The notes under the pieces are model-generated. The model saw only the letters and a list, made by a program, of their open reading frames with translations, did no database searches and was not told where the DNA came from. A stretch of 44,967 nucleotides of DNA from an uncultured delta proteobacterium (lineage in GTDB: Bacteria; Myxococcota_A; Polyangia; Polyangiales; Polyangiaceae), in the NCBI GenBank assembly GCA_963731595.1, contig CAVSWE010000003.1:300948-345914 (forward strand), written 5' to 3'. A program made the position numbers and the translations under genes. Shown one piece after another: positions 1 to 44,967 of this stretch. How positions within the stretch are numbered: position 1 is the first letter of the stretch; every line of letters starts with the position of its first letter.

Positions 1-115
1 CAAGCGCTTCGACGATATGCGTCTGCGGCGTGATGGGATAGGCGCAGATTACCTGGGGCCGGCAAAGCGCGATCGCCTCTGCAACCGCGCGCGATCCTTC
101 GGTCTGTTTAAGCAT
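1..115 (-). CDS. 2-oxoacid (pyruvate/2-oxoglutarate):ferredoxin oxidoreductase alpha subunit, N-terminal 38 aa only (runs off window)
   Basis: Reverse translation from the ATG at 115..113 gives [38 protein letters not shown], the conserved N-terminus of OFOR alpha subunits (AYPITPQT motif). The start overlaps the stop of the upstream gamma subunit gene. Confidence 0.6.
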
Positions 116-686
116 CGATCGTGTCTTTCGCTTGGGCGGCGAGCTCGAATGCTTCCGTCGCCGCGGCGACGTTCTTCTCCGCTACCGCCGCAGGAAATTT
201 CTGGCGGATGGCCGCGACGACCGAAGCCAGCGCGATCCGCTCAGTAACCGCGGCAAAGCCGCCGAGCAGCGCCGCGTTCGGCACCGGGCGGCCCACGTGC
301 TTGAGCGCAAGCTCGGTGGCCGGGAGCGAGCACAGGCGATAGCGCCCGACGCCCCGCGCGAACGGGCCCAGCCCGAGCTCGTCGAAGCTGCGCGTCGAGT
401 TGATCAGGATATAGCCATGCGGCTGGAGGCCACTGAACACGTCGACCTGATGCAGCAACGTCGGGTCCTGCACGATCAATGCATCGGGCTCCAGGACCGG
501 CTCGCGTAAGCGAATTTCCTTGTCGTCGATGCGGCAGAACGCCATCACGGGCGCGCCCATGCGCTCCGAGCCGAAGCTGGGAAACGCCTGGGCATAACGC
601 CCTTCGAGAAACGCCGCGACGGACAGCATTTCGGCGCCCGATACCACGCCCTGACCACCGCGGCCGTGAATCCGGATCTGGAACAT
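108..686 (-). CDS. 2-oxoacid:ferredoxin oxidoreductase gamma subunit
   Basis: ORF 108..821(-). The conserved part starts at [54 protein letters not shown], the signature of POR/KOR gamma subunits. Start set at internal ATG 686. Confidence 0.75.
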
Positions 687-789
687 GTCTGGTCGCGCCT
701 CGGTGTTCGCCGCAAGCCCTTGCGGCCCATTCATTGGGGAAAATCCTCCTGCCGACCCGGGAATTGTCCCCGTATTGCCGAAACCTATC

Positions 790-803
790 TTGACGCAGGT
801 CAA
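790..803. promoter_or_regulatory. FNR/Crp-family binding site TTGAC-N4-GTCAA in the divergent intergenic region between the OFOR gamma gene and frdC
   Basis: Perfect palindrome ttgacgcaggtcaa at 790..803. It lies ~140 bp upstream of the frdC ATG (943) and ~100 bp upstream of the divergent OFOR gamma start (686). Confidence 0.4.
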
Positions 804-942
804 CACTCGCCGACGGACCACGCGCTAGCTTCACGGGGCCTCGCCCGGATGACTGCAGCGGCCCGTGGACGGGCCGTTTCAGCCGGGACCGCGAGCCCGG
901 AAACGAGCACGGCGTCGACCACGCCGGGAAAGGAAGCGCACG

Positions 943-1750
943 ATGGAGCATAGCGGCCCGCTCATCGCCGGCGTCGGGCTCACCGACCCTGCCCGGCGCA
1001 GCCATTGGCCGGCGAGGCTGGACCTGGCGCAGAGCGCCTCGGGTCTCCTGCTCGCGCTTTTCATGTGGGCGCATATGGCCTTCGTCTCGTCGATCCTGCT
1101 TGGCAAGGACGTCATGTGGATGGTCACGAAATTCTTTGAAGGCTATTTTCTCTTCGGCCGGTCCTATCCGGGGCTTGTCTCGACCGTGGTCGCGCTGGTC
1201 ATCGCGCTCGTGGTAACGCACGCCATTCTGGCGCTGCGCAAATTCCCGATTAACTACCGTCAGTTCAGCACCTTTCGCGGCCATATGCGGATGCTGCGGC
1301 ACGAGGACACAACGCTTTGGTTCTGGCAGGTTGTCACTGGCTTCGCCCTGTTCTTTCTCGCCTCGGTGCACCTCTACATCATGCTTACCCGGCCCGACCG
1401 TATCGGGCCGTTCGAATCCGCCGACCGGGTGTGGAGCGACCATTTCTGGCCGCTGTATATCGTGCTACTGCTGACCGTCGAGGTGCACGGCGGGGTCGGC
1501 CTGTACCGGCTTGGCCGTAAAATGGGGTTGGTTCGCAGGCGGCGATGCGAACGCGGTGCGGCGTCGGCTCAAGCTCGCCAAATGGGCGCTGACGGCCTTC
1601 TTTCTGGTCCTTGGCGTGGCGACTCTGGCCGCCTATATCAAGATCGGCATCGAGCACCGTGACCACTATGGCGAGCACTACGTTCCCGCGGCGCAGCAAG
1701 CGTCGTCACCCCAACCCGCCGCTGGGGGCGCGGCGGGGAGCCCTCGGTGA
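943..1750 (+). CDS. frdC: quinol:fumarate reductase dihaem cytochrome b membrane subunit (Wolinella type), +1 frameshift at ~1511-1516
   Basis: [11 protein letters not shown]...[14 protein letters not shown]...[54 protein letters not shown]...GLYRL aligns along its length with W. succinogenes FrdC. The C-terminus ..[16 protein letters not shown] continues in the +1 frame (ORF 1511..1750). An extra G in cttGGccg breaks the frame. The frdC stop overlaps the frdA GTG (GTGA). Confidence 0.8.
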
Positions 1751-3765
1751 ACGTGATCTACACCGACGTGCTGGTGATCGGCGGTGGCCTCGCCGGGTTG
1801 CGGATCGGCATCGGTGCCAAACGCCGCGGCCAAGACGTGATCATCCTGTCGCTCGTCCCGCCCAAGCGCTCGCACTCTGCGGCGGCGCAAGGCGGCATGC
1901 AGGCGAGCCTGGGCAACGTCGTCAAGGCGATGGGTGACAACGAGGACGTGCATTTCGAAGACACCGTGCGGGGCAGCGACTGGGGCGCCGATCAGCGCGT
2001 CGTGCGCATGTTCGTCGACACGGCGCCCAAGGCCGTGCGCGAGCTTGCCGCGTGGGGCGTGCCGTGGAGCCGCGTGCAGAAAGGTGACCGGAAGGTGATC
2101 ATCAACGGGCAGAAGGTCACGATCACGGAGCGCGACGAAGCGCATGGACTGGTGATGCAACGCGACTTCGGTGGTACCAAGAAATGGCGCGCCTGCTACG
2201 TCTCCGACGGCACGGGTCACGCCATGCTGTACGCGATGAGCGACCAGGCAATCGCCCACGCGATCAGCGTGCACGAGCGCATGGAGGCCCTGGCGCTGAT
2301 CCACGACGGGTCGCGCTGCTATGGTGCGGTAGTACGCAACCTCGTGACCGGGAAATTGGTCGCGTACGTCGCCAAGGCTACCGCCATTGCGAGCGGCGGC
2401 GCGGGACGCCTCTATCGCGCGACGACCAACGCGGTCATCTGCGAGGGCATCGGCACGGCGCTGGCGTTGGAGACCGGCGTGGCAATGGTAGCCAACATGG
2501 AGGCGATCCAGTTTCACCCGACGGCAATCTTTCCGGCATGCATTCTGGTCACCGAAGGCTGCCGTGGGGACGGTGGATTGCTGCGCGACGCTGCGGGCAA
2601 GCGCTTCATGCCCGACTACGAGCCGGAGAAGAAGGAACTCGCCTCGCGCGACGTCGTATCCCGGCGCATGGAAGAGCACATCCGCAGGGGCGCGGGCGTG
2701 AAGTCACGGTTCGGCGAGCATCTGTGGCTCGACATCACCCTGCTCGGGGCCAAGCACATCGACAGCAACCTGCGCGAAGTGAAGGAGATCTGCCACTATT
2801 TCCTCGGCATCGATCCGATCAAGGATTGGATACCGGTGCGACCGGCACAGCATTACACGATGGGCGGGATCCGGACCGACCACACCGGCGGTAGCCCGAC
2901 GCTCAAAGGACTCTACGCCGCCGGCGAAGCCGCGTGCTGGGACCTGCACGGCTTTAACCGCCTGGGTGGAAACTCGGTCGCGGAAACCGTCGTCGGCGGC
3001 ATGATCGTGGGCGAGTTCATCGCCGATTTCTGTGCTCGTCCCGAGAGCAACCTGCAGTTCTCCACCGGCCTGATCCGCGAATTCCTGGAGCACGAGCAGG
3101 CCAAGCTCGACGCGCTCGCCGGTAACCGGGGCGGGGAAGAAGCCAACGCATTGCGGGTCCGAATGCAGGAGATCATGACGACCAAGGTCGGGATCTTCCG
3201 CACCGGCGGGGAGCTTGCCGCCGCGGTCGAGGAGCTGCAGTCGCTGCTGCGGCGCAGTCAGAACATCGGCCTGCGCTGCACCGCAAGTGGCGCAAATCCG
3301 GAGCTCGTTTCCGCCTACCGGGTCCAGAAGATGCTGCGGCTGGCGCTGTGCGTCGCCTACGGCGCGCTGACTCGGACCGAGAGCCGGGGCGCGCATTTTC
3401 GCCATGACTATCCGCGGCGCGACGACGCCGAATGGCTGAACCGCACGCTAGCAACGTGGAAGAGCGCCGACGACATGCTGCCGACGCTGGCACGCGAATC
3501 GCTTGACGTGATGCAGATGGAGCTGCCGCCGGGGTGGCGCGGATATGGGGCGAAGGACTACGTCGAGCATCCCGACACGGCGCGTCGTACCGCGGAGGTG
3601 GAGGCGATCAGGACCAGGCTCGTCAGTGCCGGCCGCGGGGTCGTACAGGAGGCCCTGATGCCGTACGCTGAGCTCATGCCCGAGCGCTTCCGCGGACCCA
3701 ACGAGCGCATCGATGAGCCGCTGCCACCGTCTCCCGCAGGCCCGCAACGACCGAGCCCGACATGA
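1747..3765 (+). CDS. frdA: fumarate reductase flavoprotein subunit
   Basis: 672-aa ORF with GTG start. It has an N-terminal FAD Rossmann fold ([11 protein letters not shown]), the covalent-FAD His region ([10 protein letters not shown]), and the active-site motifs [11 protein letters not shown] and HYTMGGI typical of FrdA/SdhA. Confidence 0.92.
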
Positions 3766-3822
3766 CCGGAGCCACCGCCATGGCCATCCCCGCCGGGGCC
3801 GCCTGAACGACCGCGGCGCAAG

Positions 3823-4536
3823 GTGCGGATTAGCGTCCTGCGCTACAACCCGCAGGAGCGCGGCAGTGTTCCCCGCATGCAGGCCTACGAACTCGAAGAG
3901 GCCGAGGGAATGACGCTGTTCATCGCGCTCAACGAAATCCGCGAAAAGCAGGACGCATCCCTGCAATTTGACTTCGTCTGCCGCGCCGGGATATGCGGCA
4001 GCTGCGGGATGCTGATCAATGGGCGCCCAGGGCTCGCCTGCCGTACGCTGACAAAGAACCTGGACCCGGAGATCACGCTGGCGCCCCTGCCGGTCTTCGA
4101 ATTGATCGCCGACCTTTCGGTGAACACCGGCAAGTGGATGCGGGCGATGAGCGAACGGCTGCAGACCTGGGTGCACATGCGCCAGAAAGAGGTGGACACT
4201 TCCCGGCTCGAGGAGCGCATGGAGCCGGAGCTGGCGCAGAAAATTTACGAACTTGATCGCTGCATTGAATGCGGGTGCTGCGTCGCCGGTTGTGGCACCG
4301 CGCGCATGCGCGAAGACTTTGTCGGCGCGGTCGGCCTGAACAAGATCGCCCGTTTCCGGCTCGACCCGCGCGACACGCGCACCGACGCAGACTTCTACGA
4401 ACTGGTCGGTGACGACAGCGGTGTATTCGGTTGCATGTCCTTGCTCGCTTGCCACGATGTCTGCCCGAAGGAGTTGCCGCTCGCAACGCAAATCGCCTTC
4501 ATGCGTCGCAAGATGGTGAGCATCGGTTGGAAATAG
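3823..4536 (+). CDS. frdB: fumarate reductase iron-sulfur subunit
   Basis: 237 aa. It carries the 2Fe-2S motif CRAGICGSCGMLINGRPGLAC and the 4Fe/3Fe cluster motifs CIECGCCVAGC and CHDVCP. Confidence 0.9.
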   Translation: MRISVLRYNPQERGSVPRMQAYELEEAEGMTLFIALNEIREKQDASLQFDFVCRAGICGSCGMLINGRPGLACRTLTKNLDPEITLAPLPVFELIADLSVNTGKWMRAMSERLQTWVHMRQKEVDTSRLEERMEPELAQKIYELDRCIECGCCVAGCGTARMREDFVGAVGLNKIARFRLDPRDTRTDADFYELVGDDSGVFGCMSLLACHDVCPKELPLATQIAFMRRKMVSIGWK

Positions 4537-4568
4537 CAGCGTCTTTTTGCACCCTATGTGGAGGAGTC

Positions 4569-5575
4569 ATGAAGGTCGCAACGAAGTTTGCAACACTAAG
4601 TGTCGCACTGGCTAGTTTAGCGATTGCGTTCGGGGCACCCGCACAGCAGCCGATCATCATCAAGTTCAGCCACGTCGTTGCCGTCGACACGCCCAAGGGC
4701 AAGGGCGCGGAGAAATTCAAGCAGCTGGCCGAGGAGCGTACGAAGGGCCGGGTCAAGGTCGAGGTCTACCCGAACAGCACGCTGTACAAGGACGGCGAGG
4801 AAATCGACGCCCTGCAGCTGGGCTCGGTGCAGATGCTCGCCCCCTCGGTGGCCAAGTTCGGGCCGATGGGGGTGCGCGAATTCGAAGTCTTCGACCTGCC
4901 GTACATCTTTGACGACTTCGGCGAGCTGCACAAGGTCACCGAAGGCGCGGTTGGGAAACTGCTGTTCCAGAAACTCGATTCGAAGGGCATCGTCGGTCTT
5001 GCCTATTGGGACAACGGCTTCAAGGATTTCAGTGCCAACAAGCCGCTTAGGCTTCCCGGCGACGTCAGGGGTCTGAAGATGCGCATCCAGTCGTCGAAGG
5101 TGCTCGATGCCGAAATTCGTGCCCTCGGGGGGATTCCGCAGGTGATGGCCTTCTCCGAGGTGTATCAGGCGCTGCAGACCGGCGTGGTCGACGGCACCGA
5201 GAATCCACCGTCGAATTTCTATACCCAGAAGATGAACGAAGTGCAGAAGTATCTGACCCTGAGCGATCACGGCGTCATCGAATACGCGGTAATCGCGAAC
5301 AAGAAATTCTGGGATGGCTTGCCGGCGGATATCCGCACCATCCTCGAAGGCGCGATGAAGGATGCGACCAAATACGCCAACGACATCGCCAAGGAGGAGA
5401 ACGACAAGGCGCTCGCGGCGGTCAAGGCGACCGGGAAGACTGAAATCCTGACGCTCAGCCCCGATGCGAAGGCGGCCTGGAAAAAGGCGCTCTGCCGGTG
5501 CATCGAGAGATGGAAAGCCGGGTCGGCAAGGACATCATCCAGGAGGTCTACAAGGAAACCGGGTTCAAGCCCTGA
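4569..5575 (+). CDS. dctP: TRAP transporter substrate-binding protein DctP (C4-dicarboxylate), one -1 frameshift in an A5 run at ~5481
   Basis: MKVATKFATLSVALASLAIAFGAPAQQPIIIKFSHVVAVDTPKGKG... is a typical DctP with signal peptide. After ..AAWKK the conserved C-terminus (LPVHREMESRVGKDIIQEVYKETGFKP*) reads in the -1 frame and ends at TGA 5573..5575. The as-given ORF instead runs on to 5711. Confidence 0.8.
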
Positions 5576-5624
5576 CCGAGCGTTGCAGCGCCTGATGCGC
5601 GAGCCGGGTTCGACGCAAACCGAC

Positions 5625-5651
5625 GCCGCTGCGGCCCGCAGCGGCTTTTTT
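5625..5651 (+). terminator. rho-independent terminator (or attenuator) between dctP and dctQM
   Basis: gccgctgcgg-ccc-gcagcggc is a perfect 10-bp GC stem, followed by tttttt. It sits 50 nt after the reconstructed dctP stop. Confidence 0.5.
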
Positions 5652-5694
5652 GTGTGCAGCAGAACGGCGGTCGACCAACCGGGGACGCTTGCGC

Positions 5695-6306
5695 ATGCTG
5701 AAGCTCCTTGACCACCTCGAAGAGTGGCTCATCGCGCTGCTCATGGGCGGCGCGACGTTGATCATCTTCGTGGCCGTCGTTCACCGCTATGCCGCGGGCC
5801 TGCCCATCCCCGTGGTGCAGGACTGGCTGCTTGCGCTCAACCTGTCGTGGGCGCAGGAAGCATGCATCTACATGTTCGTATGGATGGCCAAGTTCGGTGC
5901 CGCTTACGGCGTGCGCACCGGCATCCACGTCGGCGTGGACGTGGTGATCAATCACCTGCCCGACGGCGTGCGCCGCAAGTTCATTCTTTTCGGACTGGGC
6001 GCCGGCGCGCTGTTCACCGGCGTGGTGGCCTCGTTCGGCGCCAGTTTCGTGTGGCAGCTCGCCCACACCGACCAGACCTCGCCCGACATGGAGCTGCCGA
6101 TGTGGCTGGTCTATCTGGCCATTCCCTGCGGCTCGGGGCTGATGTCCTTCCGCTTCCTCCAGGTGGCGTGGAACTTCTGGCGCACGGGCGAGCTGCCGCA
6201 TCACGACCCGACCGACGTGGCGGGCGTCGAAAAAATTGCCGACCAGGACGCCCACGTCGGCCTGGCGCAAGACAATCTTTTTCCCGCGCCGCCTGGCAAG
6301 CGCTGA
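5695..6306 (+). CDS. dctQ: TRAP transporter small permease DctQ
   Basis: MLKLLDHLEEWLIALLMGGATLIIFVAVVHRY... has four predicted TM helices, typical DctQ size and position. Confidence 0.8.
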   Translation: MLKLLDHLEEWLIALLMGGATLIIFVAVVHRYAAGLPIPVVQDWLLALNLSWAQEACIYMFVWMAKFGAAYGVRTGIHVGVDVVINHLPDGVRRKFILFGLGAGALFTGVVASFGASFVWQLAHTDQTSPDMELPMWLVYLAIPCGSGLMSFRFLQVAWNFWRTGELPHHDPTDVAGVEKIADQDAHVGLAQDNLFPAPPGKR

Positions 6307-6309
6307 GCC

Positions 6310-7605
6310 ATGACCTCCGCCATCATCTTCGGGCTGTTGATCGCGCTCATGCTCACCGGCATGCCCATCTCGATCGCGCTCGGGCTCACGGTCCTGACTT
6401 TCGTGTTCACCATGACCCAGGTGCCGATCGAATCGGTGGCCCTGAAGCTGTTCACCGGCATCGAGAAGTTCGAGATCATGGCCATCCCCTTCTTCATCCT
6501 CGCCGGCACTTTCCTCACCCATGGCGGGGTGGCGCGGCGGATGATCAATTTCGCCGCCTCCATGGTCGGCCATTGGCATGGAGGGCTGGCGCTCGCAGGC
6601 ATCATCGCCTGCGCGATGTTCGCGCTTGTATGCGGTTCGAGCGTCGCCACGGTGGTGGCCATCGGCTCCATCGTGCTGCCGGAGATGGTCAAGCGCGGCA
6701 TCCCCATGGACTTCGGCGCCGCCGTGATCACCGTCGCCGGTTCGCTCGGCATCCTGATGCTGCCGTCGATCCCCAAGGTCATCTACGCGATCGCCACCAA
6801 CACCTCGATCGGCGCGTTGTTTGTCGCCGGCCTGCTGCCGGGGATCCTGCTGACCACGATGCTCTGCCTGGTCACCTGGTATATCGCCAAGAAGCGCAAT
6901 TACCCGCGGCTGCCGCGCGAAAGCTGGGGCGCGCGCTTCAAGGCGTTCCGAGAGTCCGTCTGGGGCCTGATGCTCGTGGTCATCATCATCGGCGGCATCT
7001 ACTCGGGGATCTTCACCGCCACCGAGGCGGCCGCGATGGCCGCGGTGTACGCGTTCTTCGTGTCGGTGTTCGTGTACAAGGCCATGCCGCTCAAGGATTT
7101 GCGCAAGGTGCTGCTGACCTCGGCCAACATGAGCGCAATGCTGCTCTACATCATCACCAACGCGGCACTGTTCTCGTTCATCCTCACCAACGAGAACATT
7201 CCGCATGCCCTGGCGGACTGGATTATTGCCAAGGATCTGGGCTGGGTGGGGTTCCTGTTGCTGGCCAACGTGCTGTTGCTCCTGGCCGGCAATTTCATGG
7301 ACCCGTCCTCGGTCATTCTCATCATGGCGCCGATTCTCTACCCCGCGGCGATGACGCTCGGGATCAATCCGGTGCATCTCGGCATCCTGATCGACGTCAA
7401 CATGGAGGTCGGGCTCTGCCATCCCCCGGTGGGGCTCAATCTGTACGTGGCCTCGGGCATTTCGCGCCTCGGCATCACGCAGCTGACCAAGGCGCTGGTT
7501 CCCTGGCTCGTCACCATGCTGATCTTCCTGGTCATCGTCACCTATTGGCCGGCGCTGTCGACCTGGCTGCCGCAGAAGATGGGTATGATGGGGCCGTTGC
7601 CCTAG
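6310..7605 (+). CDS. dctM: TRAP transporter large permease DctM
   Basis: 431-aa polytopic membrane protein with DctM-family sequence throughout (MTSAIIFGLLIALMLTGMPISIALG...). It starts 4 nt after the dctQ stop. Confidence 0.9.
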   Translation: MTSAIIFGLLIALMLTGMPISIALGLTVLTFVFTMTQVPIESVALKLFTGIEKFEIMAIPFFILAGTFLTHGGVARRMINFAASMVGHWHGGLALAGIIACAMFALVCGSSVATVVAIGSIVLPEMVKRGIPMDFGAAVITVAGSLGILMLPSIPKVIYAIATNTSIGALFVAGLLPGILLTTMLCLVTWYIAKKRNYPRLPRESWGARFKAFRESVWGLMLVVIIIGGIYSGIFTATEAAAMAAVYAFFVSVFVYKAMPLKDLRKVLLTSANMSAMLLYIITNAALFSFILTNENIPHALADWIIAKDLGWVGFLLLANVLLLLAGNFMDPSSVILIMAPILYPAAMTLGINPVHLGILIDVNMEVGLCHPPVGLNLYVASGISRLGITQLTKALVPWLVTMLIFLVIVTYWPALSTWLPQKMGMMGPLP

Positions 7606-7647
7606 GTCCGGCGGGTCGAATCGACAAACGGCCGCTTTTCCGCGGCT

Positions 7648-7953
7648 ATGTTACTCCGACCCACTTCGCAGATAAACTTCAGTTCTTTTGGCCCAACCAG
7701 TATGCGGCTCGCAAAGTTCGTCAAGGTACGCGAGGAGAAATTTGGCGGCGTCCTCTTCGAGACGCGCTCGGAGAAGGTTTTTACGCTCAATCCAACGGCC
7801 ATGGCGGTCGTGCGCGAGATCGAAGCAGGCCATGACGAGCGCGAGATCGCCATGCGACTGAAGGCGCGCTTTAACGACAGTACCGACGTGATCGAGCGCG
7901 AAGTCGTCGCGTTCATCGCGGAGCTGCGGCAGAGAAGCCTTGTCGAGGGTTGA
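7648..7953 (+). CDS. PqqD/MftB-family peptide chaperone (RiPP recognition element protein)
   Basis: (M)RLAKFVKVREEKFGGVLFETRSEKVFTLNPTAMAVVREIEAGHDEREIAMRLKARFNDSTDVIEREVVAFIAELRQRSLVEG matches the PqqD-family pattern (FG..L...., LN.ta..vw, C-terminal fi..L). An alternative start is ATG 7702. Confidence 0.65.
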   Translation: MLLRPTSQINFSSFGPTSMRLAKFVKVREEKFGGVLFETRSEKVFTLNPTAMAVVREIEAGHDEREIAMRLKARFNDSTDVIEREVVAFIAELRQRSLVEG

Positions 7954-7957
7954 GCGC

Positions 7958-9112
7958 GTGACAACATTGGCAACGGATAACGGACCCGACTCCGCGATCC
8001 CAGCGACGACCTCGACCTACGCCTGCTCGGAGGACCTCGCCGCGCCACTCTACGTGGCCTGGCAGATCACCAACGAATGCAACCTCGCCTGCCTGCACTG
8101 TATCGAGGAGAGCGGGCCGGGCAAGGCGTTCGCAGATGAGCTCGACGCGGCGCAGATATTCTCGGTGCTCGACCAGTTGCTGGACCACCAAGTCCCCTAC
8201 ATGTCCTTCTCGGGCGGCGAGCCTATGCTGCATCCGCAGTTCTTCGAGATGGTGGAGCACGTCTGCGCGCGTGGCGCCCAGCTCAAGATCGAGACCAACG
8301 GTCATTATCTGTCCGCCGAAAACTGTGCGCGGATGAAGGAACTCGGCGTCAAGGCGGTCCAGGTGAGCCTCGACGGCGCGTCCGCCAAGACGTTCGAGCG
8401 TATGCGCGTGCGCGGGAACTTCGATCGCACGCTCGATGGCCTGCGCAACCTTCGCGCGGCAGGCGTGCCCGTGGAGATTAACTTCTCGCCCGCCTGCTTC
8501 AACGTCCATGAGATCGGCGCGGTCGTCGACCTCGCATACAAGCTGGGCGCATACAGCTTCTACACCGGGACGCACGATGTACACCGGCAACGCCGTCAAG
8601 GCTTGGCGCCACCTGGAAGTTTCGGAGCCGAGCAATACGAGGCGTTCTTCGCTGTTCTGCGGCAAAAAGCCGAGGAGTACCACGGCCGCATGCGCGTCTA
8701 CTTTCACGAGGCGGGGTTGCTCGAGGAGCTGCGTTATCGCCTGCAGCACCCGGCTGCGCTGCTGATCGTGCTCCCGAACGGCCTGGTCAAGCTCATCAAC
8801 GCCTTGCCCTTCGTGTGCGGCGATTTTCGCCGCCAGACGCTGCGGGAAATCTGGGCGAATTTCCGCCGCGCCTGGCACGACCCGCGCGTGGCACAGTTCG
8901 TCGACGAGCTTGGCACCGACCCGGGCGGACACGGACGCTGCACCAATGGGTCTATCTTTGACTGCGCTGCCCGTGCGATCCGGCCGTTCGGCGCGCACGG
9001 CGCTGCACCGGCTGCTCGCCGTTTGCCGCCTGGTGCGCTACCGGTTTTTCCTATATGCCGGGCTGCTGCCGTATCTGCTCGGCGCGGCCTGGGCCTACGC
9101 TCGCGCTGGTAG
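7958..9112 (+). CDS. radical SAM enzyme, MftC/PqqE-like (SPASM-family-like) maturase, paralog 1 of 3. The 3' end is uncertain and there is an internal compensating frameshift pair at ~8570/8623
   Basis: ..PLYVAWQITNECNLACLHCIEESGPGKAFADEL..FSGGEPMLHPQFFEMV..QLKIETNGHYL..VQVSLDGASAKTFERMRVRGNFDRTLDGLRNLRAAGVPVEINF aligns block by block with mycofactocin maturase MftC (CLTWELTYRCNLACVHCLSSSGKRDPGEL...GGGEPTVRPDF...VQISLDGATAEV...). The CxxxCxxC motif follows the W-x-I-T motif. Its tail overlaps the start of the prenyltransferase gene. Confidence 0.72.
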   Translation: MTTLATDNGPDSAIPATTSTYACSEDLAAPLYVAWQITNECNLACLHCIEESGPGKAFADELDAAQIFSVLDQLLDHQVPYMSFSGGEPMLHPQFFEMVEHVCARGAQLKIETNGHYLSAENCARMKELGVKAVQVSLDGASAKTFERMRVRGNFDRTLDGLRNLRAAGVPVEINFSPACFNVHEIGAVVDLAYKLGAYSFYTGTHDVHRQRRQGLAPPGSFGAEQYEAFFAVLRQKAEEYHGRMRVYFHEAGLLEELRYRLQHPAALLIVLPNGLVKLINALPFVCGDFRRQTLREIWANFRRAWHDPRVAQFVDELGTDPGGHGRCTNGSIFDCAARAIRPFGAHGAAPAARRLPPGALPVFPICRAAAVSARRGLGLRSRW

Positions 9113-9897
9113 CCTTCGACGCGCCGATTTTCTGGAGCGGCCTCGCGGGTGTAGTGCTCGCCGTAATCGGCGTCGAGGCATTCAACGAGTATTTCGATTC
9201 ACGCATGGGCACCGACCGCGTCTTCAACCCGGCCGAACTCCCGCCGATGTCTGACGCAGTGCTCTGGTTGGGCATTGCGGCCTTCGCCGGCGCGCTGGCG
9301 GTCGGCATCTACCTGACCGTGCGTGGCGGCTGGCCGATCCTGGCCTTCGCACTCCTGGGTGGAACGGCGGCGATCTTTTATGTGGCGCCCCCGATACGCT
9401 GGGCCTATCGTGGCCTGGGCGAACTGGTCATCGCCCTGTCCTACGGGCCCTGGATGGTACTGGGCAGCCTCTACCTGCAGAGCCAGGCGCTGTCGTGGGG
9501 GGCGCTCTTCGCGTCGCTCGTACCGGGATGCCTGATCATGGCGCTCGCGGTCGTCAACGCGATTCCCGATTACCACCAGGATCGCTTGGTCGGCAAGCGC
9601 AATCTCGTCGTGCGGCTCGGCCGCCGGCGCGCGGTTTGGCTGTATCTTGCCCTTGCGGCAGGCGGACTGCTGGTGGTGCCGGTCGGCGTAGCGAGCGGCA
9701 TCTCCCCGCCACCTGCCTGGCGGCCTTACTGGCGGTGCCGCTGCTCGTGGCCAGCGGCCGCTGCGCGCTGCGGCACTTATGAAACACCGCGCGCCTTTGT
9801 TCCCGCCGTGCGCAGCATCGTCGGCTGCTATCTGGTCGCCGTCGTGCTGTTCACCGCCGGCGTCCTGTGCAGTGGCGTAGCGTCCTTGCGCCCATGA
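8946..9897 (+). CDS. UbiA-family polyprenyltransferase, MenA-like (1,4-dihydroxy-2-naphthoate polyprenyltransferase-like). As given it carries ~3 frameshifts (~9095, ~9715, ~9780)
   Basis: Reconstructed MGLSLTAL..RLVRYRFFLYAGLLPYLLGAAWAYA / LALVAFDAPIFWSGLAGVVLAVIGVEAFNEYFDSRMGTDRV...NAIPDYHQDRLVGKRNLVVRLG has both UbiA Asp-rich motifs (N-x3-D-x5-D and D-x3-D). The NAIPDYHQDRLVGKRNLVVRLG segment matches E. coli MenA NNLRDINSDRENGKNTLVVRLG. The start overlaps the paralog-1 radical-SAM gene; the stop overlaps the paralog-2 start (ATGA at 9894..9897). Confidence 0.7.
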
Positions 9898-10861
9898 ACT
9901 GGATCGATCGCCTGCGCGCGCCGCTGTTCGTGTCCTGGCAGATCACGCGCGACTGCGACCTGTGCTGCCTGCATTGCTGCACCGAGTCGGCGCCGGGGAA
10001 GCGGTTGCCGGACGAACTCGACGCTGCCGAAGCGACGTGGCTGGCCGAGGAGATCGTCCGCAACGCAGTGCCCTACGTGATGCTTTGCGGCGGCGAGCCT
10101 TTGGTCGTGCCGCACTTTTTCGCCCTTGCCGAAGTCGCTGGGGCGGGCAGGCGTCCAGCTGAAGATCGAGACGAACGGGCAGCGCTTCGATGCCAAACTC
10201 GCCGCCCGGCTCGCCCGCCTGCCCGTCCGGTCGGTACAGATTAGCCTGGACGGCGACACACAGGAGGTCTACGAGCGCCAGCGGCCCGGGCGGCTTCGCT
10301 CGCCAAAGCCCATGCGGCCTGCCGCGCCGCTCGTGCGGCCGGGCTGCCGCTCGAAGTCACCTTTGCGCCGACCCGGCTCAACATTCACCAGGCCGGGCCG
10401 GTCATCGAGCGGGCGCGGGCGCTTGGTGCCTTTCGCTTCAATACCGGGCGGCTCATGCGCATCGGCACCGCCGCGCGGCTGTGGGAGAAGCTCGAGCCTT
10501 GCCGAGGAGCAATACCGGGAATTCCGCGCCTGTTGAACCGCATGGCCCGGCGCCTAGAGGGGCAACTGGAGATTTGCCATGCTCCGTTTGACCTCGCGGA
10601 AGGGCTGCGCGGCAGCCTCCAGAACGCCGCCGGCAACCCTGCTCGTGCTGCCCAACGGCTGGGTCAAGGTTGCCGCGGCACTGCCGCAGATCTGCGCTGA
10701 CTTGCGCCGCCATAGCCTTGACGGAGGCCTGGGAGGCCTACCGCAACGCGTGGCGGAGTGATACAGTGCTGGCGGAAGTACGGCGCGCGGTCGCCGATCC
10801 ATCGCGTCACGCGCGAGGCCAACAGTTGGCAGTTGTTGCCCGTCGCCCCGGTGTGACCTGA
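9894..10861 (+). CDS. radical SAM enzyme, MftC/PqqE-like, paralog 2 of 3. It is broken into at least 4 ORF pieces by about five 1-nt indels, from sequencing error or real pseudogenisation
   Basis: The pieces MNWIDRLRAPLFVSWQITRDCDLCCLHCCTESAPGKRLPDELDAAE..CGGEPLVVPHFFALAE / VQLKIETNGQRFD..VQISLDGDTQEVYERQRPG / ..AARAAGLPLEVTFAPTRLNIHQAGPVIERARALGAFRFNTGRLMRIGTAARLWEKLEP / LLVLPNGWVKVAAALPQICADLRRHSL / EAWEAYRNAWRSD.. are collinear with paralog 1 across four reading frames. Confidence 0.6.
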
Positions 10862-10872
10862 CGGAGGGAAAA

Positions 10873-11025
10873 TGAGCGAGTTGAACCTGACGATCGAAGC
10901 CGCCAAGACCGGCGACGAACGCAAGACCGATACGGTGCAGCCGGCGCAAAAGCCGCATGGGAAACGCCCAAGCTCGAGGACGTGTCCGAGCAGGTGATGG
11001 CCCAACCGTATATCCGCTTCACCTG
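10873..11025 (+). CDS. candidate RiPP precursor peptide (51 aa, reconstructed across one frameshift in an A4 run at ~10949-10952); PqqA-like C-terminal core
   Basis: A strong SD (ggaggg-aaa-ATG) precedes it. Frame 1 reads MSELNLTIEAAKTGDERKTDTVQPAQK. After a 1-nt indel in caaaag the frame continues as AAWETPKLEDVSEQVMAQPYIRFT* to the TGA at 11023. The W-x-x-P-x-L-x-D-V...E...Y pattern recalls PqqA (WKKPAFIDLRLGLEVTLY). It sits immediately upstream (20 nt) of paralog 3. Confidence 0.4.
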
Positions 11026-11045
11026 AGATACCCAGAACTTTCGCA

Positions 11046-11982
11046 ATGCCGGGGCGTTCGGTAGAAGAGTACCGAGCACCCCTTTTTCTTGCCTGGCAGC
11101 TGACCAACCGCTGCGCTGCGCGCTGCATCACCTGCTGCGAGGAATCCGGTCCCGATAAGGCATGGGGCGATGAGCTTTCCCGTGACGAGGCGATCGCGCT
11201 TGCACGGCGCATCGCGGCGTTCGGCATCGCCTACGTTGCCTTCGGCGGCGGCGAGCCGCTAGGTGTACCGCATTGCTGGGATCTGCTCGAGCTGCTCGCC
11301 GCGGCCGGCATCGCTCTTAAGATCGAGACCGACGGCAGTCACATCGACGCTTCCGCGGCCGATCGGCTCTCGGCGCTCGGCGTCGAGTGCATCCAAATTT
11401 CGGTCGACGGAGCGACAGCGGCGACGCATGAGCGCGTGCGTCCGGGATCGAGCTTCGCCGCGGCGGTCGCCGCCATCGAGCGACTGGTCGCGCGCGGTCG
11501 TGCACCGCAATTGGTGTTCGTTCCCACCCGCTTCAACTGCACGAGATCGTCGCCGCGTTCGATCTGGCGGCAACGCTCGGCTGCGGCGCATTCGTCACCG
11601 GCCCGCTGATGCGCATCGGCCGCGCCGCGGGCGCACTGGCAGCGCATCGCCTGCAGCAGACGAGGAGTGGCGCGCCGCGGTTACCGCGTTGAGAGAACGC
11701 ACCGCGTCGATGCGGCCCCGGAATGGCCCTTGTCGATCTATCCTTGGGACATTCGTTGCGGAGATGGAAACGCGGCTCGAGCGACCGCAGGCGATGCTGC
11801 TGGTCGTGCCCAACGGCAAGGTCAAGCTGCTCAATGCGCTCCCGTTCGCCGCCGCCGACCTGCGCCGCGATTCGCTCGAGGACGCGTGGCGGGCCTATCG
11901 CGACGCCTGGCATGCGCCGGAGGTGCGCGAATTCATCACCCGCTGCCGCAGCCAATCCAGCGCTGCTGATGCACGCCAATGA
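11046..11982 (+). CDS. radical SAM enzyme, MftC/PqqE-like, paralog 3 of 3 (at least 2-3 frameshifts as given)
   Basis: MPGRSVEEYRAPLFLAWQLTNRCAARCITCCEESGPDKAWGDEL..AFGGGEPLGVPHCWDLLELLAAAGIALKIETDGSHID..IQISVDGATAATHERVRPGSSFAAAVAAIERLVARGRAPQLVFVPTRFN, then in other frames ..AFVTGPLMRIGRAAGAL.. and ..ERPQAMLLVVPNGKVKLLNALPFAAADLRRDSLEDAWRAYRDAWHAPEVREFITRCRSQSSAADARQ*. This is collinear with paralogs 1 and 2. Confidence 0.6.
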
Positions 11983-12112
11983 GACATGGCCGATGGTTAG
12001 GAACGACGGTTGACCCCCGCGCCAGAAACCCCAATACTTAAGCGGCTGTGATTGAATACTTACCCGTCGTAGCGAAGCTTTTGAGGGCCCGGGAGCCCGC
12101 TGATCGGTTGCG

Positions 12113-12442
12113 ATGCATCGACTGACATTGGGACTACTCGCCGCCTGCACCGCTGGCGCAATCGCGGTTGCGGCCCAGCCAGCGCCGGACAGCTCCCGCG
12201 GCGAGCTCCTCTATTCCACCCATTGCATCGGTTGCCATAGCGCGCAGGTGCATTGGCGCGAAAAGAGGCTGGCGACAGACTGGGCAAGTCTCAGGATGCA
12301 AGTATTTCGATGGCAGATGAACACGGGCCTCGCCTGGAGCGACGAGGACATCGTCGCTGTCACCCGCTATCTGAACGATCTCTACTACCGTTTTCCGACG
12401 CCGGACAGGCCGGTGGCATTTCAGGGGTCGTCGGGTAACTGA
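12113..12442 (+). CDS. secreted mono-haem c-type cytochrome (109 aa)
   Basis: It has a signal peptide (MHRLTLGLLAACTAGAIAVAAQPAP) and a single CxxCH haem-binding motif (HCIGCHS). Same strand as the radical-SAM cassette, 130 nt downstream of it. Confidence 0.65.
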   Translation: MHRLTLGLLAACTAGAIAVAAQPAPDSSRGELLYSTHCIGCHSAQVHWREKRLATDWASLRMQVFRWQMNTGLAWSDEDIVAVTRYLNDLYYRFPTPDRPVAFQGSSGN

Positions 12443-12585
12443 TCCCGGGCTGCCGCGTCAAATCGATGTGAGTCGCTCGTTCTTTGCCGTCGACAAATGC
12501 TCTAGCTCGGGAGGCGCGCGCATACGACGGTCGAGTCCATCTCCCAGCGAGTGATCACTCGTGCCCCCAACGCGAGTGTACTGTT

Positions 12586-13095
12586 CTAGCTTGGCCGCCG
12601 CTGCAATAACGTGCCCAGGAGCAGAGCGAAGCCCAGGAAAATGACAAGCGACGCTTGCGCCAGAGTAAGTCCCAGGATCTTAAAGGACGTATCGGAACAG
12701 TCTCCCGTGGCATGCAGCAGTTGGGTCAGTACTTCGCTGACCGCCATGGTGTCCAGCATGTAGGCCAGGCCGGCACTGCAAGAGGCGACGCTTGGTGCCG
12801 GAAAAAGTTGCAGGTACGTCTGATAGCCGGCGACCCCGAGTCCTTCCAACGTCAGGATCGCAGCCATCCAAAGGAGAGCCCGCTGTACTCGACCTTGGGG
12901 CCGCGCCACGGCTGCGGCAAAGAAGACGGGTATCAGGCCAAGATACGTGAGCCGTTGGATGATGCACAAGGGGCACGGTTCGATCCCCAGTATGTGCTGG
13001 ACAAAAAAGCTTGCACCGACAAGACCGGTGCAGGTCACTCCAAGCAAGATCGAAACTTGGGCAGGAGAAGTCAGCACACGCGAAAGCCTATTCAC
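12586..13095 (-). CDS. dsbB: disulfide bond formation protein B (DsbB family)
   Basis: Four TM helices. A first periplasmic-loop CxxC (EPCPLCIIQR) and a second Cys pair (SCSAG ... GDCSD) fit the DsbB architecture. Confidence 0.6.
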   Translation of the reverse strand: MNRLSRVLTSPAQVSILLGVTCTGLVGASFFVQHILGIEPCPLCIIQRLTYLGLIPVFFAAAVARPQGRVQRALLWMAAILTLEGLGVAGYQTYLQLFPAPSVASCSAGLAYMLDTMAVSEVLTQLLHATGDCSDTSFKILGLTLAQASLVIFLGFALLLGTLLQRRPS

Positions 13096-13511
13096 GGAAA
13101 TCGGCCGGCAATGCAGCTCCCCGCGGGACCCAGTACGCTAGGGGAATTTTGCCACGTCCGAGCCTGATCTCAGAAGTTTCTCCTCCGCAAAGGGCTGCTT
13201 CACCGCCCCAGGCCCGACGCGCGGAGCTTGGCCGCAATGGCTGGTGAATTTCGGCTTCACGACCCGGTGATCGCCCGGAGGCGCATCGCGAAATGCGCCT
13301 GGTCTGCGCCAAAGTGGCGCGAACGGCGCCTGGTTGACAGTCGGGGAATCGCCTGGCGGTTGCATGTTAAATCAATAACTTGCGACGCTTACCCTCTTAG
13401 TTGCGCATGAATTAGCGTCGTTGGAGTTTCCTTGAGGTACATCAACAGCCCAGATACGGCTTGGCTATAGGCTTCGTATTGCGGTGCAACAAAATCACGT
13501 CAGGAGCGCCC

Positions 13512-14327
13512 ATGGAGTTTCAAGGAAAAGTTGCGGTAATTACCGGTGCGGCCAGCGGCATCGGACGGGCGGTGGCGTTTGAATTGGCGCGCCGCAACGT
13601 GCGCGCGATGGCGCTGGTGGACATAGGCGAGAACATCGATGGCGTCGCCGCAGAAGTCAATGCGAAGGCCGGCCGTCAGGTCGCCTACCCTTACCGGGGC
13701 GATACGACCGACGAGGCGTTTCGCGCTTCGGTTTTCGATTCCATCAGTAGCCAGTTCGACACCGTCACGATGTGCGTGCCGGCCGCCGGCATCACGCGCG
13801 ACGAACTTGCAGTCCGTATCGACAAGATCACTGGCAAGGCACGGATCTATCCGGTGGACCGGTTCAAGCAGGTCATCGATGTGAACCTCGTGGCGCCGGT
13901 CTACTGGGCGCTCGAGATGATCGGACGCATCGCCGAGAATCGCGCCGCCTGCGGCCTCAAGCGATGGCAGCCGTCGGAGGGCATGCAAGGGGCCATAGTG
14001 TTCATCGGCTCAGTTTCTTCGCAGGGCAATCGTGGCCAGATCTCCTACGCCAGCGCCAAGGCCGGCCTCGAGGGAGCGGCCGCGACGATTATGAAGGAGG
14101 CGGTTTTCTACGGCGTTCGCTGCGGGCTTATCCACCCGGGGTTCACCGACACACCTATGGTGCGCGCAATGGGTGATGACTACATCAGCAAGCACATATT
14201 ACCTTTCACCCAATTGAGCCGGTTGATTCGCCCCGAGGAAATTGCCGATGCGATCTGCTTCATGCTCGCCAACTCGGCGGTGAGCGGCGAATTGTGGGCG
14301 GACGCAGGCTGGCATGCACCCGCGTAG
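13512..14327 (+). CDS. SDR-family short-chain dehydrogenase/reductase
   Basis: MEFQGKVAVITGAASGIGRA carries the TGxxxGxG NAD(P)-binding motif, and the catalytic Y-x3-K sits in SYASAKAG. Confidence 0.8.
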   Translation: MEFQGKVAVITGAASGIGRAVAFELARRNVRAMALVDIGENIDGVAAEVNAKAGRQVAYPYRGDTTDEAFRASVFDSISSQFDTVTMCVPAAGITRDELAVRIDKITGKARIYPVDRFKQVIDVNLVAPVYWALEMIGRIAENRAACGLKRWQPSEGMQGAIVFIGSVSSQGNRGQISYASAKAGLEGAAATIMKEAVFYGVRCGLIHPGFTDTPMVRAMGDDYISKHILPFTQLSRLIRPEEIADAICFMLANSAVSGELWADAGWHAPA

Positions 14328-14904
14328 CCGCGGTGACCTGGCAGCTTCGAGCGAGGGTCCTACCGCTGCTCCGCCGACGCGGGATGAGGCCGTCGACACG
14401 GAGGGTGAATCCGAGGTGCCGGCGCGCGGCGCCCAGCGGCAATGGCCCGGAACGGATCCGAACCAGTTTCCTTGGACTAAGGCTCTCGCCGGCGATCCCA
14501 GTCTTGTCGCGCCGGTGATTGCCTCGCCGGAGGAGATCCTCCGTGCCCGGGAAATACGAGAGCAACTCAAGAAGACATACTTAGATCGCCCAAGCCAACC
14601 TTGCTCCCTATGGTGGGTTGATATTGACTAAGTAACCCGTAGCCGGGTCGCCAATTTTCGGGCCAATGTTAGACGAACCCGCCATCTTGTGCCGTGAACA
14701 GCAGATCCCATGGACTGTCGCCAGTGCCGATCCAATATGAAATCAATCCTTCTTCTCGACCTTACGCGAACTCAGCGAGAAAATGTAGCACTTGCAGTAT
14801 TGCAATAGGGTTTCGGGAGCTTGGGCTGTTGCACCGTGGACATTATGGCGACGCAAGGAGCTCCAGCGCGAGGGCTCGAGGCAACCGATGATCTGCGAAC
14901 GCTC

Positions 14905-16550
14905 TTATGGACGCGCGGCGTCGATGCGCTCGCGGACCGCCCGCCACGCATCCGGCTGGCGCGCCTGCTCGAGCGGCGCTTCGCTATCGTAGGCGACGAC
15001 GAACGCCTGCTCCTCCGGCGCGAGGGGCTCGCACGTACGTAGCTGATAATCGAGCACCGCCAAATCGGCGTCCGAAGCGTCGGATCCTGCCGCGGCACGC
15101 TGCGCTATGCGCTCCCGAAGGGTCGAGTGCGCGCCATGAAATCCACGATCACGAAGGCGATGCCGAGCTCGATCGCGAGATTGCGGAAGAGGTCTCGCTG
15201 CCAGCGGTTGAGGAAAGTCGCGTCGATAATTGCAACGAAGCCGGCACCGACCACCTCTCGCGCCAGCGCGCCAAGCTCCCGGTATGTCGCCTCCGTCGCG
15301 CCGGCCGCGTACAGGCCACGATCGATGCCCGTCGCACCGCGCTCGTGGGCGTCGAGCCCGTGCATGCGCTTGCGCTCGACGTCGCTGCGGATTCGCACCG
15401 CGCCGATCGTCTCCAGCAGCACTCTGCGACAGGGTGGTCTTGCCGCAGCCGGCGAGCCCGTGGGTGACGAGGAGCGCGGGCCGTGTCGGCTGCGCGTAGC
15501 TTCGCGCCAGAGTCACGTGCGCGCGGTATTCGGCAAGCAATGCGCGTCGCGCTGCGCCGGCTTCGAGCTGTGCCGCGCGCAGCCGCGCGATCTTGGCGCG
15601 CACCATCGCGCGGTACACGAGATAGAAGCGCAGCACGGTCAGGCCAGCGTAGTCCCCCGTCCGCTCCAGGTACGCGTTGAGGAAGCGACGGGCCAGATCG
15701 ACTCGTCCGCGATAGTGGAGATCCATGACCGTGAACGCGACCTCGTTCATCACATCAATCCAGCGCATCGCCTCGTTGAATTCGATGCAATCGAAAATGA
15801 CAAGCTCGTCGTCGATGCGCGCGATGTTGTTGAGATGCAGGTCGCCGTGGCACTCGCGGATGAAGCCTTCCTTGCGCCGCCGCAGGAATGCGCCTTGGCA
15901 CGCGGCATGCTCGCGGTCGGTCCAGACGCGGAGCTCTTCGAGCTCGTCGCGTTCCGCCGCCGTCGCCACGTGCGGTCGGAACTGCGCGAAATTTTGCCGC
16001 GCGACGCGCAGAATCTCCTCCGGCGAGCCGAATGTGCCGTCGCGAGGAACGACACCGCTCGAGTCGTGAAAGGCGGCGACCTTCGCCGCCAGCGCATCAA
16101 TGTCGGCGGGTGAGAGCTCGCCGCGCGCCAGGATGCGGCTGGCCAGCGCGTCCTGCGGGAACTCGCGCATCTTCACCGCGTACTCGAGTGCCGGACCGTC
16201 GCCGCCGAGGACCGGAGCGTCAATGCTGCCCGTTATCGGCACGACGTCGAGGTAGAGCGCGGGTGCAAGCCGGCGATTGAGGCGCAACTCCTCTGTGCAG
16301 AAGAATCGCCGCGCCGCGAGTGTCGTGAAATCGAGAAAGCCGAAGTCGACCGCTTTCTTGATCTTGTACGCGTAGTGCCCGGCCAGGAAAACGCAGGAGA
16401 TGTGCGTTTCCAGCCGCTCGACGCGCCGCAGTCCGGCCCGAAGACCGCGGGACGGGAGAGCGCCGCCAGCAGTCGAACCTGATCCGTCTCGGTTGCGACG
16501 AGGGTCGTGGCCCGCTCGGGCGGCATGCGGTGGAAGATGCGTGGTGGCAT
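14905..16550 (-). CDS. bifunctional aminoglycoside-phosphotransferase-like kinase / AAA-family ATP-binding protein (about 3 frameshifts as given)
   Basis: The N-terminal region ..VERLETHISCVFLAGHYAYKIKKAVDFGFLDFTTLAARRFFCTEELRLNRRLAPALYLDVVPI.. plus the APH catalytic motif HGDLHLNNI are followed by a P-loop (GLAGCGKTTLSQ). The ATPase domain continues in other frames (ORF 15105..15422: LLETIGAVRIRSD..) before returning to frame for the C-terminus. Confidence 0.6.
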
Positions 16551-16569
16551 CTGGCCGCCTGAAACTGAT

Positions 16570-17051
16570 TCAGCCCGTGAACTCATGCGCCCTGACCTGG
16601 CCGTGCTGGCGGCGAGCGACGTCTTTCAGCCGCGCGGTGAGGCTCGCGAAGCCGTCGCGCAGCGCGACATACACTTCCTCGTCGTGGTCGCAATTGACGA
16701 CGAGCTCGTGGCCCGGAAGATCCGTGAGGTCCGGATTGCCACCATGCGACGGCATCTGTCGGACACCCTTAAGCGCATTCTTTTCCGCACCCGCCCGGTG
16801 CTCCAACTTCAGCCGGTCAAGCAGCGGTGCCGCGTCCGGAAGGCGCACACGCAAAAGCTGGAACAGATACTGATCCTCCTTGGGATGGTGAAAGCACTCG
16901 CGGAATGCATCGATGTAATAGATCATCGCCCCAGCACGCCGAAATCCGACGTGGCTCCCCGGTCGCGGATCTGGTGCACCAGATAAAGCATGCCGTGCAA
17001 GACCGCCGCCAGCGAACGGTGTTCGTCCTGAATGGCGCGGTTCGCCTGCAT
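16570..17051 (-). CDS. hemerythrin-like (HHE cation-binding) domain protein, one frameshift at ~16930
   Basis: MQANRAIQDEHRSLAAVLHGMLYLVHQIRDRGATSDFGVLG then shifts frame to MIYYIDAFRECFHHPKEDQYLFQLLRVRLPDAAPLLDRLKLEHRAG.., with the H-x3-E / HH..KE motifs of hemerythrin-like domains. ATG 17051 lies 25 nt downstream of the hemN stop. Confidence 0.55.
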
Positions 17052-17075
17052 ATTCGTCCTTCTTTCCCGAATGCA

Positions 17076-18478
17076 TCAGATGATGCGCGAGTTGCGCGCC
17101 GCCCACGCTGCTCACGCAGGTAACGGTCGAATACCATCGCCACCGTGCGAACTAAGAGCCGACCGCGCGGCGTCACGTGGATCGCGTCCGATGCGATTTC
17201 GACCAACCCGTCGTCGGCCAGCGGTGCAAGTGACTTGAGCTCGGTTGCGAAGTAATCGCGGAACGCGATGGCGTACGCGCTCTCGACGCGCTCGAACGAG
17301 ACGGTGAATTGGCACATGAACGCGTGGATCACATCGCGCCGCAAAACGGTCGTCGGCAGAAAGCCGCCAGCCGCGAAAACATGGTAGCGCATCGTCGTCG
17401 AGCCGGGCGTAGTAATCATCCAGAGTACGCAGATTCTGGCTGTAGGACGCACCGACCTTGCCGATTGCGGAAATACCGAATGCCAAAAGATCGCAATCAG
17501 CGTGCGTCGAGTAGCCTTGAAAATTGCGGTGCAGCTTGCCTCACGCTGTGCGACAGCAAGCGCGTCGTCGGGCCGCGCGAAATGATCCATGCCGATGTAG
17601 ACGTAACCGGCGCCGGTCAACTTTTCGATTGCAAGCTCAAGAAGGGCTAACTTGGCCTCCGCCGACGGCAACTCCGCTTCGCTGATGCGCCGCTGCGGCT
17701 TAAACAGATGTGGCACGTGCGCATAGCTGTATAGCGCAAGTCTATCCGGCGCACCGTCGAGCACCTTGTCCAACGTGACGGCCGAAGCCGGCCAAAGTCT
17801 GCCGCGGGAGACCATAGATTAAGTCGATGTTTAAGGAGCGGAAGCCATTCGCACGTGCGGCGTCGAGTACAAATGCGAGTCTCGGCTTCCGATTGAATGC
17901 GGTTCACCGCCTGTTGTACGGCTGGGTCGAAGTCCTGTACGCCGATGCTCATCCGGTTGAAGCCAAGCTCCGAGAGAAGCTTAACCGTCCCGGCGACGCC
18001 AAATGGCGGGGGTCGACTTCGATCGAGCATTCGGCGTCAGGCACAAACGCAAAGCTGTCGTGTAGGACACGCCATAGCAACTGTCATTTCCTCGGCCGAC
18101 AGGAACGTCGGCGTGCCGCCGCCCCAGTGCAACTGTGTGACGGGGGACGCCGAATCGACGAGCCCCGACACGATTGCGACCTCCCTGCCGAGATAGTGGA
18201 TATATTTTGCGGAGCGGCCATGGTCCCGGGTCGTGACCTTGTTGCACGCGCAGTAGTAGCAGATGGTGTTGCAGAACGGCACGTGCACGTACAGCGACAG
18301 CGGCTGCGGCGCGCCGGCTCTGGCGGTTGACAAGCGCGTTAGCGAGATGGTCGGCGGTGAATGCTTCCGTAAAGCGATCTGCCGTCGGATAGGAGGTGTA
18401 GCGCGGCCCAAAGCCATCGTACTTGCGGATCAGATCCGAGTCGAACGGGAGGCCTGTAGTCGGCGTGCAGTGAACCAT
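17076..18478 (-). CDS. hemN: oxygen-independent coproporphyrinogen III oxidase (radical SAM), at least 4 frameshifts as given
   Basis: The pieces [40 protein letters not shown] / [36 protein letters not shown] / [22 protein letters not shown] / [67 protein letters not shown] / [24 protein letters not shown] are collinear with E. coli HemN across several frames. Confidence 0.7.
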
Positions 18479-18706
18479 GTTGGCATCGTGCCAGCCGACC
18501 ATTGCTTTGAACTTGAGCTAGATCAAGCCGGCTGCAGACTCGTTCAGAATCGTGGACACGTGCGCACGTTGCCTCGGCCCATCGCCTATTCGACATCCAT
18601 GTCAGACTGACCGGCCGGGGGGGGCGATTTCTGGGTAGTCCGCACGCCACCACGTCGAGCGACGTAAAGCCACACGGTCGAGGCAAAGTGTGCAGAGAGC
18701 TAAGCA

Positions 18707-19249
18707 TCAAAGTCCAGAGCGTCGGCAACCGAGGAGATTGGCACGCATCCAGACTGCGTGTTCACGTTCAGGCGGCATTTGCGGTCGCTCATCAACGACG
18801 TTGTAGGCGACTTCATAGTGCGCCACGCTGCGGTCATGGCTAAGCATCATGGCTTCGACAGGGGGCGGGACGACAGCGACTCCAACGTCGGCGCCAGCAA
18901 ACGCTTTGATAGCCCCCAAAGACTCCCACAGCGTTAGAGCGCGGATGCTTCCGTCGCCTTCACCGCCTGGATCCCCGACCGGATGCCCTCGGACAGCATC
19001 GCGGCAAACGGCGTCTCTCCAAACGGGGGCCCTCAGCGTCCAGGAAACGCGTGCCACAGATCCTCGCCAAAGTAGGCGAGAGAACTGTATTGGCTGGGCT
19101 GCAACGCGTCCGGCGGCAGCGAATTGGTCGCGGAGAGGCGGTACCATGCCAGCGTGGTTGCCAAACAGACTGCCACGGCGACCGCCATGGCGATTCGAGT
19201 GGCCGATTTGCGCGGGATCCGATTCGTCATCGCCGAATCCTCCTATCAC
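18707..19249 (-). CDS. putative ABM-domain (antibiotic-biosynthesis-monooxygenase-like) protein; N-terminal frame uncertain
   Basis: The C-terminal ..DGSIRALTLWESLGAIKAFAGADVGVAVVPPPVEAMMLSHDRSVAHYEVAYNVVDE resembles the second half of ABM/YgiN-type domains. A TM/signal segment (ORF 19033..19230) lies upstream in another frame. Confidence 0.3.
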   Translation of the reverse strand: MIGGFGDDESDPAQIGHSNRHGGRRGSLFGNHAGMVPPLRDQFAAAGRVAAQPIQFSRLLWRGSVARVSWTLRAPVWRDAVCRDAVRGHPVGDPGGEGDGSIRALTLWESLGAIKAFAGADVGVAVVPPPVEAMMLSHDRSVAHYEVAYNVVDERPQMPPEREHAVWMRANLLGCRRSGL

Positions 19250-19948
19250 CGTTGCGACACTGGTTGCATGTCGAAAACATACCGAGACGATCCGAGAATA
19301 TTATGGTCAGGACTACCGCGAAGCGTCTTGATCAAGGTCAACTAGGCGCGTCTTCGCCTAGCGGCGTTGACTGGCCTCGGCGTCCGGCTCGCTGTTGACT
19401 TTGGCACACCCCTTGCGGGTCGCTGACTTGGTAGGTGGCGGTTTACTACCGTGTGAGTTACCCCCGCTGACGCTGCTCGTTACATAGCGACGCCGGTGAC
19501 GCTCGCCGACCGCAATCGCCGGAATGCAAGGAGAGTGCAATCGGCATCACCGAAATCGACCACACGATCTACCTGTGCACGACCCGGTCGTGAAGATTGC
19601 GACGTTTTACCGCGATCGTTCAAGACGTCACAGACGTCGGCATCCGTTGGAGCGCCCTCGGCGGTCACCGTTGGTGCTTGTTACGTCGTCACAGCAACGG
19701 TGTGCCGGACTCCGCGAGTTGCCGGAACATCAACGCGATGTCGTCGTTTTTGCGCCAGCGACGGGATTGCGGCGCTGAAAGCCTATAAACTGCCCTGGTT
19801 CCAGTACGCGACGCGGAAGTCGTTATCGGTCGCAAACAGCGGGCGCACGCGGGACGAAATGCGGCCGGGAGGTGAAAATCCCGGCCGCGACACACGATGT
19901 CCCACGCTATCCGTTATGACGCTCGGCGAGGGGAGATTTGCATCGATC

Positions 19949-20554
19949 TTAAGACTTGCCGTATTGCGCCTTTGCGTTACTAACGCATGTATCCTTCGCG
20001 GAGCCCGCGAGTGCGTCGCACTTCTCGATCGCGACCTTGAAATCTGCGTCACGCTTGTCCGCGTTCGCCTCGTTGCGGGCGTTGGCCTGCTTCGTCGCCG
20101 CGTCCTGGTGCGTGTCGGCTGTGACACGGTCGACCTTGGCGTCGGCCTTACCCTTGACGAGAGCGGCATCCGCTTCCTTTACGCACACGTCCTTAGAATT
20201 GCCCGAAAGTTCGTCACATTTCTCCTTAGCAACGCTGTGGGTCGCTTCGGCCCGGGTAGCACGCGCATCCTCGCGCGCCGCCGGGGTGTTCTTGTACGCG
20301 GCTTCGGCGTCGGCCTTAGCAACCTTCTCCTTACCGTTGGCTTCCGCGAGGCAAATGTCCTTGGCGTTACCGCTTCGCGAAGAGCAGGCATCCTTGTCCA
20401 TCTTGCCTTGCGTCTCGGCGTTCTTAACCGCCATGTTGTAAGCATCCTTGGATATCGGCGTCGAATCGATCTTCGGGCCATTCATCTGCGCCGCGGCAGG
20501 TCCCGCTAAACCGAGGCTGCCAGCGACAAATAGTGCAATCATCGTCTTGGACAT
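19949..20554 (-). CDS. secreted Cys-pair repeat protein (hypothetical)
   Basis: It has a signal peptide (MSKTMIALFVAGSLGLAGPAAAQ) and at least three ~45-aa repeats, each with the motif K-x-C-x-x-L/R-x-G-x-x-K-D-x-C (KDACSSRSGNAKDICL, KEKCDELSGNSKDVCV, IEKCDALAGSAKDTCV). The composition is Lys/Ala/Asp-rich. Confidence 0.5.
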   Translation of the reverse strand: MSKTMIALFVAGSLGLAGPAAAQMNGPKIDSTPISKDAYNMAVKNAETQGKMDKDACSSRSGNAKDICLAEANGKEKVAKADAEAAYKNTPAAREDARATRAEATHSVAKEKCDELSGNSKDVCVKEADAALVKGKADAKVDRVTADTHQDAATKQANARNEANADKRDADFKVAIEKCDALAGSAKDTCVSNAKAQYGKS

Positions 20555-20793
20555 GTTAGTTCCTTATGGTTCGATTATGGTGCCAGCAGCCTTGTCAAAG
20601 GCTAAAACGCCAAGGTTCCAATTCGTGCGGCTCGACGACCCTCAGTGTCAAACGAATCGACATAGGGACCCCTTAGCGAGAAGGATGCCTTTCCCCTCTG
20701 ATCTGAACGATAGGCGCGATACCCAATTGCGTCTGTGCGCCAGCGTACCCATTCCGTGCGGGATCCGCCGAGAGAGCAGGGTAAGTCCGTCGC

Positions 20794-21630
20794 TTAGCGC
20801 ACCGGGCCTTGCAGCTTGACCTCGTCGGTCCATACCTTGAAGCTGGTCAGTATATTGGGTCCGAACGTACTACTGATCGCGACGTCGCATGCGTCACGGC
20901 CGCGTGCAATGAGCACCCTTCCAATGCGCGGCATGTTGTTGCGGGGGTCGAAGGTGTACCAACGGCCATCGAGAAAGGCTTCGAACCAGGCAGCGAAATC
21001 CATCGGGCCGTACGGGGGCGGCACGCCAATGTCGCCGAGCTAGCCGGTGCAGTAGCGTGCAGGAATGTTCATGCATCGGCAAAAGGCGACTGCGAGGTGT
21101 GCATAGTCTCGACAGACCCCGGTTTTGTCGTAAAAAGCCTCGAATGCCGTGCGCGTCATGCGCGCATGCTCATAGCCAAATACGATATGTCGATGGACAT
21201 AATCGCAGATCGCTTGAACGCGACTCCATCCCGTTCGAATGTGCCCAAACAGATTCCACGCCGTCTCCGACAATCGGTCAGTTTCGCAATGCCGGCTTCC
21301 CAATAGGAACAGCAGCGTTTCCTCAGGGAGGTCTGCCACGGCTAGCTGTTGGGCCTGGGGAGCGATCACGTCCAGCGCCCCCGTATCGTTCACGATAGCA
21401 TTGGCCGACAGACACGTCCGACCCGTCGGCGCGACGATGCGGGTACACCAGTTGCCAAAGCTGTCCCGATAGGCTGCCATCGGTACCGGTGGGTTGACCA
21501 CCAAATCATCGCGGCCGATGAGATCGGAAACACGCGTGAAGTGGACGTTCAGGTTGAATACCATCGGAGTCGGCTTCGGGCACTCGTAGATCATTTCGAA
21601 CCCAACGCGTATTTGCAAAGTTGACCTCAA
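20794..21630 (-). pseudogene. transglutaminase-like family protein interrupted by an in-frame TAG at 21040..21042
   Basis: Upstream piece ..GVCRDYAHLAVAFCRCMNIPARYCTG, then TAG where Tyr is expected, then LGDIGVPPPYGPMDFAAWFEAFLDGRWYTFDPRNNMPRIGRVLIARGRDACDV.. . Together these form a contiguous transglutaminase core (Cys-His-Asp). Confidence 0.55.
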
Positions 21631-22056
21631 GCATGCGCAAATGAAAACGAGAAGCTTCTATTCCGAATCCACGGGTGGGCACTTGGGCGAACAATACTGG
21701 CGCCCTGCAGAACGTCTCGCGCTACCTACGCCGCTATGCGTAACGCGCGATGCAAAATTGCATTCCGGGACGGGCACTTGGGGAAGCGCCCCGTCACAGC
21801 CGACTCGCCGTCAACGCAACAAAAACCCGTGCGTGGAGCTTTATCCTCGAGGTGTCAATGGCCGCCGCCGTGGCCGGTAGAACGCCTTTCTAAGCATGGC
21901 TCATGCAATTTTTCTGCACGCGCACCAGTCGGCACGCATTCCCTGACTTACAACCTATATCGTCCAATGTAGTGACGCGTAGTGACGCCCGCGAGCGCCC
22001 ACTCCACTTCACCAGTTGAATTGCCGGCGCGCCCGGGCTCAAAGAAATGAGCGTAC

Positions 22057-22215
22057 TCACATCTTCTGTTGGGCGTCCTTTGCCGTGTCGTGAATCGCCT
22101 GGCCGCCACGCTCGACGTCGGTGCCCGCGCCGGCGATGGTGTTGCAACCTGAGATCGTGCTAATCGCGCCGAGCAAGCCGAGCAACATCAGTACTGCGAG
22201 CATCCTTCTTGTCAT
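22057..22215 (-). CDS. entericidin EcnA/B-family lipoprotein
   Basis: MTRRMLAVLMLLGLLGAISTISGCNTIAGAGTDVERGGQAIHDTAKDAQQKM has a lipobox (ISGC) and the entericidin-like size and sequence. Confidence 0.7.
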   Translation of the reverse strand: MTRRMLAVLMLLGLLGAISTISGCNTIAGAGTDVERGGQAIHDTAKDAQQKM

Positions 22216-22277
22216 GATTGATTTCCTCGTGTTATGCGTCCCACGTTCGTCAGACAACTGTCCAAGGCGTTGGATCC

Positions 22278-22436
22278 GTTTTCAGATCTTCCCAAGTAAT
22301 AACAATACAATCAGAACGACGACGATCAGCCCTAACCCTCCGCTGGGTCCGTACCCCCAGCTCCTACTATGCCCCCAAGTTGGTAACACGCCTACCAGCG
22401 CTAAGATAAGAACGATAAGAAGGATTGTGCCGATAC
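22278..22436 (-). CDS. DUF3309-family small membrane protein
   Basis: MSIGTILLIVLILALVGVLPTWGHSRSWGYGPSGGLGLIVVVLIVLLLLGKI is the canonical DUF3309 sequence (PTW.YSR.WGYGPSGG). Confidence 0.75.
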
Positions 22437-22778
22437 TCATTGTTCTGCCCCGGAAAGAGTTGTCTATCGATGCCGGCCCCGATGCGGCCTAACGCGCTCG
22501 CATTGTGGTGACGTAGCGCACTACTAGCGATACCTGTCGACGCTTGATCTCCTCCGCCGCATGGTCGCCGACAGCAACGGGTTTCTTGGGTTCACTTCGG
22601 CTTGCCTCGGGGCCCAAGTACGGCGCGCCGTTCATAATGGTCTCGTCCCCGGCGCCGACCGGCTTTGCGTCGCCAGATACCCGGAATCTGCTAGTCCAGC
22701 CCATTGCTGTTTGCCTCACCATAGTCAACATTGGCCCTCCGCCGATGGCCGGGTCGATTTTTCTGCACTCTGCGTCGG

Positions 22779-22967
22779 TCAGCGGCCTTTCCTGTCTGCC
22801 TTTTCAAGTGCCTGCTCGACATTTCCCACTCCCTTTTGTACGTTGCCTTCCACCTGCTTCGCAACGCCTTTGAGCTGCTGGGTCTTATTGCCCGTCAGTT
22901 GTCCAACCTTCTGCTGAACCTTACCGGCAACATCCTTTACAGTGCCTTTCACTTGATCGCGGTTCAT
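22779..22967 (-). CDS. CsbD-family general stress protein
   Basis: MNRDQVKGTVKDVAGKVQQKVGQLTGNKTQQLKGVAKQVEGNVQKGVGNV.. is the typical CsbD repeat pattern. Confidence 0.8.
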   Translation of the reverse strand: MNRDQVKGTVKDVAGKVQQKVGQLTGNKTQQLKGVAKQVEGNVQKGVGNVEQALEKADRKGR

Positions 22968-23037
22968 GGTGTGCTCCTTAAGTGCGGCTCAGGATCCTGG
23001 TCCAGGCCCCGTTGCCGCTGTTCGCGAAATTGTTGAC

Positions 23038-23400
23038 TTACAGCCGCGCTAAGCGACCGATCAAATAGCCGACGACGAGCGCGCCAGCAACCATGGCGAT
23101 CGGACGCGCTCGTATCGAAGTGCTTGCCGATTCTGTGAGTTGTGCGTGAACTTGCTTGGCTTGCCCGGCTATCGTCGACGCCCATTCGGCCGCAGACATT
23201 GTGGCATCGGCGGCGTTGTCGACTGCACGATGGACCGCCTCAGAGGAACGATCCACTTGCGTAGCAGCCCTATACGCGATTTTGTCCGTTGCCATGTGCG
23301 CCGCCTGCGCTGCGTCATCTATTTCCGAGTTAACTGGATTGGCAAGGTTACTGTTCGCGGTACCTTTACCACTACCGCCCATTGTCGTGGTTCGTTCCAT
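23038..23400 (-). CDS. DUF883 (ElaB/YqjD/YgaM-like) membrane-anchored stress protein
   Basis: The C-terminal ..RARPIAMVAGALVVGYLIGRLARL tail anchor plus an upstream Ala/Gln-rich helical region. Start chosen at ATG 23400 (AAGGGG SD); the ORF extends to 23523. Confidence 0.6.
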   Translation of the reverse strand: MERTTTMGGSGKGTANSNLANPVNSEIDDAAQAAHMATDKIAYRAATQVDRSSEAVHRAVDNAADATMSAAEWASTIAGQAKQVHAQLTESASTSIRARPIAMVAGALVVGYLIGRLARL

Positions 23401-23866
23401 GGAGGAGCCCCTTCGAGGAAATTGCGTTGCCGATACGGTTAATACTCCAATGCCAGTTGCGGAAATATCAACCCTTTGAAGCCATTCAGTTAGCGGACCC
23501 AGTCTGATTCTGTCGTAGGACAAATGCGTACCTCTAGTAGATACAGATAGATACGCACGCGCTGGAATGGCTACGACTGAGACAGAGTACGCCGGAGCTG
23601 GCGCCGCGTCTGCGCGCTAGCGCACATAGGGACTCAGTGCGATGCTTACCGTGCGACATACAGCCGTCCCGCGCGCGGCTCGTGCCATAGAGCCGCCTTC
23701 GATAAGCATTGCGGGCGCCAGCTGTCCGGGCGGCATGGTACGTGGCAAGCCTTACCGCCCTGGCGCCGATGGTGGCGACGTCAAGCTTGCGCGACCCTCA
23801 TATGCTGCACATTTCAAACAGTCCCATCGTTTCTTGATCATGACCGTTACTTCATATTGCGAGGGA

Positions 23867-24490
23867 CTACGCGAGGTTGTCGCCGGCAAAGCCCCAGTTG
23901 ATCAGTTTGTCGAGCACGGCATTCACGTAGTCCGCGCGACGGTTCTGATAATCCAGGTAGTAGGCGTGTTCCCATACGTCGATAGCCAACAGCCGCTTCA
24001 CGCCCTTGGTCAGGGGCGTCTCTGCATTGCCAGTCTTGACCACTTTCAGCTTGCCTGCTTCCTGCACGAGCCATGCCCAGCCGCTGCCGAATTCGCTCGT
24101 CGCCGCCATCGCCAGGTCCCTCTTGCACGCATCTAGATTGCCGAATGAAGCCTCGATCTTTTGCTTCAGTGCCGCCGGAGGCTCACCGCCGCCCTTCGGT
24201 CGCAAGCTACGCCAATAGAAGGTGTGGTTCCACGTCTGCGCTGCATTGTTGAAGATCGCAACCTTGTCGGCTTTGCCGGTTGTCTCGGCGATGAGTTTCT
24301 CCAACGAGAGGCTGGCGAGTTCGGTCCCTGCTAGAAGCTTGTTTAGGGTATCGACGTACCCTTTGTGGTGCTTGCCATAGTGGAGCCCTATCGTCCTACC
24401 GGAAATTACGGGATCCATCGCGTTTTCCGCGTAAGGCAGGGGCGGTAGAACATGCAAAGTTGTTTTTTCGATCACGTCAATGTCGCTCAT
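23867..24490 (-). CDS. sodB: Fe/Mn superoxide dismutase
   Basis: ..[73 protein letters not shown] carries all SOD metal-ligand motifs. Start at ATG 24490 with an AAGGAAG SD. Confidence 0.9.
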
Positions 24491-24856
24491 TTGATCTTCC
24501 TTTCCAATAATGTTCATCCGATGTTCGCAGACTATGAATCGACGCACGGGAACCAGCTGTGCACTTTCAAATTACTCAAGTAGGACCGCCCGCGACCATT
24601 ACTCCCAAGTACCACATTCGCTTTGCGGTCGATCTTGGCACGGTCTGCTGCACGCAGGTCCCCACCGCGAAACTGCAGTGCGGCGTGAGCGGCGGCGGAA
24701 ATGCGCTCCGAGGCGTAACCCGCTGCAGGCGAGTTCCCGGGGGCGGACACGTCGTCGCGCCAGGCGAGATGCCCGCCCCTCCTGATTCCCAACTTCATCA
24801 TTAAATAAAGGTTCGCATCCGTTTGCGAAAGTGACAATAAAACCGTAGTGCGCGTC

Positions 24857-25141
24857 TCAAAGAGACAGCAGTCGCTCAAAGAACGAGCGATAACGACGCA
24901 GGGCAACGCGTAGATTCTCCGTAGACGTTTTGTCCGTTTGGTCGATCTCACTCTCAAGCTTTGTGCGTTCGTTGGAAAATGTTTCCGCTAAGCCTTTCAT
25001 GACTTGAGCAACGAGCTCATCCGCTTGCCGGACAGCTTGGCTCGGGTCATCGACAAAACCTCTTTGAACCGCGTCCCAGCGCGAACGAAACTCCTTCGCT
25101 GCATCTGGCGAGAAGAGCGCGGCCAAGCTGCTTCTCCGCAC
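24857..25141 (-). CDS. conserved hypothetical protein (widespread small family; often near stress genes)
   Basis: ..AAKEFRSRWDAVQRGFVDDPSQAVRQADELVAQVMKGLAETFSNERTKLE..DKTSTENLRVALRRYRSFFERLLSL resembles an uncharacterised family widespread in actinobacteria and proteobacteria. Confidence 0.45.
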   Translation of the reverse strand: MRRSSLAALFSPDAAKEFRSRWDAVQRGFVDDPSQAVRQADELVAQVMKGLAETFSNERTKLESEIDQTDKTSTENLRVALRRYRSFFERLLSL

Positions 25142-25463
25142 TCCTCACATCGGAGTTTTGAGTTTGATTTCGCGTACCATCTCGTGGGACAGTGGGCAAG
25201 CAAGCGCGATCTCTTCTGCCGTTGCTAAGCATGGTGTCGTAAGACTTCTCTCGTCCGGCTCTCTGTCTAAGGTTGTATTCATGATTGCGTCTCCATTTAC
25301 TTTACTGATATGGGCCTTTTACGGTATTAGCCGTCGTTTGTAGCCGTCCGACGTCGCCGTCACATAACGGGGTATCGCACAGCCCGAGCAAGCGGCGAAT
25401 TAAGTCCGAGCTGCATGTGAGATGCGCTGAATCCCGACACGCTTCACGCGCCAGGACAAGCGT

Positions 25464-26699
25464 TTAATGCCGATTCTGGTAGTTCAAGGATTGATGAAAC
25501 GAATCGCGCTGCCAGTCTGGCATTTCGCCGTAAGGATACTCGTTCGAAATCCGGCGACCCGACGCGATGCCGTTGTATAGACCTGGAAGCGATGCATAGT
25601 CGCCTGGGCCGAACGTTCGGCATTCGCCGCGGAAATTCGCATCGCTGCAGAAGATCCAGTAGCCGCGATCGACCCGCAGCGACGACGCTCGTTCGGTGAA
25701 TTTGTCATACAGGTCATCCTGGCCCTCGCTACTGAGACGGAATTCACGGCCGGTGAGGTTGGGTCCCGAAAACAGCGTGGCGCTGGCGCGACCGCGTATT
25801 CCGTCGCGTGGCATTTCGCCGCGCTGATCGTAGGACGGGCGAACCGAACTGATACGACCGCTGAGACCGCCGAGTTCCGCATATCGACCCGGAACGAAAA
25901 TTCGACAACCGCCGCGGAAATCGGCGTCCACGCAAAGCTCCCAAGCGCCGCCCTCGACGATCGCTGATTGATATCGCTCAACCGCGTGCGATGAAGCAAA
26001 ATTGGGATCCGGTTGGTCTATCATAAATTTGCTTCCGCCAAAATTCTCGGACTCAAAGAATATGATGCCTCCTTTTGCTCGCGGCGTAATAGCCGGCGGT
26101 GGCAGTGTCGCCATCGGTACCGAAAGCGGACGCGCAGAGCTGATGCGACGCGACCAAGCGTCGAGGATCGGGTAACGGCCCGGGCCTAGGGTCGTGCAAT
26201 CGCCACCGAAGTTAGAGGCGGCGCAGACTTCCCATGCTCCTCCTTCCACCACTGCCGATTGGGGCCGGCCATTAAAGCCGCTCGGACCGAAATTTGACAG
26301 CGTCCGGTCGGTCGAAATTTGATGGCCGCCGAAGTTTTCGTTTTCATAGAATGTGATGCTACCGGTAGGCTGTAACCCTATTACGGGTGTTGTACCAACC
26401 GGCCGTGCGGAGCTGACCCGCCCCGACAGTCCACCGAGGCTTGGATAACGACCGGGCGCGAGGACCGTGCAGCCACCACCGAAATTCTGGTCGAGACACA
26501 GCTCCCATGAGTTGCCGTCGACGATAGCCGATTGCGCACCGTTGTTGAAACCGACGACGCTGAAATTCGGCAGCGATTGGTCAACGGTAATTTGGTGCCC
26601 GGCGAAGTTCTCAGTTTCAAAGAACGTAACGTTGCCCATCGCCGTACCGGAGGCAAATGCCGCGATGCCAAAGATGAAATGCTGCAATAGTCGGTTCAT
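25464..26699 (-). CDS. secreted beta/gamma-crystallin-fold protein with four tandem ~90-aa repeats
   Basis: Signal peptide MNRLLQHFIFGIAAFASGTAMG, then four repeats of the pattern (I/V)TF(F/Y)E.ENFGG...(I/V)...(L/P)NF......(S/A)(A/I)(V/I)(V/E)..G.WE(L/V)C.(D/A).NF(G/R)G.C..(L/F).PG.Y..L... The first three are followed by SGR(V/I)SSARP; the fourth ends WIFCSDANFRGECRTFGPGDYASLPG..RRIS. These are Greek-key beta/gamma-crystallin signatures. Confidence 0.7.
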   Translation of the reverse strand: MNRLLQHFIFGIAAFASGTAMGNVTFFETENFAGHQITVDQSLPNFSVVGFNNGAQSAIVDGNSWELCLDQNFGGGCTVLAPGRYPSLGGLSGRVSSARPVGTTPVIGLQPTGSITFYENENFGGHQISTDRTLSNFGPSGFNGRPQSAVVEGGAWEVCAASNFGGDCTTLGPGRYPILDAWSRRISSARPLSVPMATLPPPAITPRAKGGIIFFESENFGGSKFMIDQPDPNFASSHAVERYQSAIVEGGAWELCVDADFRGGCRIFVPGRYAELGGLSGRISSVRPSYDQRGEMPRDGIRGRASATLFSGPNLTGREFRLSSEGQDDLYDKFTERASSLRVDRGYWIFCSDANFRGECRTFGPGDYASLPGLYNGIASGRRISNEYPYGEMPDWQRDSFHQSLNYQNRH

Positions 26700-27668
26700 T
26701 GCTGTTGACCCCTCGTTGGTGTCCACGAACTTTAGCGTTCCGATCGAGCATAGCTGCTTGATAGTTCTAAAGTCTGGCGGAAGCACTGGAGGACGTCTGT
26801 GCGGGATCGCACACAGAGAAGTTCTTCTCCACCTACTAGCACTCGCTATAAAGGGAAAGCCGCTCAAGATCAGTGGCGACGCGGATAGCTACAACCATCA
26901 AGATGGGAACGAGGATTAACGCCAAGCAGGCACCTTGTATCGGTTCATTGATGGGTCCCAAAAATCGCGACTTGTCGGCAACCTTGCTGGCGCGCTAAAG
27001 GTCGTGCCGCGCTTTATTCAGGCGCGACAGATTGGTCAGTTCTGTAAAGAGGGCCCGACTATGGCGGCCACGTAGCTGTGGGTCTAGGCATCAAGATCGA
27101 TGACACTATCGGCCAAACGGCATAATGTCCTGTCTGGACCCATGATTTCATTAGTTATGGTCGACAGCGCCATCGAACGACCACTGTCGGCGACTTCGCG
27201 GTATGGCCGCTTTTAGCCGGGCGTTGACCGGCAAGAACGTATCTCGGTTCTTGACCGCCTCCCGTCGCGTTGCGGACTGGGTCCTCGGTGGCTCAGACCG
27301 CTTGCCTGGGCCCCGATAGGTATCGGGCTGTGTCACAATCGACCAACAAGGCCACCAGCACGACGACTACCACGGTTCCTAAGCCGCTCGGATACCACCC
27401 ATAGCTGTGATGCCATGGACCAATCCGACATTGCGCCGACAGACCGCGCGCTCCGCCATACGGCGGGAAACGTACCCAATGCTTGGAAGATTTCCCATCG
27501 GCTGTCAGTGCAGCAGCGGACACTTGCGCTGGATCGGCGAGCGCAGTGGATATGCTGGCCCATCATGACTTCGAACTCGATATTGGCGGCGCACAGCTTC
27601 GCTCAGTGCGAGGGAAGTGCGAGCAAGTACCGCGCGCAGCGGATTACGGTAAGAAAGCGGTCGGTGAG

Positions 27669-28454
27669 CTACTTGGCGACGTACGGCAGTAAACGATCGA
27701 ACTCTTTCTTGACCACCTGGTAACACTCGCAAGACCGCTTCTCCAGGCCAGGGCGATCAAGCACGGTGATCCTGCCGCGCTGGTAACGAATCAACCCGGC
27801 TTCCTGCAGCTTCCCCGCGGCCTCGGTAACCCCTTCGCGACGGACGCCAAGCATGTTCGCGATCAACTCCTGAGTCATCGAAAGTTCGTTCGTCGCCAAA
27901 CGATCCAGGCTAAGCAGCAACCAGCGGCACAATTGCTGGTCGACTGAATGGTGCCGATTGCATACCGCGGTCTGCGCCATCTGCGTAATTAGCCCCTGGG
28001 TGTAGCGCAGCAACAGATGCATCATTGGGCCGAAACGCGCGAACTCGTCTTTCAGCAACTGAGCCTTCAAACGGACGCCATAGCCTGCGCTTTGGACAAC
28101 CGCATGACTGGGGGTCGTGTCCCCGCCCATGAAGAGGGATATACCGAGCACACCTTCGTTCCCGACGACAGCGATTTCCGCCGACGCGCCATCCTCCATG
28201 ACGTAAAGCAAGGAAACGATGGCTGTTGTGGGGAAATAGACGTACCGCAGCCGGGCGCCTGGTTCGTAGAGGACCTCACCCAACCCCATCGACACTGTTT
28301 CCAGGTGAGGTTTTAGACGGACGTAATCGCCTGCAGGCAACGCATCCAAAAGATGGTTCTGATGACCGTTTTCGCGCGCGGGCGCAGCCAAATGCAACCT
28401 GCCCTTCAAGGGTGTGTTCGACGCCTTTCGGACGCGTCGGCTAGGACCCGCCAT
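27669..28454 (-). CDS. Crp/Fnr-family transcriptional regulator (paralog A)
   Basis: It has a cNMP-binding-like domain plus a C-terminal HTH (..ELSMTQELIANMLGVRREGVTEAAGKLQEAGLI..). It is 45% similar in pattern to the regulator at 29523. Confidence 0.8.
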   Translation of the reverse strand: MAGPSRRVRKASNTPLKGRLHLAAPARENGHQNHLLDALPAGDYVRLKPHLETVSMGLGEVLYEPGARLRYVYFPTTAIVSLLYVMEDGASAEIAVVGNEGVLGISLFMGGDTTPSHAVVQSAGYGVRLKAQLLKDEFARFGPMMHLLLRYTQGLITQMAQTAVCNRHHSVDQQLCRWLLLSLDRLATNELSMTQELIANMLGVRREGVTEAAGKLQEAGLIRYQRGRITVLDRPGLEKRSCECYQVVKKEFDRLLPYVAK

Positions 28455-28709
28455 TCGAATATTTTACGCCATCGAGCCGCTTCTTTGTCAGGTAGCGTAC
28501 GAAGGCTGGCGGATGCCACTCGACCCGGTTACCGCTGATTGCGCTGGAAAATCGGCCCGCTTCTGTGCGCAACCGCACGGACAGCACAGAGGAGCCTGGA
28601 TAAGAATGCTACAAATCGACTGAGCAATTTACGCGTTATTGGAATTGCAGCGGCACAGATTAGTGTGCTGCTGCAGTGTGAGAGTCAGCCCATTCAACGG
28701 AGGAACACT

Positions 28710-29156
28710 ATGAGCGAGAGCCTGTTTCGTCAACGCGTTCTACTTATTGGGATTGCCCTGGCGGGCGCGCTTGGGATCCTTATCGGTTGTGCATCGATGT
28801 CCCAGTCGTCGACCCAGCAAATAGTCCTTTCCGGAAGCAATGAGGTGCCTCCGGTAACGACTTCCGCATCGGGCACTGGAACCGTCACCATCAATCCCGA
28901 TCACACCGTCAGCGCAAGCATCACCGTAACAGGAATGGTGGCGACCGCATCACATATTCACGAAGGTGCCGTGGGTATCAACGGTCCCGTTATCGTTCCC
29001 TTCACCAAGACTGGCGACAACACATTCGTTGCACCTGCCGGGGCAAAGCTCACGGACAGCCAATACGCCAGTTACAAGGCGGGCAACCTGTATGTCAATG
29101 CACACAGCGCCCAGCATCCAGGCGGCGAGATCCGCGCTCAGCTCAAAGGCAATTGA
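28710..29156 (+). CDS. CHRD-domain lipoprotein
   Basis: Good SD (GGAGGA). It has a lipobox (LIGC) and the CHRD motifs ..HIHEGAVGINGPVIV.. and ..LYVNAHSAQHPGGEIRAQL. Confidence 0.75.
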   Translation: MSESLFRQRVLLIGIALAGALGILIGCASMSQSSTQQIVLSGSNEVPPVTTSASGTGTVTINPDHTVSASITVTGMVATASHIHEGAVGINGPVIVPFTKTGDNTFVAPAGAKLTDSQYASYKAGNLYVNAHSAQHPGGEIRAQLKGN

Positions 29157-29522
29157 TGGCGAGCATCGTTGCGGGGCCCGGCGCCTAAGCGACGGGCTTA
29201 GTCTTACTCTCTAAGCAGCTCCGATATTGAATGCGTGCGCTAGCGTACAGACGCAACTGGGTATCGCGCCTATCTTTCGCATAAGAGGGGAAGGGCATCT
29301 TTCTCGCTAAGGGGCCGCTATTTCGATTCGCTTGACACTGAGGGTCATTGAGCTACAAGAAGTGCACTCTTCGTGCTTTAGCCTTTGAAGGGCCGATGAA
29401 AATCTCGCTCGCTGTACTTCGTAACGGTAGCACGGGAGACCGCGTGTCGCGGCTGGGATTCTCGTCCCGGCCGCATTTTCGTCCGTTCGTGCGCCCACGG
29501 TTTGCGACGAGAGGCCAAACCA

Positions 29523-30161
29523 ATGACAGACCAAAAACATACTAATAGGGTGTTGGCAAGCATTCCGCCAAAGGAGTATCAGCGATTACGGGCTCAACTC
29601 GAGCCGGTTACCCTGAGATTCGGGCAGGTACTCTACCAGCCAGGAAAACCGATTCAGCATGTCTACTTTCCCGTCGACTGCCTAATTTCCCTGCTTACGG
29701 CGGTCGACAAACGCCGGACGCTTGAGGTCGGCATGGTTGGCAACGAAGGCATGGCCGGGATGCCCTTCATCCTGGGGATTGGAGTCTCCGGAGTCCGCGC
29801 TCTTGTACAGGGCGGCGGCAACGCGCTTCGCATGGACGCGGCACATTTTCGTATCGAGTTCGACCGCAATCCACCATTGCAGCAGGCGCTCTACCGATAT
29901 ACGTATGCATTGATGGCGCAGATCTCGCAAACTGCGGCGTGCAACCGTTTTCACGAGACCGAAGCGCGCGTGGCCCGGTGGCTTTTGATGACCCGCGACC
30001 GCGTGGGATCGGACGAGTTTCCACTGACGCACGAATTTCTTGCGCATATGTTGGGCTTGCGGCGCGTGGGGGTCACGGAGGCCGCCAGCGCACTCAAGCG
30101 GCGCAAGCTAATCGGTTATAGCCGAGGCAAGATACACGATCCTAGATACCAAGGGGCTTAA
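29523..30161 (+). CDS. Crp/Fnr-family transcriptional regulator (paralog B)
   Basis: ..LEPVTLRFGQVLYQPGKPIQHVYFPVDCLISLL..GNEGMAGM.. with a C-terminal HTH (EFLAHMLGLRRVGVTEAASALKRRKLI). It parallels the regulator at 27669 motif by motif. Confidence 0.8.
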   Translation: MTDQKHTNRVLASIPPKEYQRLRAQLEPVTLRFGQVLYQPGKPIQHVYFPVDCLISLLTAVDKRRTLEVGMVGNEGMAGMPFILGIGVSGVRALVQGGGNALRMDAAHFRIEFDRNPPLQQALYRYTYALMAQISQTAACNRFHETEARVARWLLMTRDRVGSDEFPLTHEFLAHMLGLRRVGVTEAASALKRRKLIGYSRGKIHDPRYQGA

Positions 30162-30408
30162 GGCGGCGTCTTGCTCGTGCTATCAAGCCGTAAAGACGGT
30201 GTACGACCGCGCGCAGAACGCCAACGGCGTGAGACAAGGGCCACGTCGTCGTGTCGGCAATTCCGGACGGCACCACATCGCCAACGAGAAGCGATTGGCG
30301 TCGTAGGCACACGCCGCCCGCAAACGCCGTCGCTAGCCGCCGCCCCGGATCCCAACACGCTTCGGTGTCCAGGAACAACAAGCTCACGATATCACGCGGC
30401 GTCACTGC

Positions 30409-30993
30409 TCACCTCGACGCCACCACAAAGCGATCGGCGCTCATACGCAGCCAGGCACCGCCGGGATCGACGTCGTACGCGCGCGCCCACGCAGCAGCGT
30501 CGGTGTCGCCGTCGACATGAAATCCGTGGCGCGCTAGTAGCGCCGCCATCTCCTCCGGGCGATATCGCGATCGAAACGGCTCGCGGAGGAGCGCGGCGAG
30601 GAGGCCAGTAAAGCGGGTGGACCACTTCGGTTTGTTGTAGTGCACGAGCACGCGACTCTTCGGCGCCGAGCGTAGCTGGACCACGGCGAACGTGGCAGCG
30701 ACGGCGGCGGGCTCGAGGTACATGATCACGCCCTCCCAGACCCACGTCGTCGGGCACGACGGATCGTGTCCGGCGTCCTCGAGCGCGCCATCGAGTGCGT
30801 CGCGGGTGAAGTCGAACGGGACGAAGCGCACTTCGCGCGCCGCGACAGGAAAAGCCGCGATGCGTTCGCGCTTCTCCTTCTGCGTGTCGGGATGATCGAC
30901 CTCGAAGACGACACTGTCGGAGAGCTCCTTCATGCGCCAGGCGCGTCCGTCGAGGCCCACGCCGAGGATCACAATCTGCGCGCCCGGGTTCAT
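30409..30993 (-). CDS. class I SAM-dependent methyltransferase of the LCMT/TcmP-like family, apparently N-terminally truncated
   Basis: MNPGAQIVILGVGLDGRAWRM..VVFEVDHPDTQKEKRERIA..RFVPFDFTRD..TWVWEGVIMYLEPAAV are SAM-binding motifs I and post-I of this family. The expected ~70-aa N-terminal helical region is missing: upstream sequence in frame is the antisense of the convincing ChaN gene. Confidence 0.5.
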   Translation of the reverse strand: MNPGAQIVILGVGLDGRAWRMKELSDSVVFEVDHPDTQKEKRERIAAFPVAAREVRFVPFDFTRDALDGALEDAGHDPSCPTTWVWEGVIMYLEPAAVAATFAVVQLRSAPKSRVLVHYNKPKWSTRFTGLLAALLREPFRSRYRPEEMAALLARHGFHVDGDTDAAAWARAYDVDPGGAWLRMSADRFVVASR

Positions 30994-31056
30994 CGTGCCT
31001 GGGACGAATTGCTGAGTGTGACAGGCCGAATCCAGAGCGCGATGTACACTGGTCGC

Positions 31057-31944
31057 ATGTTCCGAGCACGCCTCGGATTGGAAGTCGCCGCCTGTTTGCT
31101 TTGGCTGACCCCGGCTGCCGGTGCCTTGGCAGCAGCGGTTGAGCTTAACCCGACCCCTGGCGCACTGGTGCAGGCGATGCAAGGCCACCGCGTCGTCCTG
31201 CTCGGGGAGGTACACGACAATGCCGCACAACACGCGCTGCGAGCCGCGGCCTTGCGCCAATGGGTCCTGCAGGGCGCTCGTCCCGCTCTCGCGTTCGAGC
31301 AGTTCGACCGGGAACGTCAGGCCGACATCGAACGCGCCCGGCGCGAACGGCCAACCGACGCCGATTACCTCATCGCGCAAGCCAAGAGCGGCGGCGACTG
31401 GCGCTGGGAATCCTACCGTCCGTTCGTGGCTTTGGCGCTCGAATATGGACTACCGATCGTCGCCGCGAATCTGTCTCGCGGCGAGGCGATGCAGGTGGCA
31501 AAGGACGGCTGGCCTGCGCTTTTCGATTCGGCGACACGCAGCGCTCTTGCGCTCGACGCGCTACCCGCCGACTTCTGGCACAAACACGAGGATGCGATTG
31601 CCCTCGGCCATTGCAACTTGCTCTCGGCAGAAGAGCTGCCGGCCCTGGCGCGCGCACAAATGGCGCGCGACATCGTCATAGCGCGTTCGATCCGCCCTTA
31701 CATCGACCGGGGCGTCGTGCTCTTGACCGGAAATGGTCATGTGCGTCGTGACATCGGAGTTCCATTCTGGCTACCGGCTGATGCTGCGCAGAGTGCGCTT
31801 AGTATTGGCATGCTTGAGCGCGACGACGGATTGGCGTCCGAGTCCGCGGACGAATTCGATGCCTATGTAATCACCGAACGCGCCCAGCGAACGGACCCCT
31901 GCATAGGACTGACAAGAGACCTCAAGCATGCCACTTCGCCATGA
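31057..31944 (+). CDS. ChaN-family (haem-binding/iron-uptake, DUF399) lipoprotein
   Basis: It has a signal peptide (MFRARLGLEVAACLLWLTPAAGALA) and the ChaN signature VVLLGEVHDNAAQHALRAAAL..ALAFEQF, plus the later ..LTGNGHVRRDIGVP.. . An alternative start is ATG 31042. Confidence 0.7.
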   Translation: MFRARLGLEVAACLLWLTPAAGALAAAVELNPTPGALVQAMQGHRVVLLGEVHDNAAQHALRAAALRQWVLQGARPALAFEQFDRERQADIERARRERPTDADYLIAQAKSGGDWRWESYRPFVALALEYGLPIVAANLSRGEAMQVAKDGWPALFDSATRSALALDALPADFWHKHEDAIALGHCNLLSAEELPALARAQMARDIVIARSIRPYIDRGVVLLTGNGHVRRDIGVPFWLPADAAQSALSIGMLERDDGLASESADEFDAYVITERAQRTDPCIGLTRDLKHATSP

Positions 31945-32197
31945 GCGCAGGACAATCCCCTTCGGTACTAAGCGCGGAAGTCGAAGTGCGACGGACGAAG
32001 TGCCGAGCGTGACGCGCTCAATATGAAGAATTTCGCGCGAAGAAAGGCCGCGTCGCGCTCACTGGCTCCATATGGTTAAACAAGCCTGCCGTCGAATGCG
32101 TGCCAAGAACCCCGTACGACGAATGAGGTATAAAGAACCGGTTGAGTTCGTTCGTAGAGCACCCGACTACATCGATCCAAGAATGTCGGACCGTCTA

Positions 32198-32731
32198 ATG
32201 TCTCTCAAAACCGCTTGGCGGCTTATTTGCGTGGCCATGTTGTGGACCGGGGCTTGGATCTGCCATGCGCAGATGCATAGTGGAGAACTGAAGACCATTG
32301 CTATCCTTGAATTTGATCTTGTAGATGATCAGCACGAGCTTTCTCCTGCAACCGTCGAATATCAGCGTCTGACCGCAATCCATGACCAGTTGCAAGACGA
32401 GTTCGCCAAAAACGGTCTGTATCGCATCATCGACGTGGGACCAGCCACGGAGCTAATCAAGGTGCATCAATCCAGGTCCCAGCTACGTGAATGCAATGGT
32501 TGCGAGCTTGACATAGCTCGCTCGTTGCAAGCCGATCGGGTCTTGATTGGCTGGGTCCAGAAGGTGAGCAATCTGATTGTCAATATCAACATTCAGATTG
32601 AAGATGCGGCAACCGGCGCGATATTGCTGAACAAATCGGTCGACTTGCGCGGCAATACGGACGAGTCTTGGGGACGCGGCGTCTCCTATATCGTCAAAAG
32701 CATGATCGAGAAAAACCAAGGCAATCTTTGA
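32198..32731 (+). CDS. DUF2380/DUF3280-like periplasmic protein
   Basis: Signal peptide MSLKTAWRLICVAMLWTGAWICHAQ. Body ..TIAILEFDLVDDQHELSPATVEYQRLTAI..GLYRIIDVGPATELIKVHQSRSQLRECNGCELDIARSLQADRVLIGWVQKVSNLIVNINIQIEDAATGAIL is the pattern of this family, which commonly sits next to Sel1/TPR proteins. Confidence 0.55.
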   Translation: MSLKTAWRLICVAMLWTGAWICHAQMHSGELKTIAILEFDLVDDQHELSPATVEYQRLTAIHDQLQDEFAKNGLYRIIDVGPATELIKVHQSRSQLRECNGCELDIARSLQADRVLIGWVQKVSNLIVNINIQIEDAATGAILLNKSVDLRGNTDESWGRGVSYIVKSMIEKNQGNL

Positions 32732-32905
32732 CAAAACAATCCCGGTAAGTAGATCAGGTCGGTCGACGTCCTGAGCACCGGGTACTAAGTGCCTCGCGCC
32801 AAGTGCGTCGTGCTTCGAGCGACAACGCCGATGAGATTTGACGCTGATCAAAGCTAGGAATATGGTTGCCGAGAGATTGATGTTTCGGAACCCTTGGCGC
32901 TGCCG

Positions 32906-34516
32906 ATGAACCTTGCACGTGTCGCCTGTCTCACTGCTTTTGTCCTGGCAGGCTCGATTTCAATTAACTCGGCCGCGGGTCCGTCCGAGGATGCGGATGC
33001 CGCCTTCAAAAATGGTGACTACGCAACCGCGCTTCGCTTATCGCGTGAGTTGGCCGAACAGGGTGAAGCCTTTGCCCAATCTCGTCTCGGCGTGATGTAC
33101 CGCGACGGTCGTGGTGTGTTGCGGGACGATCAGCAGGCGGTGGAGTGGTTTCGCAAGGCGGCCGAGCAAGGCAGGGCAAACGCCCAAGACAATCTCGGTG
33201 GCATGTACGAAACGGGCCGCGGCGTCGCCAAGGACGACGCGGAGGCGGTCAAGTGGTATCGCAAAGCAACGGAGCAAGGCAATGCCATCGGCCAAGCCAA
33301 GCTCGGCTACATGTACGAAACCGGCCGTGGCGTCGCCAAGGATGAGGCGCAAGCGGTCGAGTGGTACCGCAAAGCTGCCGAACAGGGCAACACGATCGCC
33401 CAGACCAATCTTGGCTACATGTATGAAACCGGCCGCGGTGGTCTGCCACAGGATGATACGCAGGCGGTTATGTGGTTTCGCAAGGCCGCCGAGCAAGGTA
33501 ATACGATTGGTCAATCTCGTCTCGGAGCGATGTACCACGAGGGCCGGGGTGGTCTGCCGCAGGATGATAAGCAGGCGGTTGAGTGGTATCGCAAAGCGGC
33601 CGCGCAAGGTGACACAAACGCTAAGAACGTCCTAGCTTCGGTTGAACAAAGAGGCCACGAGGATGCTGACCTATCTCGCACGGTCGCGGACCTCGTCAAG
33701 GCGAACGAGAAAGACCTTCCCACCACACCAGTTGCCGACACCGAGCGCGCCGCCCTCGCCCACGAAATCACTGAAGCTACTCACGCACGCGAGATACTGT
33801 CCAATATGCCGGCGGATATCAAAGGGGGGTGGGATCCTGCAAACCCAGCCTCGAAGCTCCCACCGAAGCTGTTGGACGCGCTTCGCGCCACAGCCCTTGC
33901 TACGTTCCAGCCCGACCCGATCCTGACTTCCTTCGAGCAAAAATTGGCCGAAACGCTCGATGCTTCGACGTTGCTGATTGGGTTGCAGTGGGAGCGCTCC
34001 GACCTTGGACAGCATATGACCCGCCTTCAGCTCGAAGCGAAAGGGCCTGAACAACGCGCCGCTTACAAGGAGTTCGCTCGCCAATTCCTAAGCCAGGGCG
34101 GCATGGTCAATGACGGGCGCGCGCGCGCCTGCGCACAGGCAGACGTCCTCGAGAACAATACGGAGGTCATGCTCCCCTTTCTTGAAGCGGTCGCCACTGG
34201 CGGAATCATGGCGGCACTCACCCAACAGGGAAGGCCCCTAGATATGAAGGAAATAGAGCGTGCCATCGTCAAGATAAGGCCGCTGTTGCGCGAATCGGCG
34301 CGTCAAGGAGCGTTGGCGAGCTGCCTGTTCCAAAGCCGGGAGCTGACCGACACGGAGCTGGAGCAGTGGGTCGAATTCTTGCGCAGCGATGCCGGGGGGC
34401 GCTACGCACGGGGAACAAATGCGGCGATGAGGGATGCTCTGCTTGCACGGGCCGAAATCTTCACCCGCGTGATGCTTGAAATGGCGCGGCAACTCAAGGG
34501 GCGTGCAGAATCCTGA
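32906..34516 (+). CDS. secreted Sel1-repeat (TPR-like) protein with a ~300-aa C-terminal domain of unknown function
   Basis: Signal peptide, then at least 5 tandem Sel1 repeats (AQ.NLG.MYE.GRGV.KD...AVEWYRKAAEQGN...). The C-terminal domain (..LIGLQWERSDLGQHMTRLQLEAKGPEQRAAYKEFARQF..) has no recognisable motif. Confidence 0.8.
   Translation: MNLARVACLTAFVLAGSISINSAAGPSEDADAAFKNGDYATALRLSRELAEQGEAFAQSRLGVMYRDGRGVLRDDQQAVEWFRKAAEQGRANAQDNLGGMYETGRGVAKDDAEAVKWYRKATEQGNAIGQAKLGYMYETGRGVAKDEAQAVEWYRKAAEQGNTIAQTNLGYMYETGRGGLPQDDTQAVMWFRKAAEQGNTIGQSRLGAMYHEGRGGLPQDDKQAVEWYRKAAAQGDTNAKNVLASVEQRGHEDADLSRTVADLVKANEKDLPTTPVADTERAALAHEITEATHAREILSNMPADIKGGWDPANPASKLPPKLLDALRATALATFQPDPILTSFEQKLAETLDASTLLIGLQWERSDLGQHMTRLQLEAKGPEQRAAYKEFARQFLSQGGMVNDGRARACAQADVLENNTEVMLPFLEAVATGGIMAALTQQGRPLDMKEIERAIVKIRPLLRESARQGALASCLFQSRELTDTELEQWVEFLRSDAGGRYARGTNAAMRDALLARAEIFTRVMLEMARQLKGRAES
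33040..33620. repeat. tandem ~108-bp coding repeats (Sel1 repeat units) inside the gene at 32906..34516
   Basis: Near-identical DNA units appear on the + strand, e.g. ggctacatgtacgaaaccggccg...gagtggtaccgcaaagc..gaacagggcaa recurs five times. The long minus-strand ORFs here (33038..33607) are antisense artefacts. Confidence 0.7.
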
Positions 34517-34779
34517 GGACGCATGTACGGTCTTGACCGCGACGCAGTGCCGGTAGCGATCCTCGGGTGCGTCGCTGCACAGAAGCGCGCAGAAGCTAAA
34601 CAAACCCCGCTCGGAAGGCGAGGTCCTCGCACCTGGCACGGCGCACTGAGTTCTTAGCCGTCGTGCGAAGTGCTCCGAGCTCTGAACTGCGAATGACGCG
34701 CGGTTGCATCAACGGGTCCATCGCTCCCGGCTGGCGTTGAGGCGTGTACCATGAGACTGTTATTCGCAGAGCGGCGATC

Positions 34780-35349
34780 ATGAACACGAAAGCAAGGCTC
34801 GACGAAGCCAGCGCTCGTAGGATCGCGGCGGGGCGCTTAGCAGCGATTCAAGACCGCATAGTTGCTGGACTCGGGGCGCTGGGCCCACTACCAACGAAGC
34901 CCATAGCGCGAGAGCAGAGGATGACCGCTGTTCTCAGACGGGCATTCGGTGACTGGCTGCTTGGCGTAAGGCAATGGGGTCGTAGGACGGGGTATCTGGT
35001 TGCGCAACCCAGTGACCCGGACGGTTGGATTGCAATCGTACTTATCATGTATAACGCCCGCAGCGACCGAAAGCAATTCTGGGTCTTGGCGAGCATTTCG
35101 GCGCACGCCACCGCTCGGCTCTTAGAACGGCGGCGCGACGTGAACCTAGAGCGGATTCTTGAAGAGGAACTGGGCGGCGCGGCAGCGTTAATTGAGTTCG
35201 CCGTAAGGTTCTGCCTAAATAAACTTAGCGATGAAGAAGCGCGCCAGACCAGTTTCGTATTTAGCACGACAAATGGCGAATTCCGACTGACGCGCGACGG
35301 TGATTCGCTAGTCGCGACGACTTGGGTGCCCAAGAAGGCAGGGTCATAG
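34780..35349 (+). CDS. hypothetical protein
   Basis: 190-aa ORF (MNTKARLDEASARRIAAGRLAAIQDRIVAGLGALGPLPTKPIAREQRMTAVLRRAFG...) with coding-like composition and no recognisable motif. Confidence 0.35.
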   Translation: MNTKARLDEASARRIAAGRLAAIQDRIVAGLGALGPLPTKPIAREQRMTAVLRRAFGDWLLGVRQWGRRTGYLVAQPSDPDGWIAIVLIMYNARSDRKQFWVLASISAHATARLLERRRDVNLERILEEELGGAAALIEFAVRFCLNKLSDEEARQTSFVFSTTNGEFRLTRDGDSLVATTWVPKKAGS

Positions 35350-35465
35350 GGAGTCTGCCCGGGCTCGCACTTGGTAGCGAGTCTCCGCACTTTGTACCTG
35401 GTGCTTCGAAGAACCATTTCGTATAACGATCAAGCATCCTCGACTCGCTTACGAAGCGGTGCCCA

Positions 35466-36041
35466 ATGAATGGAAAGATCATTCTAGTCAATGGTGCGTC
35501 GAGCTCGGGGAAGTCGACGTTCTGTCGGGCTCTTCAGGCACGCCTCGATGAACCCTTTTGGCATTTCTCAATTGATCACTTACGTGGTGCCGGCATCTTG
35601 CCTACGGCGCGCATCGAGAAGGGGGACTTTTCTTGGTCTGGAATGCGGCCAGCATTCTTCGAAGGATTTCACCGCTGCTTGCCAGCACTCGCCGAAGCCG
35701 GCAATAACCTAATCGTCGAGCACATCATTGAGACCAAGGCGTGGATGTCTCGCCTTACACACCTCCTTGAGTCATTTGACGTGTTCTTTGTTGGACTTCA
35801 TTGCCCACTTTCCGAGCTTGAGAAGCGCGAACTTCAACGCGGCGACCGACGGACAGGCGAAGCCCGCCAAGACTACGACGTGGTGCATACATTCGGGACC
35901 TATGACCACGAAATTAACTCGATCCAACTGCCTGAGGACAACGTCAATGAAGTGCTTAAGATGTGGCAGTTGCGAACGCTACCGTCCGCTATGGATAGGA
36001 TGCTGGCCGCCGAACGGCGAGCTATTCAAAATGCGCCCTAA
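35466..36041 (+). CDS. chloramphenicol-phosphotransferase-like (CPT family) P-loop kinase
   Basis: MNGKIILVNGASSSGKSTFCRALQ has the CPT-family N-terminal Walker A in its typical context. The ~190-aa size fits. Confidence 0.7.
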   Translation: MNGKIILVNGASSSGKSTFCRALQARLDEPFWHFSIDHLRGAGILPTARIEKGDFSWSGMRPAFFEGFHRCLPALAEAGNNLIVEHIIETKAWMSRLTHLLESFDVFFVGLHCPLSELEKRELQRGDRRTGEARQDYDVVHTFGTYDHEINSIQLPEDNVNEVLKMWQLRTLPSAMDRMLAAERRAIQNAP

Positions 36042-36285
36042 CCACGCCATTGTGCCGATCCCAACGGACGACCAGAAAGGCCACCTACGGAAAGAGCTTT
36101 AGGACTGCTCGGGGTCGGTTCGGGACTGTCGATGAATAGGCGGCTCTCGAGTAGCAGACAGCCGCGAATTCGAGCTCGCGGGAATTGCAGTGCACGTGGG
36201 CGCGCGGATTGCCGCGACGGCGCATGCCGGCGAGGTAGTCGTGTCGAGCACCGTGCGCGATCTTGTTGCCGGCTCAGGGCTCGAG

Positions 36286-36576
36286 CTAATGCCACATCAG
36301 CTCAACGTTGCGCTGGGCTTCCATCTCCAGCCGACGCGTCGACTGGATCCGGTTCAGGTAACCGTAGATGTACAGCTTGAGCAGAACGGAGGGGTGGTAC
36401 GCGGGCCGACCGGTCACCGCCGGGTCGATGCTCTTGAATCCCAGGCTGCGTAGCTCGAGTTCCTCGATAAAGGCTTCTACCACTCGGACCGGATTGTCCT
36501 CTGCAACGTAGTCGTCCAACGATTCCGGTAGTAAAGTGCCCTGGGTGCGGTCCACGCCTTCAATGAATCGCTTCAT
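36286..36576 (-). mobile_element. IS5/IS1182-family transposase N-terminal remnant (first ~95 aa only)
   Basis: MKRFIEGVDRTQGTLLPESLDDYVAEDNPVRVVEAFIEELELRSLGFKSIDPAVTGRPAYHPSVLLKLYIYGYLNRIQSTRRLE is a canonical IS5-family transposase N-terminus. It stops after ~95 aa with no continuation in any frame. Confidence 0.7.
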
Positions 36577-36837
36577 AGGCTGCCCTCCGATACGCTTTAT
36601 CTACTTATAGAACATCTTTACGTTTTTACACAGGCTCGGCCAGGTGCAGACGGTCAGGGGCGCCGTCCAATTTCCCTGGAACCGGACACTCATCTCGGGC
36701 CTGCTTTGCTGGGGCGCGCACGGCATGAACTGGCCCCGTCCGCAACGACATGTAGGCCGCCGGTGCGGCAGGGCGTTCGGGAGGTAGGCCCCTGGAAATG
36801 ATTCGCCTACTAACGCCCTCGGTCCGACTTAGTAACG

Positions 36838-38010
36838 CTACTTTATCTGGTCAAACGCCCAATTGGGGATATCGCCGAGATTGGGAGGAACGGTCAACCA
36901 ATGGTCGGGCTGCTTCGCAAGCGCACGCCCCGCATCAAATGCTGCACGCATCTGTTTCGGATCAAAGGCGAGCGGGTCTTTACCGACGTTTACGTTGTCG
37001 GGAATCGCAACCATTTTGAAGTTGTAGCCTAGAAACTTGGCTCCGAAATAGGACCGCGTCATAGCCGTCAGCATAGACTGGTCCATCATCACGCTGACGG
37101 TCGTGGCTGCCACGGGCCCGATGGCCCTGCGCAAAGCCTCGGGCGGGTTATGAAGCCTACCGTTGTCAACCAGGTACACGTTACCTGGACCATATAGTGG
37201 AGGCGGGGGGCGCTCGGTCCCACCCAACCCTGCGATGACAACATTCGAACGGGCGGCCCCGTCGACGAACAGATGACCATCGATTTCCACCGGCGGAAAG
37301 ACGATGGGGAACGATGCAGAGGCGAGCAATACGTCACGATAAAGCGCGAGGTTTCCGTCCTTGGCGATCGCCGACATATTCCAGACCCAGGTCTGGCCGT
37401 AATCGATGTTGGTCGTGCCAACAAGCAGAATCCGGTTGTCGTCGTACGCGGCAGCCACGCGCTTTAACGTCTCCGCGGTAATGTGTTTAGCGATGAGTGC
37501 TCGCAGCGGCGTGGTGTCTGAGAGCGAATCAGCGCCGAACGCGAGGCTCAAGATCCCTCTTTCATTATGAACGTCTTTCTTGGTGATTTGCGTGTACATC
37601 TCTTCGAGCTGCGCATCGTCAGCCGGGGTGCCGAGCAGAGCGTGCGTCGCCAGTAAAGCTCCGGTGCTCACGCCGCCGACCATATCGAACTCGGGTCGTT
37701 GACCGCTTTCGCGCCAACCAAGCAAGAAGCCGGCCCCAAAGGCGCCGTTCTCGCCACCGCCTGAGAGGGACAGAATATTGAGCGCGCGCCCGTGCTTGCG
37801 CTCCATCTGACGGATAAGATTCGTGTCTCCCGCCGCAGCCGCGGCGTAGAGGGGCGAAAGCTGGTCCGGATTCAGCGGAGCGTGCCCATTTGGCAGCGTG
37901 GCATATGACGGAGCCTTTTGTGAAAGCACCCGTTCCGGAGCCGATGCACATCCCGCGAGCAGCACCGCTGCCACAACACCTACGAAAATAATCAGCTTTC
38001 TGTCTCTCAT
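36838..38010 (-). CDS. patatin-like phospholipase family lipoprotein
   Basis: It has a lipobox (LLAGCAS), the oxyanion motif GGGENGAFGAGFL, the serine lipase motif GVSTGAL (GxSxG), and the DGA/DGG catalytic Asp region (FVDGAARSN). Confidence 0.8.
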   Translation of the reverse strand: MRDRKLIIFVGVVAAVLLAGCASAPERVLSQKAPSYATLPNGHAPLNPDQLSPLYAAAAAGDTNLIRQMERKHGRALNILSLSGGGENGAFGAGFLLGWRESGQRPEFDMVGGVSTGALLATHALLGTPADDAQLEEMYTQITKKDVHNERGILSLAFGADSLSDTTPLRALIAKHITAETLKRVAAAYDDNRILLVGTTNIDYGQTWVWNMSAIAKDGNLALYRDVLLASASFPIVFPPVEIDGHLFVDGAARSNVVIAGLGGTERPPPPLYGPGNVYLVDNGRLHNPPEALRRAIGPVAATTVSVMMDQSMLTAMTRSYFGAKFLGYNFKMVAIPDNVNVGKDPLAFDPKQMRAAFDAGRALAKQPDHWLTVPPNLGDIPNWAFDQIK

Positions 38011-38308
38011 ATTCAGGTCCGTTCTGCTCATCAGGAAGCAAGTTTCTTCAGCGCAATCTGCGAATGATAATCATGTAGCCGGCCTCCTCGCCGCGGTTAA
38101 GCGGCGGGGTTAAAGTCAATTTGCGAAATGGACTTTGACCCAAAGGAGACCGACATGAAATATTGTGGCATAGATATTGTGGCATAGACCGCTTGTCTAG
38201 CAGCCTGATGCAAAACTGGACATTTCTCGATTATCGGCTACCTTGTGAATAAGGTCCGACTCCGAGAAAGAAACACAATGCGCGGTCATCAGGAACCTCA
38301 AGAGTCAG

Positions 38309-39380
38309 ATGTTTAGTTACTTCTCGCCGGAGTCGCGGGTGCCGGTGGATCATCCGCTGCGCAGCATCAAGGCGCTACGCCGATCCGGGTGCTCAAGGAG
38401 CTGTACGCGGGACTTCGATGCACTGTACGCGAGACACGGGCCGGCCCTCGATTCCGCCGGAGCGACTGCTCGAAGGGCCAGTCTGCTGATCGCGCTGTAT
38501 TCGGTGCGCTCGGACCGGCATGTTCTGCCAGATGCTCGACTACAACATCCTGTTTCGCTGGTTCCTGGACATGAGCCTGGAGGATGCGGGGCTTGGACCA
38601 GTCGAACTTCTCGCGCCTGCGCGAGCGGCTGGTCGATAGCGAGGATCTGGCGCAGCGCTTCTTCGATGCGATCGTGAAGGTCGCGCGCGCGAGGGAGCTG
38701 CTGTCCTCGGAGCACCTGACGGTGGACGGCACGCTGATCGAGGCGTGGGCGGGAGCCAAGAGCTTCAAGCCCAAGGACGGACCGCCGCCGGCGCTCGGAC
38801 GGTCGAGGCGGAGTCAATTTCCGCGGCGAGCACCGCGCACCAACGACACCCATGCTTCGACGACCGATCCGGAAGCCAAGTCCGCCCGCAAAGGCAAAGG
38901 CAAGGAAGCCAAGCTGTGCTTTGGCGGCCATGCGCTCATGGAGAACCGCAACGGACTGTGCGTCGATATCCGGATGAGTTCGGCGCTCGAGACCGAGACC
39001 GCGCGGCCGAGGCAGCTGCTGAAGCGCCAGCGACGCAAGCGGCTGAAGCCGACCAGCGCTGGGCGCCGACAAGGGCTACCACAGCAAGGCATTTCGTGCG
39101 CATTTCCTGCGCCGCCGAGGCATCCGCCCGCACATGGCGCAGATCGAAGGGCGCAACACGCCAGGGCTGGATGCACGCACCACGCGTCATGCGAGTTACA
39201 GCGATGAGCCAGACGAAAGCGCAAGCGCGTCGAAGAGATCTTCGGCTGGATGAAAGCGTACGGCGGACTGCGCCGCACGCTGCTTCCGTGGCCTGCGCCC
39301 GCGTGCAGCTGCACGCCTACCTCGTCGGTGCGGCCTACAACCTGCTGCGGCTCACTCGATTGCGGCCGCTTACAGGGTAG
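38309..39380 (+). mobile_element. IS5-family transposase gene, frameshifted into about 3 pieces
   Basis: MFSYFSPESRVPVDHPLRSIKAL.. / ..QRFFDAIVKVARARELLSSEHLTVDGTLIEAWAGAKSFKPKDGPPP..NDTHASTTDPEAKSARKGKGKEAKLCFGGHALMENRNGLCVDIRMSSALETE..LLKRQRRKRLKP / ..KGYHSKAFRAHFLRR..RTARTWRRSKGATRQGWMHAPRV..AAHAASVACARVQLHAYLVGAAYNLLRLTRLRPLTG. These pieces match IS5-family (IS427/IS903 group) transposases across three frames. Inverted repeats could not be identified. Confidence 0.75.
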
Positions 39381-39789
39381 TTGCGTCCAGATATAGGCCA
39401 TAGCCTTCAAACTCAGCAAAGCAGCGCGGTTACAAAGTCAGAACGGCTCATCTGAACCCCAAAAAGATCGAAGCGATGTTATCTCTCACCGTATTCGGCC
39501 GTTCTGCATCGGCCTGCTAGAGCACGAAGGGCAGCAACGGGTCAGTTTGCGACGGCGGGGCGAAGGTTGGCTGCTGTATGTCCTTCACCAGCCGCTCGGT
39601 CGAATCGCGTCAATGCCGGCGACCGGCCAAGAGCAGTCGGGTGGCGCCGCCACCCAAATTGCCGGAAAGGGGACGCTCACGGGGCCAGGCTAGGCCGATT
39701 GGCGGGTTCCTTGATCTGTGGCAAAGCTCGTACCTCGGGCTCTGTCACATTGCCCGCTTCGGGCCACCCTTTTGCCAAGGAGAAGCGGA

Positions 39790-40010
39790 ATGAATTGACC
39801 CACACGAAGAACGGCTTGCCCGCCGCCTTGGCCTTGTCGATGAACTTCACCGAGTAATCGAGGATGTCCTCGTCGACCGTTTCCATGTTGTATTTGATGC
39901 CGGGCATCGGGTGCGGTGGCAGCGGACCCATATCCTCCAATCCCACTCGCGTGCACATCATCTCGCATTTGTCGCCGAAATACGCGGCCAGGCTGACCCC
40001 GGAGAATGGG
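39790..40010 (-). pseudogene. sulfatase (arylsulfatase family) internal fragment in inverted orientation
   Basis: Minus-strand translation ..GIKYNMETVDEDILDYSVKFIDKAKAAGKPFFVWVNSF.. matches the conserved sulfatase segment preceding the second half of the enzyme (xxVDEExxDxAxxFIxxxxxxKPFFLxxxxxxxH). Confidence 0.45.
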
Positions 40011-40811
40011 TGGTATCTGCAAGAAGCGGTGATGTCCCAACTCGACGACGTGGTTGGCGGCCTGCTGGACAAGCTGAAGGCCGAGGGGCTTGAGGACAAT
40101 ACAATCGTTGTGTTCACGACCGATAACGGCGCCGAGAACTTCACTTGGCCGGATGGCGGCAACACGCCCTTCGCCGCGGGCAAGGGGACGATCATGGAAG
40201 GTGGCATGCGCGTGCCAATGATCGTTCGCTGGCCGAGTCACGTCCCGGCCGGGAAGGTCGAAAATGGAATCATGTCGGGTATGGACTTCTTCCCGACATT
40301 TGTTGCCGCGGCTGGCGATCCGAACATCAAGGACGAACTGATCAAGGGCAAGCAGTTGGGTGACAGGACCTACAAGGTTCATCTCGATGGCTACAACCAA
40401 CTGGACATGTTGACCGGCAAGGTGCCTTCCAACCGACACGAAATCTTTTACTTTGCCGAGGGCACTTTGGGCGCGGTTCGTATCGATGACTGGAAATTCA
40501 GACTGATCGACCAGCCCGAGGGCATGATCGGGGGAACGGTCAAAGTCAATGCGCCGACGCTCGTCAATCTCCGGCTCGATCCGTTTGAGCGAATGGGGTG
40601 GTCGAGGGGCAACGACGGGTCCTTCGAATATTTCGGAGCTTTCTATCAACATGAATTCTGGCGCTTCGTTTTTCTTCAGCAGAAGGTCGGCGAATATGCC
40701 CAGACATTCCTCGACTTTCCGCCGATGCAGCGTGCAGCGAGCTTCAACCTCGACGCGGTCAAGGCCGAAATTGCCGCGCGAATCGCGGAGATGAAGGGCA
40801 GGACGGAATAA
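39985..40811 (+). pseudogene. sulfatase C-terminal half. It lacks the N-terminal catalytic CxPxR domain, and the neighbouring gene fragment lies on the opposite strand
   Basis: ..YLQEAVMSQLDDVVGGLLDKLKAEGLEDNTIVVFTTDNGAENFTWPDGGNTPFAAGKGTIMEGGMRVPMIVRWPSHVPAGKV..GMDFFPTFVAAAG.. is the conserved sulfatase C-terminal region (DNT.V.FTSDNG, GGKG...EGG.RVP). Confidence 0.6.
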
Positions 40812-40820
40812 TGGCTTTGC

Positions 40821-41171
40821 TTGGCGTCGCCGATCGTGAATAGCGCTAAGTTGAACCGGTCCGCCAGCTTGAGGCTCGGGCTGGTCGTGTTGGCGTTGGG
40901 TGCCGGCCTACTCGCGTCGGGCCCGGCGGCGAGTGAAGACGTGGACATGAACGACGGGCAGTGGCACTTCGGCATCACGCCCTACGGATGGCTGCCGAGC
41001 CTTCATGGCAACCTGAACCTCATTCTGCCGTCGGGGTCCACTTCGGCGGCAGTGGAAATCAACCCGAGCAGCTACCTGTCCAACCTCCAGTTCGGATTGA
41101 TGGTTGCCGGCGAGGCGCGCAAGGGTGAAGATCGTGAGGTCCGCCAAATGTTCCGGGAGCGCCGCGATTAG
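40821..41171 (+). CDS. putative outer-membrane protein, N-terminal fragment (signal peptide + first beta strands), truncated
   Basis: It has a signal peptide (..LVVLALGAGLLASGPAASE) and GQWHFGITPYGWLPSLHGNLNL.. typical of OM beta-barrel N-termini. The ORF stops after 116 aa with no continuation. Confidence 0.3.
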   Translation: MASPIVNSAKLNRSASLRLGLVVLALGAGLLASGPAASEDVDMNDGQWHFGITPYGWLPSLHGNLNLILPSGSTSAAVEINPSSYLSNLQFGLMVAGEARKGEDREVRQMFRERRD

Positions 41172-41343
41172 CTGCTGGGCGTGGTCTTTGGTCAGTACGC
41201 TTTCGCTTGGTCCGGATAGCATTTAGCGCCGCATGCGGAGCGTATGGCCGAACATGTGGGCACGTTTTGGGCACAGCCCGTGGACGACAATCAAAAGCCG
41301 CGCAAGAAGGCGGCCACATGACATTGTTTCCACAGCAAAAATC

Positions 41344-41388
41344 TGGTGGCCAAGGGCGGAATTGAACCACCGACACACGGATTTTCAG
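41344..41388 (-). tRNA. partial tRNA-Phe(GAA) 3' fragment (anticodon loop to CCA). Probably an att-site remnant, not a functional tRNA
   Basis: The minus strand reads cTGAAAAtccgt-gtgtc-ggtgg-ttcaatt-ccgcc-cttggcc-a-cca. This gives a GAA anticodon loop, a GTGTC variable loop identical to bacterial tRNA-Phe, a T-arm, an acceptor 3' strand and CCA. No matching 5' half (acceptor 5' strand, D-arm) exists upstream. Confidence 0.55.
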
Positions 41389-41740
41389 TCTGATAACAGG
41401 TGAAGTAAAGTTGCTCGGTTTGTCAATTAATCAATGGCTTGCGAAGCTTGCCACTTTTCCGTTTTCGCCAATTCCAGCCTCACTCAGGCTGATTTTGGGC
41501 ACTGCCAATCTCAGTTCGTCACAAACGCGTCTCGCAGCAAAATGAACCTGTCGCTACTCGGATCTCATCTAGCAGACACGGTCAGGTCGGCTTTCGTTCG
41601 CGACAGGTCTAGTTTCGTTAAGAGGCGCTGCAATCAAGTCAGTCCAAGTCGCTTCGCAATGCCGGACGCCAGCACATGATAGCCAACCCAGTTAACGGTT
41701 TACAAAACGTTTCGTACGAACGTAGAAGTTTGTTACCGCT

Positions 41741-42046
41741 TCAGACGCGCGGCTGTCGACCTCGACTGGTATGCCAAAACGCAAGCACGTCAACAAACTC
41801 TCCCGCCACCCGATAGTAGATGTAGTACCGCACCCGGGCCAGCGTCACACGACGCACGCCCTTGGCGCGGCTGCGACGAGCCGGTGCACCTATGCCAGGC
41901 TGCATGCATAGCACATCCAGCATCTCGGCAACGTCGTGGTGTATGGCATTGGGTGCCGATGGTCGGTTTCGGGCCCACCACTCCGCCGCCTCTTCGATTT
42001 GGCTCAGGGCCCGCTGAGAGACCCTGATCTTGCGCAGTAAAGTCAA
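41741..42046 (-). CDS. parE: ParE/RelE-family type II toxin
   Basis: MTLLRKIRVSQRALSQIEEAAEWWARNRPSAPNA...RRVTLARVRYYIYYRVAGEFVDVLAFWHTSRG is a ParE-toxin-fold sequence. Its start overlaps the stop of the upstream antitoxin (ATGA). Confidence 0.7.
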   Translation of the reverse strand: MTLLRKIRVSQRALSQIEEAAEWWARNRPSAPNAIHHDVAEMLDVLCMQPGIGAPARRSRAKGVRRVTLARVRYYIYYRVAGEFVDVLAFWHTSRGRQPRV

Positions 42047-42264
42047 CCGAATCGGCGCAGCCGCTCGAGCAGTTGCTCACCTGAGACGAACTCCCCTCGC
42101 TCGATTTGAGCGATGGAGTCGAGCAGCTCGTCCTCCTCTCCAGGAGTTAGCTCGAATGCTTCTTCGTTGTCGCGGAGTACCACGGTAACAGTCGAGCCTT
42201 CGGCCAAGGACTCCCCCTCGACCACGACTTTTCCGTCGACAACGATGCCGGTAGTGACTTTCAT
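42043..42264 (-). CDS. putative antitoxin partnered with ParE (73 aa, acidic C-terminus)
   Basis: MKVTTGIVVDGKVVVEGESLAEGSTVTVVLRDNEEAFELTPGEEDELLDSIAQIERGEFVSGEQLLERLRRFG is small, acidic and overlaps the toxin start. Its C-terminal ..IERGEF.S.E.L..L is common in ParD-partner antitoxins. Confidence 0.55.
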   Translation of the reverse strand: MKVTTGIVVDGKVVVEGESLAEGSTVTVVLRDNEEAFELTPGEEDELLDSIAQIERGEFVSGEQLLERLRRFG

Positions 42265-42396
42265 GCTCGGTATTCTACCTTTGACCAGAGTCCGTGTCTC
42301 GTCTCCTCGTCTCCGCTCGACTTGCCGCCGGTGGCTGCAATCTCTTGCGGTTTCAACCGGTCAATGCAACGCACTATAGCCTGAGCAATCAGAGGA

Positions 42397-42720
42397 GTGT
42401 TGCAGATGAGACCTCGGATCTATTACACGGAGAGTCAGAGGGCGCTGATGTGGGAGCGCTGGCAGAAGGGTGATTCTCTACACCAAATCGCGCGGTTGTT
42501 TGATCGGAACCACCCATCTATAGCGCGGATTTTAGGCGAGACGGGTGGGATCCGTCCGGCGCCACGAAAGCGCTCGCGATTGGCGTTGACCTTGGCCGAA
42601 CGCGAAGAGATCTCGCGCGCGGTGGTTGCCGGTCATTGCATGCGTTCGATAGCAGTGCACCTCGGCCGAGCGCCATCGACGATCAGTCGGGAGCCTCTCT
42701 TGGCGAAACGTCTCGAGCCT
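42397..42720 (+). mobile_element. IS30-family transposase N-terminal (HTH) remnant
   Basis: ..IYYTESQRALMWERWQKGDSLHQIARLFDRNHPSIARIL..LTLAEREEISRAVVAGHCMRSIAVHLGRAPSTISRE is the conserved IS30 transposase N-terminal HTH region. The rest of the ORF is non-homologous and the catalytic domain is absent. Confidence 0.65.
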
Positions 42721-42975
42721 TCGTGGCGGCACCTGCGTGAGCGCGTCGGTACCGGCACTGCCTCGGACGCAACGTTCCGAGCGCCACACAAATGCTCAAC
42801 CGATTGCGCCGACACGCAGCCTATGGCCGCTTGCCAACGACCTTTCCGTTCTCCCAAACGTAGATGCGCGTGCCGTGCACGCGCGCAGTCTTCCTTGCTT
42901 GGCGCGCCGCTCTTTGAATTGCCCGGGCCACAGCCGCGAAGAAACGTTCGTTCTCCTTGGATTTCGCGTGTTTTA

Positions 42976-43527
42976 TCATGGACCTCGCTCGATCAGCTTT
43001 GGTTTGTCTCCCGCATTATCGTAGACGGTCCACACGTCTGCCATGGGCCGATAAATGGCCCAAAAATTATCCCAGCTTCGCTGAAATCGACGCCGTACGT
43101 CGACCTCGGGGACATCATGTCCCCCTTGCTTGACGCGCTCGGCAATCCTTCGCAGGGCGAGCCGTGGGGACGGTAGCTTCAAGTAAACGATCTCCACTCT
43201 ATAGCCGGCCGTCTTCCAGCGTTTTAACCGCGACAGGTATGCAACGCCACTGAGTGTACTCTCAAACGCAAAATCTACCCGTTCGGCTGCGAGCCGGTCC
43301 AGTTCCCTAAGAAAGATTCGTCCCGCGGCCAGCGCTGCCATTTCGGGGCGAAGTGGAGCGAGACCCGCGGCGATCAAATCTGCGTTCACAAAGTGGATCA
43401 CCTTGGCGTCAATTGGAAGAAATTGACGAGCGAAGGTCGTCTTCCCTGCCCCGTTCGGCCCGGCGATGACGATGCAGCGGTGTGCTTTTCGACGCCGCCG
43501 GGTGGCAGCACTCGCCCTAGTCGTCAT
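42976..43527 (-). CDS. zeta-toxin-family / AAA P-loop ATPase (putative toxin)
   Basis: CIVIAGPNGAGKTTFARQF is a Walker A motif. ..ESTLSG..GYRVEIVYLKLPSPRLALRRIAERVKQGGHDVPE..VRRRFQRS is the PF06414 zeta-toxin-family pattern. Confidence 0.65.
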   Translation of the reverse strand: MTTRASAATRRRRKAHRCIVIAGPNGAGKTTFARQFLPIDAKVIHFVNADLIAAGLAPLRPEMAALAAGRIFLRELDRLAAERVDFAFESTLSGVAYLSRLKRWKTAGYRVEIVYLKLPSPRLALRRIAERVKQGGHDVPEVDVRRRFQRSWDNFWAIYRPMADVWTVYDNAGDKPKLIERGP

Positions 43528-43864
43528 CGTGGCTTCTTGTTGTTTTGGAGATCACTATTATAGCTAGCCCTTTTAGTGCAAGCGCGCACGGCGCTGGCTC
43601 GCTTGCCCAGGAAGCTGGGACGCCATCGCGCATTGCGGTGCAACCGAGGGCCTGCTGCATAGCCCACAGCGCCCATCGAGGAGTGAAGGGCGGCTATGAG
43701 CAACAGAGCCGCCAGCGGGCGCCTCGGTTCCAATGGGCGTGAACGACCCCAATCCGGTCATCGAGCCTTATGAAAACCAATGGGATGGACCCCTCCTCAC
43801 CTAGCGGCATCGATGTGCCAGACCGGAAGTGTCAGCCACCAGTCAACGGGAGAAGGAGTCCACC

Positions 43865-44458
43865 ATGAAGCTTATTCGCGTTGGGGTCGATTTGGCAAAG
43901 AACGTCTTCCAGGTCCACGGTGTAGATCGGAACGAGAAAGCGATATGGTGCCGCAAGCTAGGGCGGGAGAGCTGGGTGAAGATTCTGCTGGAGACCGTTG
44001 AGTCTGGCTGTGAGATTGGCATGGAGTCGTGCGGTGGCGCGCACCATTGGGCTCGCCAACTGCAGGCGCACGGGTTGAAGGTGAGGATGATTGCGCCGCA
44101 GTTCGTCAAACCGTATGTGACGAGTAACAAGAATGACGCCAACGATGCCGAGGCGATCTGTGAGGCAATGAGCCGGCCCAAGATGCGCTTTGTGGCGGTG
44201 AAGACGGTGGAGCAACAAGACATCCAGGCGGTACACCGAATTCGCGCCGAGCTGACCAAGCAACGCACAGCCAAAGGGAACCAGATCCGGGGCCTGGTCG
44301 CCGAGTACGGGTTGGTGGCACCTAAGGAGCTGGAGCATTTGCGCAGGGCGTTACCCTGTTGGTTGGAAGACGCAGAGAACGGCTTGAGCGGGCGGTTCCG
44401 GCGACTACAGGTCGATCAACCGCGTCGCAAACAGGAGCACATCCACCACGATTGCTAA
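43865..44458 (+). mobile_element. IS110-family transposase N-terminal fragment (DEDD domain start), truncated
   Basis: MKLIRVGVDLAKNVFQVHGVDRNEKAIWCRKL...HGLKVRMIAPQFVKPYVTSNKNDANDAEAICEAMSRPKMRFVAVKTVEQQDIQAVHRIRAELTKQRTAKGNQIRGLVAEYGLVAP is a canonical IS110 N-terminus. The C-terminal half is missing. Confidence 0.7.
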
Positions 44459-44702
44459 GCAAACCGAACGATGGCAAACAGGTCGAACCGGCGCCGGCAG
44501 ATCCCGAGAACGTCCATGTGCGAGAAGCACGAAAAACCAATGGGGAGCTGGCGCGCGAATAGCCCATCATGGCCCGGCATCGTCAAATCGATGCGGCAGT
44601 TAGAGGCCGGATATACGTGAGCAGTCGTACCTCACCGCCAAAGATCGGAATGCTTGCAAACGAGGAGGGGTCCATATACGGACGTTCGCATAACGTAATC
44701 CT

Positions 44703-44967
44703 TTACTGCCCCCCAGCAACGTTGACTGGCACCGAGCTGCTCGTGGTCCAGCTGTTGCCGAGTTGACCGGAGCTGTTATCGCCCCAGCAATACACCGCAC
44801 CGCCGAGGCTTGGGCCGCCGGGCGTTGGGCCGGTATACGGAAGACCTATCATGCCACACGTGTGGCGGCCCCCCGCACTGATCCACGCAAAACTAAGTCC
44901 ACCCGAAACAAGCACCGGTGTCGTGCTGTTCGTCATCGTGCCGTTACCGAGTTGTCCAAAGCTGTTG
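44703..44967 (-). CDS. RCC1-repeat (regulator of chromosome condensation-like beta-propeller) protein, C-terminal part; the gene runs off the window end
   Basis: ..[51 protein letters not shown] contains the repeated HTC / CWG.N..GQLG RCC1 blade motifs. Confidence 0.55.

Follow-up and report, generated by a model that had tools for sequence, protein, structure and literature searches.

The question raised by this locus is whether a single FNR-type palindrome, lying between a fumarate reductase operon (frdCAB) and a divergent 2-oxoacid oxidoreductase (OFOR) operon, could serve as a shared activator site for both. We analyzed a stretch of 44,967 nucleotides from an uncultured bacterium, referred to throughout as the window, together with related loci from other genomes. 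The features of the control region are as follows.

687..942, unstranded: divergent control region between porG and frdC, 256 bp
790..803, unstranded: FNR-type box and proposed shared activator site, single in the window and conserved in orthologous loci
826..831, plus strand: TAGCTT, predicted to be the -10 hexamer for frdC, 22 bp past the box, with T826 an invariant column
763..768, minus strand (read 768..763): GACAAT, predicted to be the -10 hexamer for porG, 21 bp away from the box

A palindrome conserved upstream of frdC

The sequence at 790..803, TTGACGCAGGTCAA, is a perfect TTGAC-N4-GTCAA, i.e., a 14-bp inverted repeat with 5-bp arms, at exactly the coordinates given in an earlier note on this DNA. 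That note had placed it about 140 bp from frdC and about 100 bp from the OFOR gene, in agreement with the 139 nt that we measured from the end of the box to the frdC ATG (943) and the 103 nt from its start to the porG ATG (686, minus strand). The half-sites of the Anr/Dnr boxes of Pseudomonas and of FNR boxes in other Proteobacteria are known as TTGAT-N4-ATCAA and TTGAT-N4-GTCAA. Perfect TTGAC-N4-GTCAA occurred once in the 45-kb window compared with 0.04 expected, and at least one such site arose in 4 of 100 shuffles of the window. With up to one mismatch allowed, TTGAY-N4-RTCAA was found at nine window sites compared with 2.84 expected, a number that none of 100 shuffles reached.

For comparison we used the best 80 loci of at least 580 GTDB species genomes, almost all of them betaproteobacterial MAGs, with FrdC relatives 66-95% identical. 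A perfect TTGAY-N4-RTCAA was present no more than 400 bp upstream of frdC in 68 of these 80 loci. The motif occurred 80 times in 31.3 kb upstream of frdC (2.55 per kb) and 13 times in 610 kb elsewhere (0.021 per kb), an enrichment of approximately 120-fold across 80 loci that are phylogenetically linked, so that the counts are only partly independent, and that have diverged flanks and variable distances to the ATG. When 19 orthologous intergenic regions were aligned, the box stood out as an invariant block against a mean column identity of 53%.

Fixed spacing to -10-like hexamers on both sides of the box

On the frdC side, TAnnnT was found at a gap of 21-23 from the box in 55 of 69 loci and nowhere else over offsets 0 to 39, and this gap remained fixed while the distance from box to ATG ranged from 40 to 258 nt in related loci. 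On the porG side, nAnnnT lay at a gap of exactly 21 in 43 of 45 loci, with A763, T764 and T767 forming nearly invariant columns in the alignment of 19 intergenic regions. Hexamers were present on both sides in 31 of the 32 loci that have a single box between adjacent porG and frdC. The window, with gaps of 22 (frdC) and 21 (porG) and without a -35 element, thus has the layout of class II promoters as judged by spacing to a -10-like hexamer, the property that was tested. Scans of 650..1000 for sigma-70 -35/-10 promoters and for terminators gave no match, and the absence of a -35 promoter is as expected for activator-dependent promoters.

Extrapolated from the fixed hexamer gaps, the back-to-back promoters would start near 838 for frdC and near 756 for porG, with the box centred at about -41.5 of the former and about -40.5 of the latter. 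As for other regulatory elements, an Rfam scan of 600..1100 (E up to 1) yielded no match, no NarL-type heptamers were seen by eye around the box, and the predicted frdC leader (105 nt, 838..945) folded at -46.7 kcal/mol with z = -0.68, leaving a structured leader unsupported.

These data bear on whether the palindrome has a regulatory role at all. By chance alone, a match to 10 specified bases would turn up in 45 kb with a probability of about 0.04, so that a coincidental match, or a structural element such as a hairpin, might be entertained on the window by itself. Against this stand the enrichment upstream of frdC, arms that are invariant rather than covarying in the alignment of related loci, and the fixed gap to the -10-like hexamers; moreover, with arms of 5 bp and a loop of 4 nt, the pairing would be too weak to give a stable hairpin. 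The enrichment, the invariant block and the fixed spacing effectively refute both ideas.

Another reading holds that the box drives the frdC promoter only, with the porG operon having an independent promoter and a porG-side hexamer that is there by coincidence. GACAAT is indeed a weaker match than TAGCTT, and ATTGCCG (774..780), a clade-specific conserved block between the box and the porG-side hexamer, could belong to another element. Furthermore, two boxes, one for each promoter, are used in 10 loci with longer spacers. However, the near-constant porG-side spacing described above extends to the porG-proximal box of the two-box loci, which shows the same hexamer spacing. The distance from box to porG is also alike: in most loci with one box, approximately 107-122 nt separate it from the porG ATG, as is the case for the porG-proximal box in most loci with two. 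Finally, where the OFOR operon is unlinked from frdC (L013, L045 and L066), it retains its own box approximately 100 bp from porG. An independent porG promoter is therefore quite improbable, and the conserved sequence and geometry make it very likely that 790..803 is a functional FNR/CRP-family site common to both promoters.

The window holds further FNR-type boxes.

18513..18526, minus strand: one-mismatch box TTGATCTAGCTCAA upstream of hemN, with CACGAT 22 bp downstream
13432..13445, plus strand: one-mismatch box TTGAGGTACATCAA, with TAGGCT 22 bp downstream, upstream of a short-chain dehydrogenase gene (ATG 13509)
19328..19341, minus strand: perfect box TTGATCAAGGTCAA; CATAAT lies 22 bp from it, on the minus-strand side
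32838..32851, plus strand: perfect box TTGACGCTGATCAA, with GAGATT 21 bp downstream, upstream of a Sel1-repeat protein gene (32894..34516)

The hemN box and the other three share the box-to-hexamer geometry seen at frdC. The hemN pieces in the window (17.1-18.5 kb) match TIGR00538, and hemN is a classic FNR/Anr target; the ORF at 18707..19249, downstream of the box at 19328..19341, gave no family match.

The operons on either side of the box

The genes that would be under the control of the box are as follows.

943..1750, plus strand: frdC, membrane anchor (dihaem cytochrome b) of a quinol:fumarate reductase of the Wolinella type, with a frameshift in the gene (NF010072)
1747..3765, plus strand: frdA, flavoprotein subunit (NF006383, 1113 bits)
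3823..4536, plus strand: frdB, iron-sulfur subunit (NF010071, 417 bits)
4545..5572, plus strand: dctP, TRAP solute-binding protein (TIGR00787, 322 bits)
5625..5645, plus strand: terminator-like hairpin after dctP, GCCGCTGCGGCCCGCAGCGGC then TTTTTTGTGT
5650..7605, plus strand: dctQ (5650..6306; Pfam DctQ, 87.7 bits) and dctM (6310..7605; Pfam DctM, 431.5 bits)
108..686, minus strand: porG, gamma subunit of a 2-oxoacid:acceptor oxidoreductase and first gene of the divergent operon
1..115, minus strand: 5' end of porA, OFOR alpha subunit, first 38 codons of a gene that continues beyond the window

Once repaired, FrdC aligned without gaps to 2bs2_C (127/231 residues, 55% identity, E = 6e-78), which upholds the earlier description of a single dihaem cytochrome b close to that of Wolinella. 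Residues H44, H93, H143, H182, E66 and E180 (Wolinella numbering) are all identical in this alignment; we take the four histidines to be the axial haem ligands of Wolinella FrdC, and presume roles for E66 and E180 in the same way. Amongst 34 FrdC relatives, H93, H143, H182, E66 and E180 do not vary, and conservation of H44 is at least 90%. NF010072 matched frdC in two pieces (profile positions 10-200 and 188-252), the first of which alone scored 297 bits against a cut-off of 187. The best solved relative of FrdA is 2bs2_A (934 bits, compared with 356 for E. coli SdhA and 317 for E. coli FrdA), and that of FrdB is 2bs2_B. Judged by gene order, size and conserved residues, the enzyme is a type B (dihaem, single-anchor) quinol:fumarate reductase.

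The same note had implied that a Wolinella-type FrdC in a high-GC genome is unusual. This view is not supported, as at least 580 GTDB species genomes encode a confirmed relative; Wolinella-type FrdC is common in soil Burkholderiales/Casimicrobiaceae MAGs, and the family is a large one whose composition has ameliorated to that of the host (GC3 0.74-0.83). A GC content of about 65% applies to the first 4 kb but not to the whole window (60.7%), and the description "TRAP-rich" is not borne out by the window, which contains a single TRAP system, dctPQM (4545..7605). Our literature searches for Casimicrobiaceae fumarate reductase, or for dihaem fumarate reductase in Betaproteobacteria, returned nothing relevant.

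On the divergent side, PorG matched TIGR02175 (PorC_KorC) with 189.8 bits against a cut-off of 81.1, profile position 1 falling at the ATG at 686, and residues 1-38 of the L081 PorA were 100% identical by tblastn to 115..2. The window thus encodes a PorC/KorC-family gamma subunit followed by an alpha subunit, with the remaining operon known from relatives only; there, an NAD(P)-binding/ferredoxin (PorD-like) subunit and malic enzyme follow. The partner genes of frdCAB in relatives are those for DctPQM or FumC-DcuB.

Integrity of the frdC reading frame

Whereas frdA and frdB are intact, frdC is not a single ORF, a point missing from its earlier description.

1508..1514, plus strand: 1-nt insertion site in frdC, CCGGCTTGGCC in the window compared with CC-GCCTGGCC in L001

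The insertion, located by alignment with L001, L002, L004 and L015, divides frdC into ORFs 943..1662 and 1511..1750. In all 80 related loci, FrdC forms one unbroken alignment with no change of frame. An assembly error is likelier than a biological cause, because frdC is unbroken in each of the 80 relatives and frameshifts occur in other window genes as well. Programmed frameshifting was rejected: the extra base is absent in relatives, and no slippery or stop-codon context was seen.

If the frameshift were genuine, fumarate respiration would be on its way out in this lineage, with the FNR box left over in front of a pseudogene, and the regulated enzyme would lack its last membrane helix. Several members of the putative anaerobic gene set are indeed interrupted in the window, i.e., frdC, dctP (a 1-nt deletion near 5491, with two tblastn pieces in different frames against L001 DctP), hemN and the radical-SAM/UbiA module, and IS fragments and truncated genes abound in the window's right half. 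Gene loss nevertheless appears rather unlikely. The frdA, frdB, porG, dctQ and dctM genes have unbroken frames and share 88-91% identity with relatives, a kinase-like gene of unrelated function (14905..16287) appears frameshifted too, and the indels are single bases within short homopolymers. Furthermore, the nearest relatives are long-read metagenome assemblies with gene calls broken elsewhere (in L082, porA is split and frdA ends at 503 aa). Left unrepaired, frdC would be annotated as two genes or as a pseudogene.

A candidate shared activator and its identity

We propose that a dimeric activator of the FNR subfamily (CRP/FNR superfamily) binds the palindrome at 790..803, and that a single dimer, once bound, would bring RNA polymerase to both promoters, which lack a -35 element, by class II activation. 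The reductive branch, comprising frdCAB and C4-dicarboxylate uptake by dctP(QM), would be switched on simultaneously with the oxidative branch, the OFOR operon, and the signal would most likely be oxygen limitation. On the sequence comparisons given here, we assign a probability of about 0.8 to this model as a whole, i.e., an FNR-subfamily dimer at 790..803, class II activation both ways and co-induction of the two branches. We infer that the regulator is of the FNR type, that it activates rather than represses, and that it responds to oxygen. Anaerobic co-induction through a common box had been suggested beforehand; the shared FNR-type box is now supported by its presence in 68 of 80 loci, the ~120-fold enrichment, class II spacing on both sides and the hemN box, whereas oxygen dependence we only infer.

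Two Crp/Fnr paralogues in the window, at 27669..28454 and 29523..30161, had been put forward as the cognate regulator. Their family matches are HTH_Crp_2 and a weak cNMP_binding only, with no FNR-family NCBIfam match. In E. coli FNR, the [4Fe-4S] ligands are C20, C23 and C29 plus C122, and the E--SR motif of the recognition helix reads TTGAT. Both paralogues lack an N-terminal cysteine cluster, having no cysteine at all in the N-terminal region, and neither has one at the position aligned to C122. Their recognition helices, GVRREGVTEAAG and GLRRVGVTEAAS (RE-GVTE and RV-GVTE), do not carry E--SR and have Glu in place of FNR Arg213. On family, cysteines and recognition helix alike, we rejected them as an FNR/Anr-type oxygen sensor. 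Searching the 45-kb window by tblastn with E. coli FNR at E < 1e-3 revealed no FNR homologue; the same query does find one in L009 (45% identical), and the L009 FNR-like protein in turn gave no credible tblastn match in the window.

The letters of the box alone fit an FNR/Anr oxygen sensor and the NO-sensing or cascade members (Dnr, NnrR, FixK) equally. The binder could accordingly be another FNR-subfamily member, i.e., a Dnr/NnrR-type NO sensor, a NarR-type or FixK-type protein or a cluster-less FNR paralogue, in which case induction would track nitrogen oxides or a regulatory cascade and not oxygen directly. It is established that a TTGAT-N4-ATCAA-type box is common to these regulators. In Dinoroseobacter shibae, the FnrL and Dnr proteins use the same bidirectional site (PMC5398030). 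The L009 homologue, the only FNR homologue in any flank, has G, R and S in place of the three N-terminal cluster cysteines, and in L085 the frd region adjoins NarXL-like and NarK-like genes. On the other hand, frdCAB, hemN and OFOR are typical targets of oxygen limitation rather than of NO, the window holds no Dnr/NnrR/NarR/FixK-type regulator genes either, and the L009 N-terminus could be a long-read assembly artefact. We consider a binder of this kind to be possible but unlikely, and favor an FNR-type regulator responding to oxygen limitation.

A conserved module downstream of frdCAB

Downstream of frdCAB, on the same strand, lies a conserved six-gene module that is a more unusual feature than the FNR box. 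It encodes, in order, a PqqD-like chaperone, a radical-SAM protein, a MenA/UBIAD1-like prenyltransferase, a second radical-SAM protein, a 51-aa peptide and a third radical-SAM protein. In five species the peptide ends in an identical stretch of 25 residues, KP[AV]WETPKLEDVSEQVMAQPYIRFT.

Dihaem fumarate reductases of the Wolinella type require a low-potential electron donor (menaquinol), and these betaproteobacteria are expected to contain ubiquinone only. From gene neighbourhood and family resemblance only, one might speculate that the module makes a peptide-derived, prenylated, membrane-bound redox cofactor that would act as the low-potential donor, although we regard this as a long shot. 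If it were so, the FNR-controlled locus would be a self-contained unit of fumarate respiration that includes its own carrier. Literature searches for PqqD together with UbiA or polyprenyltransferase returned nothing relevant, and those for Usitatibacter quinones only unrelated taxonomy papers.

Comparison with known systems

The analysis offers a testable regulatory prediction for Casimicrobiaceae and related Burkholderiales, a large group of soil betaproteobacteria with hardly any cultured members. One site would turn on both halves of a malate/fumarate dismutation-type metabolism, one consisting of 2-oxoacid oxidoreductase and malic enzyme, the other of fumarate reductase and C4-dicarboxylate uptake, which suggests that widespread soil organisms of this group are facultative fumarate respirers. 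Neither the control of fumarate reductase by FNR nor the bidirectional FNR site is new, and the conceptual advance is consequently small.

In its half-sites, the window box is the same as the Anr/Dnr/FNR boxes of Proteobacteria, for which hemN is likewise an Anr target. Unlike those boxes, the boxes of this clade follow the consensus TTGAC-GCAG-GTCAA, in which the inner C and A are conserved as well, in 68 and 71 of 81 boxes, respectively.

The fumarate reductase itself shares the gene order frdC-frdA-frdB with Wolinella succinogenes FrdCAB (PDB 2BS2, 1QLB, 1E7P). It differs in that the C-terminal tail of FrdC is longer (268 aa compared with 256), that frdC is frameshifted in the assembly and that it belongs to a betaproteobacterium of high GC content.

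In E. coli, FNR acts directly as an activator of frdABCD (PMC3688515, citing Jones and Gunsalus 1987), and at 19 of 23 FNR-activated promoters the site is located at -41.5 +/- 4 (PMC3688515). As proposed for frdC in the window, the E. coli frd promoter has an FNR-type site just upstream of the -10 region (PMC3688515). That site, however, is degenerate (TCGATctcgTCAAA), centred at -45.5 and not common to a divergent operon, and the E. coli enzyme is haem-free with two small anchors (FrdCD), whereas that of the window is a dihaem, single-anchor type.

The closest parallel in layout is D. shibae, in which nirS and nosR2 diverge from a region with one central Fnr/Dnr site, 39.5 bp upstream of the nirS start and 41.5 bp upstream of that of nosR2, for which function was demonstrated (PMC5398030). 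There, a TTNAC-N4-GTCAA in the middle of the divergent region activates both operons under oxygen limitation (PMC5398030), the same layout as in the window. The D. shibae targets are denitrification genes in the alpha class, and the starts and the effects of box mutations were measured; the window pairs fumarate respiration with OFOR in the beta class, and its promoter starts and box function are predictions that reach beyond the sequence.

The FNR-type box and its gene setting

The 14-base palindrome TTGACGCAGGTCAA was confirmed at 790..803, where the earlier note had placed it, and is the sole perfect TTGAC-N4-GTCAA in the 44,967-base window. Shuffling that preserved dinucleotides gave a mean of 0.04 such sites, with at least one in 4 of 100 shuffled sequences. 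When one mismatch to TTGAY-N4-RTCAA was allowed, the window held nine sites vs 2.84 expected, a number that none of 100 shuffles reached. Two divergent genes, porG of a 2-oxoacid:acceptor oxidoreductase (OFOR) and frdC of a fumarate reductase operon, flank the 256-bp gap that contains the box. The box is 103 nt from the porG ATG and 139 nt from the frdC ATG, in agreement with the distances of about 100 and 140 bp proposed previously. An Rfam scan of 600..1100 returned no family, and the predicted fold of the frdC leader was no better than that of shuffled sequence (z = -0.68).

Features of the box region and adjoining genes
115..1, minus strand: 5' end of porA (start of the OFOR alpha subunit), directly after porG; 38 codons inside the window
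108..686, minus strand: porG, OFOR gamma subunit (TIGR02175, 189.8 bits vs cut-off 81.1)
768..763, minus strand: porG-side -10-like hexamer GACAAT, 21 bp from the box
826..831, plus strand: frdC-side -10-like hexamer TAGCTT, 22 bp from the box
From ATG 943, plus strand: frdC, Wolinella-type cytochrome b subunit
1747..3765, plus strand: frdA (NF006383, 1113 bits)
3823..4536, plus strand: frdB (NF010071, 417 bits)
4545..7605, plus strand: dctP, dctQ and dctM, downstream of frdB

Conservation of the box and promoter geometry

Among 80 related loci encoding FrdC relatives, 68 carried a perfect TTGAY-N4-RTCAA no more than 400 bp upstream of frdC. These upstream regions contained 80 boxes in 31.3 kb (2.55/kb) vs 13 in the other 610 kb (0.021/kb), an enrichment of approximately 120-fold. 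Three of those 13 lay about 100 bp upstream of porG genes unlinked from frdC (L013, L045, L066), and the OFOR operon therefore retains its own box when apart from frdC. When 19 orthologous intergenic regions were aligned, the mean column identity was 53%, and the box was the invariant block. Comparison across relatives thus strongly supports a shared FNR-type site, and this evidence that the box is functional is our main result.

The inner spacer of the box was also constrained. In the 81 boxes found upstream of frdC in the window and the 80 loci, position 7 was C in 68 and position 8 was A in 71, giving the consensus TTGAY-nCAn-RTCAA in the frdC orientation. A second conserved block, ATTGCCG (774..780; consensus ATTGCCGAAGGCTAC), lies between the box and the porG-side hexamer. 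It is confined to the window's own clade, is missing from loci with two boxes, and may be bound by another factor.

On the frdC side, a TAnnnT hexamer followed the box by 21-23 bp in 55 of 69 loci, with none at other offsets from 0 to 39, and this spacing was fixed although the distance from box to ATG varied from 40 to 258 nt. On the porG side, nAnnnT (CAGAAT, CACGAT or CAGCAT) occurred at exactly 21 bp in 43 of 45 loci. The alignment columns T826, A763, T764 and T767 were invariant or nearly so, and transcription is predicted to start near 838 (frdC) and 756 (porG). A promoter scan of the box region gave no match that included a -35 element. With a 14-bp site centred at -41.5, the downstream edge of the site is at -35 and the -10 hexamer starts at -12, so that 22 bp separate the two; the observed gaps are therefore those of a class II FNR promoter. 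The predominance of the -41.5 position among FNR promoters is documented (PMC3688515).

Where porG and frdC were directly divergent (42 loci), 32 loci had one box and 10 had two boxes 70-114 bp apart. Correctly spaced hexamers flanked the box on both sides in 31 of the 32 single-box loci, which, together with the conservation of the box, supports the earlier proposal that the divergent OFOR and frdCAB promoters share it. The simplest reading of this geometry is one dimer site common to two back-to-back activator-dependent promoters, and we put the probability that the box is a functional bidirectional activator site at roughly 0.8. In L008, L021 and L023, three loci with a porG-frdC spacer of 93-96 bp, the box centre lies 40-41 nt upstream of the frdC ATG; the predicted start then falls on the ATG itself, which suggests leaderless frdC messages.

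Enzyme type and interruption of frdC

In the window, frdC is split over two frames, with 943..1662 matching positions 10-200 and 1511..1750 positions 188-252 of the NCBIfam Wolinella-type cytochrome b model. Alignment with four relatives revealed one extra base within 1508..1514 (CCGGCTTGGCC in the window vs CC-GCCTGGCC in L001, a related locus), which was overlooked when frdC was initially treated as one gene. FrdC was unbroken, with no frame change, in all 80 related loci. Other genes of the window are broken as well: dctP has a one-base deletion near 5491 (GCGCTC-TGCCGGTGCAT), hemN at least three frame changes vs an intact homologue, and a kinase-like gene (14905..16287) looks interrupted, as are the UbiA-like, small peptide and third radical-SAM genes of a downstream module. 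The nearest relatives, assembled from long-read soil metagenomes, likewise have fragmented gene calls, at other positions. Since several window genes are broken alike and the relatives' breaks fall elsewhere, the frdC frameshift is probably an assembly error, and real decay of the gene is the less likely explanation. We saw no basis for programmed frameshifting in frdC.

With the extra base removed, FrdC comprises 268 aa, and its residues 11-241 aligned without gaps to the same residues of Wolinella succinogenes FrdC (2bs2_C; 127/231, 55% identity; E = 6e-78). It keeps the four haem-ligand histidines H44, H93, H143 and H182 as well as E66 and E180, residues whose roles are described in the literature; across 34 relatives, these six positions show little or no variation. 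The best solved relative of both FrdA and FrdB was also the Wolinella enzyme (FrdA: 934 bits, vs 356 for E. coli SdhA and approximately 317 for E. coli FrdA). On these grounds, the original label "Wolinella-type" is correct.

The impression that such an FrdC is out of place here did not hold. Of the candidates scored in a protein search, 3572 FrdC relatives reached E <= 1e-20, the best 120 all at least 71% identical, and one genome per GTDB species gave more than 598 pattern matches, at least 580 of them encoding a relative. The best 80 of these were almost all betaproteobacterial MAGs (labelled Casimicrobiaceae, Burkholderiales, Usitatibacter, Caldimonas, Aquabacterium and Aromatoleum), and L001, the closest among the matches listed, was 90% identical in DNA over 5.7 kb. 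Third-position GC of frdCAB (0.74-0.83) matches that of neighbouring genes; if the operon ever crossed phyla, the transfer was old.

Candidate regulators

The cognate regulator gene is not in the window. Two Crp/Fnr-family genes, both with HTH_Crp_2 and weak cNMP_binding matches, had been suggested for this role:
27669..28454, minus strand: Crp/Fnr-family gene 1
29523..30161, plus strand: Crp/Fnr-family gene 2

Both lie in the lower-GC part of the window (57%). Neither protein matched the FNR-type NCBIfam models or has N-terminal cysteines. FNR recognises its TTGAT half-site through contact by the Arg of E--SR. The first protein was 19% identical to E. coli FNR, with GVRREGVTEAAG opposite GLTVETISRLLG and Glu in place of this Arg; the second has Val and Glu at the two key recognition positions. 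Lacking an FNR-model match, the cysteines and E--SR, both are poor candidates. The box sequence alone cannot separate FNR/Anr from Dnr, NnrR or FixK-type binders; provided that the site functions in both directions, we lean towards an oxygen-sensing FNR as its regulator. The sole FNR homologue in any flank (L009, 7557..8201, minus strand) is 45% identical to E. coli FNR and has the E--SR helix LETVSR, with G, R and S at the three N-terminal cluster-cysteine positions. This protein could be an FNR paralogue that lacks the cluster, or its sequence an artefact of assembly.

Possible physiology of the two operons

Where the contigs of relatives extend further, the divergent operon runs beyond porG-porA-porB (L081, 3033..9722; L084, 1..4786; both minus strand). 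The extension encodes malic enzyme, a GltD-like protein that binds NAD(P) and is either fused to a PorD-like ferredoxin domain or next to one (NF009410, 539 bits), and a 158-aa protein whose only domain is of the cNMP-binding type. The relatives' OFOR is more similar to five-subunit 2-oxoacid oxidoreductases linked to NAD than to a plain ferredoxin-dependent enzyme. The term "ferredoxin-linked" may have to be replaced by "NAD(P)-linked through a ferredoxin-like subunit", but the window contains only porG and 38 porA codons. On the other side, DctPQM or a fumarase and DcuB-type carrier lie 3' of frdCAB in relatives. With these enzymes, one part of the malate or fumarate could be oxidised, by malic enzyme followed by the 2-oxoacid oxidoreductase, and another part reduced to succinate; co-induction from one site fits such a scheme. 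A strong terminator-like hairpin with a T-run lies between dctP and dctQ (5625..5645), and genes past it may therefore not depend wholly on the frdC promoter.

Other boxes and neighbouring genes

Further boxes in the window had similarly spaced hexamers:
18513..18526, minus strand: one-mismatch box before hemN, CACGAT at gap 22
About 17099..18502, minus strand: hemN, oxygen-independent coproporphyrinogen oxidase (TIGR00538 pieces)
13432: box upstream of a short-chain dehydrogenase gene, TAGGCT at gap 22
19328: box with CATAAT at gap 22 on its minus-strand side
32838: box upstream of a Sel1-repeat protein gene, GAGATT at gap 21

The predicted hemN start coincides with its ATG (18478), so this message could be leaderless. 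The refuting condition set earlier, that the motif is not enriched before other anaerobic genes across the genome, is partly answered by hemN and three more boxes of the same geometry, within 45 kb only.

Following dctPQM is a conserved six-gene module with a fixed order of PqqD-like, radical SAM, UbiA-family prenyltransferase, radical SAM, 51-aa ORF and radical SAM genes (about 7648..11985, plus strand). It recurs in L081 (13666..17983), L083 (8806..13048), L084 (8759..13096) and L085 (8759..13040). It lies directly 3' of frdB in L081, L084 and seven or eight of the 80 loci, after fumC-dcuB in L085, and in a Caldimonas MAG adjoins hemN and a Usp gene instead. Three loci have a -10-like element, TGCTAnnAT, before PqqD. 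No module protein reached any NCBIfam cut-off. Below cut-off, the prenyltransferase (more than 2200 close family members) was closest to MenA models, its sole solved relative being human UBIAD1, and the radical-SAM proteins were nearest to mycofactocin, AhbD/NirJ, SkfB and PqqE families. The peptide has a variable first half and a last 25 residues identical in the window and four other species, with the C-terminus KP[AV]WETPKLEDVSEQVMAQPYIRFT. Literature searches found no published description of this combination. Wolinella-type fumarate reductase depends on a quinol of low potential, and the usual quinone of betaproteobacteria is ubiquinone; the module might for this reason supply the carrier, a speculation that we regard as improbable.

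The right half of the window (20000..44967; GC about 57% vs 65%) contains transposase-like fragments (38.3-39.4, 42.4-43.2 and 43.8-44.5 kb), a truncated sulfatase, a patatin-like lipase, a four-domain beta/gamma-crystallin protein, a CHRD-domain protein, SodB and the two CRP-family genes. This half appears to be mobile or in decay and to have no connection with the frd locus.

Comparison with known systems

Taken together, the comparative data support an FNR-type bidirectional class II site before a Wolinella-type fumarate reductase and an OFOR operon, a kind of locus already known. FNR activation of the E. coli fumarate reductase operon is classical (PMC3688515). The same single-site bidirectional arrangement occurs at nirS/nosR2 of Dinoroseobacter shibae, where the two starts are 39.5 and 41.5 bp away from a central site whose function was demonstrated by reporter fusions and box mutations (PMC5398030); the starts were measured there, whereas those in the window are predicted.

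Follow-up and report, generated by a model that had tools for sequence, protein, structure and literature searches.

A conserved gene cassette associated with quinone-using respiratory operons in bacteria, possibly devoted to a prenylated redox carrier derived from a ribosomal peptide

Our analysis revealed a previously undescribed set of genes that adjoins or lies within quinone-using respiratory operons in hundreds of bacteria, and whose conservation is far beyond chance. In the window, namely the whole stretch of 44,967 nucleotides that was analysed, the set occupies 7702-12013 of the + strand and encodes in order a PqqD-family protein, a radical-SAM enzyme (rSAM1), a UbiA-family prenyltransferase, a second radical-SAM enzyme (rSAM2), a 51-aa peptide and a third radical-SAM enzyme (rSAM3). 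With a confidence slightly better than even, we read this cassette as the means of making a redox carrier, polyprenylated and derived from a peptide, which would act at the quinone sites of enzymes of anaerobic respiration; if true, this would be a new membrane electron carrier made from a ribosomal peptide. The genes present, their conservation, their catalytic motifs and their genomic associations are observed; from them the chemical steps and the physiological role proposed below are inferred. A prenylated, peptide-derived membrane electron carrier had already been hypothesized in the preliminary description of this DNA, and the hypothesis is supported on the three points where it was put at risk, that is, the family placement of the radical-SAM enzymes, an earlier assignment of the neighbourhood to a pathway, and the conservation of the small ORF.

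Gene order and integrity of the cassette

The first gene (7702..7953) encodes a PqqD-family peptide chaperone (RRE) of 83 aa (PF05402), and is followed by rSAM1 (7958..8961, the end being approximate; GTG start, about 333 aa, PF04055) and by the UbiA-superfamily polyprenyltransferase (8946..9897; about 310 aa, PF01040). The paralogous enzymes rSAM2 (9894..10856, the end again approximate; about 318 aa) and rSAM3 (11046..12013; about 320 aa), both of PF04055, were located by tblastn with the intact copies of a near-identical cassette, L002, and between them lies the precursor-like peptide of 51 aa (10872..11026), whose sequence was read directly. As context rather than core, the same strand carries frdCAB for a Wolinella-type quinol:fumarate reductase (QFR) with a dihaem cytochrome b subunit (943..4536), then dctPQM for a TRAP C4-dicarboxylate transporter between frd and the cassette (4569..7605), and downstream a monohaem cytochrome c of 109 aa with weak Pfam cytochrome c matches (12113..12442). 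All genes named in the preliminary description were thus found on the + strand, and its account of the junctions agrees with the intact relative L003, where PqqD and rSAM1 are separated by 3 nt, rSAM1 and UbiA overlap by 16 nt, UbiA and rSAM2 share an ATGA overlap, and gaps of 14 nt and 20 nt stand before and after the peptide. Two of its starts needed correction: the PqqD gene is real, its start at 7648 marking only the longest ORF and the probable start being the ATG at 7702 as in all homologues, and the peptide ORF is real as well, beginning at 10872 instead of 10873.

The six genes are collinear in all of the 68 related loci, from different species, that were long enough to judge gene order, and about 227 species-level genomes carry the cassette. 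The window copy itself is disturbed by some 30 single-base indels within 8.5-12.0 kb, with 13 more in a hemN-like radical-SAM gene, whereas the flanks have 0-1 per kb. Frameshifts are found in rSAM1 near 8565, 8627-8631 and 8925, in UbiA near 8976, 8986, 9113, 9701, 9771 and 9868, and several times each in rSAM2 and rSAM3; a 1-nt deletion near 10957 puts the peptide in two frames, and frdC has a single frameshift near 1508. Such a clustering of indels would suit a decaying pseudogene cluster, the system being real elsewhere and dead here, which we regard as quite unlikely. Compared with L002, a Logan short-read assembly in which the cassette is intact, the window has 86 synonymous and 38 non-synonymous substitutions, 87 of the 124 (70%) at codon position 3, and the cassette frames are therefore under purifying selection. 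Also against decay, the indel-to-substitution ratio (about 1:4 in the cassette and about 1:1 in hemN) exceeds that of natural decay, and the sister assembly L001 carries other frameshifts in the same genes. The frameshifts of the window are probably assembly (consensus) errors, because the substitutions are mostly synonymous.

The peptide and its candidate maturation enzymes

No element of the system is better conserved than the peptide. Its N-terminal half is variable; in the window its C-terminus reads WETPKLEDVSEQVMAQPYIRFT, and GGAGG lies 6 nt 5' of its ATG. The last nine residues, MAQPYIRFT, are near-invariant over more than 200 loci, the last 17 aa, EDVSEQVMAQPYIRFT, are invariant in 118 of 120 clusters, a W-x-x-P-x-L-x-D-V segment is conserved as well, and the length is steady at about 51 aa although the N-terminal sequence varies. 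Among the divergent representatives 84 of 95 retain MAQPYIRFT, the remaining tails being variable or apparently truncated. Phe replaces the Tyr of the core in three divergent representatives and three further scan loci, one of them from Chloroflexota, so that a phenol oxygen cannot be a universal requirement. Searches of Pfam and NCBIfam gave no family for the peptide, and every one of its 1294 clusters is annotated "hypothetical"; the small ORF is present in every homologous locus with its C-terminus invariant.

To judge from these alignments, an invariant core behind a variable N-terminus is the pattern of cofactor precursors and not of antibiotics. A RiPP of ordinary secondary metabolism, antibiotic or signal, with an incidental prenyl group would share the general architecture of precursor, RRE and radical-SAM enzyme, but it is very improbable considering that the core does not vary between phyla whose GC content ranges from 0.30 to 0.69, that each cassette has one precursor copy, that transporter, immunity and protease genes are absent from the recurrent neighbours, and that the cassette has a systematic place within respiratory operons.

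The PqqD protein matches PF05402 with E 4e-13 in the window and 2e-13 in the intact L002 copy, to which it is 100% identical, while it stays under all NCBIfam equivalog cut-offs (PqqD model 36 vs 46, MftB 25 vs 33). All three radical-SAM enzymes have the CX3CX2C and GGE motifs and lack the SPASM/twitch cysteines; rSAM1, which in the window is 92% identical to P0001, has one more invariant Cys and no SPASM set. Its best PDB relatives are SkfB, PqqE and BlsE, SkfB being the nearest solved structure (E 1e-26), and PqqE ranks among the first matches by sequence as well as by fold, the structure model of rSAM1 being of low confidence (pLDDT 61). For all three intact enzymes MftC is the best or a top-three NCBIfam model, at 109-124 bits vs a cut-off of 265 (rSAM2 124, rSAM3 109), while PqqE models give 55-84 vs 381 bits; among the best 25 NCBIfam matches listed none reaches its cut-off, and Mqn/Men models do not appear. 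The profiles thus place the enzymes in no characterised family, and their earlier description as MftC/PqqE-like holds at the superfamily level only, the SPASM/twitch cysteines being lacking.

AhbD and NirJ are also among the top NCBIfam models, and cytochromes are frequent among the neighbours, as would be expected if AhbD/NirJ-like radical-SAM enzymes and a haem O synthase-like prenyltransferase tailored haem for the neighbouring cytochromes. This already disfavoured reading is scarcely probable: the AhbD/NirJ scores are 84-125 bits vs cut-offs of 500-650, the chaperone and the invariant peptide are left without a role, the UbiA protein matches MenA/UBIAD1 with no haem O synthase model among its 13-15 matches listed, and the partners NQR and QFR are not c-type cytochromes. 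In fact, no curated family model claims any cassette protein, those for PQQ, mycofactocin, AhbD/NirJ and MenA all scoring far below cut-off, and the literature searched contains neither a description of the gene set nor an assignment of the neighbourhood to a pathway.

Prenyltransferase, respiratory neighbours and the proposed carrier

By its motifs and profile scores, the UbiA enzyme is MenA/UBIAD1-like and not MenA proper. Its best NCBIfam matches are MenA models under their cut-offs (105 bits vs 264; 64-72 (71.5) vs 102), ahead of weaker chlorophyll-synthase, GGGP- and generic prenyltransferase matches, and UBIAD1 is both its best sequence match, with the two Asp-rich motifs aligned, and its best fold match (TM 0.70/0.78). 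JGI pipelines already annotate the gene as MenA.

A second, more divergent group of cassettes comes from contigs of anaerobic sediment and groundwater, and a minimal core of peptide, PqqD, one radical-SAM enzyme (the orthologue of rSAM1, its best match) and UbiA is found in 29 of the 35 loci with enough sequence. These minimal cassettes are often followed by a gene for a long-chain polyprenyl-diphosphate synthase, overlapping or translationally coupled, whose best matches are of the heptaprenyl, solanesyl and octaprenyl types. In L212, for example, nqrABCDEF, peptide, PqqD, rSAM, UbiA and polyprenyl synthase follow each other on one strand, and the L211 cassette is inserted between nqrE and nqrF. 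Of the loci carrying the system, L086/L087 have NrfD and a molybdopterin oxidoreductase beside it, and L060-L062 have a NapC/NirT gene within it.

A quinone-reactive respiratory module lies within 8 kb of the cassette in 45 of 57 proteobacterial loci (NapC/NirT 29, QFR 19, FDH-N cytochrome b 9, DsrMK-like 5, Isp-hydrogenase 4, NrfHA 3), and the proteobacterial neighbours comprise Wolinella-type fumarate reductase, NapC/NrfH/CymA-type quinol dehydrogenases, MtrAB, FDH-N and Isp-hydrogenase. FrdC matches subunit C of the W. succinogenes QFR (2bs2_C) with E 1e-78, an enzyme which uses low-potential menaquinol. The link to frdCAB drawn in the preliminary description holds for the window, but only some 25-33% of loci have such an adjacency (19 of 81 have a QFR-type frdA within 8 kb), and the cytochrome c, counted there as a cassette member, turned out to be a lineage-specific neighbour outside the conserved system (L001, L002 and L005 only, plus 42% identity in L063). 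The dctPQM genes are present in some relatives only, and a strong terminator-like hairpin follows dctP at 5625-5645. Moreover, Coq10-like SRPBCC lipid-binding proteins adjoin the cassette in 13 loci and in L084, and FNR/Crp-like boxes are found upstream in 13 of 80 loci (shuffles, 2.05 +/- 1.4).

In the proposed pathway, the 51-aa peptide would be the substrate, and the stand-alone PqqD chaperone would hold it by its W-x-x-P-x-L-x-D-V segment. As the universal enzyme, rSAM1, joined in Proteobacteria by rSAM2 and rSAM3, may abstract hydrogen by 5'-deoxyadenosyl radicals and so form C-C or comparable bonds around the aromatic residue of MAQPYIRFT; the modified head group could then be released by housekeeping peptidases or radical scission, or could remain peptide-bound. 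The UbiA enzyme would add a long polyprenyl chain, for which many genomes encode a synthase directly downstream, and the lipid-soluble product would carry electrons between NQR, FDH-N or hydrogenase on one side and fumarate reductase, NrfH, NapC/CymA-Mtr or NrfD-type enzymes on the other. The carrier reading is favoured by the nearest solved relatives of the radical-SAM enzymes, the RiPP maturases SkfB and PqqE, and is strengthened by the coupling of minimal cassettes to a polyprenyl synthase, by their position after or inside nqr operons, and by the frequency of quinone-reactive neighbours. Against it count the Phe-for-Tyr variants, which also bear on the Trp/Tyr-based head group put forward in the preliminary description, and the wider acceptor range of UbiA enzymes, among whose substrates are haem, chlorophyllide, glycerol phosphate and other compounds that are not quinones. 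At least one locus with the cassette, L113, counts against it too, having a second UbiA that clears the MenA cut-off (127 vs 102), so that the product is not simply a substitute for missing menaquinone everywhere. Among the recurrent neighbours there is no conserved peptidase, hydroxylase, methyltransferase or decarboxylase; without conserved tailoring genes, a quinone (two oxygens) from Tyr is therefore not accounted for, especially with the one radical-SAM enzyme of the minimal cassettes.

The product may instead stay a peptide, its core cross-linked by the radical-SAM enzymes (e.g. cyclophane-type aromatic-to-C-beta) and anchored in the membrane by a polyprenyl group from UbiA, and, instead of diffusing as a pool carrier, serve quinone-reactive complexes as a bound cofactor, an assembly factor or a regulator. 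The lack of a conserved protease, the tolerated Phe, the constant length and the cassette within an nqr operon, like a subunit or cofactor gene, all fit such a lipidated RiPP. Still we hold it unlikely, since we know of no UbiA-family enzyme that prenylates peptides, the UbiA motifs and fold are nearest to naphthoquinol prenyltransferases, and so many unrelated quinone-site partners (QFR, NrfH, NapC, NQR, FDH-N) better suit a shared pool carrier. Radical-SAM enzymes, UbiA and polyprenyl synthase together also resemble the gene logic of menaquinone biosynthesis, whose futalosine route employs the radical-SAM enzymes MqnE and MqnC; with the MenA name given by JGI pipelines, one could suppose that a menaquinone-like molecule is made from chorismate-type precursors, with PqqD and the peptide being regulatory or scaffolding. 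This is decidedly unlikely, considering that PqqD domains are peptide-binding chaperones, that the best conserved element is a peptide, that the nearest radical-SAM relatives are peptide maturases, with no Mqn/Men model among the best 25 NCBIfam matches listed, and that mqnA, mqnB, mqnD and menB-F are absent from the recurrent neighbours.

Comparison with known systems

The RiPP radical-SAM maturases (SkfB, sactipeptide, cyclophane or "triceptide") and Haft's uncharacterised PqqD plus radical-SAM cassettes (SCM, GeoRSP) resemble our cassette in having a precursor, PqqD and several paralogous radical-SAM enzymes. However, they have SPASM or twitch auxiliary clusters of their own, variable cores and no UbiA prenyltransferase, they do not lie in respiratory operons, and their NCBIfam models all score far under cut-off here.

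With menaquinone prenylation (MenA/UBIAD1; futalosine MqnE, MqnC, MqnP), the cassette shares its nearest UbiA relatives with both Asp-rich motifs conserved, the pairing with a long-chain polyprenyl synthase and the link to menaquinol-type respiratory enzymes; it differs in that its UbiA stays under every MenA cut-off with no men/mqn genes adjacent, its radical-SAM enzymes are of the peptide-maturase type rather than MqnC/MqnE, and a peptide and an RRE are present.

PQQ biosynthesis likewise employs a short ribosomal peptide, which has a W-x-x-P leader and a conserved Tyr close to its C-terminus and is conserved in the manner of a cofactor precursor; a stand-alone chaperone of the PqqD family and a radical-SAM enzyme of the same broad clade are also common to both. 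Its precursor motif is Glu-X-X-X-Tyr (PMC2294125), whereas the core here is M-A-Q-P-Y; PqqB, PqqC, PqqF and the SPASM cysteines are lacking, the PqqE (84 at best) and PqqD models stay below cut-off, and a membrane prenyltransferase, often with a polyprenyl synthase, is added.

Mycofactocin is also a peptide-derived redox cofactor made via an RRE and a radical-SAM enzyme. Its precursor ends in Val-Tyr, while the Tyr of the cassette peptide is fifth from the C-terminus; MftD, MftE, MftF and SPASM clusters are missing from the cassette, and the MftC and MftB scores fall short as given above. Moreover, the partners of mycofactocin are soluble nicotinoprotein dehydrogenases, whereas those of the cassette are membrane enzymes with quinone sites.

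Gene content of the window and its reading frames

The plus-strand gene list of the preliminary description was borne out by ORF listing, by Pfam and NCBIfam scans and by tblastn against intact relatives. The quinol:fumarate reductase (QFR) genes frdC (943-1750), frdA (1747-3765) and frdB (about 3781-4536) and the TRAP transporter genes dctPQM (4569-7605) are followed on the same strand by the PqqD-type peptide-binding chaperone (RRE; 7702-7953), the radical-SAM enzyme rSAM1 (7958 to about 8961), the UbiA-family prenyltransferase (8946-9897), rSAM2 (9894 to about 10856), the 51-aa peptide (10872-11026), rSAM3 (11046-12013) and a cytochrome c of 109 aa (12113-12442). Two starts had to be moved: the PqqD start placed at 7648 merely gives the longest ORF, and 7702, the start shared with all homologues, is most likely; the peptide start is corrected from 10873 to 10872. 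The tight junctions described before are also seen in intact relatives: 3 nt separate the first two genes, then come an overlap of 16 nt, an ATGA overlap, and spacings of 14 and 20 nt. The cytochrome c, which had been taken as a component of the system, is confined to the closest relatives and is therefore dropped from the cassette. A promoter and terminator scan returned no convincing terminator inside the cassette, the matches of the tool being near chance level, and Rfam and tRNA scans of the window gave no matches.

In the window copy several frames are broken; for example, a 1-nt deletion near 10957 divides the peptide between two frames. Compared with the near-identical loci L001, from a sister long-read assembly, and L002, from a short-read assembly, the window has 30 indels at 8.5-12.0 kb, 13 further ones at 17.0-18.7 kb, within a hemN-like gene, and 0-1 per kb outside these two stretches. 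Against the intact L002, the substitutions in the cassette are 86 synonymous to 38 non-synonymous, and 87 of the 124 fall at codon position 3; therefore the cassette frames have been under purifying selection. Moreover, L001 is broken at different places. The indels are most likely consensus errors; the frameshifts taken by themselves might be read as those of a pseudogene, which is disfavoured by the synonymous excess and by the intactness of L002, and a real recent decay of the window copy alone is the less likely explanation. The hemN-like gene (17081-18502, minus strand), for an oxygen-independent coproporphyrinogen oxidase, has 474 aa in L001 and is broken by about 13 indels; within the first 19 kb, indels cluster nowhere else than in this gene and the cassette, GC-rich radical-SAM genes in both cases.

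Two other features of the window merit attention. A strong, GC-rich hairpin with a T-run (5625-5645, plus strand) lies directly after dctP and before dctQM, and may act as an attenuator within the TRAP transporter operon. At 20000-44967 the GC content falls from about 0.65 to 0.53-0.60, and this part, possibly an island or of mosaic origin, carries a Fe/Mn superoxide dismutase (23867-24547), Crp-family regulators (27669-28454 and 29502-30161), a patatin-like lipase, a Sel1-repeat protein and the transposase fragments 36286-36576 (DUF772) and 43829-44458 (IS110-type).

The peptide and the enzymes of the cassette

The peptide is 49-53 aa long, with a variable N-terminal half and the C-terminal sequence W-E-T-P-K/R-L/M-E-D-V-S-E-Q-V-M-A-Q-P-Y-I-R-F-T. 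All of its 1294 clusters in the protein database are labelled 'hypothetical'; the last 17 residues are identical in 118 of 120 clusters, and the other two have a single change each (V to I; Q to E). The expectation that the small ORF is conserved thus holds, as the peptide is present in all 68 loci that could be judged, with a near-invariant C-terminus. A profile search over 1.84 billion representatives gave 95 members, and in the divergent ones S-E-Q is replaced by S-G-K, S-G-R or S-Q-R while [VIL]-M-A-Q-P-Y-I-R-F-T is retained. Phe takes the place of Tyr (MAQPFIRFT) in three representatives and three further scan loci; such peptides are seen for instance in L144, L089, L180 and L199 and in the proteins P0452-P0454, and the rSAM of L144 is annotated as a Chloroflexota MAG protein (MEK7280785.1). 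By analogy with PqqA and MftA, an invariant core behind a variable leader is the signature of a cofactor precursor and not of an antibiotic RiPP; the precursor-like composition could also suit a secondary-metabolite RiPP, which is a less likely reading.

In the proteobacterial form with three rSAMs, S-E-Q is near-invariant at peptide positions -12/-11, counted from the C-terminus. Loci with one rSAM that came from the metagenome scan, for which Gly at this site was a condition, show S-G-K or S-G-R, and L086 and L087, also with one rSAM, have S-E-K. The rSAM2 and rSAM3 paralogues might act on this Glu/Gln pair.

As for the enzymes, family models were taken from Pfam and the NCBIfam release of June 2026; neither collection has a model specific for any cassette component, and none of the cassette proteins reaches an NCBIfam cut-off. 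The rSAMs belong to the radical-SAM superfamily by their CX3CX2C motif and PF04055 core, and at that level the earlier label 'MftC/PqqE-like' stands; family membership does not, with 109-124 bits for all three against MftC (TIGR03962; minimal-form rSAM 120; cut-off 265) and 55-84 bits against PqqE (TIGR02109; cut-off 381). Since the models for AhbD (84-125 bits; cut-off 500) and for NirJ, NirJ1 and NirJ2 (72-119 bits; cut-offs 500-650) are likewise under cut-off, the profiles place the rSAMs in no characterised family, as was proposed. AhbD and NirJ are the top matches of rSAM1, which might speak for a haem-tailoring system, but they score at most a quarter of the cut-off; membership among haem d1 or alternative-haem enzymes was rejected, and a haem-tailoring role is less likely.

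The SPASM/twitch subfamily was also rejected, for the C-terminal cysteine set for auxiliary Fe-S clusters is missing: Pfam gave no SPASM (PF13186) match in the rSAMs, and the conserved Cys other than those of CX3CX2C are scattered singly (C286 in rSAM1; C228 and C267 in rSAM2; C203 and C299 in rSAM3), with the same single 'PF[IV]CGD' Cys in the 50 minimal-form rSAMs compared. By sequence and fold, the nearest solved structures are the RiPP maturases SkfB and PqqE, then BlsE; because the AlphaFold model of rSAM1 is weak (pLDDT 61) and its C-terminal domain unreliable, only the core fold match was used.

The prenyltransferase is a member of PF01040 (83.5 bits), and its Asp-rich motifs NEYFDSRMGTD and NAIPDYHQDRLVGKRNL align to those of human UBIAD1. 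The predicted structure (pLDDT 77) is all-helical and membrane-type with 14 DSSP helices, and its best match is again UBIAD1 (TM 0.70/0.78). The former label 'MenA-like' is right for the superfamily and wrong for MenA itself, with 105 bits against NF004751 (cut-off 264) and 71.5 bits against TIGR00751 (minimal-form UbiA 64; cut-off 102). In one minimal-form locus, L113, a second UbiA exceeds the TIGR00751 cut-off (127 vs 102) while the cassette-type UbiAs fail it at 64-72; therefore the cassette UbiA forms a distinct subfamily and is not MenA. This second UbiA (reoriented 10563-12482), followed by a polyprenyl synthase, is located some 6.5 kb downstream from the UbiA of the cassette and, from our reading of the sequences, adjoins Hdr/Mvh-like genes, so that menaquinone and the product of the cassette may both be made by this organism.

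Distribution and respiratory neighbourhood

Relatives of rSAM1 number in the thousands, and the top 120 (71-92% identical) are named only 'radical SAM'. A scan of one genome per species gave 227 encoded relatives; the best 80 of these 227 come mostly from Burkholderiales-type Betaproteobacteria, including Casimicrobiaceae (taken here as the lineage of the window itself, at 89% identity) and Usitatibacter, with a few Steroidobacteraceae and other Gammaproteobacteria and a few Acetobacteraceae. The carriers include the complete genome of Betaproteobacteria bacterium GR16-43 (CP019169; locus L048), deposited under a strain name. The order PqqD-rSAM1-UbiA-rSAM2-peptide-rSAM3 is identical in all 68 loci (68/68) long enough to judge.

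A smaller form was traced through the contexts of divergent peptides and a metagenome scan for the coding pattern S-G-[KR]-[VI]-M-A-Q-P-[YF]-I-R-F-T, which recovered over 120 sediment and groundwater contigs with a GC content of 0.30-0.69 (median 0.44); one is attributable to Chloroflexota, exact look-ups having given no other organism name. Of the 35 loci with enough downstream sequence, 29 encode the peptide, then PqqD, a single rSAM and UbiA; the rSAM shares its Cys pattern with rSAM1, at an identity of about 40%. Judged from sequence, the universal core is a peptide, a chaperone, one rSAM and a naphthoquinol-type prenyltransferase. In 13 loci a polyprenyl-diphosphate synthase overlaps UbiA, its best matches being heptaprenyl, solanesyl and octaprenyl enzymes. 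An NQR-type operon lies upstream of the minimal cassette; for example, in L212 (4002-12892) nqrABCDEF, peptide, PqqD, rSAM, UbiA and polyprenyl synthase follow one another on one strand, and in L211 (9450-13114) the four cassette genes separate nqrE from nqrF. In both operons the NqrA-like subunit carries RnfC-like 4Fe-4S motifs, so that the complex looks like an NQR/RNF intermediate. In L086 and L087 genes for NrfD and a molybdopterin oxidoreductase adjoin the cassette, and a polyprenyl synthase is encoded upstream.

For the proteobacterial form, flanking ORFs of 81 loci were clustered and the representatives annotated. Wolinella-type dihaem QFR frdA is found in 19 loci, and FrdC matches 2bs2_C (E 1e-78); NapC/NirT/CymA-type tetrahaem quinol dehydrogenases occur near the cassette in 29, MtrA-like decahaem cytochromes in 22, MtrB/PioB porins in 16, FDH-N-type cytochrome b in 9, DsrMK-like proteins in 5, a NiFe-hydrogenase with an Isp-like subunit in 4, and NrfHA in 3. 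Altogether, of the 57 loci that span 12 kb or more, 45 have one or more quinone-reactive modules within 8 kb. In L060-L062 a NapC/NirT gene is even located inside the cassette, in the rSAM2-peptide interval (e.g. L060 10778-11416); there, MtrA-like, MtrB/PioB and monohaem cytochrome c genes lie directly upstream of pqqD. The link to frdCAB formerly proposed thus exists in the window and is not specific to frd, being one case of a wider tie: the cassette is linked generally to anaerobic, quinol-dependent respiration.

Crp/Fnr regulators and hemerythrins also recur beside the cassette. A search for TTGAT-N4-ATCAA, with up to 2 mismatches, in the 250 nt upstream of pqqD found FNR/Crp-type boxes in 13 of 80 loci (L012, L015, L023, L028, L033, L035, L063 and L077 among them) vs 2.05 +/- 1.4 in shuffles; present in 13 loci only, the box is enriched but is not a defining feature of the cassette. 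Moreover, Coq10/RatA-like SRPBCC (Polyketide_cyc) lipid-binding proteins are encoded in 13 proteobacterial loci (e.g. L066 3451-3909) and also in a Rhodopila locus (L084, 13031-13522), and would suit the role of chaperone to a lipophilic product.

As to carbon metabolism, genes for 2-oxoacid:ferredoxin oxidoreductase (POR/OGOR gamma, alpha and beta; 108-734, minus strand) are divergent and upstream of frdCAB in the window, as they are in L003, L004, L008, L012 and other loci, and genes for malic enzyme and fumarase are found close by in relatives. Together these point to a reductive C4-dicarboxylate branch in the vicinity of the cassette.

A candidate electron carrier and its relation to known systems

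From the composition, conservation, motifs and genomic association of the cassette, we infer its chemical steps and physiological role. In the simplest reading, the peptide would be tailored by radical chemistry of the rSAM and then prenylated, giving a lipid-soluble, quinone-like electron carrier by an oxygen-independent route; in Proteobacteria, rSAM2 and rSAM3 would presumably add further modifications. Coupling of the core to a long-chain polyprenyl synthase recurs, the core lying amid enzymes that share a quinone site; from gene content, this coupling, with the nqr, frd, napC, nrfH and nrfD neighbourhoods, lends contextual support to an isoprenoid-quinone-like product. It is quite possible, at a little short of an even chance, that the cassette represents a third origin of respiratory lipoquinone-type carriers, in which a MAQPYIRFT-core peptide would be turned by rSAMs and a MenA-like enzyme, without oxygen, into a polyprenylated low-potential carrier feeding NQR, fumarate reductase, NrfH, NapC/CymA-Mtr and NrfD-type enzymes in diverse anaerobes and in facultative soil Proteobacteria.

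The weak points of the carrier reading are that the cassette has no peptidase, hydroxylase or methyltransferase conserved alongside it, that Tyr-to-Phe peptide variants exist, that a single rSAM seems to offer little chemistry for forming a quinone, and that some carriers of the cassette also have MenA. The main rival is a membrane-anchored prenylated peptide serving as a bound cofactor. A small-molecule quinone pathway is less likely: no Mqn model was found among the best 25 of the 53-81 NCBIfam matches of the rSAMs, and Mqn-type neighbours (mqnA/B/D) showed no recurrence across 81 + 124 loci.

Betaproteobacteria are generally regarded as ubiquinone-only, and a low-potential quinol should be required for Wolinella-type fumarate reductase, for the quinol dehydrogenases NrfH/NapC/CymA and for Mtr conduits. 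If the carrier reading is true, it could explain such enzymes (QFR, NrfH/NapC/CymA, Mtr) in soil and wastewater Betaproteobacteria, and the unusual NQR-like complexes of sediment anaerobes would have their quinone partner in the carrier. The cassette is abundant (about 227 species genomes, 1294 peptide clusters) and compact (four to six genes), and one complete carrier genome, GR16-43, has a strain name; the question is therefore directly testable.

The layout of the peptide, with its W-x-x-P leader and Tyr four residues from the end, presumably recalls PqqA, a comparison that we take as a lead only. The PqqA precursor is defined by a Glu-X-X-X-Tyr motif (PMC2294125), which the cassette peptide lacks, its core V-M-A-Q-P-Y having Met at Y-4; Pfam PqqA did not match it at E<=1. 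A PqqD-family chaperone is common to both systems (PF05402, 50 bits vs 23.4), but that of the cassette stays below the PQQ-specific equivalog TIGR03859 (36 bits; cut-off 46) as well as MftB (25 bits; cut-off 33), and the pqqB/pqqC Pfam families are absent from the annotated neighbourhoods L001, L003, L084, L211 and L212, with no recurrent extra family in the 81 + 124 loci. As for mycofactocin, MftA ends in Val-Tyr, whereas the cassette peptide ends in PYIRFT; across the 81 + 124 loci, FMN-dehydrogenase, creatininase-like and glycosyltransferase genes (MftD/E/F-type) do not recur. With motif, equivalog scores and accessory genes all failing, membership in the PQQ or mycofactocin systems was rejected.

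Annotation pipelines label the cassette proteins 'radical SAM', 'prenyltransferase' or 'MenA', and 'hypothetical', and full-text literature, searched also by the peptide motif, gave no description, within a coverage that leaves out most subscription journals and in which a very recent one is possible. To our knowledge, all respiratory quinones (ubiquinone, menaquinone, plastoquinone, rhodoquinone and others) derive their head groups from chorismate-derived small molecules, and the sole peptide-derived redox cofactors that we know of, PQQ and mycofactocin, are both soluble. If the reading is true, RiPP machinery would have a new use, the carrier would represent a new class of bioenergetic cofactor, and its UbiA-family enzyme would be the first in a RiPP-type pathway. 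In its predicted composition of precursor, RRE and rSAM, the cassette fits a generic RiPP pathway; on the evidence available, no known system shares its combination, within respiratory operons, of RiPP machinery with UbiA and a polyprenyl synthase.

Follow-up and report, generated by a model that had tools for sequence, protein, structure and literature searches.

A Widespread, Undescribed Gene Cluster Combining RiPP-Type Peptide Maturation Enzymes and a UbiA-Family Prenyltransferase

Results and Discussion

Gene Content and Conservation of the Cluster

What might a bacterium make with peptide maturation enzymes and a menaquinone-type prenyltransferase encoded side by side? The question is raised by a locus in the window, a stretch of 44,967 nucleotides from an uncultured delta proteobacterium (GCA_963731595.1, CAVSWE010000003.1:300948-345914). 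An earlier note had listed its genes, their order, and their positions, all of which were confirmed. Between positions 7648 and 12013, on the plus strand, the cluster encodes a PqqD-family RRE chaperone (7648-7953; PF05402, E=4.3e-13), a radical-SAM enzyme resembling maturases of RiPPs (rSAM-1, 333 aa, without SPASM; 7958-8960; PF04055 and Fer4_12), a UbiA-superfamily (MenA-like) membrane polyprenyltransferase (∼316 aa; 8946-9897; PF01040, E=3e-22), a paralog of rSAM-1 (rSAM-2, ∼318 aa; 9894-10858; PF04055), a putative RiPP precursor peptide (51 aa, ending ...WETPKLEDVSEQVMAQPYIRFT; 10872-11026; placed by alignment and by gene calls in sister assemblies), and a third paralog (rSAM-3, ∼320 aa; 11046-12013; PF04055), all lengths being those of the intact genes. 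Directly upstream on the same strand are intact genes for a quinol:fumarate reductase, frdC (865-1662; Sdh_cyt), frdA (1747-3765; FAD_binding_2/Succ_DH_flav_C), and frdB (3823-4536; Fer2_3), and for a TRAP C4-dicarboxylate transporter, dctP (4431-5711; DctP), dctQ (5650-6306; DctQ), and dctM (6310-7605; DctM), while downstream, also on the plus strand, is a mono-haem cytochrome c with a CxxCH motif (12113-12442; weak match to Pfam Cytochrom_C).

The tight and overlapping junctions that had been described for the window also occur in the intact copy of a Casimicrobiaceae relative (L001): ubiA has a 16-nt overlap with the rSAM-1 stop, an ATGA is common to the end of ubiA and the start of rSAM-2, and the peptide gene is separated by 15 nt from rSAM-2 and by 20 nt from rSAM-3. 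Given that intact copies have close or overlapping junctions, and that order and spacing are kept across loci, pqqD, rSAM-1, ubiA, rSAM-2, the precursor gene, and rSAM-3 are predicted to form one operon.

The comparison covered 80 relative loci; relatives in the genome collection number 159. The six-gene core keeps its order and spacing in these loci, with the precursor at its position in 75 of the 80 and a PqqD gene 250-400 nt upstream of rSAM-1 in every one. Their hosts are Burkholderiales/Casimicrobiaceae, Steroidobacteraceae, Acidiphilium/Acidocella, and Elusimicrobiota. The operon is widespread in Pseudomonadota of soil and water and in Elusimicrobiota.

Two parts of the original proposal proved unsupported or too strong. 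Fumarate respiration is linked to the cluster in particular lineages only: frdA is near it in just ∼22 of the 80 relative loci, where frdCAB and dctPQM are found upstream. The cytochrome c, which had been counted as a member of the cassette, was found among these loci only in L002, and otherwise in the window species, including its sister ENA assembly; it is a lineage-specific neighbor outside the conserved core. Neighborhood clustering of the loci, which is noisy, identified no conserved dedicated peptidase, transporter, or immunity gene. The absence of mftD, mftE, and mftF, and of pqqB and pqqC, was borne out: none is a conserved neighbor in the 80 loci, and no MftD/MftE/MftF was seen in the window.

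Radical-SAM Enzymes

Family membership was assessed by NCBIfam and Pfam profile searches against curated cut-offs. The earlier note had aligned the radical-SAM genes to MftC, and MftC is the best NCBIfam match for all three enzymes, but each falls below the cut-off (best score against TIGR03962, 121.8 bits for rSAM-1 vs. 265), and the cut-off of the PqqE model is likewise not reached (TIGR02109, 84.8 bits vs. 381). The enzymes are 317-333 aa long and have a common C-terminal motif (L-x-V-x-P-N-G-x-V-K-x-x-x-A-L-P); the SPASM Pfam domain is absent from them, and their C-terminal ∼90 aa are without a Cys cluster. Both rSAM-2 (11934-12890 in L001) and rSAM-3 (13082-14044) are intact in L001, the former also in a Logan contig and the latter in sister assemblies. 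An AF2 model of rSAM-1 (pLDDT 84.7) was searched with Foldseek, giving SkfB as the best match (6efn; E 1.9e-17, TM 0.70), followed by PqqE, BlsE, and SuiB; the modeled fold resembles the RiPP maturases SkfB and PqqE.

Enzymes of haem d1 and alternative haem synthesis were considered and rejected, with scores of 119 bits for AhbD and 115 for NirJ2 (cut-off 500 in each case) and no Nir or Ahb neighbors. Assignment of the radical-SAM enzymes to NirJ, AhbC/AhbD, or anSME had been named in advance as an outcome that would overturn the proposal; they are not NirJ, AhbD, or anSME, and no curated cut-off was reached.

Precursor Peptide and RRE

In the precursor, the N-terminal leader is variable and the C-terminal core invariant (…W-E-T-P-K-L-E-D-V-S-E-Q-V-M-A-Q-P-Y-I-R-F-T), its terminal AQPYIRFT being invariant in an alignment of the 80 loci and 45 database homologs. 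A variable leader followed by an invariant core is a mark of a RiPP precursor, a RiPP being a ribosomally made peptide that is later modified by enzymes. The small open reading frame, whose non-conservation was also to have counted against the proposal, is conserved at the same position, and it adjoins maturases and a PqqD-type RRE, as is general for RiPP clusters. It is called as a 51-aa gene in independent sister assemblies and has ∼1359 homologs (as homolog clusters), all annotated as "hypothetical protein"; it matched no Pfam or NCBIfam family, PqqA included. From its pattern of conservation, we take the 51-aa product to be a genuine RiPP precursor.

The RRE had been recognized correctly from the outset and is present at all 80 loci, although its scores against the NCBIfam PqqD, MftB, and lasso-PqqD families are all under cut-off. 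Its true start is probably at ∼7702, because the gene called in the sister assembly encodes 83 aa. ESMFold modeling of the RRE with the precursor gave an ipSAE of 0.52 vs. 0.08 for the best control (partner pLDDT 54), on a scale where 58 of 80 solved pairs and 2 of 110 mismatched pairs pass and where only 7 solved pairs lie at 0.60 or less. The model lends weak support to the pairing, and its passing may reflect known PqqD-PqqA complexes.

Prenyltransferase

The description of the prenyltransferase as MenA-like holds at the level of the superfamily and of the best match, PRK06080 (1,4-dihydroxy-2-naphthoate polyprenyltransferase), but neither the cut-off of that model (109 bits vs. 264) nor that of MenA (TIGR00751, 73 bits vs. 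102) is reached. The gene is intact in L001. In the window genome, its product has no BLAST relation to the four other UbiA paralogs of the host, including an MqnP candidate located in the futalosine cluster, and the profile search found no MenA above cut-off. The same genome carries genes of the futalosine menaquinone pathway, and the host therefore does not lack a low-potential quinone.

Proposed Pathway

We lean, if only slightly, toward a pathway in which the six-gene operon encodes a peptide natural product of ribosomal origin together with the enzymes that modify and lipidate it. Peptide maturation is suggested because the best HMM matches of the radical-SAM enzymes are peptide or cofactor maturases (MftC, SkfB-like), and prenylation because the best NCBIfam matches of the UbiA-family enzyme are aromatic polyprenyltransferases (MenA/PRK06080), apart from the host's MqnP/UbiA paralogs. 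By analogy with PqqD/PqqE and MftB/MftC, the 51-aa precursor would be translated and bound at its variable leader by the RRE, which would present the invariant core (…LEDVSEQVMAQPYIRFT) to the three radical-SAM enzymes. These paralogs, lacking SPASM, would then modify the core by radical chemistry, the most plausible outcomes being crosslinks (C-C or C-heteroatom) or a decarboxylation near the invariant Tyr, Phe, and Ile/Arg/Thr residues. Finally, perhaps after excision of the core by a host protease, the UbiA/MenA-type enzyme would add a polyprenyl chain, likeliest to an aromatic ring that radical-SAM chemistry had formed or uncovered, and UbiA-superfamily chemistry would imply a lipid-soluble molecule kept in the membrane. 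The product would most likely be a crosslinked, prenylated, membrane-resident, peptide-derived molecule. Such a pathway would give bacteria a novel route to a membrane molecule, and perhaps to one that carries electrons. Two points count against it: the noisy neighborhood clustering shows no peptidase or transporter dedicated to the cluster, and it would, to our knowledge, be unusual for a UbiA-family enzyme to prenylate a peptide.

Possible Functions of the Product

The role we favor for the product, unproven and tentative as it is, is that of a redox mediator or cofactor of the membrane. In a sharper form of this idea, put forward in the earlier note and possible rather than probable, the product would act as a quinone-like electron carrier, made from a peptide and prenylated, in concert with fumarate reductase or with further respiratory membrane enzymes. 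The prenyltransferase resembles MenA, the menaquinone builder; the operon lies beside frdCAB, dctPQM, and PFOR in Casimicrobiaceae/Burkholderiales loci; and the Tyr and Phe of the invariant core could form a quinone-like head group. However, the frd context is confined to particular lineages (about a quarter of the loci), the cytochrome c is not conserved, the window genome has its own menaquinone genes of the futalosine pathway, and aerobic acidophiles (Acidiphilium) and Elusimicrobiota are among the hosts. A still more specific proposal, that a quinone-like head group crosslinked from a ribosomal peptide and carrying a UbiA-added polyprenyl tail represents a new class of membrane carrier for anaerobic or microaerobic respiration with fumarate reductase, seems unlikely; if true, such a carrier would be the ribosomal equivalent of a menaquinone or ubiquinone.

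It is also doubtful, though conceivable, that the crosslinked and prenylated core serves in signaling or as an antimicrobial, as a membrane-active or pheromone-like lipopeptide with no respiratory role, comparable to the prenylated ComX pheromone or to lipidated lanthipeptides. An RRE, radical-SAM maturases, a prenyltransferase, and a precursor would fit any lipid-tailed RiPP, and respiration genes are missing from ∼75% of the loci. Set against this are the lack of a conserved transporter, immunity gene, or peptidase (as far as the noisy clustering goes) and the nature of the prenyltransferase: UbiA-superfamily enzymes act on aromatic head groups in the membrane, which suits quinone-like chemistry better, while known lipopeptide pathways employ other prenyltransferase families.

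Its MenA-type similarity might instead mean that the prenyltransferase uses an ordinary quinone precursor and neighbors the peptide module by chance. We consider this improbable, given that the operon is kept across phyla, overlapping stop/start junctions included, and that the genome already has UbiA-family paralogs of its own, including the MqnP candidate.

Frameshifts in the Window Copy

The frameshifts that the earlier note had pointed out are present in the window. Every cluster gene is frameshifted there, and indels (∼12 or more) occur in every core gene: in rSAM-1 at ∼8565/8627/8631 and ∼8925, in ubiA at 8976/8986, 9113, and 9701/9771, and in rSAM-2 at several sites (∼10130, ∼10320, 10622, and ∼10760), with frame breaks in rSAM-3 at ∼11535 and ∼11700-11780. 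Because of an indel at ∼10957, the precursor reads as 41 aa in the window, not 51. In Logan contigs from soil metagenomes (four sets from two studies, 90-99% alike), indels relative to the window fall exactly at the frame breaks 8565, 8627, 8631, 8925, 8976, 8986, 9113, 9701, 9771, 9868, 10622, and 10957, and one contig has all six core genes intact. In the window genome (7.8 Mb, 12 contigs, 85% complete), rpoB is split across two frames and rpoC across at least three. Since rpoB and rpoC are also broken and the Logan contigs are intact at the indel sites, we judge the frameshifts to be errors of assembly, not decay.

An ENA assembly (505,833-bp contig) has intact rSAM-1, precursor, and rSAM-3 genes in the order PFOR, frdCAB, dctPQM, pqqD, rSAM, ubiA, rSAM, pep51, rSAM3, a 109-aa cytochrome c, DsbB, and SDR, which matches the window. 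Its rSAM-1 (P0001) is the intact form of the window protein (91% identical over 327 aa), which the NCBI annotation gives as a frameshifted 384-aa protein (P0151), an example of cluster genes mis-called through assembly frameshifts. Two independent assemblies from the window species or a close relative have the cluster intact and its order unchanged. A decaying pseudogene cluster, inactivated in the window strain, is what so many indels might suggest, but it is highly improbable in view of the likewise broken rpoB and rpoC, the intact letters in soil metagenomes at every indel site, and the intact genes of the near-identical ENA locus and Logan contig.

Comparison With Known Systems

The cluster is widespread yet undescribed: no description of a PqqD/rSAM/UbiA system was found in HMM libraries, NCBIfam models, or the literature search, in keeping with the earlier claim that no RiPP system with a MenA-like enzyme is known. 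The product of the cluster offers natural-product discovery a well-defined goal.

The proposed RiPP pathway with a lipidating prenyltransferase is similar to that of mycofactocin (MftA/B/C/D/E/F) in its ribosomal precursor, PqqD-family RRE, and MftC-like radical-SAM maturation, and in the proposal of a peptide-derived redox molecule as the product. It differs in having three radical-SAM paralogs without SPASM instead of one SPASM-bearing MftC, a UbiA-type prenyltransferase and no MftD/E/F, and a core that ends in ...QPYIRFT, not in the Val-Tyr of MftA. With PQQ (PqqA-F) it has in common an RRE and a short precursor matured by radical-SAM chemistry, the crosslinked core of which probably contains Tyr, and PqqE is among the top structural neighbors of the rSAM-1 model; however, PqqB, PqqC, and PqqF are absent here, the radical-SAM enzymes lack the SPASM auxiliary-cluster domain of PqqE, and the precursor is unrelated to PqqA, longer, and leader-bearing. 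The overall fold and the putative peptide-modifying role recall the SPASM/twitch enzymes (SkfB, SuiB, PqqE, anSME), although the 317-333-aa proteins are without the Cys-rich auxiliary-cluster region. Like MenA and MqnP, the prenyltransferase is a membrane enzyme of the UbiA family, with 1,4-dihydroxy-2-naphthoate polyprenyltransferases as its nearest HMMs, but it is placed in a RiPP operon and falls under every curated cut-off. If the proposal is true, RiPP chemistry is joined here to a prenyl membrane-lipid tail made by a UbiA-superfamily enzyme, and the PQQ/mycofactocin logic of peptide-derived cofactors extends into the membrane; it then becomes testable whether peptides serve bacteria as starting material for membrane redox carriers.

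Gene Content of the Window

The window (G000:C3:300948-345914) lies close to the end of contig 3 in G000, the genome assembly of this uncultured delta proteobacterium (7.81 Mb in 12 contigs, 85.5% complete, 1.3% contaminated). The first 7.6 kb carry an anaerobic-respiration block on the forward strand, in which frdC (Sdh_cyt), frdA (672 aa), frdB, dctP, dctQ, and dctM are all intact. Directly downstream on the same strand is the cluster of interest: a PqqD-family peptide-binding domain, or RRE (ORF 7648-7953; PF05402, E = 4e-13), the radical SAM enzyme rSAM-1 (start 7958), a UbiA-superfamily prenyltransferase (start 8946; PF01040, E = 3e-22), rSAM-2 (start 9894), a small ORF (start 10872), and rSAM-3 (start 11046). 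A secreted mono-heme cytochrome c of 109 aa (12113-12442) follows, and then an SDR (13461-14327); a DsbB homolog accompanies the cytochrome c 3' of the operon in this species only.

The gene list and order given in the earlier note are confirmed by profile matches in the window and by a 505,833-bp contig from a sister assembly (ENA ERZ25039546), which has the same gene order: PFOR, frdC, frdA, frdB, DctP, DctQ, DctM, PqqD (83 aa), rSAM (333 aa), UbiA, rSAM, the 51-aa ORF, rSAM (320 aa), the 109-aa cytochrome c, DsbB, SDR, AAA, hemerythrin, and HemN. The pyruvate:ferredoxin oxidoreductase (POR) genes are located just upstream of frdCAB-dctPQM, on the sister contig and at the window start (∼1-860, reverse strand), and together with this block and the operon they form an anaerobic-metabolism island. 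No tRNA genes were detected in a scan of the window, and a promoter and terminator scan returned chance-level matches only.

From ∼20000 to 44967, GC content falls from ∼0.62-0.68 to ∼0.57, and the sign of the GC skew flips near 21 kb. This segment, which may have been horizontally acquired, contains an Fe/Mn SOD, a Crp-family regulator, a beta/gamma-crystallin-domain protein, a ChaN heme-binding protein, a Sel1-repeat protein, a patatin, a CPT-like kinase, and an IS630-type HTH_38 transposase (42397-43176).

Frameshifts in the Window Copy

All protein-coding genes of the cluster are frameshifted in the window copy, as mapped on its three-frame translation. In rSAM-1, a segment near 8565-8631 is out of frame, with a further shift near 8925; UbiA loses its frame at 8976/8986, 9113, and 9701/9771. 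In rSAM-2 the frame changes several times (sites include ∼10130, ∼10320, and 10622), in the small ORF once (∼10957), and in rSAM-3 near 11535 and within 11700-11780. Relative to the window, Logan contigs of four soil-metagenome runs in two studies (90-99% alike) have a single-base insertion or deletion exactly at 8565, 8627, 8631, 8925, 8976, 8986, 9113, 9701, 9771, 9868, 10622, 10957, and additional sites. In a Logan contig, the six core genes are all intact (83, 333, 310, 318, 51, and 320 aa). Elsewhere in G000, rpoB (C4:956645-960707) is split across two frames and rpoC (C4:952440-956533) across at least three.

The annotated rSAM-1 of G000 (P0151, 384 aa) is itself the frameshifted version: it is 91% identical over 327 aa to P0001, the intact protein from the sister contig, with the differences lying in the out-of-frame segment. 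Because relatives' contigs are intact at the indel sites, rpoB and rpoC are also broken, and P0001 and the sister assemblies are intact (for ERZ25039546, as called from annotated gene lengths rather than re-translated DNA), the frameshifts are sequencing or assembly artefacts, and pseudogene decay of the cluster is rejected.

The G000 assembly is indel-prone genome-wide, and its NCBI annotation consequently mis-calls genes such as P0151; polished or sister assemblies are advisable for gene-level work on this genome. Another such frameshift probably explains the HemN-like radical SAM region at 16570-19249 (reverse strand), where the ORFs are fragmented and match the HemN_C domain only; an intact 474-aa HemN and a hemerythrin-domain protein are called there in the sister ENA assembly.

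Conservation of the Operon

With P0001 as the query, 159 relatives were found among GTDB contigs (one genome per species), in Casimicrobiaceae, Caldimonas, Usitatibacter, and other Burkholderiales, in Steroidobacteraceae, in Acidiphilium, Acidocella, and Acidisphaera, and in Elusimicrobiota, as well as in the complete genome of Betaproteobacteria GR16-43. Eighty loci were fetched and compared by tblastn with intact queries. The order pqqD, rSAM-1, ubiA, rSAM-2, small ORF, rSAM-3 recurs with near-constant spacing in every covering locus, and the small ORF is present in 75 of the 80. At an intact Casimicrobiaceae locus, UbiA overlaps rSAM-1 by 16 nt, UbiA and rSAM-2 have a common ATGA, and the remaining gaps are 15 and 20 nt. 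On these comparative grounds, the six genes constitute a conserved operon.

The genes surrounding it are less constant. The earlier note had tied the cluster to the fumarate-respiration block, and this association holds in the window and the sister contig; elsewhere, frdA lies 1-7 kb upstream in only ∼22 of the 80 loci, chiefly in a Casimicrobiaceae-like clade. The cytochrome c is ruled out as a conserved part of the cluster, as it adjoins the operon in a single relative locus of the 80 and otherwise in the window species. A neighborhood clustering of the same loci, which is rough and noisy in high-GC DNA, returned no universal extra partner (peptidase, transporter, or electron-transfer protein).

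The Precursor Peptide

Translations of the small ORF from all loci were aligned with 45 database homologs. In all of them, an N-terminal leader of ∼25-30 aa that varies from sequence to sequence precedes an invariant C-terminal core, with W30, P33, L35, D37, S39, E40, V42, M43, A44, P46, Y47, I48, R49, F50, and T51 unchanged across the database homologs; the terminal AQPYIRFT is retained even in Acidiphilium and Elusimicrobiota. A variable leader joined to an invariant core is the standard signature of a RiPP (a ribosomally made, post-translationally modified peptide), and the small ORF is therefore a predicted RiPP precursor, in keeping with its candidacy in the earlier note. As it has no match among Pfam or NCBIfam models, it is neither PqqA nor MftA. 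Homologs form ∼1359 clusters, every one labeled "hypothetical protein."

An ESMFold complex prediction from the window PqqD and the precursor alignment weakly backs their pairing, with an ipSAE of 0.52 against 0.08 for the best control. Of solved complexes, 58 of 80 attain this mark, as do 2 of 110 mismatched pairs, with values of ≤0.60 in only 7 solved complexes; the pLDDT of the partner is 54, and at least 86% of contacts recur between runs. Solved PqqD-PqqA complexes exist, so the score may reflect likeness to those structures; taken alone, it does not count as evidence for binding.

The Radical SAM Enzymes and the Prenyltransferase

The three radical SAM enzymes are paralogs of 317-333 aa when intact, with the CxxxCxxC motif and a common C-terminal motif, L-x-V-x-P-N-G-x-V-K-x-x-x-A-L-P. 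Neither Pfam searches nor the sequences reveal a SPASM domain or a Cys-rich auxiliary-cluster region in any of them. Their best NCBIfam matches are MftC, AhbD, NirJ, PqqE, and SkfB-type maturases, all far under the curated cut-offs (for rSAM-1 against MftC, 121.8 bits versus 265). Assignment to MftC, PqqE, NirJ, AhbC/AhbD, SkfB, SCM, GeoRSP, ACGX, or another NCBIfam radical SAM system is rejected on the same basis. An AlphaFold2 model of rSAM-1 (43-sequence alignment; pLDDT 84.7, pTM 0.84) has RiPP maturases as its nearest solved structures: SkfB (6efn; E = 1.9e-17, TM 0.70), PqqE (6c8v), BlsE, and SuiB.

The prenyltransferase, a membrane enzyme of the UbiA superfamily, scores best in NCBIfam against 1,4-dihydroxy-2-naphthoate polyprenyltransferases (PRK06080, 109 bits versus a cut-off of 264; menA, 73 versus 102). 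BLAST detects no relationship between it and the other four UbiA-family members encoded in G000. One of these four is the MqnP candidate within a futalosine-pathway menaquinone cluster (G000:C4:2020537-2025691), alongside frameshifted MqnC-like radical SAM proteins and MqnA/D (PF02621), and the organism therefore probably has a route to menaquinone that does not depend on the RiPP operon.

Proposed Pathway and Function

Observation extends to the genes present, their conservation, the signature of the precursor, and the folds of the proteins; the chemistry and step order proposed here are drawn from the PqqD/PqqE, MftB/MftC, and UbiA families. The RRE would bind the precursor leader, and the three radical SAM enzymes would modify the invariant core, with crosslinks or decarboxylation near Tyr47, Phe50, and the C-terminal Ile-Arg-Phe-Thr most plausible. 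The UbiA-type enzyme would then link a polyprenyl tail to one of the aromatic groups in the modified core, probably once a host protease has freed that core. The expected product is a membrane-resident, prenylated, peptide-derived molecule.

This product may be a membrane electron carrier serving the quinol:fumarate reductase, as the earlier note proposed. Several facts fit such a role, including the MenA-like prenyltransferase, the Tyr/Phe-rich precursor core, and the frd, dct, and PFOR neighbors in the window lineage; however, roughly three in four loci lack the frd link, conservation does not extend to the cytochrome c, G000 also has the futalosine menaquinone pathway, and hosts of the operon include aerobic acidophiles and members of Elusimicrobiota. 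As the main rival reading, the same prenylated peptide could be a lipidated signaling or antimicrobial RiPP. A redox cofactor would be a significant discovery, and whichever function holds, this widespread operon offers natural-product research a clear and testable target.

Comparison With Known Systems

Literature searches on PqqD with radical SAM and UbiA/prenyltransferase, RiPP with UbiA, peptide-derived quinones, and the AQPYIRFT motif returned nothing relevant, and we found neither a paper nor a curated NCBIfam family for a RiPP system that combines radical SAM enzymes with a prenyltransferase of the UbiA superfamily. The parts of this system are known, but their pairing looks new in kind.

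Follow-up and report, generated by a model that had tools for sequence, protein, structure and literature searches.

A conserved peptide, radical-SAM and prenyltransferase cassette as a candidate pathway to a peptide-derived respiratory quinone

Mycofactocin was first inferred bioinformatically as a redox carrier, and prenyltransferases of the MenA/UBIAD1 type, which attach polyprenyl chains to 1,4-dihydroxy-2-naphthoate or menadiol, act on small aromatic head groups. In the futalosine pathway to menaquinone (MK), the radical-SAM (rSAM) enzymes MqnE and MqnC build the second naphthoquinone ring on chorismate-derived small molecules, after which the UbiA-family enzyme MqnP prenylates the product, and neither a peptide nor an RRE takes part. 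The rSAM enzymes SkfB, SuiB and CteB, which contain auxiliary clusters, install thioether or Lys-Trp crosslinks in peptides that are secreted. The locus described here lies in a stretch of 44,967 nucleotides from an uncultured delta proteobacterium (the window), where a six-gene cassette at 7702-12013 (+ strand) encodes a PqqD-like chaperone (the RRE), rSAM-1, a MenA-like UbiA-superfamily enzyme, rSAM-2, a peptide of about 51 amino acids and rSAM-3. The reading favoured here, at a probability of roughly 0.55, is that the cassette encodes a pathway to a peptide-derived, polyprenylated respiratory quinone, the chemistry of which we infer; if true, this would be a new way of making a respiratory quinone, from a small ribosomal peptide.

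A preliminary description had proposed seven features, namely the six cassette genes and a CXXCH reading frame, and all seven were found where it had placed them on the + strand (Table 1). The start overlaps and short inter-gene spacers that it reported are real in the sequence, including the ATGA at which the UbiA stop overlaps the rSAM-2 start, and its classification of the cassette is supported: an RRE-dependent, radical-SAM RiPP-type system that has a prenyltransferase like MenA and a precursor resembling PqqA. The reading frame of the RRE is open from 7648, with the ATG at 7702 being the more likely start by homology and the one used by relatives. The frd block contains a single Sdh_cyt-type membrane subunit by Pfam, the dctPQM genes are context only relative to the cassette, and no Pfam match was found for the CXXCH reading frame.

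Table 1. Features of the locus in window coordinates, with the indels private to the window copy
Feature	Position	Strand	Basis	Private indels
frdC-frdA-frdB, quinol:fumarate reductase / succinate dehydrogenase	865..4536	+	Pfam Sdh_cyt; FAD_binding_2 and Succ_DH_flav_C; Fer2_3 and Fer4_8	
dctP-dctQ-dctM, TRAP C4-dicarboxylate transporter, between frd and the cassette	4431..7605	+	Pfam DctP, DctQ, DctM	
PqqD-like peptide chaperone (RRE)	7702..7953	+	PF05402, E 4e-13	none
rSAM-1	7958..8961	+	GTG start at 7958; PF04055, E 6e-26; end read through frameshifts	8567 (+1), 8627 (+2), 8925 (-1)
MenA-like UbiA-superfamily polyprenyltransferase	8946..9897	+	PF01040, E 1e-22	n=7: 8975, 8988, 9111, 9702, 9772, 9868, 9885
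rSAM-2	9894..10859	+	CDLCCLHC motif; paralogue of rSAM-1 and rSAM-3	n=7: 10135, 10290 (+2), 10499, 10526, 10622, 10715, 10815
Precursor peptide, ~51 aa	10873..11026	+	motif common to orthologous peptides	1-nt deletion at 10954, throwing the halves of the peptide into different frames
rSAM-3	11046..12013	+	PF04055, E 1e-20; CAARCITC motif	n=7: 11536, 11635, 11660, 11712, 11732, 11755, 11952
Small CXXCH (CIGCH) protein, putative mono-haem cytochrome c	12113..12442	+	CXXCH motif	

Across 185,579 species genomes, 235 of 243 candidate stretches encode relatives of rSAM-1, placing the cassette in at least 235 species genomes, and its hosts are soil and groundwater bacteria, numbering in the hundreds, from Burkholderiales/Casimicrobiaceae, Steroidobacteraceae, Elusimicrobiota and Acetobacteraceae, including the cultured Rhodopila globiformis. 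The order PqqD-rSAM1-UbiA-rSAM2-peptide-rSAM3 recurs in every sufficiently long locus among 80 fetched from other genomes, with the exception of one that lacks rSAM-2 (L091), and the arrangement is therefore far beyond chance; the flanking genes vary from locus to locus. No description of the cassette was found in the literature, nor was any described pathway found to which its neighbourhood belongs. The small reading frame, the conservation of which the preliminary description had left in question, ranks with the best-conserved parts of the locus: 72 distinct orthologous precursors from three phyla carry the motif, with a variable N-terminal half and 22 almost invariant C-terminal residues (W-E-x-P-x-L/M-E-D-V-S-E-Q-V-M-A-Q-P-Y-I-R-F-T), such that the tail ends A-Q-P-Y-I-R-F-T-stop. 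The peptide matched no NCBIfam family.

The enzymes of the cassette look active, judging from motifs that are intact across orthologues. For each of the three rSAM paralogues, 98-100% of the sequences have the CX3CX2C motif (CNLACLHC in rSAM-1, which also has GGEP). The prenyltransferase has its two Asp-rich motifs intact (N-E-x-F-D-x3-G-T-D and D-x-H-Q-D-R-L-V-G-K-R-N), and they occur in at least 95% of 73 orthologues. No NCBIfam model reached its cut-off for any of the three rSAM enzymes, those for MftC, AhbD and PqqE included, and the RRE, which is 62% identical to the orthologue in locus L013, likewise fell short of the equivalog cut-offs for PqqD, MftB and the lasso RRE. rSAM-2 is 35-40% identical to rSAM-1 and rSAM-3. 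An AF2 model of an rSAM-1 orthologue (pLDDT 89.8) has SkfB, PqqE and SuiB as its nearest solved structures, and the predicted fold of rSAM-1 thus resembles these peptide maturases. The initial portrayal of the rSAM enzymes as MftC/PqqE-like needs amending in one respect, as the SPASM cysteine motif is missing from all of them and the SPASM-like C-terminal fold of rSAM-1 contains no 7-Cys motif. The rSAM enzymes lack the cysteines on which PqqE and MftC depend for their auxiliary clusters, which counts against the peptide-quinone reading. By sequence, the prenyltransferase is nearest to MenA models and UBIAD1 (8djk), the latter being its sole PDB sequence match.

The genomic neighbours are more variable than the cassette. 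The cytochrome c, proposed initially as a cassette member, has a homologue in only one of 86 loci, the closest relative (L079), and DsbB too is conserved there alone. The proposed frdCAB linkage holds in a subset of Burkholderiales-type loci (about 14-25 of 80), where FrdA orthologues adjoin the cassette in about 14 loci and members of the wider FrdA family in 25, and fails elsewhere; the frd block is a lineage-specific neighbour in Casimicrobiaceae-like genomes, outside the cassette proper. Within one family, the FrdC type was found in 19 of 24 cassette-positive genomes and also in 48 of 126 cassette-negative genomes, and this reductase is thus independent of the cassette. A DctM homologue occurs in only about five other loci. 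Lineages other than the Casimicrobiaceae-like one have different neighbours: MtrB/PioB porins, NapC/NirT and MtrC/OmcA cytochromes adjoin the cassette in about 21 loci, and in four of five Elusimicrobia-like loci a polyprenyl synthase gene (PF00348, E 7e-40) immediately precedes the cassette, in the same orientation.

To account for these observations, the cassette is proposed to act as follows. A precursor of about 51 amino acids, with the recognition segment W-E-x-P-x-L/M-E-D-V-S and the core …V-M-A-Q-P-Y-I-R-F-T, would be held by the PqqD-like chaperone while the three paralogous rSAM enzymes act in turn on the core to form an aromatic quinol-type head group, in parallel with PqqE on PqqA and MftC on MftA. 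A peptidase from outside the cassette would free the head group, the MenA-like membrane prenyltransferase would add a long polyprenyl chain, and host enzymes (a polyprenyl-PP synthase and a UbiE/MenG-type methylase) would cover the remaining steps. The product would serve as a respiratory quinone of low potential, perhaps menaquinone or a naphthoquinone closely similar to it, with complex I, type-B fumarate reductase and NapC/CymA-Mtr conduits as likely users, together with the reaction-centre QA site in Rhodopila. There is no obvious route from the core Y-I-R-F-T to an unsubstituted naphthoquinone, and neither a peptidase nor a methyltransferase is conserved in the cassette; both observations count against the peptide-quinone reading.

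Further evidence comes from the distribution of the menaquinone pathways. In ten cassette-positive genomes, the sole TIGR00751 match is the cassette gene; MenB is absent from nine of the ten, MqnA/D from all nine of these and MenD from all five genomes tested. Futalosine genes are present in the window's own genome (G000), which counts against the peptide-quinone reading, although the window may belong to another organism. Beta- and Gammaproteobacteria lack Men and Mqn by default, and the absence therefore carries weight for Elusimicrobiota and Rhodopila only, whose genomes are drafts or MAGs, with related ones not independent. Among 201 Elusimicrobiota genomes, the 35 with complex I, defined by a NuoH match of at least 300 bits (a threshold picked after the scores were seen), fall into groups without overlap: 11 have the cassette alone, nine Mqn alone and 12 some other MenA-like gene alone, and three have none of these. 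Rhodopila globiformis makes MK-9, and menaquinone has been modelled at its QA site (PMC12542754, PMC9640540). No known MK pathway was found in Rhodopila, where the best MenB-like gene is BadI, the MqnC-like gene is CofGH and the five UbiA-superfamily genes are CtaB, UbiA, BchG, a PRK08238-type gene and the cassette gene, which is the sole MenA-like one. The cassette appears to be a self-contained RiPP-type unit for a lipid-soluble redox carrier; its genes, with their families, intact motifs, conservation and distribution across genomes, are observed, and all chemical steps and the identity of the product are ones we infer. The earlier suggestion of a prenylated, peptide-derived membrane carrier thus gains circumstantial support from the neighbourhoods and the complementarity with MK pathways, and loses the cytochrome c and the general link to frd.

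A different possibility, which is unlikely but has evidence in its favour, is that the locus is an ordinary RiPP system in which the rSAM-crosslinked, UbiA-prenylated peptide stays a peptide, as a signal, antibiotic or membrane-anchored factor rather than a respiratory carrier. Systems that mature RiPPs have this architecture of RRE, rSAM and precursor, the closest structural matches are enzymes of such systems, a release peptidase is not conserved, a Peptidase_C39-domain protein is encoded two genes upstream in three Elusimicrobia-like loci, and with all 22 C-terminal residues conserved the whole segment could be the product. However, bioactive RiPP cores usually vary, whereas this core is invariant across phyla, and the invariant tail fits cofactor precursors better than hypervariable antibiotic cores. 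No transporter or immunity gene is conserved around the loci, and the respiratory modules and polyprenyl synthase as neighbours, the complementarity with MK pathways among complex-I Elusimicrobiota and the small aromatic head groups used by the nearest prenyltransferases also argue against a product that remains a peptide.

The frameshifts suspected in the preliminary description are present, as 25 indels private to the window copy (18 insertions and seven deletions, between 8567 and 11952) when two intact relatives of 88% identity serve as the reference, and as assembled this copy is incapable of encoding the enzymes. For this copy only, the frameshifts could be real, the cassette being a cluster of pseudogenes in decay, on an island gained by horizontal transfer, whose host already makes menaquinone by the futalosine route. 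Indel density is more than 15-fold higher at 8567-11952 than in the adjoining frd/dct genes, where coding sequence at 1000-7600 has at most about three such events, with others keeping the frame or lying at gene junctions; in composition the window is foreign to G000 (tetranucleotide r 0.905 versus 0.997-0.999 for other contigs, GC about 60% versus 70%); the locus is absent from six genomes of the same genus; and G000 has MqnA/D and MqnC/E-like genes. Decay is nonetheless quite improbable. Deletions are generally commoner than insertions in decaying bacterial genes, yet here insertions are in excess; the segment 11500-12000 has seven indels yet only 3.4% substitutions; and window-private substitutions by codon position (36:33:150, with 68% at third positions) follow the pattern of the intact relatives, so that relaxed selection is not seen. 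The G000 assembly is 85% complete in 12 contigs and its MqnC/E-like genes are split as well. In contigs from four independent short-read runs, with 95-99% identity to the window, none of the indels appears at any listed site that they cover, and the base deleted from the peptide gene is present (put in at 10957); for this reason, the frameshifts are most likely consensus or assembly errors at the compositionally foreign end of contig C3 rather than biology.

It is more doubtful still that the cassette serves two merely co-regulated functions, with the UbiA enzyme prenylating a head group of non-peptide origin while the PqqD-like protein, peptide and rSAM enzymes make a soluble, PQQ- or mycofactocin-like dehydrogenase cofactor. 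The homologous PqqD, PqqE and MftC belong to systems that yield soluble cofactors, and no chemistry is evident that would turn the core into a naphthoquinone. Against this, in three phyla the UbiA gene always sits within the cassette, its reading frame overlapping or touching those of the rSAM-1 and rSAM-2 genes on either side; the loci have no conserved partner dehydrogenase nearby; and the cassette genomes have no other known naphthoquinone source (no MenB, MenD or MqnA/C/D). Modification of a tetrapyrrole by AhbD/NirJ-like haem enzymes and a homologue of haem O synthase is very improbable, for although, over the rSAM core, the AhbD, NirJ and NirJ1/2 models score as high as that of MftC (rSAM-1 at 113-117 bits) and the neighbourhoods are rich in cytochromes, every score is far under its cut-off (113 versus 500 for AhbD), CtaB/CyoE are not among the families matched by the UbiA enzyme, bona fide haem O synthases are encoded separately in the same genomes, and such a substrate would leave the PqqD RRE and the invariant precursor unexplained.

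The peptide-derived quinone pathway favoured here shares with PQQ biosynthesis a small precursor in which a Tyr is conserved and the leader is of the W-x-x-P type, a chaperone with the PqqD domain (PF05402), an rSAM enzyme that falls in one structural group with PqqE (6c8v, second among the PDB matches) and an expected product that is a quinone cofactor excised from a peptide. It differs in having three rSAM paralogues rather than one, scoring only 47-75 bits against a PqqE (TIGR02109) cut-off of 381 and without SPASM auxiliary-cluster cysteines, an E-x6-Y core rather than the E-x3-Y of PqqA, no pqqB/C found in the loci, and an embedded membrane prenyltransferase, such that the product would be lipid-soluble and not periplasmic. 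As with MftA in the mycofactocin system, the aromatic core of the precursor is C-terminal; MftB matches the RRE, and MftC is the best or near-best NCBIfam match of the three rSAM enzymes (the best for rSAM-3, at 100-111 bits). However, the scores of 100-118 bits fall below the MftC cut-off of 265, the peptide has no MftA-type tail, mftD/E/F were not seen in the loci, respiratory complexes take the place of nicotinoprotein dehydrogenases as neighbours, and a prenyltransferase is present. Among solved structures, SkfB comes closest to rSAM-1 (6efn; Foldseek E 2e-18, TM 0.71, sequence E 1e-19), with identity to twitch/SPASM RiPP maturases of only 16-23%. The prenyltransferase keeps the N-x3-D-x5-D and D-x3-D motifs of MenA/UBIAD1 and is the sole MenA-like gene in every cassette genome examined, but its best NCBIfam matches, all MenA models, are all under cut-off (NF004751, 99-108 bits versus 264; TIGR00751, 50-77 versus 102), and in the genomes tested, G000 apart, it never occurs with menB/D or mqn and is always flanked by rSAM genes. 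MqnC/E belong to another, CofG/H-like rSAM branch, and the futalosine pathway, the precedent for radical-SAM ring construction followed by prenylation, is distributed in Elusimicrobiota in a manner complementary to the cassette.

Re-reading the gene layout of the window with Pfam bore out the coordinates and junctions of the preliminary description (see table). The best-supported reading of the cassette, at a probability of roughly 0.55, is a pathway to a peptide-derived, polyprenylated respiratory quinone. Direct observation covers which genes it contains, how intact their motifs are, how far they are conserved, what surrounds them and which genomes carry them; the steps towards a product are put conditionally below.

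Features of the window and of compared loci (coordinates are those of the window unless a locus or genome is named)
Feature	Location	Strand	Match or remark
frdC, frdA, frdB	865-4536	+	Pfam
dctP, dctQ, dctM	4431-7605	+	Pfam
PqqD-domain ORF	7648/7702-7953	+	PF05402 E 4e-13, 49.8 bits (cut-off 23.4)
rSAM-1 gene	from GTG 7958	+	Pfam Radical_SAM E 6e-26
UbiA-family gene	from 8946	+	Pfam UbiA E 1e-22
rSAM-2 gene	from 9894	+	ATGA overlap with UbiA stop; Radical_SAM E 5e-7 on fragment
Small (peptide) ORF	from 10873	+	no NCBIfam match
rSAM-3 gene	from 11046	+	Pfam Radical_SAM E 1e-20
CXXCH ORF	12113-12442	+	
HemN-like ORF	16817-17815	-	HemN C-terminal domain only
Beta/gamma-crystallin protein	25464-26867	-	467 aa, four repeats, Inhibitor_I36 similarity
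Crp-type regulator	27669-28454		
ChaN haem-binding protein	30766-31944		
Sel1-repeat protein	32894-34516		
Patatin-like phospholipase	36838-38031		
Stretch with rSAM-2 absent	L091 7990-9256		
Extra stretch, rSAM-2 to peptide gene	L029 3426-4040; L041 9764-10458; L044 9784-10462		
Crp/Fnr regulator	L032 5876-6718; L021, L023, L027, L029, L031, L037, L041, L046, L050		cNMP_binding domain
Polyprenyl synthetase gene	L061 5552-6496; also L059, L070, L088		ends two bases before PqqD gene
Fused CofGH F0 synthase	L099 7163-9685 (G041:C274)		1139 bits
Futalosine cluster	L100 (G000:C4:2022676-2025691)		two MqnC/MqnE-like rSAM genes
MqnA/D-type genes	G000 C4:2023842, C4:1254043		
UbiA-family gene	G000 C4:2020537		

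The small ORF, on whose conservation in homologous loci the earlier proposal had been made to depend, proved to be conserved: 72 distinct precursors were recovered, typically of 51 aa, in which the N-terminal half varies and the C-terminus follows the consensus W-[E]-x-P-x-[L/M/I]-E-[D/E]-V-S-x-x-V-[M/T]-A-Q-P-Y-I-R-F-T-stop, the final eight residues being identical in all 72. The peptide gene lies between rSAM-2 and rSAM-3 throughout, and the PqqD-type RiPP recognition element (RRE) was present in each locus extending far enough upstream. The general features of RRE-dependent radical-SAM (rSAM) RiPP or cofactor cassettes, namely an RRE, a conserved adjacent precursor gene and the CX3CX2C motif, were thus all found. 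Complex prediction for the chaperone and peptide gave a weak score of 0.43, the best of three controls reaching 0.00, with no interface reported; of 80 solved complexes 58 attain the mark for such predictions, as do 2 of 110 mismatched pairs, and scores of 0.60 or less occur in only 7 of the 80. The first alternative to a quinone, that the product is a lipidated RiPP, would draw on these same features together with the embedded prenyltransferase, but invariance of a core across phyla typifies cofactor precursors such as PqqA and MftA, not antibiotic RiPPs.

A profile search with rSAM-1 across one-genome-per-species collections returned relatives in 235 of 243 candidate stretches, and 80 loci were fetched, from soil and groundwater MAGs and from the cultured Rhodopila globiformis DSM 161. 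The MAG carriers belong to the Burkholderiales (Casimicrobiaceae, Usitatibacter), Steroidobacteraceae, other Gamma- and Betaproteobacteria, Elusimicrobia and Acetobacteraceae (Acidiphilium and Rhodopila MAGs); the cassette was present in 24 of 150 genomes of one family sample (Casimicrobiaceae-type) and in 11 of 201 genomes of an Elusimicrobiota sample. The order PqqD, rSAM-1, UbiA, rSAM-2, peptide, rSAM-3 was kept in all sufficiently long fetched loci except one from Steroidobacteraceae SMAG_U12169 (L091), in which the gap between the prenyltransferase and peptide genes is just 179 bp and rSAM-2 is absent, making it a natural two-rSAM variant. Three related Burkholderiales loci carry 600-850 bp extra between rSAM-2 and the peptide gene. 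A second alternative, that two unrelated functions are co-located, could appeal to homology with the PqqD/PqqE/MftC systems, whose products are soluble cofactors, but would have to accommodate a prenyltransferase gene kept among the radical-SAM genes across these lineages. The parts belong to known superfamilies, but the combination of an RRE/rSAM module with an embedded MenA-like prenyltransferase, as an alternative to the Men and Mqn (futalosine) pathways, has no described counterpart. Full-text searches of the literature to late 2026 turned up no description of the cassette, and the one candidate report (PMC12423496) deals with a different cluster, the second pqqADE copy of Hyphomicrobium. 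NCBIfam release 20 holds no model for the cassette rSAMs or the peptide.

In each rSAM paralogue (64-81 orthologues each) the CX3CX2C cysteines were kept in 98-100% of orthologues, the GGEP motif was retained and PF04055 scored above its cut-off. The seven-cysteine SPASM motif was found in none of the three, which have 3-5 scattered conserved cysteines outside the core motif, and PF13186 was missing in close homologues of the cassette enzymes and found in genuine MftC matches. An AlphaFold model of rSAM-1 (pLDDT 89.8) was nearest to the peptide maturases SkfB, PqqE and SuiB, followed by BlsE, in agreement with a PDB sequence search. From their sequences these enzymes look active, yet unlike their nearest relatives. 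The preliminary description had also staked its proposal on their lying outside characterised families, and in the NCBIfam check neither the window fragments nor the intact orthologues fall in any curated one. The weakest alternative, that the cassette performs tetrapyrrole chemistry, could point to the best-matching NCBIfam models, which include AhbD and NirJ/NirJ1/NirJ2 beside MftC and PqqE, but the AhbD matches reach at most 117 bits against a cut-off of 500.

In the prenyltransferase both Asp-rich motifs were present in at least 95% of 73 orthologues and PF01040 scored above cut-off. MenA-type models took at least the top five places among the NCBIfam matches, ahead of ChlG/BchG at E 1e-10, and the sole PDB sequence match was UBIAD1, the menaquinone-4 prenyltransferase. 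Close homologues are very abundant in metagenomes, where pipelines call them MenA.

Absence of the Men and Mqn pathways is the default in Proteobacteria and therefore carries little weight there; the Elusimicrobiota and Rhodopila carry more. Ten cassette genomes, representing four lineages, gave no match to the MenA model TIGR00751 other than the cassette gene. MenB was not found in nine of the ten, MenD did not exceed its cut-off in the five tested, and MqnA/D and MqnC were found in none of these nine. Futalosine genes are present in the tenth, the window's own assembly G000, although the window may come from another organism. MqnA/D was likewise found in none of 150 genomes of the Casimicrobiaceae-type family. 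In one Elusimicrobiota genome (G044) the cassette gene shares the UbiA superfamily with only a haem O synthase and two DGGGPS-like enzymes. Cytochrome bd gave only marginal matches in Elusimicrobia-like genomes, so NuoH was used in its place, and a canonical NuoH was present in all five Elusimicrobia-like cassette genomes tested. The comparison set consisted of the 35 of 201 Elusimicrobiota genomes with NuoH of at least 300 bits, a threshold picked after the two-tier score distribution was seen. Within it, 11 genomes had the cassette only, 9 MqnA/D only, 12 another MenA-like gene only and 3 none of these, with overlap between groups in 0 of 35, although kinship among the genomes inflates any formal statistic on this split. 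Pathways that are analogues of one another would be expected to be distributed in such a non-overlapping way.

Rhodopila globiformis has been reported to contain MK-9, UQ and RQ, and a 2.24 Å structure of the reaction centre has a modelled MQ at QA (PMC12542754, PMC9640540). MenD and MqnA/D were not found in its genome; a MenB candidate (318 bits) proved to be BadI within a cyclohexanecarboxylate cluster and an MqnC candidate (327 bits) to be a CofGH F0 synthase. Its five UbiA-superfamily genes are CtaB, UbiA, BchG, a PRK08238-type gene and the cassette gene. Separately, the fused CofGH gene adjoins an F420-dependent LLM oxidoreductase, which implies deazaflavin F420/F0 biosynthesis in this Acetobacteraceae phototroph.

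Clustering of the flanks over all loci revealed no seventh universal gene. The preliminary description had the cassette fused to a fumarate-respiration block, and as many as 25 Burkholderiales-type loci do have FrdAB(C) beside it, about 14 of them with a true FrdA orthologue, but the association is lineage-specific rather than general. The window's cytochrome c, which had been counted as a cassette member, and its DsbB recur only in L079, an intact relative, so the link to fumarate respiration is confined to a lineage. In about 21 loci an MtrB/PioB porin, a NapC/NirT (CymA-like) quinol dehydrogenase, MtrC/OmcA-type multihaem cytochromes and a cytochrome c lie near the cassette. Of five Elusimicrobia-like loci, four have a same-strand polyprenyl synthase gene (PF00348, E 7e-40) immediately upstream. 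The overall theme of the neighbourhoods is quinol-dependent anaerobic respiration with isoprenoid supply. A Crp/Fnr-family regulator immediately upstream of the PqqD gene in 10 loci hints at oxygen- or redox-dependent control. The window itself has no FNR box immediately 5' of its PqqD gene, the nearest candidates lying inside dctM and upstream of frdC; the latter region holds the palindrome TTGACGCAGGTCAA (790-803), which is of the FNR/Dnr box type and differs from TTGAT-N4-ATCAA at two positions. Matches of this type number 24 in the window, above every one of 100 shuffles (mean 10).

Under the quinone reading, the RRE would present the precursor, the three rSAMs would convert the A-Q-P-Y-I-R-F-T core to a quinol head group, a host peptidase would release it and the MenA-like enzyme would prenylate it, possibly with later methylation by a host UbiE-type enzyme. 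The weak points are that no obvious chemistry leads from the core to an unsubstituted naphthoquinone, that no peptidase is conserved in the cassette, that the rSAMs are without auxiliary clusters, that the genomes are drafts or MAGs and that FrdC-type enzymes are common without the cassette, being present in 48 of 126 cassette-negative genomes, such that strict dependence of this reductase on the cassette was rejected. In three loci (L059, L061, L070) a 562-aa protein with a weak Peptidase_C39 domain, two genes further upstream than the polyprenyl synthetase, is a candidate for the releasing peptidase. A bolder proposal within this reading is that the ribosomal peptide gives rise to menaquinone itself or a very close naphthoquinone, which would make the cassette a third route to such quinones; this is less likely than not.

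In the window copy, all genes from rSAM-1 to rSAM-3, including the peptide gene, switch frame repeatedly. Two intact relatives at 88-89% DNA identity, an Illumina Casimicrobiaceae MAG (L093) and L079, syntenic with window 1009-14665, served for a three-way alignment, which revealed 25 window-private indels between 8567 and 11952 (18 insertions, two of them of 2 nt, and 7 deletions) and no coding-sequence indel between L093 and L079; the neighbouring frd/dct genes have at most about three comparable indels. Window-private substitutions by codon position were 36:33:150, a third-position bias at least equal to that of the two intact branches, and the bin 11500-12000 has 7 indels with only 3.4% substitutions. 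At each covered listed indel site the reading frame was intact in Logan contigs built from short reads of four soil-metagenome runs (two studies), whose identity to the window is 95-99%. Taken together, the codon-position bias, the indel-rich but substitution-poor bin and the in-frame contigs argue that the indels are not old biology. The reading adopted is that they are errors of the consensus in a contig end that has poor support and may be chimeric or derived from an island. That the cassette has in fact decayed very recently, for which the concentration of indels in these genes could speak, is improbable beside the in-frame contigs. An origin of the insertions in double-called polymorphic third positions was rejected, the preceding base being at codon position 1, 2 and 3 in a chance-like 5, 9 and 4 cases.

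The 12-contig assembly G000 is 85% complete. Within its futalosine cluster the two MqnC/MqnE-like genes are each split in two frames near model position 153, so frameshifts in G000 reach beyond the window. The window has about 60% GC versus 70% for the genome, and a tetranucleotide correlation with contig C1 of 0.905 versus 0.997-0.999 for large contigs. At C3:300948-345914, it is the low-GC end of a mosaic contig (C3), whose centre (75-210 kb) has 70-72% GC like the rest of the genome and whose ends have 59-67%. Such a composition suggests either a genomic island or a chimeric join and makes the window's host assignment uncertain. The cassette locus was absent from six same-genus genomes, and a DNA search of 40 relatives returned chance-level matches only, so the locus is not common to the genus/family sample of G000. 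Long-read high-GC assemblies elsewhere (proteins P0001, P0003, P0004, P0005) have the same frame noise in the cassette, with wrong frames staying open; P0003, from an ERZ25039541 contig, is an artificial 1396-aa rSAM-UbiA-rSAM-peptide-rSAM "fusion" from a gene caller. Since open wrong frames and frame shifts mislead gene callers, database entries for the cassette family are often corrupt.

Elsewhere in the window, the radical-SAM part of the HemN-like ORF (oxygen-independent coproporphyrinogen-oxidase-like) may lie in another upstream frame, as one more frameshift. A beta/gamma-crystallin-repeat protein has genes for a Crp-type regulator, ChaN, a Sel1-repeat protein and a patatin-like phospholipase nearby.

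To our knowledge, every isoprenoid quinone head group originates from chorismate-derived small molecules by the Ubi, Men or futalosine routes. A quinone cut from a ribosomal peptide would thus be a new biosynthetic logic for a core component of bioenergetics and would add one MenA-like subfamily and three radical-SAM activities to those known; it would fill reconstruction gaps in respiratory Elusimicrobiota and MK-9-producing Rhodopila, which have no known pathway. For the Burkholderiales and Steroidobacteraceae that abound uncultured in soil, it would alter predictions of how they respire anaerobically and transfer electrons outside the cell. Were the product menaquinone or a very close naphthoquinone, roughly one in three complex-I-bearing Elusimicrobiota would have the cassette as their sole quinone pathway, and the MK-9 of Rhodopila globiformis would be explained without Men or futalosine genes. 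Soil Proteobacteria that otherwise have ubiquinone alone would gain a low-potential quinone, to be used in respiring fumarate and in extracellular electron transfer of the Mtr type. The quinone hypothesis is directly testable, since Rhodopila globiformis DSM 161 is a cultured carrier with characterised quinones. Even with a non-menaquinone product, this is a very widespread, unnamed RiPP-type family with a precursor invariant across phyla.

Compared with known systems, the cassette shares the RRE alone with mycofactocin, as mftA/D/E/F were not seen among the called genes or clustered flanks of the loci; the three rSAMs score 100-118 bits against the MftC cut-off of 265 (TIGR03962), and MftC has a SPASM domain with auxiliary Fe-S cysteines whereas they do not. 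Against PqqE (TIGR02109) they score 47-75 bits versus a cut-off of 381, pqqB/C are not among the conserved flanks, and the E-x3-Y of the PQQ precursor contrasts with the E-Q-V-M-A-Q-P-Y of the cassette core. Against the models of the haem enzymes AhbD and NirJ they score 62-117 bits versus cut-offs of 500-650. The prenyltransferase falls below the MenA cut-offs (TIGR00751, 50-77 bits versus 102; NF004751, 99-108 versus 264), and MenA co-occurs with a DHNA-forming pathway whereas the cassette enzyme does not in the genomes tested (no MenB, MqnA/D or MqnC, and no MenD above its cut-off); it nonetheless has MenA as its nearest subfamily, the UbiA-superfamily fold and both Asp-rich motifs.

Follow-up and report, generated by a model that had tools for sequence, protein, structure and literature searches.

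A six-gene cassette pairing three radical-SAM paralogs devoid of canonical SPASM ligands with a UbiA prenyltransferase and a candidate precursor peptide

The stretch of DNA analyzed here (44,967 nucleotides, hereafter the window) carries a cassette of six genes on the + strand, in the order PqqD chaperone, rSAM1, MenA-like UbiA, rSAM2, 51-aa peptide and rSAM3 (rSAM, radical SAM). Gene coordinates were obtained by mapping the window onto L002, an intact locus with 97% identity. The first gene (7702..7953, +), whose ORF is whole in the window, encodes a PqqD-family peptide chaperone, i.e., a RiPP recognition element (RRE), of 83 aa. Its product matches Pfam PF05402 with an E-value of 2.4e-13 (50.6 bits versus a cutoff of 23.4); the NCBIfam matches to lasso PqqD, PqqD and MftB are below cutoff and weaker than the Pfam match. 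It is followed by rSAM1 (7958..8961, +; 333 aa, GTG start), which comprises a radical-SAM core and a Cys-less SPASM-like C-terminal domain. The stop of rSAM1 is overlapped by the start of a gene for a MenA/UBIAD1-like UbiA-family polyprenyltransferase (8946..9880, +; 310 aa; PF01040, 77 bits). The rSAM2 gene (9894..10856, +; 318 aa), the candidate for a precursor peptide of 51 aa, MSELNLTIEAAKTGDERKTDTVQPAQKPQWETPKLEDVSEQVMAQPYIRFT (10872..11026, +), and rSAM3 (11046..12013, +; 320 aa) complete the cassette. Directly upstream lies an sdh/frd-type operon (cytochrome b, flavoprotein and FeS subunits) with the TRAP dicarboxylate transporter dctPQM (941..7605, +). Coordinates of the sdh/frd genes were inferred from the offset between locus L001 and the window, and their content was taken from the Pfam table of this near-identical locus; DctP and DctM were mapped onto the window itself. 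Downstream, a small c-type cytochrome with a CIGCH motif (12113..12442, +) is followed by DsbB (12586-13095, − strand). All of these flanking genes are reported as context only, as neither the upstream nor the downstream group is conserved with the cassette. HemN and c-type cytochromes are also found near the cassette in the window.

Compared with L002, the window differs by 27 indels of one base each, located from 8565 to 11954, and every cassette gene except PqqD is broken. Four of them are located in rSAM1, around seven in rSAM2, seven in rSAM3 and one, a deletion at 10958, in the peptide gene; the UbiA gene is frameshifted as well. Because all paralogs are frameshifted in the window, the cassette could be read as an array of decaying pseudogenes or as an artefact of assembly. 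The clustering of 27 indels within 3.4 kb, with an indel and mismatch density exceeding that of the flanks, fits such a reading, yet we consider it extremely improbable. All indels are 1 bp in size and 19 of the 27 are insertions, like gene breakage is seen in other long-read-style MAG contigs, and L002, a short-read assembly, has all six ORFs intact. Moreover, the substitutions relative to L002 show a strong bias towards synonymous third positions, with synonymous/nonsynonymous counts of 22/5 for rSAM1, 22/8 for rSAM2, 14/5 for rSAM3 and 23/11 for UbiA. This predominance of synonymous changes indicates that the cassette genes are live despite the frameshifts and demonstrates purifying selection on them.

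The three collinear radical-SAM paralogs reported in the initial annotation are indeed present, all on the + strand, and its sequence motifs were all recovered, both in the core (WQ(I/L)T..CX3CX2C, GGEP, LKIET(N/D)G, S(L/V)DG) and towards the C-terminus (LLV(L/V)PNG.VK, ALP...(G/A)D(L/F)RR, W..(Y/F)R.AW). The array is collinear as described but not strictly tandem, as UbiA separates the first two paralogs and the 51-aa ORF the last two. Its previously assigned end at 11982 corresponds to a frameshift-induced stop, the true end being 12013. Protein identity had been estimated at ~40-50%, whereas global alignment gives 37-41%; BLASTP yields 38-41% over around 300 residues, almost without gaps (E-values of 1e-70 to 4e-77). 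At the DNA level, the pairs are only 60-63% identical, which further argues against an artefact. Together, these protein and DNA identities exclude chance similarity, recent duplication and assembly duplication, so that the proposal of an ancient duplication holds: the three rSAM genes are real paralogs. In Burkholderiales, Steroidobacteraceae and Acetobacteraceae-type MAGs, each falls into a distinct orthologous group (P0121-P0240 in the case of rSAM2), and the three may have separate roles. The MftC model is the top or second NCBIfam match for all of them.

A true MftC (P0318, taken as bona fide at 460 bits for TIGR03962 versus a cutoff of 265) and eight other SPASM-bearing relatives served as references in an alignment of the three paralogs. 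The C-terminal region of the paralogs is a homolog of the SPASM domain. In the order rSAM1/rSAM2/rSAM3, the first three SPASM cysteines are replaced by Q/Q/E, L/L/L and I/A/L, the CX2CX5CX3C block is deleted (~26 alignment columns) and the final 'DPxC' reads DPGR/NPSR/HPAL. The beta-hairpin, the GD/GN element, the l..iW helix and the DP element are kept, and the predicted fold matches SkfB, PqqE, SuiB and BlsE. The suggestion that most auxiliary Fe-S ligands had been lost from a preserved fold was thus correct as to loss and fold but too cautious as to extent, as all seven canonical ligands are gone; correcting the frameshifts does not bring the seven-Cys pattern back. The cysteine pair 'GRCTNGSIFDC' formerly assigned to paralog 1 is a frameshift artefact, its real C-terminus being ...GTDPGRTRTLHQWVYL. 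The data therefore support a SPASM domain in which the canonical auxiliary-cluster cysteines are all lost and the fold is retained. It is unlikely that the degenerate domain was instead rebuilt to bind an auxiliary Fe-S cluster via non-canonical, group-specific cysteines. Conserved extra cysteines do occur in the rSAM1 (C103, C123, C286), rSAM2 (C29, C65, C142, C227, C266) and rSAM3 (C31, C115, C180, C203, C299) groups, and in the single-copy rSAM clade C45 and C280 are invariant and four more are conserved at 81-92%. However, the positions differ from paralog to paralog, and the SPASM-like domain holds only one of them (C286/C266/C280), which is Ala in rSAM3. Several others map to outer barrel helices in the model secondary structure, and fewer than three are strictly invariant in the ancestral-type clade.

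The 51-aa ORF product between rSAM2 and rSAM3 is a candidate ribosomal precursor peptide. Its N-terminal ~28 aa are hypervariable, while the C-terminal 22 aa are almost invariant; the tail, WETPKLEDVSEQVMAQPYIRFT, is near-invariant over its 22 aa among 68 distinct peptides. Variability amounts to 0.276 at codon position 3 versus 0.045 at positions 1 and 2, and this six-fold excess shows selection on the amino-acid sequence of the peptide. Searches of the peptide against Pfam and NCBIfam found no relation to PqqA or MftA.

To map the distribution of the cassette, 80 species-level loci were fetched from 236 matching species genomes. The six-gene order is intact in all of those that are long enough. 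Of 82 Burkholderiales-type loci, 81 contain PqqD and all contain UbiA. All 33 distant metagenome loci with a length of 7 kb or more have a minimal cassette in the order peptide, PqqD, rSAM and UbiA (PqqD counted in all, UbiA in 32). The rSAM of this minimal cassette, the syntenic counterpart and ortholog of rSAM1, is 40-47% identical to that of the window, and its PqqD ~30%. An MSBL1 archaeon also carries this minimal set of peptide, PqqD, one rSAM and UbiA. The minimal-cassette peptides of the distant metagenome loci have an invariant MAQPYIRFT and the archaeal one reads AEPYIRFT, so that the nine C-terminal residues are constant from Burkholderiales to uncultured low-GC lineages, the archaeon differing at one position. 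PqqD-domain genes and small ORFs also lie next to the rSAMs of the broader Cys-poor clade. The six-gene cassette is probably an elaborated version of a four-gene system that occurs across bacteria and in an archaeon. No published description of the cassette or its pathway was found, and our best reading is that the pathway is new and the cassette widespread and undescribed.

For the UbiA protein, the best NCBIfam matches are MenA models, all below cutoff (e.g., 104.6 versus 264), and UBIAD1 (8djk, E-value of 1e-7) is the sole PDB sequence match. Across 129 orthologs, both Asp-rich motifs (NEyFDxxxGxD and PDxxqDrLVGKrN) are conserved. In MSBL1 and in nine of the 33 distant loci, a polyprenyl-diphosphate synthase gene adjoins the cassette; in seven of the nine it comes immediately after UbiA, and in the other two it lies upstream. 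No men or mqn genes accompany the cassette UbiA in the loci seen, while PqqD, rSAM and the peptide always do. The UbiA family also includes haem O and chlorophyll synthases. This membership, the HemN and c-type cytochromes of the window, the AhbD and NirJ models among the best NCBIfam scores of the rSAMs, and the use of small molecules by cluster-less rSAMs of the same fold (BlsE, viperin) would be compatible with a small-molecule substrate for the rSAMs and UbiA, such as a tetrapyrrole or a new menaquinone-type head-group route, with PqqD and the small ORF being accessory or regulatory. We regard this as very unlikely: the AhbD, NirJ and MftC scores are far under their curated cutoffs (e.g., 125 versus 500), UbiA matches MenA/UBIAD1 and none of the haem O synthase models, and, across very wide evolutionary distances, 100% of loci combine the rSAM with a PqqD-family RRE and a peptide under strong selection at the amino-acid level.

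Respiratory genes are recurrent neighbours, albeit in a minority of loci (13/33 distant and 12-15/80 Burkholderiales loci) and varying by lineage. Some gene of the Na+-NQR (Nqr) operon adjoins the cassette in those 13 distant loci. In L153, for instance, the cassette separates nqrE from nqrF and the genes overlap by 4 nt, and it takes the same position in L154, L160, L161 and L164. In L120, L131, L140 and L141 it comes directly after nqrABCDEF, and in L127 its distance downstream from nqrF is ~2.4 kb. In MSBL1, the adjoining genes are Complex-I-like. Of the 80 Burkholderiales loci, 12 have an Frd/Sdh flavoprotein in the vicinity of the cassette and 15 an MtrB/PioB porin, while multihaem cytochromes of the MtrC/OmcA and other types occur there in 5-6 and NapC/NirT in seven; in the window, the cassette comes after frd/sdh and dctPQM. 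The usual parts of an ordinary secondary-metabolite RiPP cluster (RRE, rSAM and small precursor) are present as well, other rSAMs of the Cys-poor clade belong to typical RiPP clusters with ABC transporters, and a histidine kinase and response regulator pair adjoins around one third of the minimal cassettes. A prenylated (lipidated) peptide acting as an antibiotic, signal or surface molecule outside energy metabolism is nonetheless doubtful, since the invariance of the core fits cofactor precursors (PqqA, MftA) rather than antibiotics or pheromones, a conserved exporter, protease and immunity gene are all absent, and stop and start codons overlap where the cassette is embedded within nqr operons.

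Taken together, we consider it reasonably probable that the cassette holds live, old peptide-maturase paralogs without canonical SPASM ligands, in a PQQ/mycofactocin-like pathway whose putative product is prenylated, derived from the peptide and possibly a redox carrier in the membrane. By analogy with its family, PqqD would bind the peptide at its PqqA-like W-x-x-P-x-L-E-D-V-S segment and present the invariant C-terminal core (V/I)MA(Q/E)PYIRFT to the rSAM enzyme(s). Each rSAM may then abstract an H atom in or near this core via its single [4Fe-4S]/SAM site. As no auxiliary cluster is available as electron acceptor, redox-neutral or fragmenting chemistry, such as Tyr-centred C-C cleavage, rearrangement or epimerisation, appears likelier than a classical oxidative cross-link. 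Given its obligate co-occurrence, the MenA-like UbiA would link the aromatic moiety formed in this way to a polyprenyl chain, making the product membrane-anchored; in other lineages, the adjacent long-chain polyprenyl-diphosphate synthase may supply the chain. The gene neighbourhood suggests a quinone-like carrier or cofactor for the respiratory chain. In Burkholderiales, rSAM2 and rSAM3 may perform extra steps or divide the work of the minimal system's one enzyme. In the loci compared, the conserved gene set includes no peptidase, oxidoreductase, methyltransferase or exporter, and hence a complete path to a free quinone is not visible.

Among known systems, mycofactocin resembles the cassette in its small precursor with a highly conserved Tyr-containing C-terminal core, its separate PqqD-family chaperone (MftB) and its cofactor-type pattern of peptide conservation. 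As in the cassette peptide, an acidic ..E(E/D)VS.. stretch comes before the MftA core. In contrast, the paralogs score only 104-124 bits for MftC (cutoff 265), all seven SPASM cysteines are missing, the number of rSAMs is one to three, MftD, MftE and MftF are absent, a UbiA prenyltransferase is obligatory and the core ends in ..AQPYIRFT instead of ..GVY. PQQ shares the proposed principle of a peptide-derived redox cofactor made by a PqqD-guided rSAM on a Tyr-containing core, and PqqE is among the best structural matches of the paralogs. The W-x-x-P...Y spacing of the cassette peptide equals that of PqqA. Yet, the paralogs reach only 55-84 bits for PqqE (TIGR02109, cutoff 381), and the cassette lacks auxiliary-cluster ligands, PqqB, PqqC and PqqF but contains a prenyltransferase. 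PqqA reacts at Glu-16 and Tyr-20, and PqqD binds it through its N-terminal leader (PMC10906245). The cassette peptide has no Glu at Tyr-4, and PqqA models give no match. With MenA and UBIAD1 (1,4-dihydroxy-2-naphthoate or menadiol polyprenyltransferases that act in menaquinone synthesis), the cassette UbiA shares the fold family, both Asp-rich motifs and, in several lineages, an adjoining polyprenyl-diphosphate synthase, while scoring below every MenA equivalog cutoff. SkfB, BlsE and viperin-type enzymes, finally, have twitch-type or cluster-poor C-terminal extensions, but the paralogs are only 16-22% identical to them. SkfB retains auxiliary-cluster ligands, unlike the cassette rSAMs with their loss of the canonical ones, and BlsE and viperin have small molecules of the nucleotide type as substrates and no RRE partner.

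Six-frame translation of the + strand between 7600 and 12500 yields three radical-SAM-like reading frames, each of which is split over several frames. A database search returned an intact protein (P0001) that is 91% identical to paralog 1, and its contigs provided two near-identical relative loci (L001 and L002). In the short-read assembly L002, all corresponding genes are intact, encoding PqqD (83 aa), the radical-SAM protein rSAM1 (333 aa), a UbiA prenyltransferase (310 aa), rSAM2 (318 aa), a 51-aa ORF, rSAM3 (320 aa) and a c-type cytochrome. Mapping of the L002 frames onto the window places PqqD at 7702-7953, rSAM1 at 7958-8961, UbiA at 8946-9880, rSAM2 at 9894-10856, the peptide at 10872-11026 and rSAM3 at 11046-12013, all on the + strand. 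The window and L002 share 96.9% identity with 27 gap openings, which are all single-base indels (19 insertions and 8 deletions in the window) at 8565-11954. The cassette genes are under purifying selection since the changes relative to L002 are overwhelmingly third-position and synonymous, with synonymous/nonsynonymous codon counts of 22/5 for rSAM1, 23/11 for UbiA, 22/8 for rSAM2 and 14/5 for rSAM3. Sequence or assembly errors are the best explanation for the frameshifts in the window, and similarly broken genes occur in other long-read-style MAG contigs. That the region would consist of pseudogenes or be an artefact is hardly credible in view of this substitution pattern and of the intact genes in L002. 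One-base indels compared to L001 amount to approximately 6-11 per kb in the cassette, with a second patch at 17000-19000 and mostly 0-3 per kb in the rest of the window. Substitutions, too, are denser in the cassette than in the genes on its flanks (PqqD, DctM and cytochrome c), whose products are around 100% identical. Strain heterogeneity, or a segment that has recombined in the long-read consensus, may underlie this patchiness.

The motifs that the initial annotation listed as common to the three paralogs are indeed all found in each of the three proteins. Its estimate of roughly 40-50% protein identity proved slightly generous, as pairwise BLASTP gave 40%, 38% and 41% over some 300 residues (E = 6e-75, 4e-77 and 1e-70) in essentially gap-free alignments. 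DNA identity between the paralogs is only 60-63%, so the copies are not near-identical at the DNA level, a scenario that the annotation had itself raised, and a recent or assembly-derived duplication is excluded. Every paralog has a large orthologous group of its own, and a rough NJ tree resolves each as a clade across Burkholderiales-, Steroidobacteraceae- and Acetobacteraceae-labelled MAGs. Membership of the radical SAM superfamily is clear for all three, with CX3CX2C and GGEP present in each, PF04055 scores of 73-90 bits (threshold 29.5) and a CX3CX2C motif that is invariant within each orthologous group. No NCBIfam model reaches its cutoff for any paralog. The best matches are MftC, AhbD and NirJ and cover mainly the core, with 104-124 bits against a cutoff of 265 for MftC (TIGR03962), 84-125 against 500 for AhbD (TIGR04545) and 72-112 against 515 for NirJ (TIGR04051), while PqqE (TIGR02109) reaches 55-84 against 381.

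The initial annotation further proposed that these enzymes keep the SPASM fold but have lost most auxiliary Fe-S ligands. The three paralogs were aligned with a verified MftC (P0318; 460 bits versus the TIGR03962 cutoff of 265) and eight other SPASM-bearing relatives, taking CX9-15GX4C ... CX2CX5CX3C ... C as the ligand pattern. The retained fold is supported and the loss was understated: all seven canonical positions, not most, are non-Cys. In rSAM1, rSAM2 and rSAM3, respectively, the first ligand is replaced by Q, Q and E and the third by I, A and L, the second is L, the CX2CX5CX3C block is deleted, and the terminal DPxC reads DPGR, NPSR and HPAL. A Cys pair reported for paralog 1 ('GRCTNGSIFDC') stems from an out-of-frame reading, the true C-terminus being ...GTDPGRTRTLHQWVYL. 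The Radical_SAM core is the sole Pfam domain recognized in the three proteins, and the SPASM family (PF13186) gives no hit. Nonetheless, the C-terminal region is clearly SPASM-homologous, retaining the 'PNGxV' hairpin, 'G(D/N)', the 'l..iW' helix and the terminal 'DP'. An AF2 model of rSAM1 (pLDDT 86, pTM 0.84) shows a C-terminal beta-hairpin and helix packed on the partial TIM barrel, as expected for a SPASM/twitch fold. Its best structural matches span 255-287 residues, extending past the core, with scores of 26.5 for SkfB, 22.6 for BlsE, 22.2 for PqqE, 21.9 for SuiB and 21.1 for anSME, and Foldseek is in agreement. No literature was found that documents BlsE without an auxiliary cluster. 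Homology and model matches that reach beyond the core, together with substitution at all ligand positions, support a retained fold with lost ligands. One could argue that a non-canonical auxiliary cluster has been rebuilt, as the orthologous groups each have their own extra conserved Cys and single-copy relatives carry two invariant extra Cys and four at 81-92%. We consider this unlikely because the extra positions are not common to the paralogs and lie mostly in core helices. The sole Cys conserved in the C-terminal domain (C286 in rSAM1, C266 in rSAM2) directly precedes the Gly of 'GD' and is Ala in rSAM3.

At the 50%-identity level, an exhaustive profile-free search showed the family proper to be small. 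It is surrounded by a wider clade of Cys-poor enzymes (310-365 aa), and no NCBIfam model reaches its cutoff for 28 members of this clade. Members of the wider clade likewise adjoin PqqD-domain genes, small ORFs and transporters, which makes the Cys-less SPASM-like architecture recurrent in peptide maturases that depend on a RiPP recognition element (RRE). Further Cys-poor radical-SAM clades occur in RRE clusters of other kinds. In two loci (L083 and L087 6001-8264), the radical-SAM gene is accompanied by a PqqD-GNAT fusion of 286-290 aa, a 76-79-aa ORF and an ABC transporter, adjoining RHS/YD-repeat and giant beta-helix proteins. In two Thermoprotei loci (L085, L086), PqqD and a Cys-less radical-SAM protein are followed by a 284-288-aa protein with a partial Radical_SAM match and a SPASM domain, which might supply the SPASM module in trans.

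A scan with one genome per species identified 236 genomes with a close rSAM1 homolog. Carriers include Casimicrobiaceae, Usitatibacter, Caldimonas and other Burkholderiales MAGs, Steroidobacteraceae, Acidocella and Rhodopila, and one carrier genome is complete (CP019169). Among the 80 fetched loci, every one of sufficient length shows the identical order PqqD-rSAM1-UbiA-rSAM2-peptide-rSAM3. PqqD belongs to its family by score (PF05402; 50.6 bits versus 23.4) and is a small stand-alone gene that adjoins rSAM1 in all loci. The prenyltransferase scores 77 bits for the UbiA superfamily (PF01040; threshold 34.2) and at best 104.6 against a cutoff of 264 for the MenA equivalog models. Its Asp-rich motifs (NxxxDxxxD-type and DxxxD-type) are kept in 129 orthologs, and the protein resembles MenA/UBIAD1, with intact catalytic motifs.

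A precursor candidate, the 51-aa ORF in the window, is present in every complete locus. Its N-terminal part of around 28 residues is hypervariable and followed by a nearly invariant tail (W-E-T-P-K-L-E-D-V-S-E-Q-V-M-A-Q-P-Y-I-R-F-T), with 68 distinct peptides among 73. Across 71 distinct DNA versions of the tail, variability is 0.276 at codon position 3 versus 0.045 at positions 1 and 2 (six-fold). Because third codon positions vary most, the ORF is translated and selected as a peptide. These sequence patterns are those of a precursor candidate under amino-acid-level selection within a putative RiPP cluster. No Pfam or NCBIfam family matches the peptide, whole or core only, at E up to 10, and no curated family model covers the radical-SAM proteins or the peptide. 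The core sequence and the gene combination are undescribed in the openly searchable literature.

A metagenome scan, queried with intermediate relatives that share 36-48% identity with each of the three paralogs, returned 80 loci. The 33 that span 7 kb or more all contain a minimal cassette of peptide, PqqD, one radical-SAM gene and UbiA, with two radical-SAM genes in 2/33. The single radical-SAM enzyme is 40-47% identical to rSAM1 and PqqD is approximately 30% identical to its counterpart. The peptide tail reads W-x-K-P-x-L-E-D-V-S-x-x-(V/I)-M-A-Q-P-Y-I-R-F-T, in which MAQPYIRFT is invariant. Taxon assignments among these distant relatives include one Elusimicrobiota and one MSBL1. In the MSBL1 archaeon (SCGC-AAA261F19, LHXZ01000005.1; locus L169), a polyprenyl synthase gene is followed by the peptide (…VMAEPYIRFT), PqqD, two neighbouring radical-SAM copies and UbiA, beside complex-I-like genes. 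The peptide gene (L169 6549-6644; 31 aa, MEEEEEEREWEKPVLEDITKEVMAEPYIRFT) and the UbiA gene (L169 8906-9721) are absent from the called genes of the public record. Based on synteny and the tree, rSAM1 is the counterpart of the ancestral single enzyme, with rSAM2 and rSAM3, which flank the relocated peptide gene, as added paralogs. These two may contribute additional steps, take over part of the work or assemble into a hetero-oligomer.

The genomic neighbourhoods of the cassette are varied. No gene beyond the cassette is universal among the 80 + 33 loci, and the dctPQM and cytochrome c genes flanking it in the window are not conserved with it in the fetched loci. Nqr genes adjoin the cassette in 13 out of 33 distant loci. 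In five of them (L153, L154, L160, L161, L164), a Na+-NQR-type operon is interrupted by the cassette between nqrE and nqrF, and in L153, where the minimal cassette occupies 4551-6913, the genes lie 11-20 nt apart or overlap by 4 nt. In four others (L120, L131, L140, L141) it is located directly downstream of nqrABCDEF, and in L127 around 2.4 kb downstream of nqrF. A long-chain polyprenyl-diphosphate synthase adjoins the cassette in 9/33 loci (seven directly after UbiA, two upstream). NCBIfam confirmed these assignments, with NqrB above its cutoff and the other Nqr subunits just below. In Burkholderiales-type loci, succinate dehydrogenase/fumarate reductase occurs near the cassette in 12/80, a NapC/NirT quinol dehydrogenase in 7/80, and MtrC/OmcA-type and other multihaem cytochromes in 5-6 loci each. 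In the window, the cassette follows an sdh/frd operon and a C4-dicarboxylate TRAP transporter. The trait common to the cassette neighbours is reaction with membrane quinones.

Several further features of these surroundings were recorded. An MtrB/PioB-type outer-membrane porin adjoins the cassette in 15/80 loci (e.g., L014, L015, L042). MtrC/OmcA-like and MtrA-like multihaem cytochromes and NapC/NirT recur in 5-7 loci each and, with the porin, are parts of an extracellular electron-transfer module. In 11-12 of the 33 loci, the minimal cassette has a response regulator and a histidine kinase encoded as a pair alongside it, usually immediately downstream (L093, L094, L118, L120, L141, L153, L154, L161), which suggests dedicated regulation. 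Window positions 1-7605 encode PFOR-type 2-oxoacid:ferredoxin oxidoreductase subunits, an sdh/frd-type operon (cytochrome b, flavoprotein, FeS) and dctPQM, in which DctP also carries a frameshift close to its 3' end. The region has the look of an anaerobic neighbourhood linked to fumarate. FNR/CRP-type palindromes (TTGAT-N4-ATCAA with at most one mismatch) occur at 13432, 18513, 19328, 25968 and 32838 (five versus 0.65 expected from shuffling), near an SDR gene, HemN and a Crp-family regulator gene (27669-28454). An FNR-type box was looked for in front of the cassette and none was found. A 467-aa protein with four beta/gamma-crystallin repeats is encoded at 25464-26867 (-). The 20-30 kb stretch has a lower GC content (0.56-0.59 versus 0.60-0.68 elsewhere) and may be an island.

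Comparative genomics, on which all functional statements here are based, suggests that the cassette probably performs RRE-guided radical-SAM tailoring of the peptide together with prenylation. PqqD would bind the W-x-x-P…EDVS segment and bring the invariant core to the radical-SAM enzyme(s). With the SAM cluster alone, redox-neutral or fragmenting chemistry at the invariant Tyr region would be likelier than a classical two-electron oxidative cross-link. The MenA-like enzyme would then prenylate the aromatic moiety so formed, and the lipid-anchored product would work with respiratory quinone-reactive enzymes. That the enzymes serve a small-molecule or tetrapyrrole pathway and do not act on the peptide is very doubtful, given that RRE and peptide co-occur universally and that AhbD and NirJ scores stay below threshold. 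Possibly, but with considerable doubt, the product of this peptide tailoring would be a quinone-type respiratory carrier or cofactor. We tentatively picture its head-group as carved by the cluster-less radical-SAM enzymes from the invariant ...AQPYIRFT tail and prenylated by the MenA-like enzyme, giving a ribosomally templated, polyprenylated redox carrier. In some archaea and many uncultured bacteria, Na+-NQR, complex-I-like, fumarate-reductase and CymA/Mtr modules could conceivably use such a carrier as their quinone-type substrate or cofactor. That the cassette makes an ordinary lipidated RiPP natural product appears improbable, as the core is invariant across domains, export or immunity genes are lacking and the cassette is inserted in nqr operons.

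If the proposal of a respiratory carrier is true, one of the most widespread uncharacterized RRE/radical-SAM systems, which soil Burkholderiales-type bacteria carry in at least 236 species genomes and other lineages, archaea among them, in hundreds of metagenome loci, would be a respiration-linked cofactor pathway rather than an antibiotic cluster. It would also offer a candidate 'missing' quinone for organisms with the cassette in NQR or complex-I-like operons. SPASM-type peptide maturases would be able to act without an auxiliary cluster, which bears on the long-running question of the purpose of this cluster. With only four genes, the minimal version lends itself to direct heterologous reconstitution, making the question testable at once. 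The peptide presumably resembles PqqA and MftA in sequence. The anatomy of the cassette is of the PQQ/mycofactocin type, as it combines a PqqD chaperone, MftC-like radical-SAM enzymes and a small precursor whose invariant C-terminal core includes a Tyr, with one obligatory addition, the MenA/UBIAD1-like polyprenyltransferase. For PqqA, roles of Glu-16, Tyr-20 and the leader have been described (PMC10906245). If our reading is true, the product would be a new lipid-anchored, peptide-derived cofactor. It would join PQQ and mycofactocin as the third cofactor made from a peptide, and would be the first of them with lipid solubility and a place in the membrane quinone pool.

Follow-up and report, generated by a model that had tools for sequence, protein, structure and literature searches.

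The reading-frame breaks that interrupt the radical-SAM gene rSAM-1 and its neighbours are very probably errors of single bases in the consensus of a long-read metagenome contig that was poorly polished, and not the marks of gene decay. The excursion of rSAM-1 into another frame is real in the sequence, but it is not a feature of the organism. Across the window, i.e. the whole stretch of 44,967 nucleotides analysed here, the indels are private, one nucleotide long, biased towards insertion, clustered and not tied to homopolymers, and the genes show purifying selection once their frames have been repaired. An artefactual origin had been put forward in the original prediction as well, and that part of it is borne out by our comparison. 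The genes and stretches on which the analysis rests are the following, in positions of the window.

943 to 1750, plus strand: frdC, 268 aa when intact; one extra G at 1508.
3780 to 4536, plus strand: frdB, 251 aa when intact; extra C at 3784, in codon 2.
4569 to 5575, plus strand: dctP, 335 aa when intact; missing T at 5492.
7702 to 7953, plus strand: PqqD-like gene, 83 aa; intact and identical to relatives.
7940 to 9112, plus strand: called ORF containing rSAM-1, a radical-SAM enzyme.
7958 to 8961, plus strand: true extent of rSAM-1; the intact orthologue has 333 aa.
8565 to 8631, plus strand: out-of-frame patch in rSAM-1; extra C at 8565, extra G at 8627 and extra A at 8631.
8565 to 11954, no strand: indel-dense patch 1; 30 one-base differences from the relative contig_25596 in 3.4 kb, 27 of them private to the window.
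8946 to 9880, plus strand: UbiA-family prenyltransferase, 310 aa when intact; 3 private frameshifts near 9113, 9701 and 9771.
9894 to 10856, plus strand: rSAM-2, 318 aa when intact; 7 private frameshift events between 10132 and 10817.
10872 to 11026, plus strand: 51-aa peptide ORF; one private deletion, a missing G at 10957.
11046 to 12013, plus strand: rSAM-3, 320 aa when intact; 7 private frameshifts between 11536 and 11954.
14905 to 16550, minus strand: kinase-like gene (APH/AAA_33), 548 aa when intact; 3 private frameshifts at 15127, 15422 and 16425.
17066 to 19645, no strand: indel-dense patch 2 (hemN and downstream); 17 one-base indels.
17075 to 18500 (coordinates approximate), minus strand: hemN, 474 aa when intact; 8 private frameshift events.
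31868 to 36320, no strand: clean control stretch (DUF3280, Sel1 and CPT genes); no indels, 100% or 99.955% identity to two Logan contigs.

The ORF called at 7940-9112 finds its best NCBIfam matches in AhbD, NirJ and MftC, all of them far under the cut-offs, and most of the profile alignments end at residue ~208, exactly at FYTG. At this point the frame 1 translation of the ORF continues as ...SFYTGTHDVHRQRRQGLAPPGSFGAEQYEAFF, whereas the +1 frame over the excursion reads GRTMYTGNAVKAWRHLEVSEP. It had been predicted that the conserved frame departs from the annotated one and then rejoins it, which we observed within ~65 nt when comparing the frame 1 and +1 translations, and that the +1-frame motif matches paralogues 2 and 3, which indeed carry TGRLMRIGTAARMW and TGPLMRIGRAAGAW, respectively. 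The match to the invariant motif extends over 17 residues although it lies in another frame, which is far beyond chance. In an alignment of eight homologues with 74-100% identity, FYTG-RTMYTGNAVKAWRHL shows little or no variation, and the called product of the window (P0121) departs from the family solely in the patch downstream of FYTG and in a C-terminal tail arising from read-through. Over positions 8565-8631 the family-invariant RTMYTGNAVKAWRHLE is swapped for out-of-frame residues, so that ~21 codons, those of the invariant motif RTMYTGNAVKAWRHLEVSDR, are wrongly translated. In the relatives, FYTGRTMYTGNAVKAWRHLEVSDRQYEAFF stands in a single frame and the protein ends in ...DPGRTRTLHQWVYL, followed by the stop, at 333 aa.

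Of the three frameshift events of rSAM-1, the two at the excursion differ in position and in kind from what had been predicted. The first break had been placed in a G-run (~8568-8572); compared with three or four independent relatives it is an extra C at 8565 that turns C into CC. For the second, placed in the T-run gTTT (~8622-8625), no T is missing and two bases have been gained instead, either G at 8627 and A at 8631, as placed by BLAST, or GA at 8630-31. What had been described as a compensating +1/-1 pair is actually a +1 followed by a +2, and a further 300 nt on the frame is lost once more, where a missing T at 8925 abolishes the stop and the called product of 384 aa reads on to 9112. 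A frameshift-aware alignment of the gene gave the same series of events (fs+1 ~8567, fs+2 ~8629, fs-1 ~8928). The predicted return to 'GAEQYEAFF' holds in part: because the true sequence after the second break is ...RHLEVSDRQYEAFF, only QYEAFF is homologous and GAE is not. After repair, rSAM-1 has 324 of 332 residues identical to its counterpart in the Logan contig L003 and zero stops.

A search with the rSAM-1 protein of contig_25596 returned 1,703 homologues (E <= 1e-20), and nearly all of the best 120 of these are ~313-343 aa long. P0121, on record in NCBI and ENA from a contig of 345,914 bp, is letter for letter the frameshifted product of the window and falls in the same protein cluster as the contig_25596 rSAM-1, while four independent assemblies of the same population encode the intact 333-aa protein without the changes seen in the window. 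We also considered whether rSAM-1 might carry a real, compensated frameshift tolerated in a functional enzyme, or a programmed ribosomal frameshift, as the frame is recovered past a stretch of 21 codons, with the ORF of the window uninterrupted. We give this virtually no credence: the excursion replaces residues that do not vary in the family, none of 80 orthologous loci has a frameshift at the position of the excursion, and the gene loses its stop through another -1, at 8925, which nothing compensates. With an indel every ~110 nt in this patch, three insertions in a row that sum to 3 are unremarkable, and the apparent compensation at 8565-8631 would consist of three spurious bases that make up one codon by chance.

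The nearest relative, contig_25596 of ERZ25039546 (505 kb), was found through an exact look-up of the DctM of the window, and is 98.46% identical to it over positions 1-17615. The comparisons drew on two Flye-style contigs, L002 (contig_25596 of ERZ25039546) and L004 (contig_125703 of ERZ25039470), and on Logan contigs of ERR12035937 (L003, L086, L088), ERR11594406 (L089, L090, L092), ERR11571145 (L093) and SRR27943669, which belongs to an unrelated SRA project (L087); L085 denotes the contig_25596 sequence used for the hemN region and sodB. Frameshifts were counted with a purpose-written frameshift-aware protein-to-DNA aligner, tblastn HSPs being too messy where shifts adjoin.

A comparison with the closest reference genome had been proposed as a test, and in the relatives compared here the private indels of the window are lacking (L002, L003 and L004; L085, L086 and L087). 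Throughout the 4.8 kb of the cassette (window 7554-12360), all 27 of the window's indels are absent from L002, L003 and L004. The other sequences have few private indel columns of their own in this stretch, 3 in L002, 5 inside genes in L004 and none in the Logan contig L003, and since L090 and L092 are identical or near-identical to L003 over the parts covered, they are free of the cassette indels as well. Likewise, the 16 indel columns of the hemN region (16324-19461) are all private to the window: L085 and L086 agree against it at every one, and L087 does so at all three sites that it covers. In neither the cassette nor the hemN region did we find an indel common to the window and any relative. 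The window's own cassette allele, which is marked by 90 private SNPs, was seen intact in no independent contig; look-ups of orf109 and PqqD gave L090, L092 and L093, whose alleles are L003-like or L004-like and which are thus unfit as a same-strain control.

Over the 26.7 kb compared with contig_25596 there are 61 indel positions, all of them single bases save one adjacent pair; the sole longer indel, of 191 bp, is intergenic (23654-23658). When the window-private events were polarised, insertions outnumbered deletions by 30 to 13 (p = 0.014). The bases involved were mostly not part of a repeat: relative to contig_25596, 24 of 38 insertions added a base unlike both neighbours and 16 of 23 deletions removed an unrepeated base, together 40 of the 61 indels. 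No sequence motif, e.g. a methylation site, was apparent by eye in the listed contexts.

These figures bear on the claim, made in the original prediction, that the window carries the classic signature of homopolymer-length miscalls, of the type known from 454, Ion Torrent or older Nanopore chemistry. Some sites indeed fall within short runs, namely 16425 (C3), 17101 (C4), 17538 (C3) and 835 (G3 to G4), and the window shares with 454, Ion Torrent and Nanopore R9 miscalls that one-base indels give rise to frameshifts. Unlike in those data, the indels are not in runs, and the homopolymer explanation fails because only 4 of 61 (7%) fall in true runs of at least three, which make up 12% of all bases; the indels thus fall in homopolymers about as rarely as randomly chosen positions would. 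In rSAM-1 itself, the first breakpoint turns C into CC and the second consists of two insertions that extend no repeat. Miscalled homopolymer lengths are therefore an exceedingly unlikely source of the frameshifts. The homopolymers that had been named in frdC (~1512), dctP (5481) and the peptide ORF (10949) proved to be close guides and no more, since each indel lies within ~12 nt of the quoted run and none lies inside it (1508, 5492 and 10957, respectively). An IS5 transposase, listed among the frameshifted genes, was not found among the window ORFs that were scanned.

In bacteria, indels arise at about one tenth of the rate of substitutions, with a bias towards deletion and a preference for runs; real pseudogenes show this deletion bias together with a range of indel sizes, and real one-nucleotide indels favour homopolymer runs. 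Genuine and very recent pseudogenisation in this strain, which would make the rSAM cassette, hemN and the kinase gene decaying relics, has some observations on its side. The indels are concentrated in few genes (the three rSAM paralogues, UbiA, hemN and the kinase), the unique cassette allele of the window was found intact nowhere, and about half of the substitutions in hemN are non-synonymous. Against it stand the absence of any indel common to a relative and the type of the indels, all of one nucleotide, more often inserted than deleted and rarely in runs. Furthermore, frdB, frdC and dctP are also affected. That frdB and frdC should be broken beside a perfect frdA, and that an invariant motif of rSAM-1 should be scrambled, is biologically implausible for real lesions.

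The substitutions speak against decay in the same way. The cassette holds 82 substitutions unique to the window when those near indels are left out, of which 55 are at codon position 3 (p = 4.5e-10) and 54 are synonymous against 28 non-synonymous, which corresponds to a dN/dS of ~0.17 in the repaired frame. As the window-unique substitutions are mostly third-position and synonymous, the private branch has been under purifying selection in the intact frame. No stop codon has arisen by substitution: the repaired proteins have 95-98% identity to relatives and no stop codons, with 291/306 identical residues for UbiA, 308/317 for rSAM-2, 311/319 for rSAM-3 and 461/471 for hemN (UbiA has a further private extra T at 9868, in its last codons and past the aligned part). 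There are also too many indels for a decaying gene set. The ratio of indels to private substitutions is ~0.3 in the cassette and ~0.7 in the hemN region (16 indels, 23 private substitutions), and the 27 indels of the cassette stand against at most ~27 substitutions outside codon position 3, which is several-fold above any mutational spectrum known to us. In hemN itself, 7 substitutions are synonymous and 8 non-synonymous, with no clear third-position bias, a pattern that substitution noise at raw-read level would produce as well. Taken with the evidence from sister assemblies given below, we regard pseudogenisation as very unlikely. A more specific form of the idea, in which one strain of this betaproteobacterium, probably related to Casimicrobiaceae, very recently and selectively inactivated oxygen-sensitive radical-SAM genes, i.e. 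the three-rSAM/UbiA peptide cassette together with hemN, through unusual non-homopolymer single-base insertions, seems to us very unlikely indeed.

The indels are distributed very unevenly. The two patches at 8565-11954 and 17066-19645 hold 47 of the 61, which amounts to 7.9/kb compared with 0.67/kb elsewhere (p = 2e-19), and patch 1 is flanked by stretches of 1.5 kb before and 2.7 kb after it that have no indels. Between 20 and 23 kb the window and contig_25596 do not differ at all. It had been pointed out earlier from the sequence that frameshifts are denser in the cassette and hemN than in frdA, dctM or the Sel1 gene, and the comparison confirmed this for the indels. The clustering happens to fall on radical-SAM genes, and patch 1 also overlaps a private allele whose divergence is mostly synonymous. 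Neither GC content nor divergence, both considered as a cause, tracks the patches: the stretch at 13-14 kb is 3.3% diverged, as much as patch 1, and has no indels, whereas hemN is ~0.7% diverged and has 16. In patch 2, 8 of the 10 inserted bases are G on the plus strand.

Strong clustering is not what uniform sequencing error would predict, and we count it against an artefactual origin, together with its failure to track divergence, the unclear third-position bias in hemN and the lack of an intact copy of the window's cassette allele in any independent contig. The lengths of the patches (2.6-3.4 kb), their error level of ~1% and the strand-skewed insertions nevertheless suggest that they are stretches resting on one or very few reads. 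Under the reading that we prefer, consensus error, the window would be a stretch of a long-read metagenome contig, probably Nanopore-only, whose consensus was incompletely corrected. The two patches would have kept approximately the single-base indel noise of raw reads (~0.6-0.8%), with a level about ten-fold lower elsewhere; low local coverage, or a minor strain that contributed one or a few reads, would be our guess as to why. The organism's real rSAM-1, UbiA, rSAM-2, peptide, rSAM-3, hemN, kinase, frdB, frdC and dctP genes would then all be intact.

The availability of assemblies made with different approaches allowed us to compare frameshifts in the cassette between platforms. A scan of GTDB representatives yielded 80 loci with the cassette, from Casimicrobiaceae, Usitatibacter, Caldimonas, Steroidobacteraceae, Acidocella/Acidiphilium and Elusimicrobia. 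Of these loci, 29 come from Microflora Danica (MFD) MAGs, recognisable by 'MFD...bin' and contig_N names, which are Nanopore-only assemblies made by Flye (--meta --nano-hq) with one round of Medaka (PMC12313526). These 29 species representatives have 19 cassette frameshifts in 114 kb, of which 15 are internal and nearly all +1. In comparison, 49 other MAG contigs, mostly with MEGAHIT- or SPAdes-style names from which their short-read status was judged, have 8 in 181 kb, of which a single one is internal and the other 7 are artefacts of alignment ends. The excess of internal frameshifts in the MFD Nanopore MAGs over the other MAG contigs corresponds to an odds ratio of 24 (p = 6e-6). The nearest relatives of the window are Flye-named ENA contigs, and many of the related species representatives are MFD Nanopore MAGs.

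The sister assemblies have private frameshifts of their own, which differ from those of the window and are absent from Logan contigs of the same population. In contig_25596, UbiA and rSAM-2 carry frameshifts that are absent from the 99.75%-identical L003, with the effect that the two genes are called at 383 and 205 aa compared with 310 and 318 aa in L003. The same contig has a split sodB (L085 2244-2868), a gene that is intact in the window (23867-24547). In contig_125703, dctM, POR, UbiA, rSAM-2 and rSAM-3 are fragmented and DctQ is itself frameshifted, whereas in a Logan contig that contains its rSAM-1 protein all called genes, those of the cassette included, are full length. As the frameshifts of contig_25596 and contig_125703 differ and are contradicted by Logan contigs, every long-read contig appears with its own set of 'pseudogenes', and like frameshifts in other genes, contradicted there by read-derived contigs, argue against decay in the window too.

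The closest known counterpart is the residual indels of low-coverage Nanopore-only MAGs assembled with Flye and Medaka, such as MFD-LR (PMC12313526), or those in R10.4 benchmarks (PMC9262707), where private single-base indels also fragment conserved genes. The MFD Nanopore assemblies show mostly +1 frameshifts in this very cassette, and R10.4-type chemistry has likewise moved the main site of error away from homopolymers. It has been reported that R10.4 resolves homopolymers and that metagenome bins below ~40x coverage still need polishing (PMC9262707), which fits errors that are not tied to homopolymers. The window differs in degree: with 4.9 cassette frameshifts per kb it has ~30 times the mean of 0.17/kb of the MFD species representatives, and its density is 4-7 times higher than in the contigs of its two nearest relatives (1.2 in L004 and 0.73 in L002). 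It differs further in how sharply patchy its errors are, and its own platform is deduced from these comparisons. Tools such as Kastor (PMC12007338) and Homopolish (PMC8011154) were made to correct indels of this kind in Nanopore consensus sequences.

Genuine pseudogene-rich genomes are found in organisms undergoing reductive evolution, such as Mycobacterium leprae and recently host-restricted symbionts. The window resembles them in having many adjoining genes broken by frameshifts. It differs from them in that there is no relaxed selection, no stop codon derived from a substitution and no multi-base deletion within a gene, in that the bias is towards insertion and not deletion, and in that no lesion is common with relatives of 98.5% identity.

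Our findings are mainly a result of quality control: the gene calls of this contig are not to be taken for pseudogenes or used as family members, for which P0121, the 384-aa 'radical SAM protein' already present in the databases, is an example of a misleading call. The cassette, hemN, frdB, frdC and dctP are to be treated as intact. On a practical note, a search for homopolymers is an unreliable means of locating or diagnosing frameshifts in recent Nanopore assemblies, and the deciding test is the comparison with independent assemblies of the same population. What makes the locus of interest is the intact and widely conserved cassette, not its frameshifts.

Along 1-26733, the window and its close relative contig_25596 (ENA assembly ERZ25039546; loci L002 and L085) show a mosaic pattern of divergence. 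There is not a single mismatch at 20-23 kb, divergence is ~1.5% at 1-3 kb and ~2.5-4% in the radical-SAM (rSAM) cassette, and it is 3.3% at 13-14 kb, where an SDR gene is intact and carries 10 amino acid changes relative to contig_25596. This mosaic suggests either that co-occurring strains recombine or that the contig switches between strains. The one-base indels are largely restricted to two sharp-edged, kilobase-scale patches (8565-11954 and 17066-19645), and in the second patch the inserted bases are strongly skewed towards G on the plus strand (8/10). Our guess is that only one read underlies such a stretch, or that a minor strain has low local coverage there.

The Fe/Mn superoxide dismutase gene sodB presents the opposite of the cassette pattern: in contig_25596 (L085 2244-2868) its N- and C-terminal parts lie in separate ORFs, but it is whole in the window (23867-24547, one ORF of 226 aa). 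Downstream of sodB, an intergenic segment of 191 bp in contig_25596 (L085 3082-3272) is missing from the window at 23654-23658, which is the sole multi-base indel between the two sequences. Apparent frameshifts were also seen in dctQ in all three long-read contigs, at differing sites, namely in the window (5600-6306), in contig_25596 (L002 7500-8500) and in L004, a Flye-style contig (7727-8176). On the minus strand, an LCM methyltransferase-like ORF (30409-31944) matches only positions 76-186 of the model and overlaps the start of a plus-strand ChaN haem-binding ORF; it may be a further frameshifted gene or a mis-extended ORF.

The right-hand region, window 39864-44458, is probably mobile-element debris, and some of its genes may be truly degraded.

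Features of the right-hand region
39864-40811, sulfatase ORF, Pfam match limited to the model's C-terminal third
41121-41390, short stretches matching the L004 integrase gene
41741-42264, minus strand, two small adjacent ORFs, a toxin-antitoxin-like pair as judged by eye alone
42397-43176, HTH_38 (IS30-like) ORF
42976-43527, zeta-toxin/AAA ORF
43829-44458, IS110 DEDD transposase fragment

The IS5 transposase named in the original prediction was not located among the window ORFs scanned, and no tRNA genes were found within the window.

The cassette itself spans 7702-12867 of the window and has an intact counterpart in L003 (1-4794), a Logan contig from run ERR12035937.

Genes of the cassette, in order
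1, PqqD-like, 83 aa
2, radical SAM (rSAM-1), 333 aa
3, UbiA prenyltransferase, 310 aa
4, radical SAM (rSAM-2), 318 aa
5, peptide, 51 aa, MSELNLTIEAAKTDNERKTDTVQPAQKLQWETPRLEDVSEQVMAQPYIRFT
6, radical SAM (rSAM-3), 320 aa
7, small CxxCH protein, 109 aa
8, DsbB

Scanning GTDB representatives, we found the cassette in 80 species-level genomes (L005-L084), with hosts among the Casimicrobiaceae, Usitatibacter, Steroidobacteraceae, Acidocella/Acidiphilium and Elusimicrobia, and in most of them the five larger genes are intact. Genes for the peptide, the CxxCH protein and DsbB were observed in the closest relatives only. Two of the rSAM ORFs were scanned against NCBIfam, and no model reached the cut-off for rSAM-1 or for the start of rSAM-3; a SPASM domain was not reported by Pfam in any of the three cassette rSAMs. 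A full-text literature search for the combination of PqqD, UbiA, radical SAM and a precursor peptide returned no paper. The cassette looks like an uncharacterised pathway with a predicted peptide-derived product, which is possibly prenylated.
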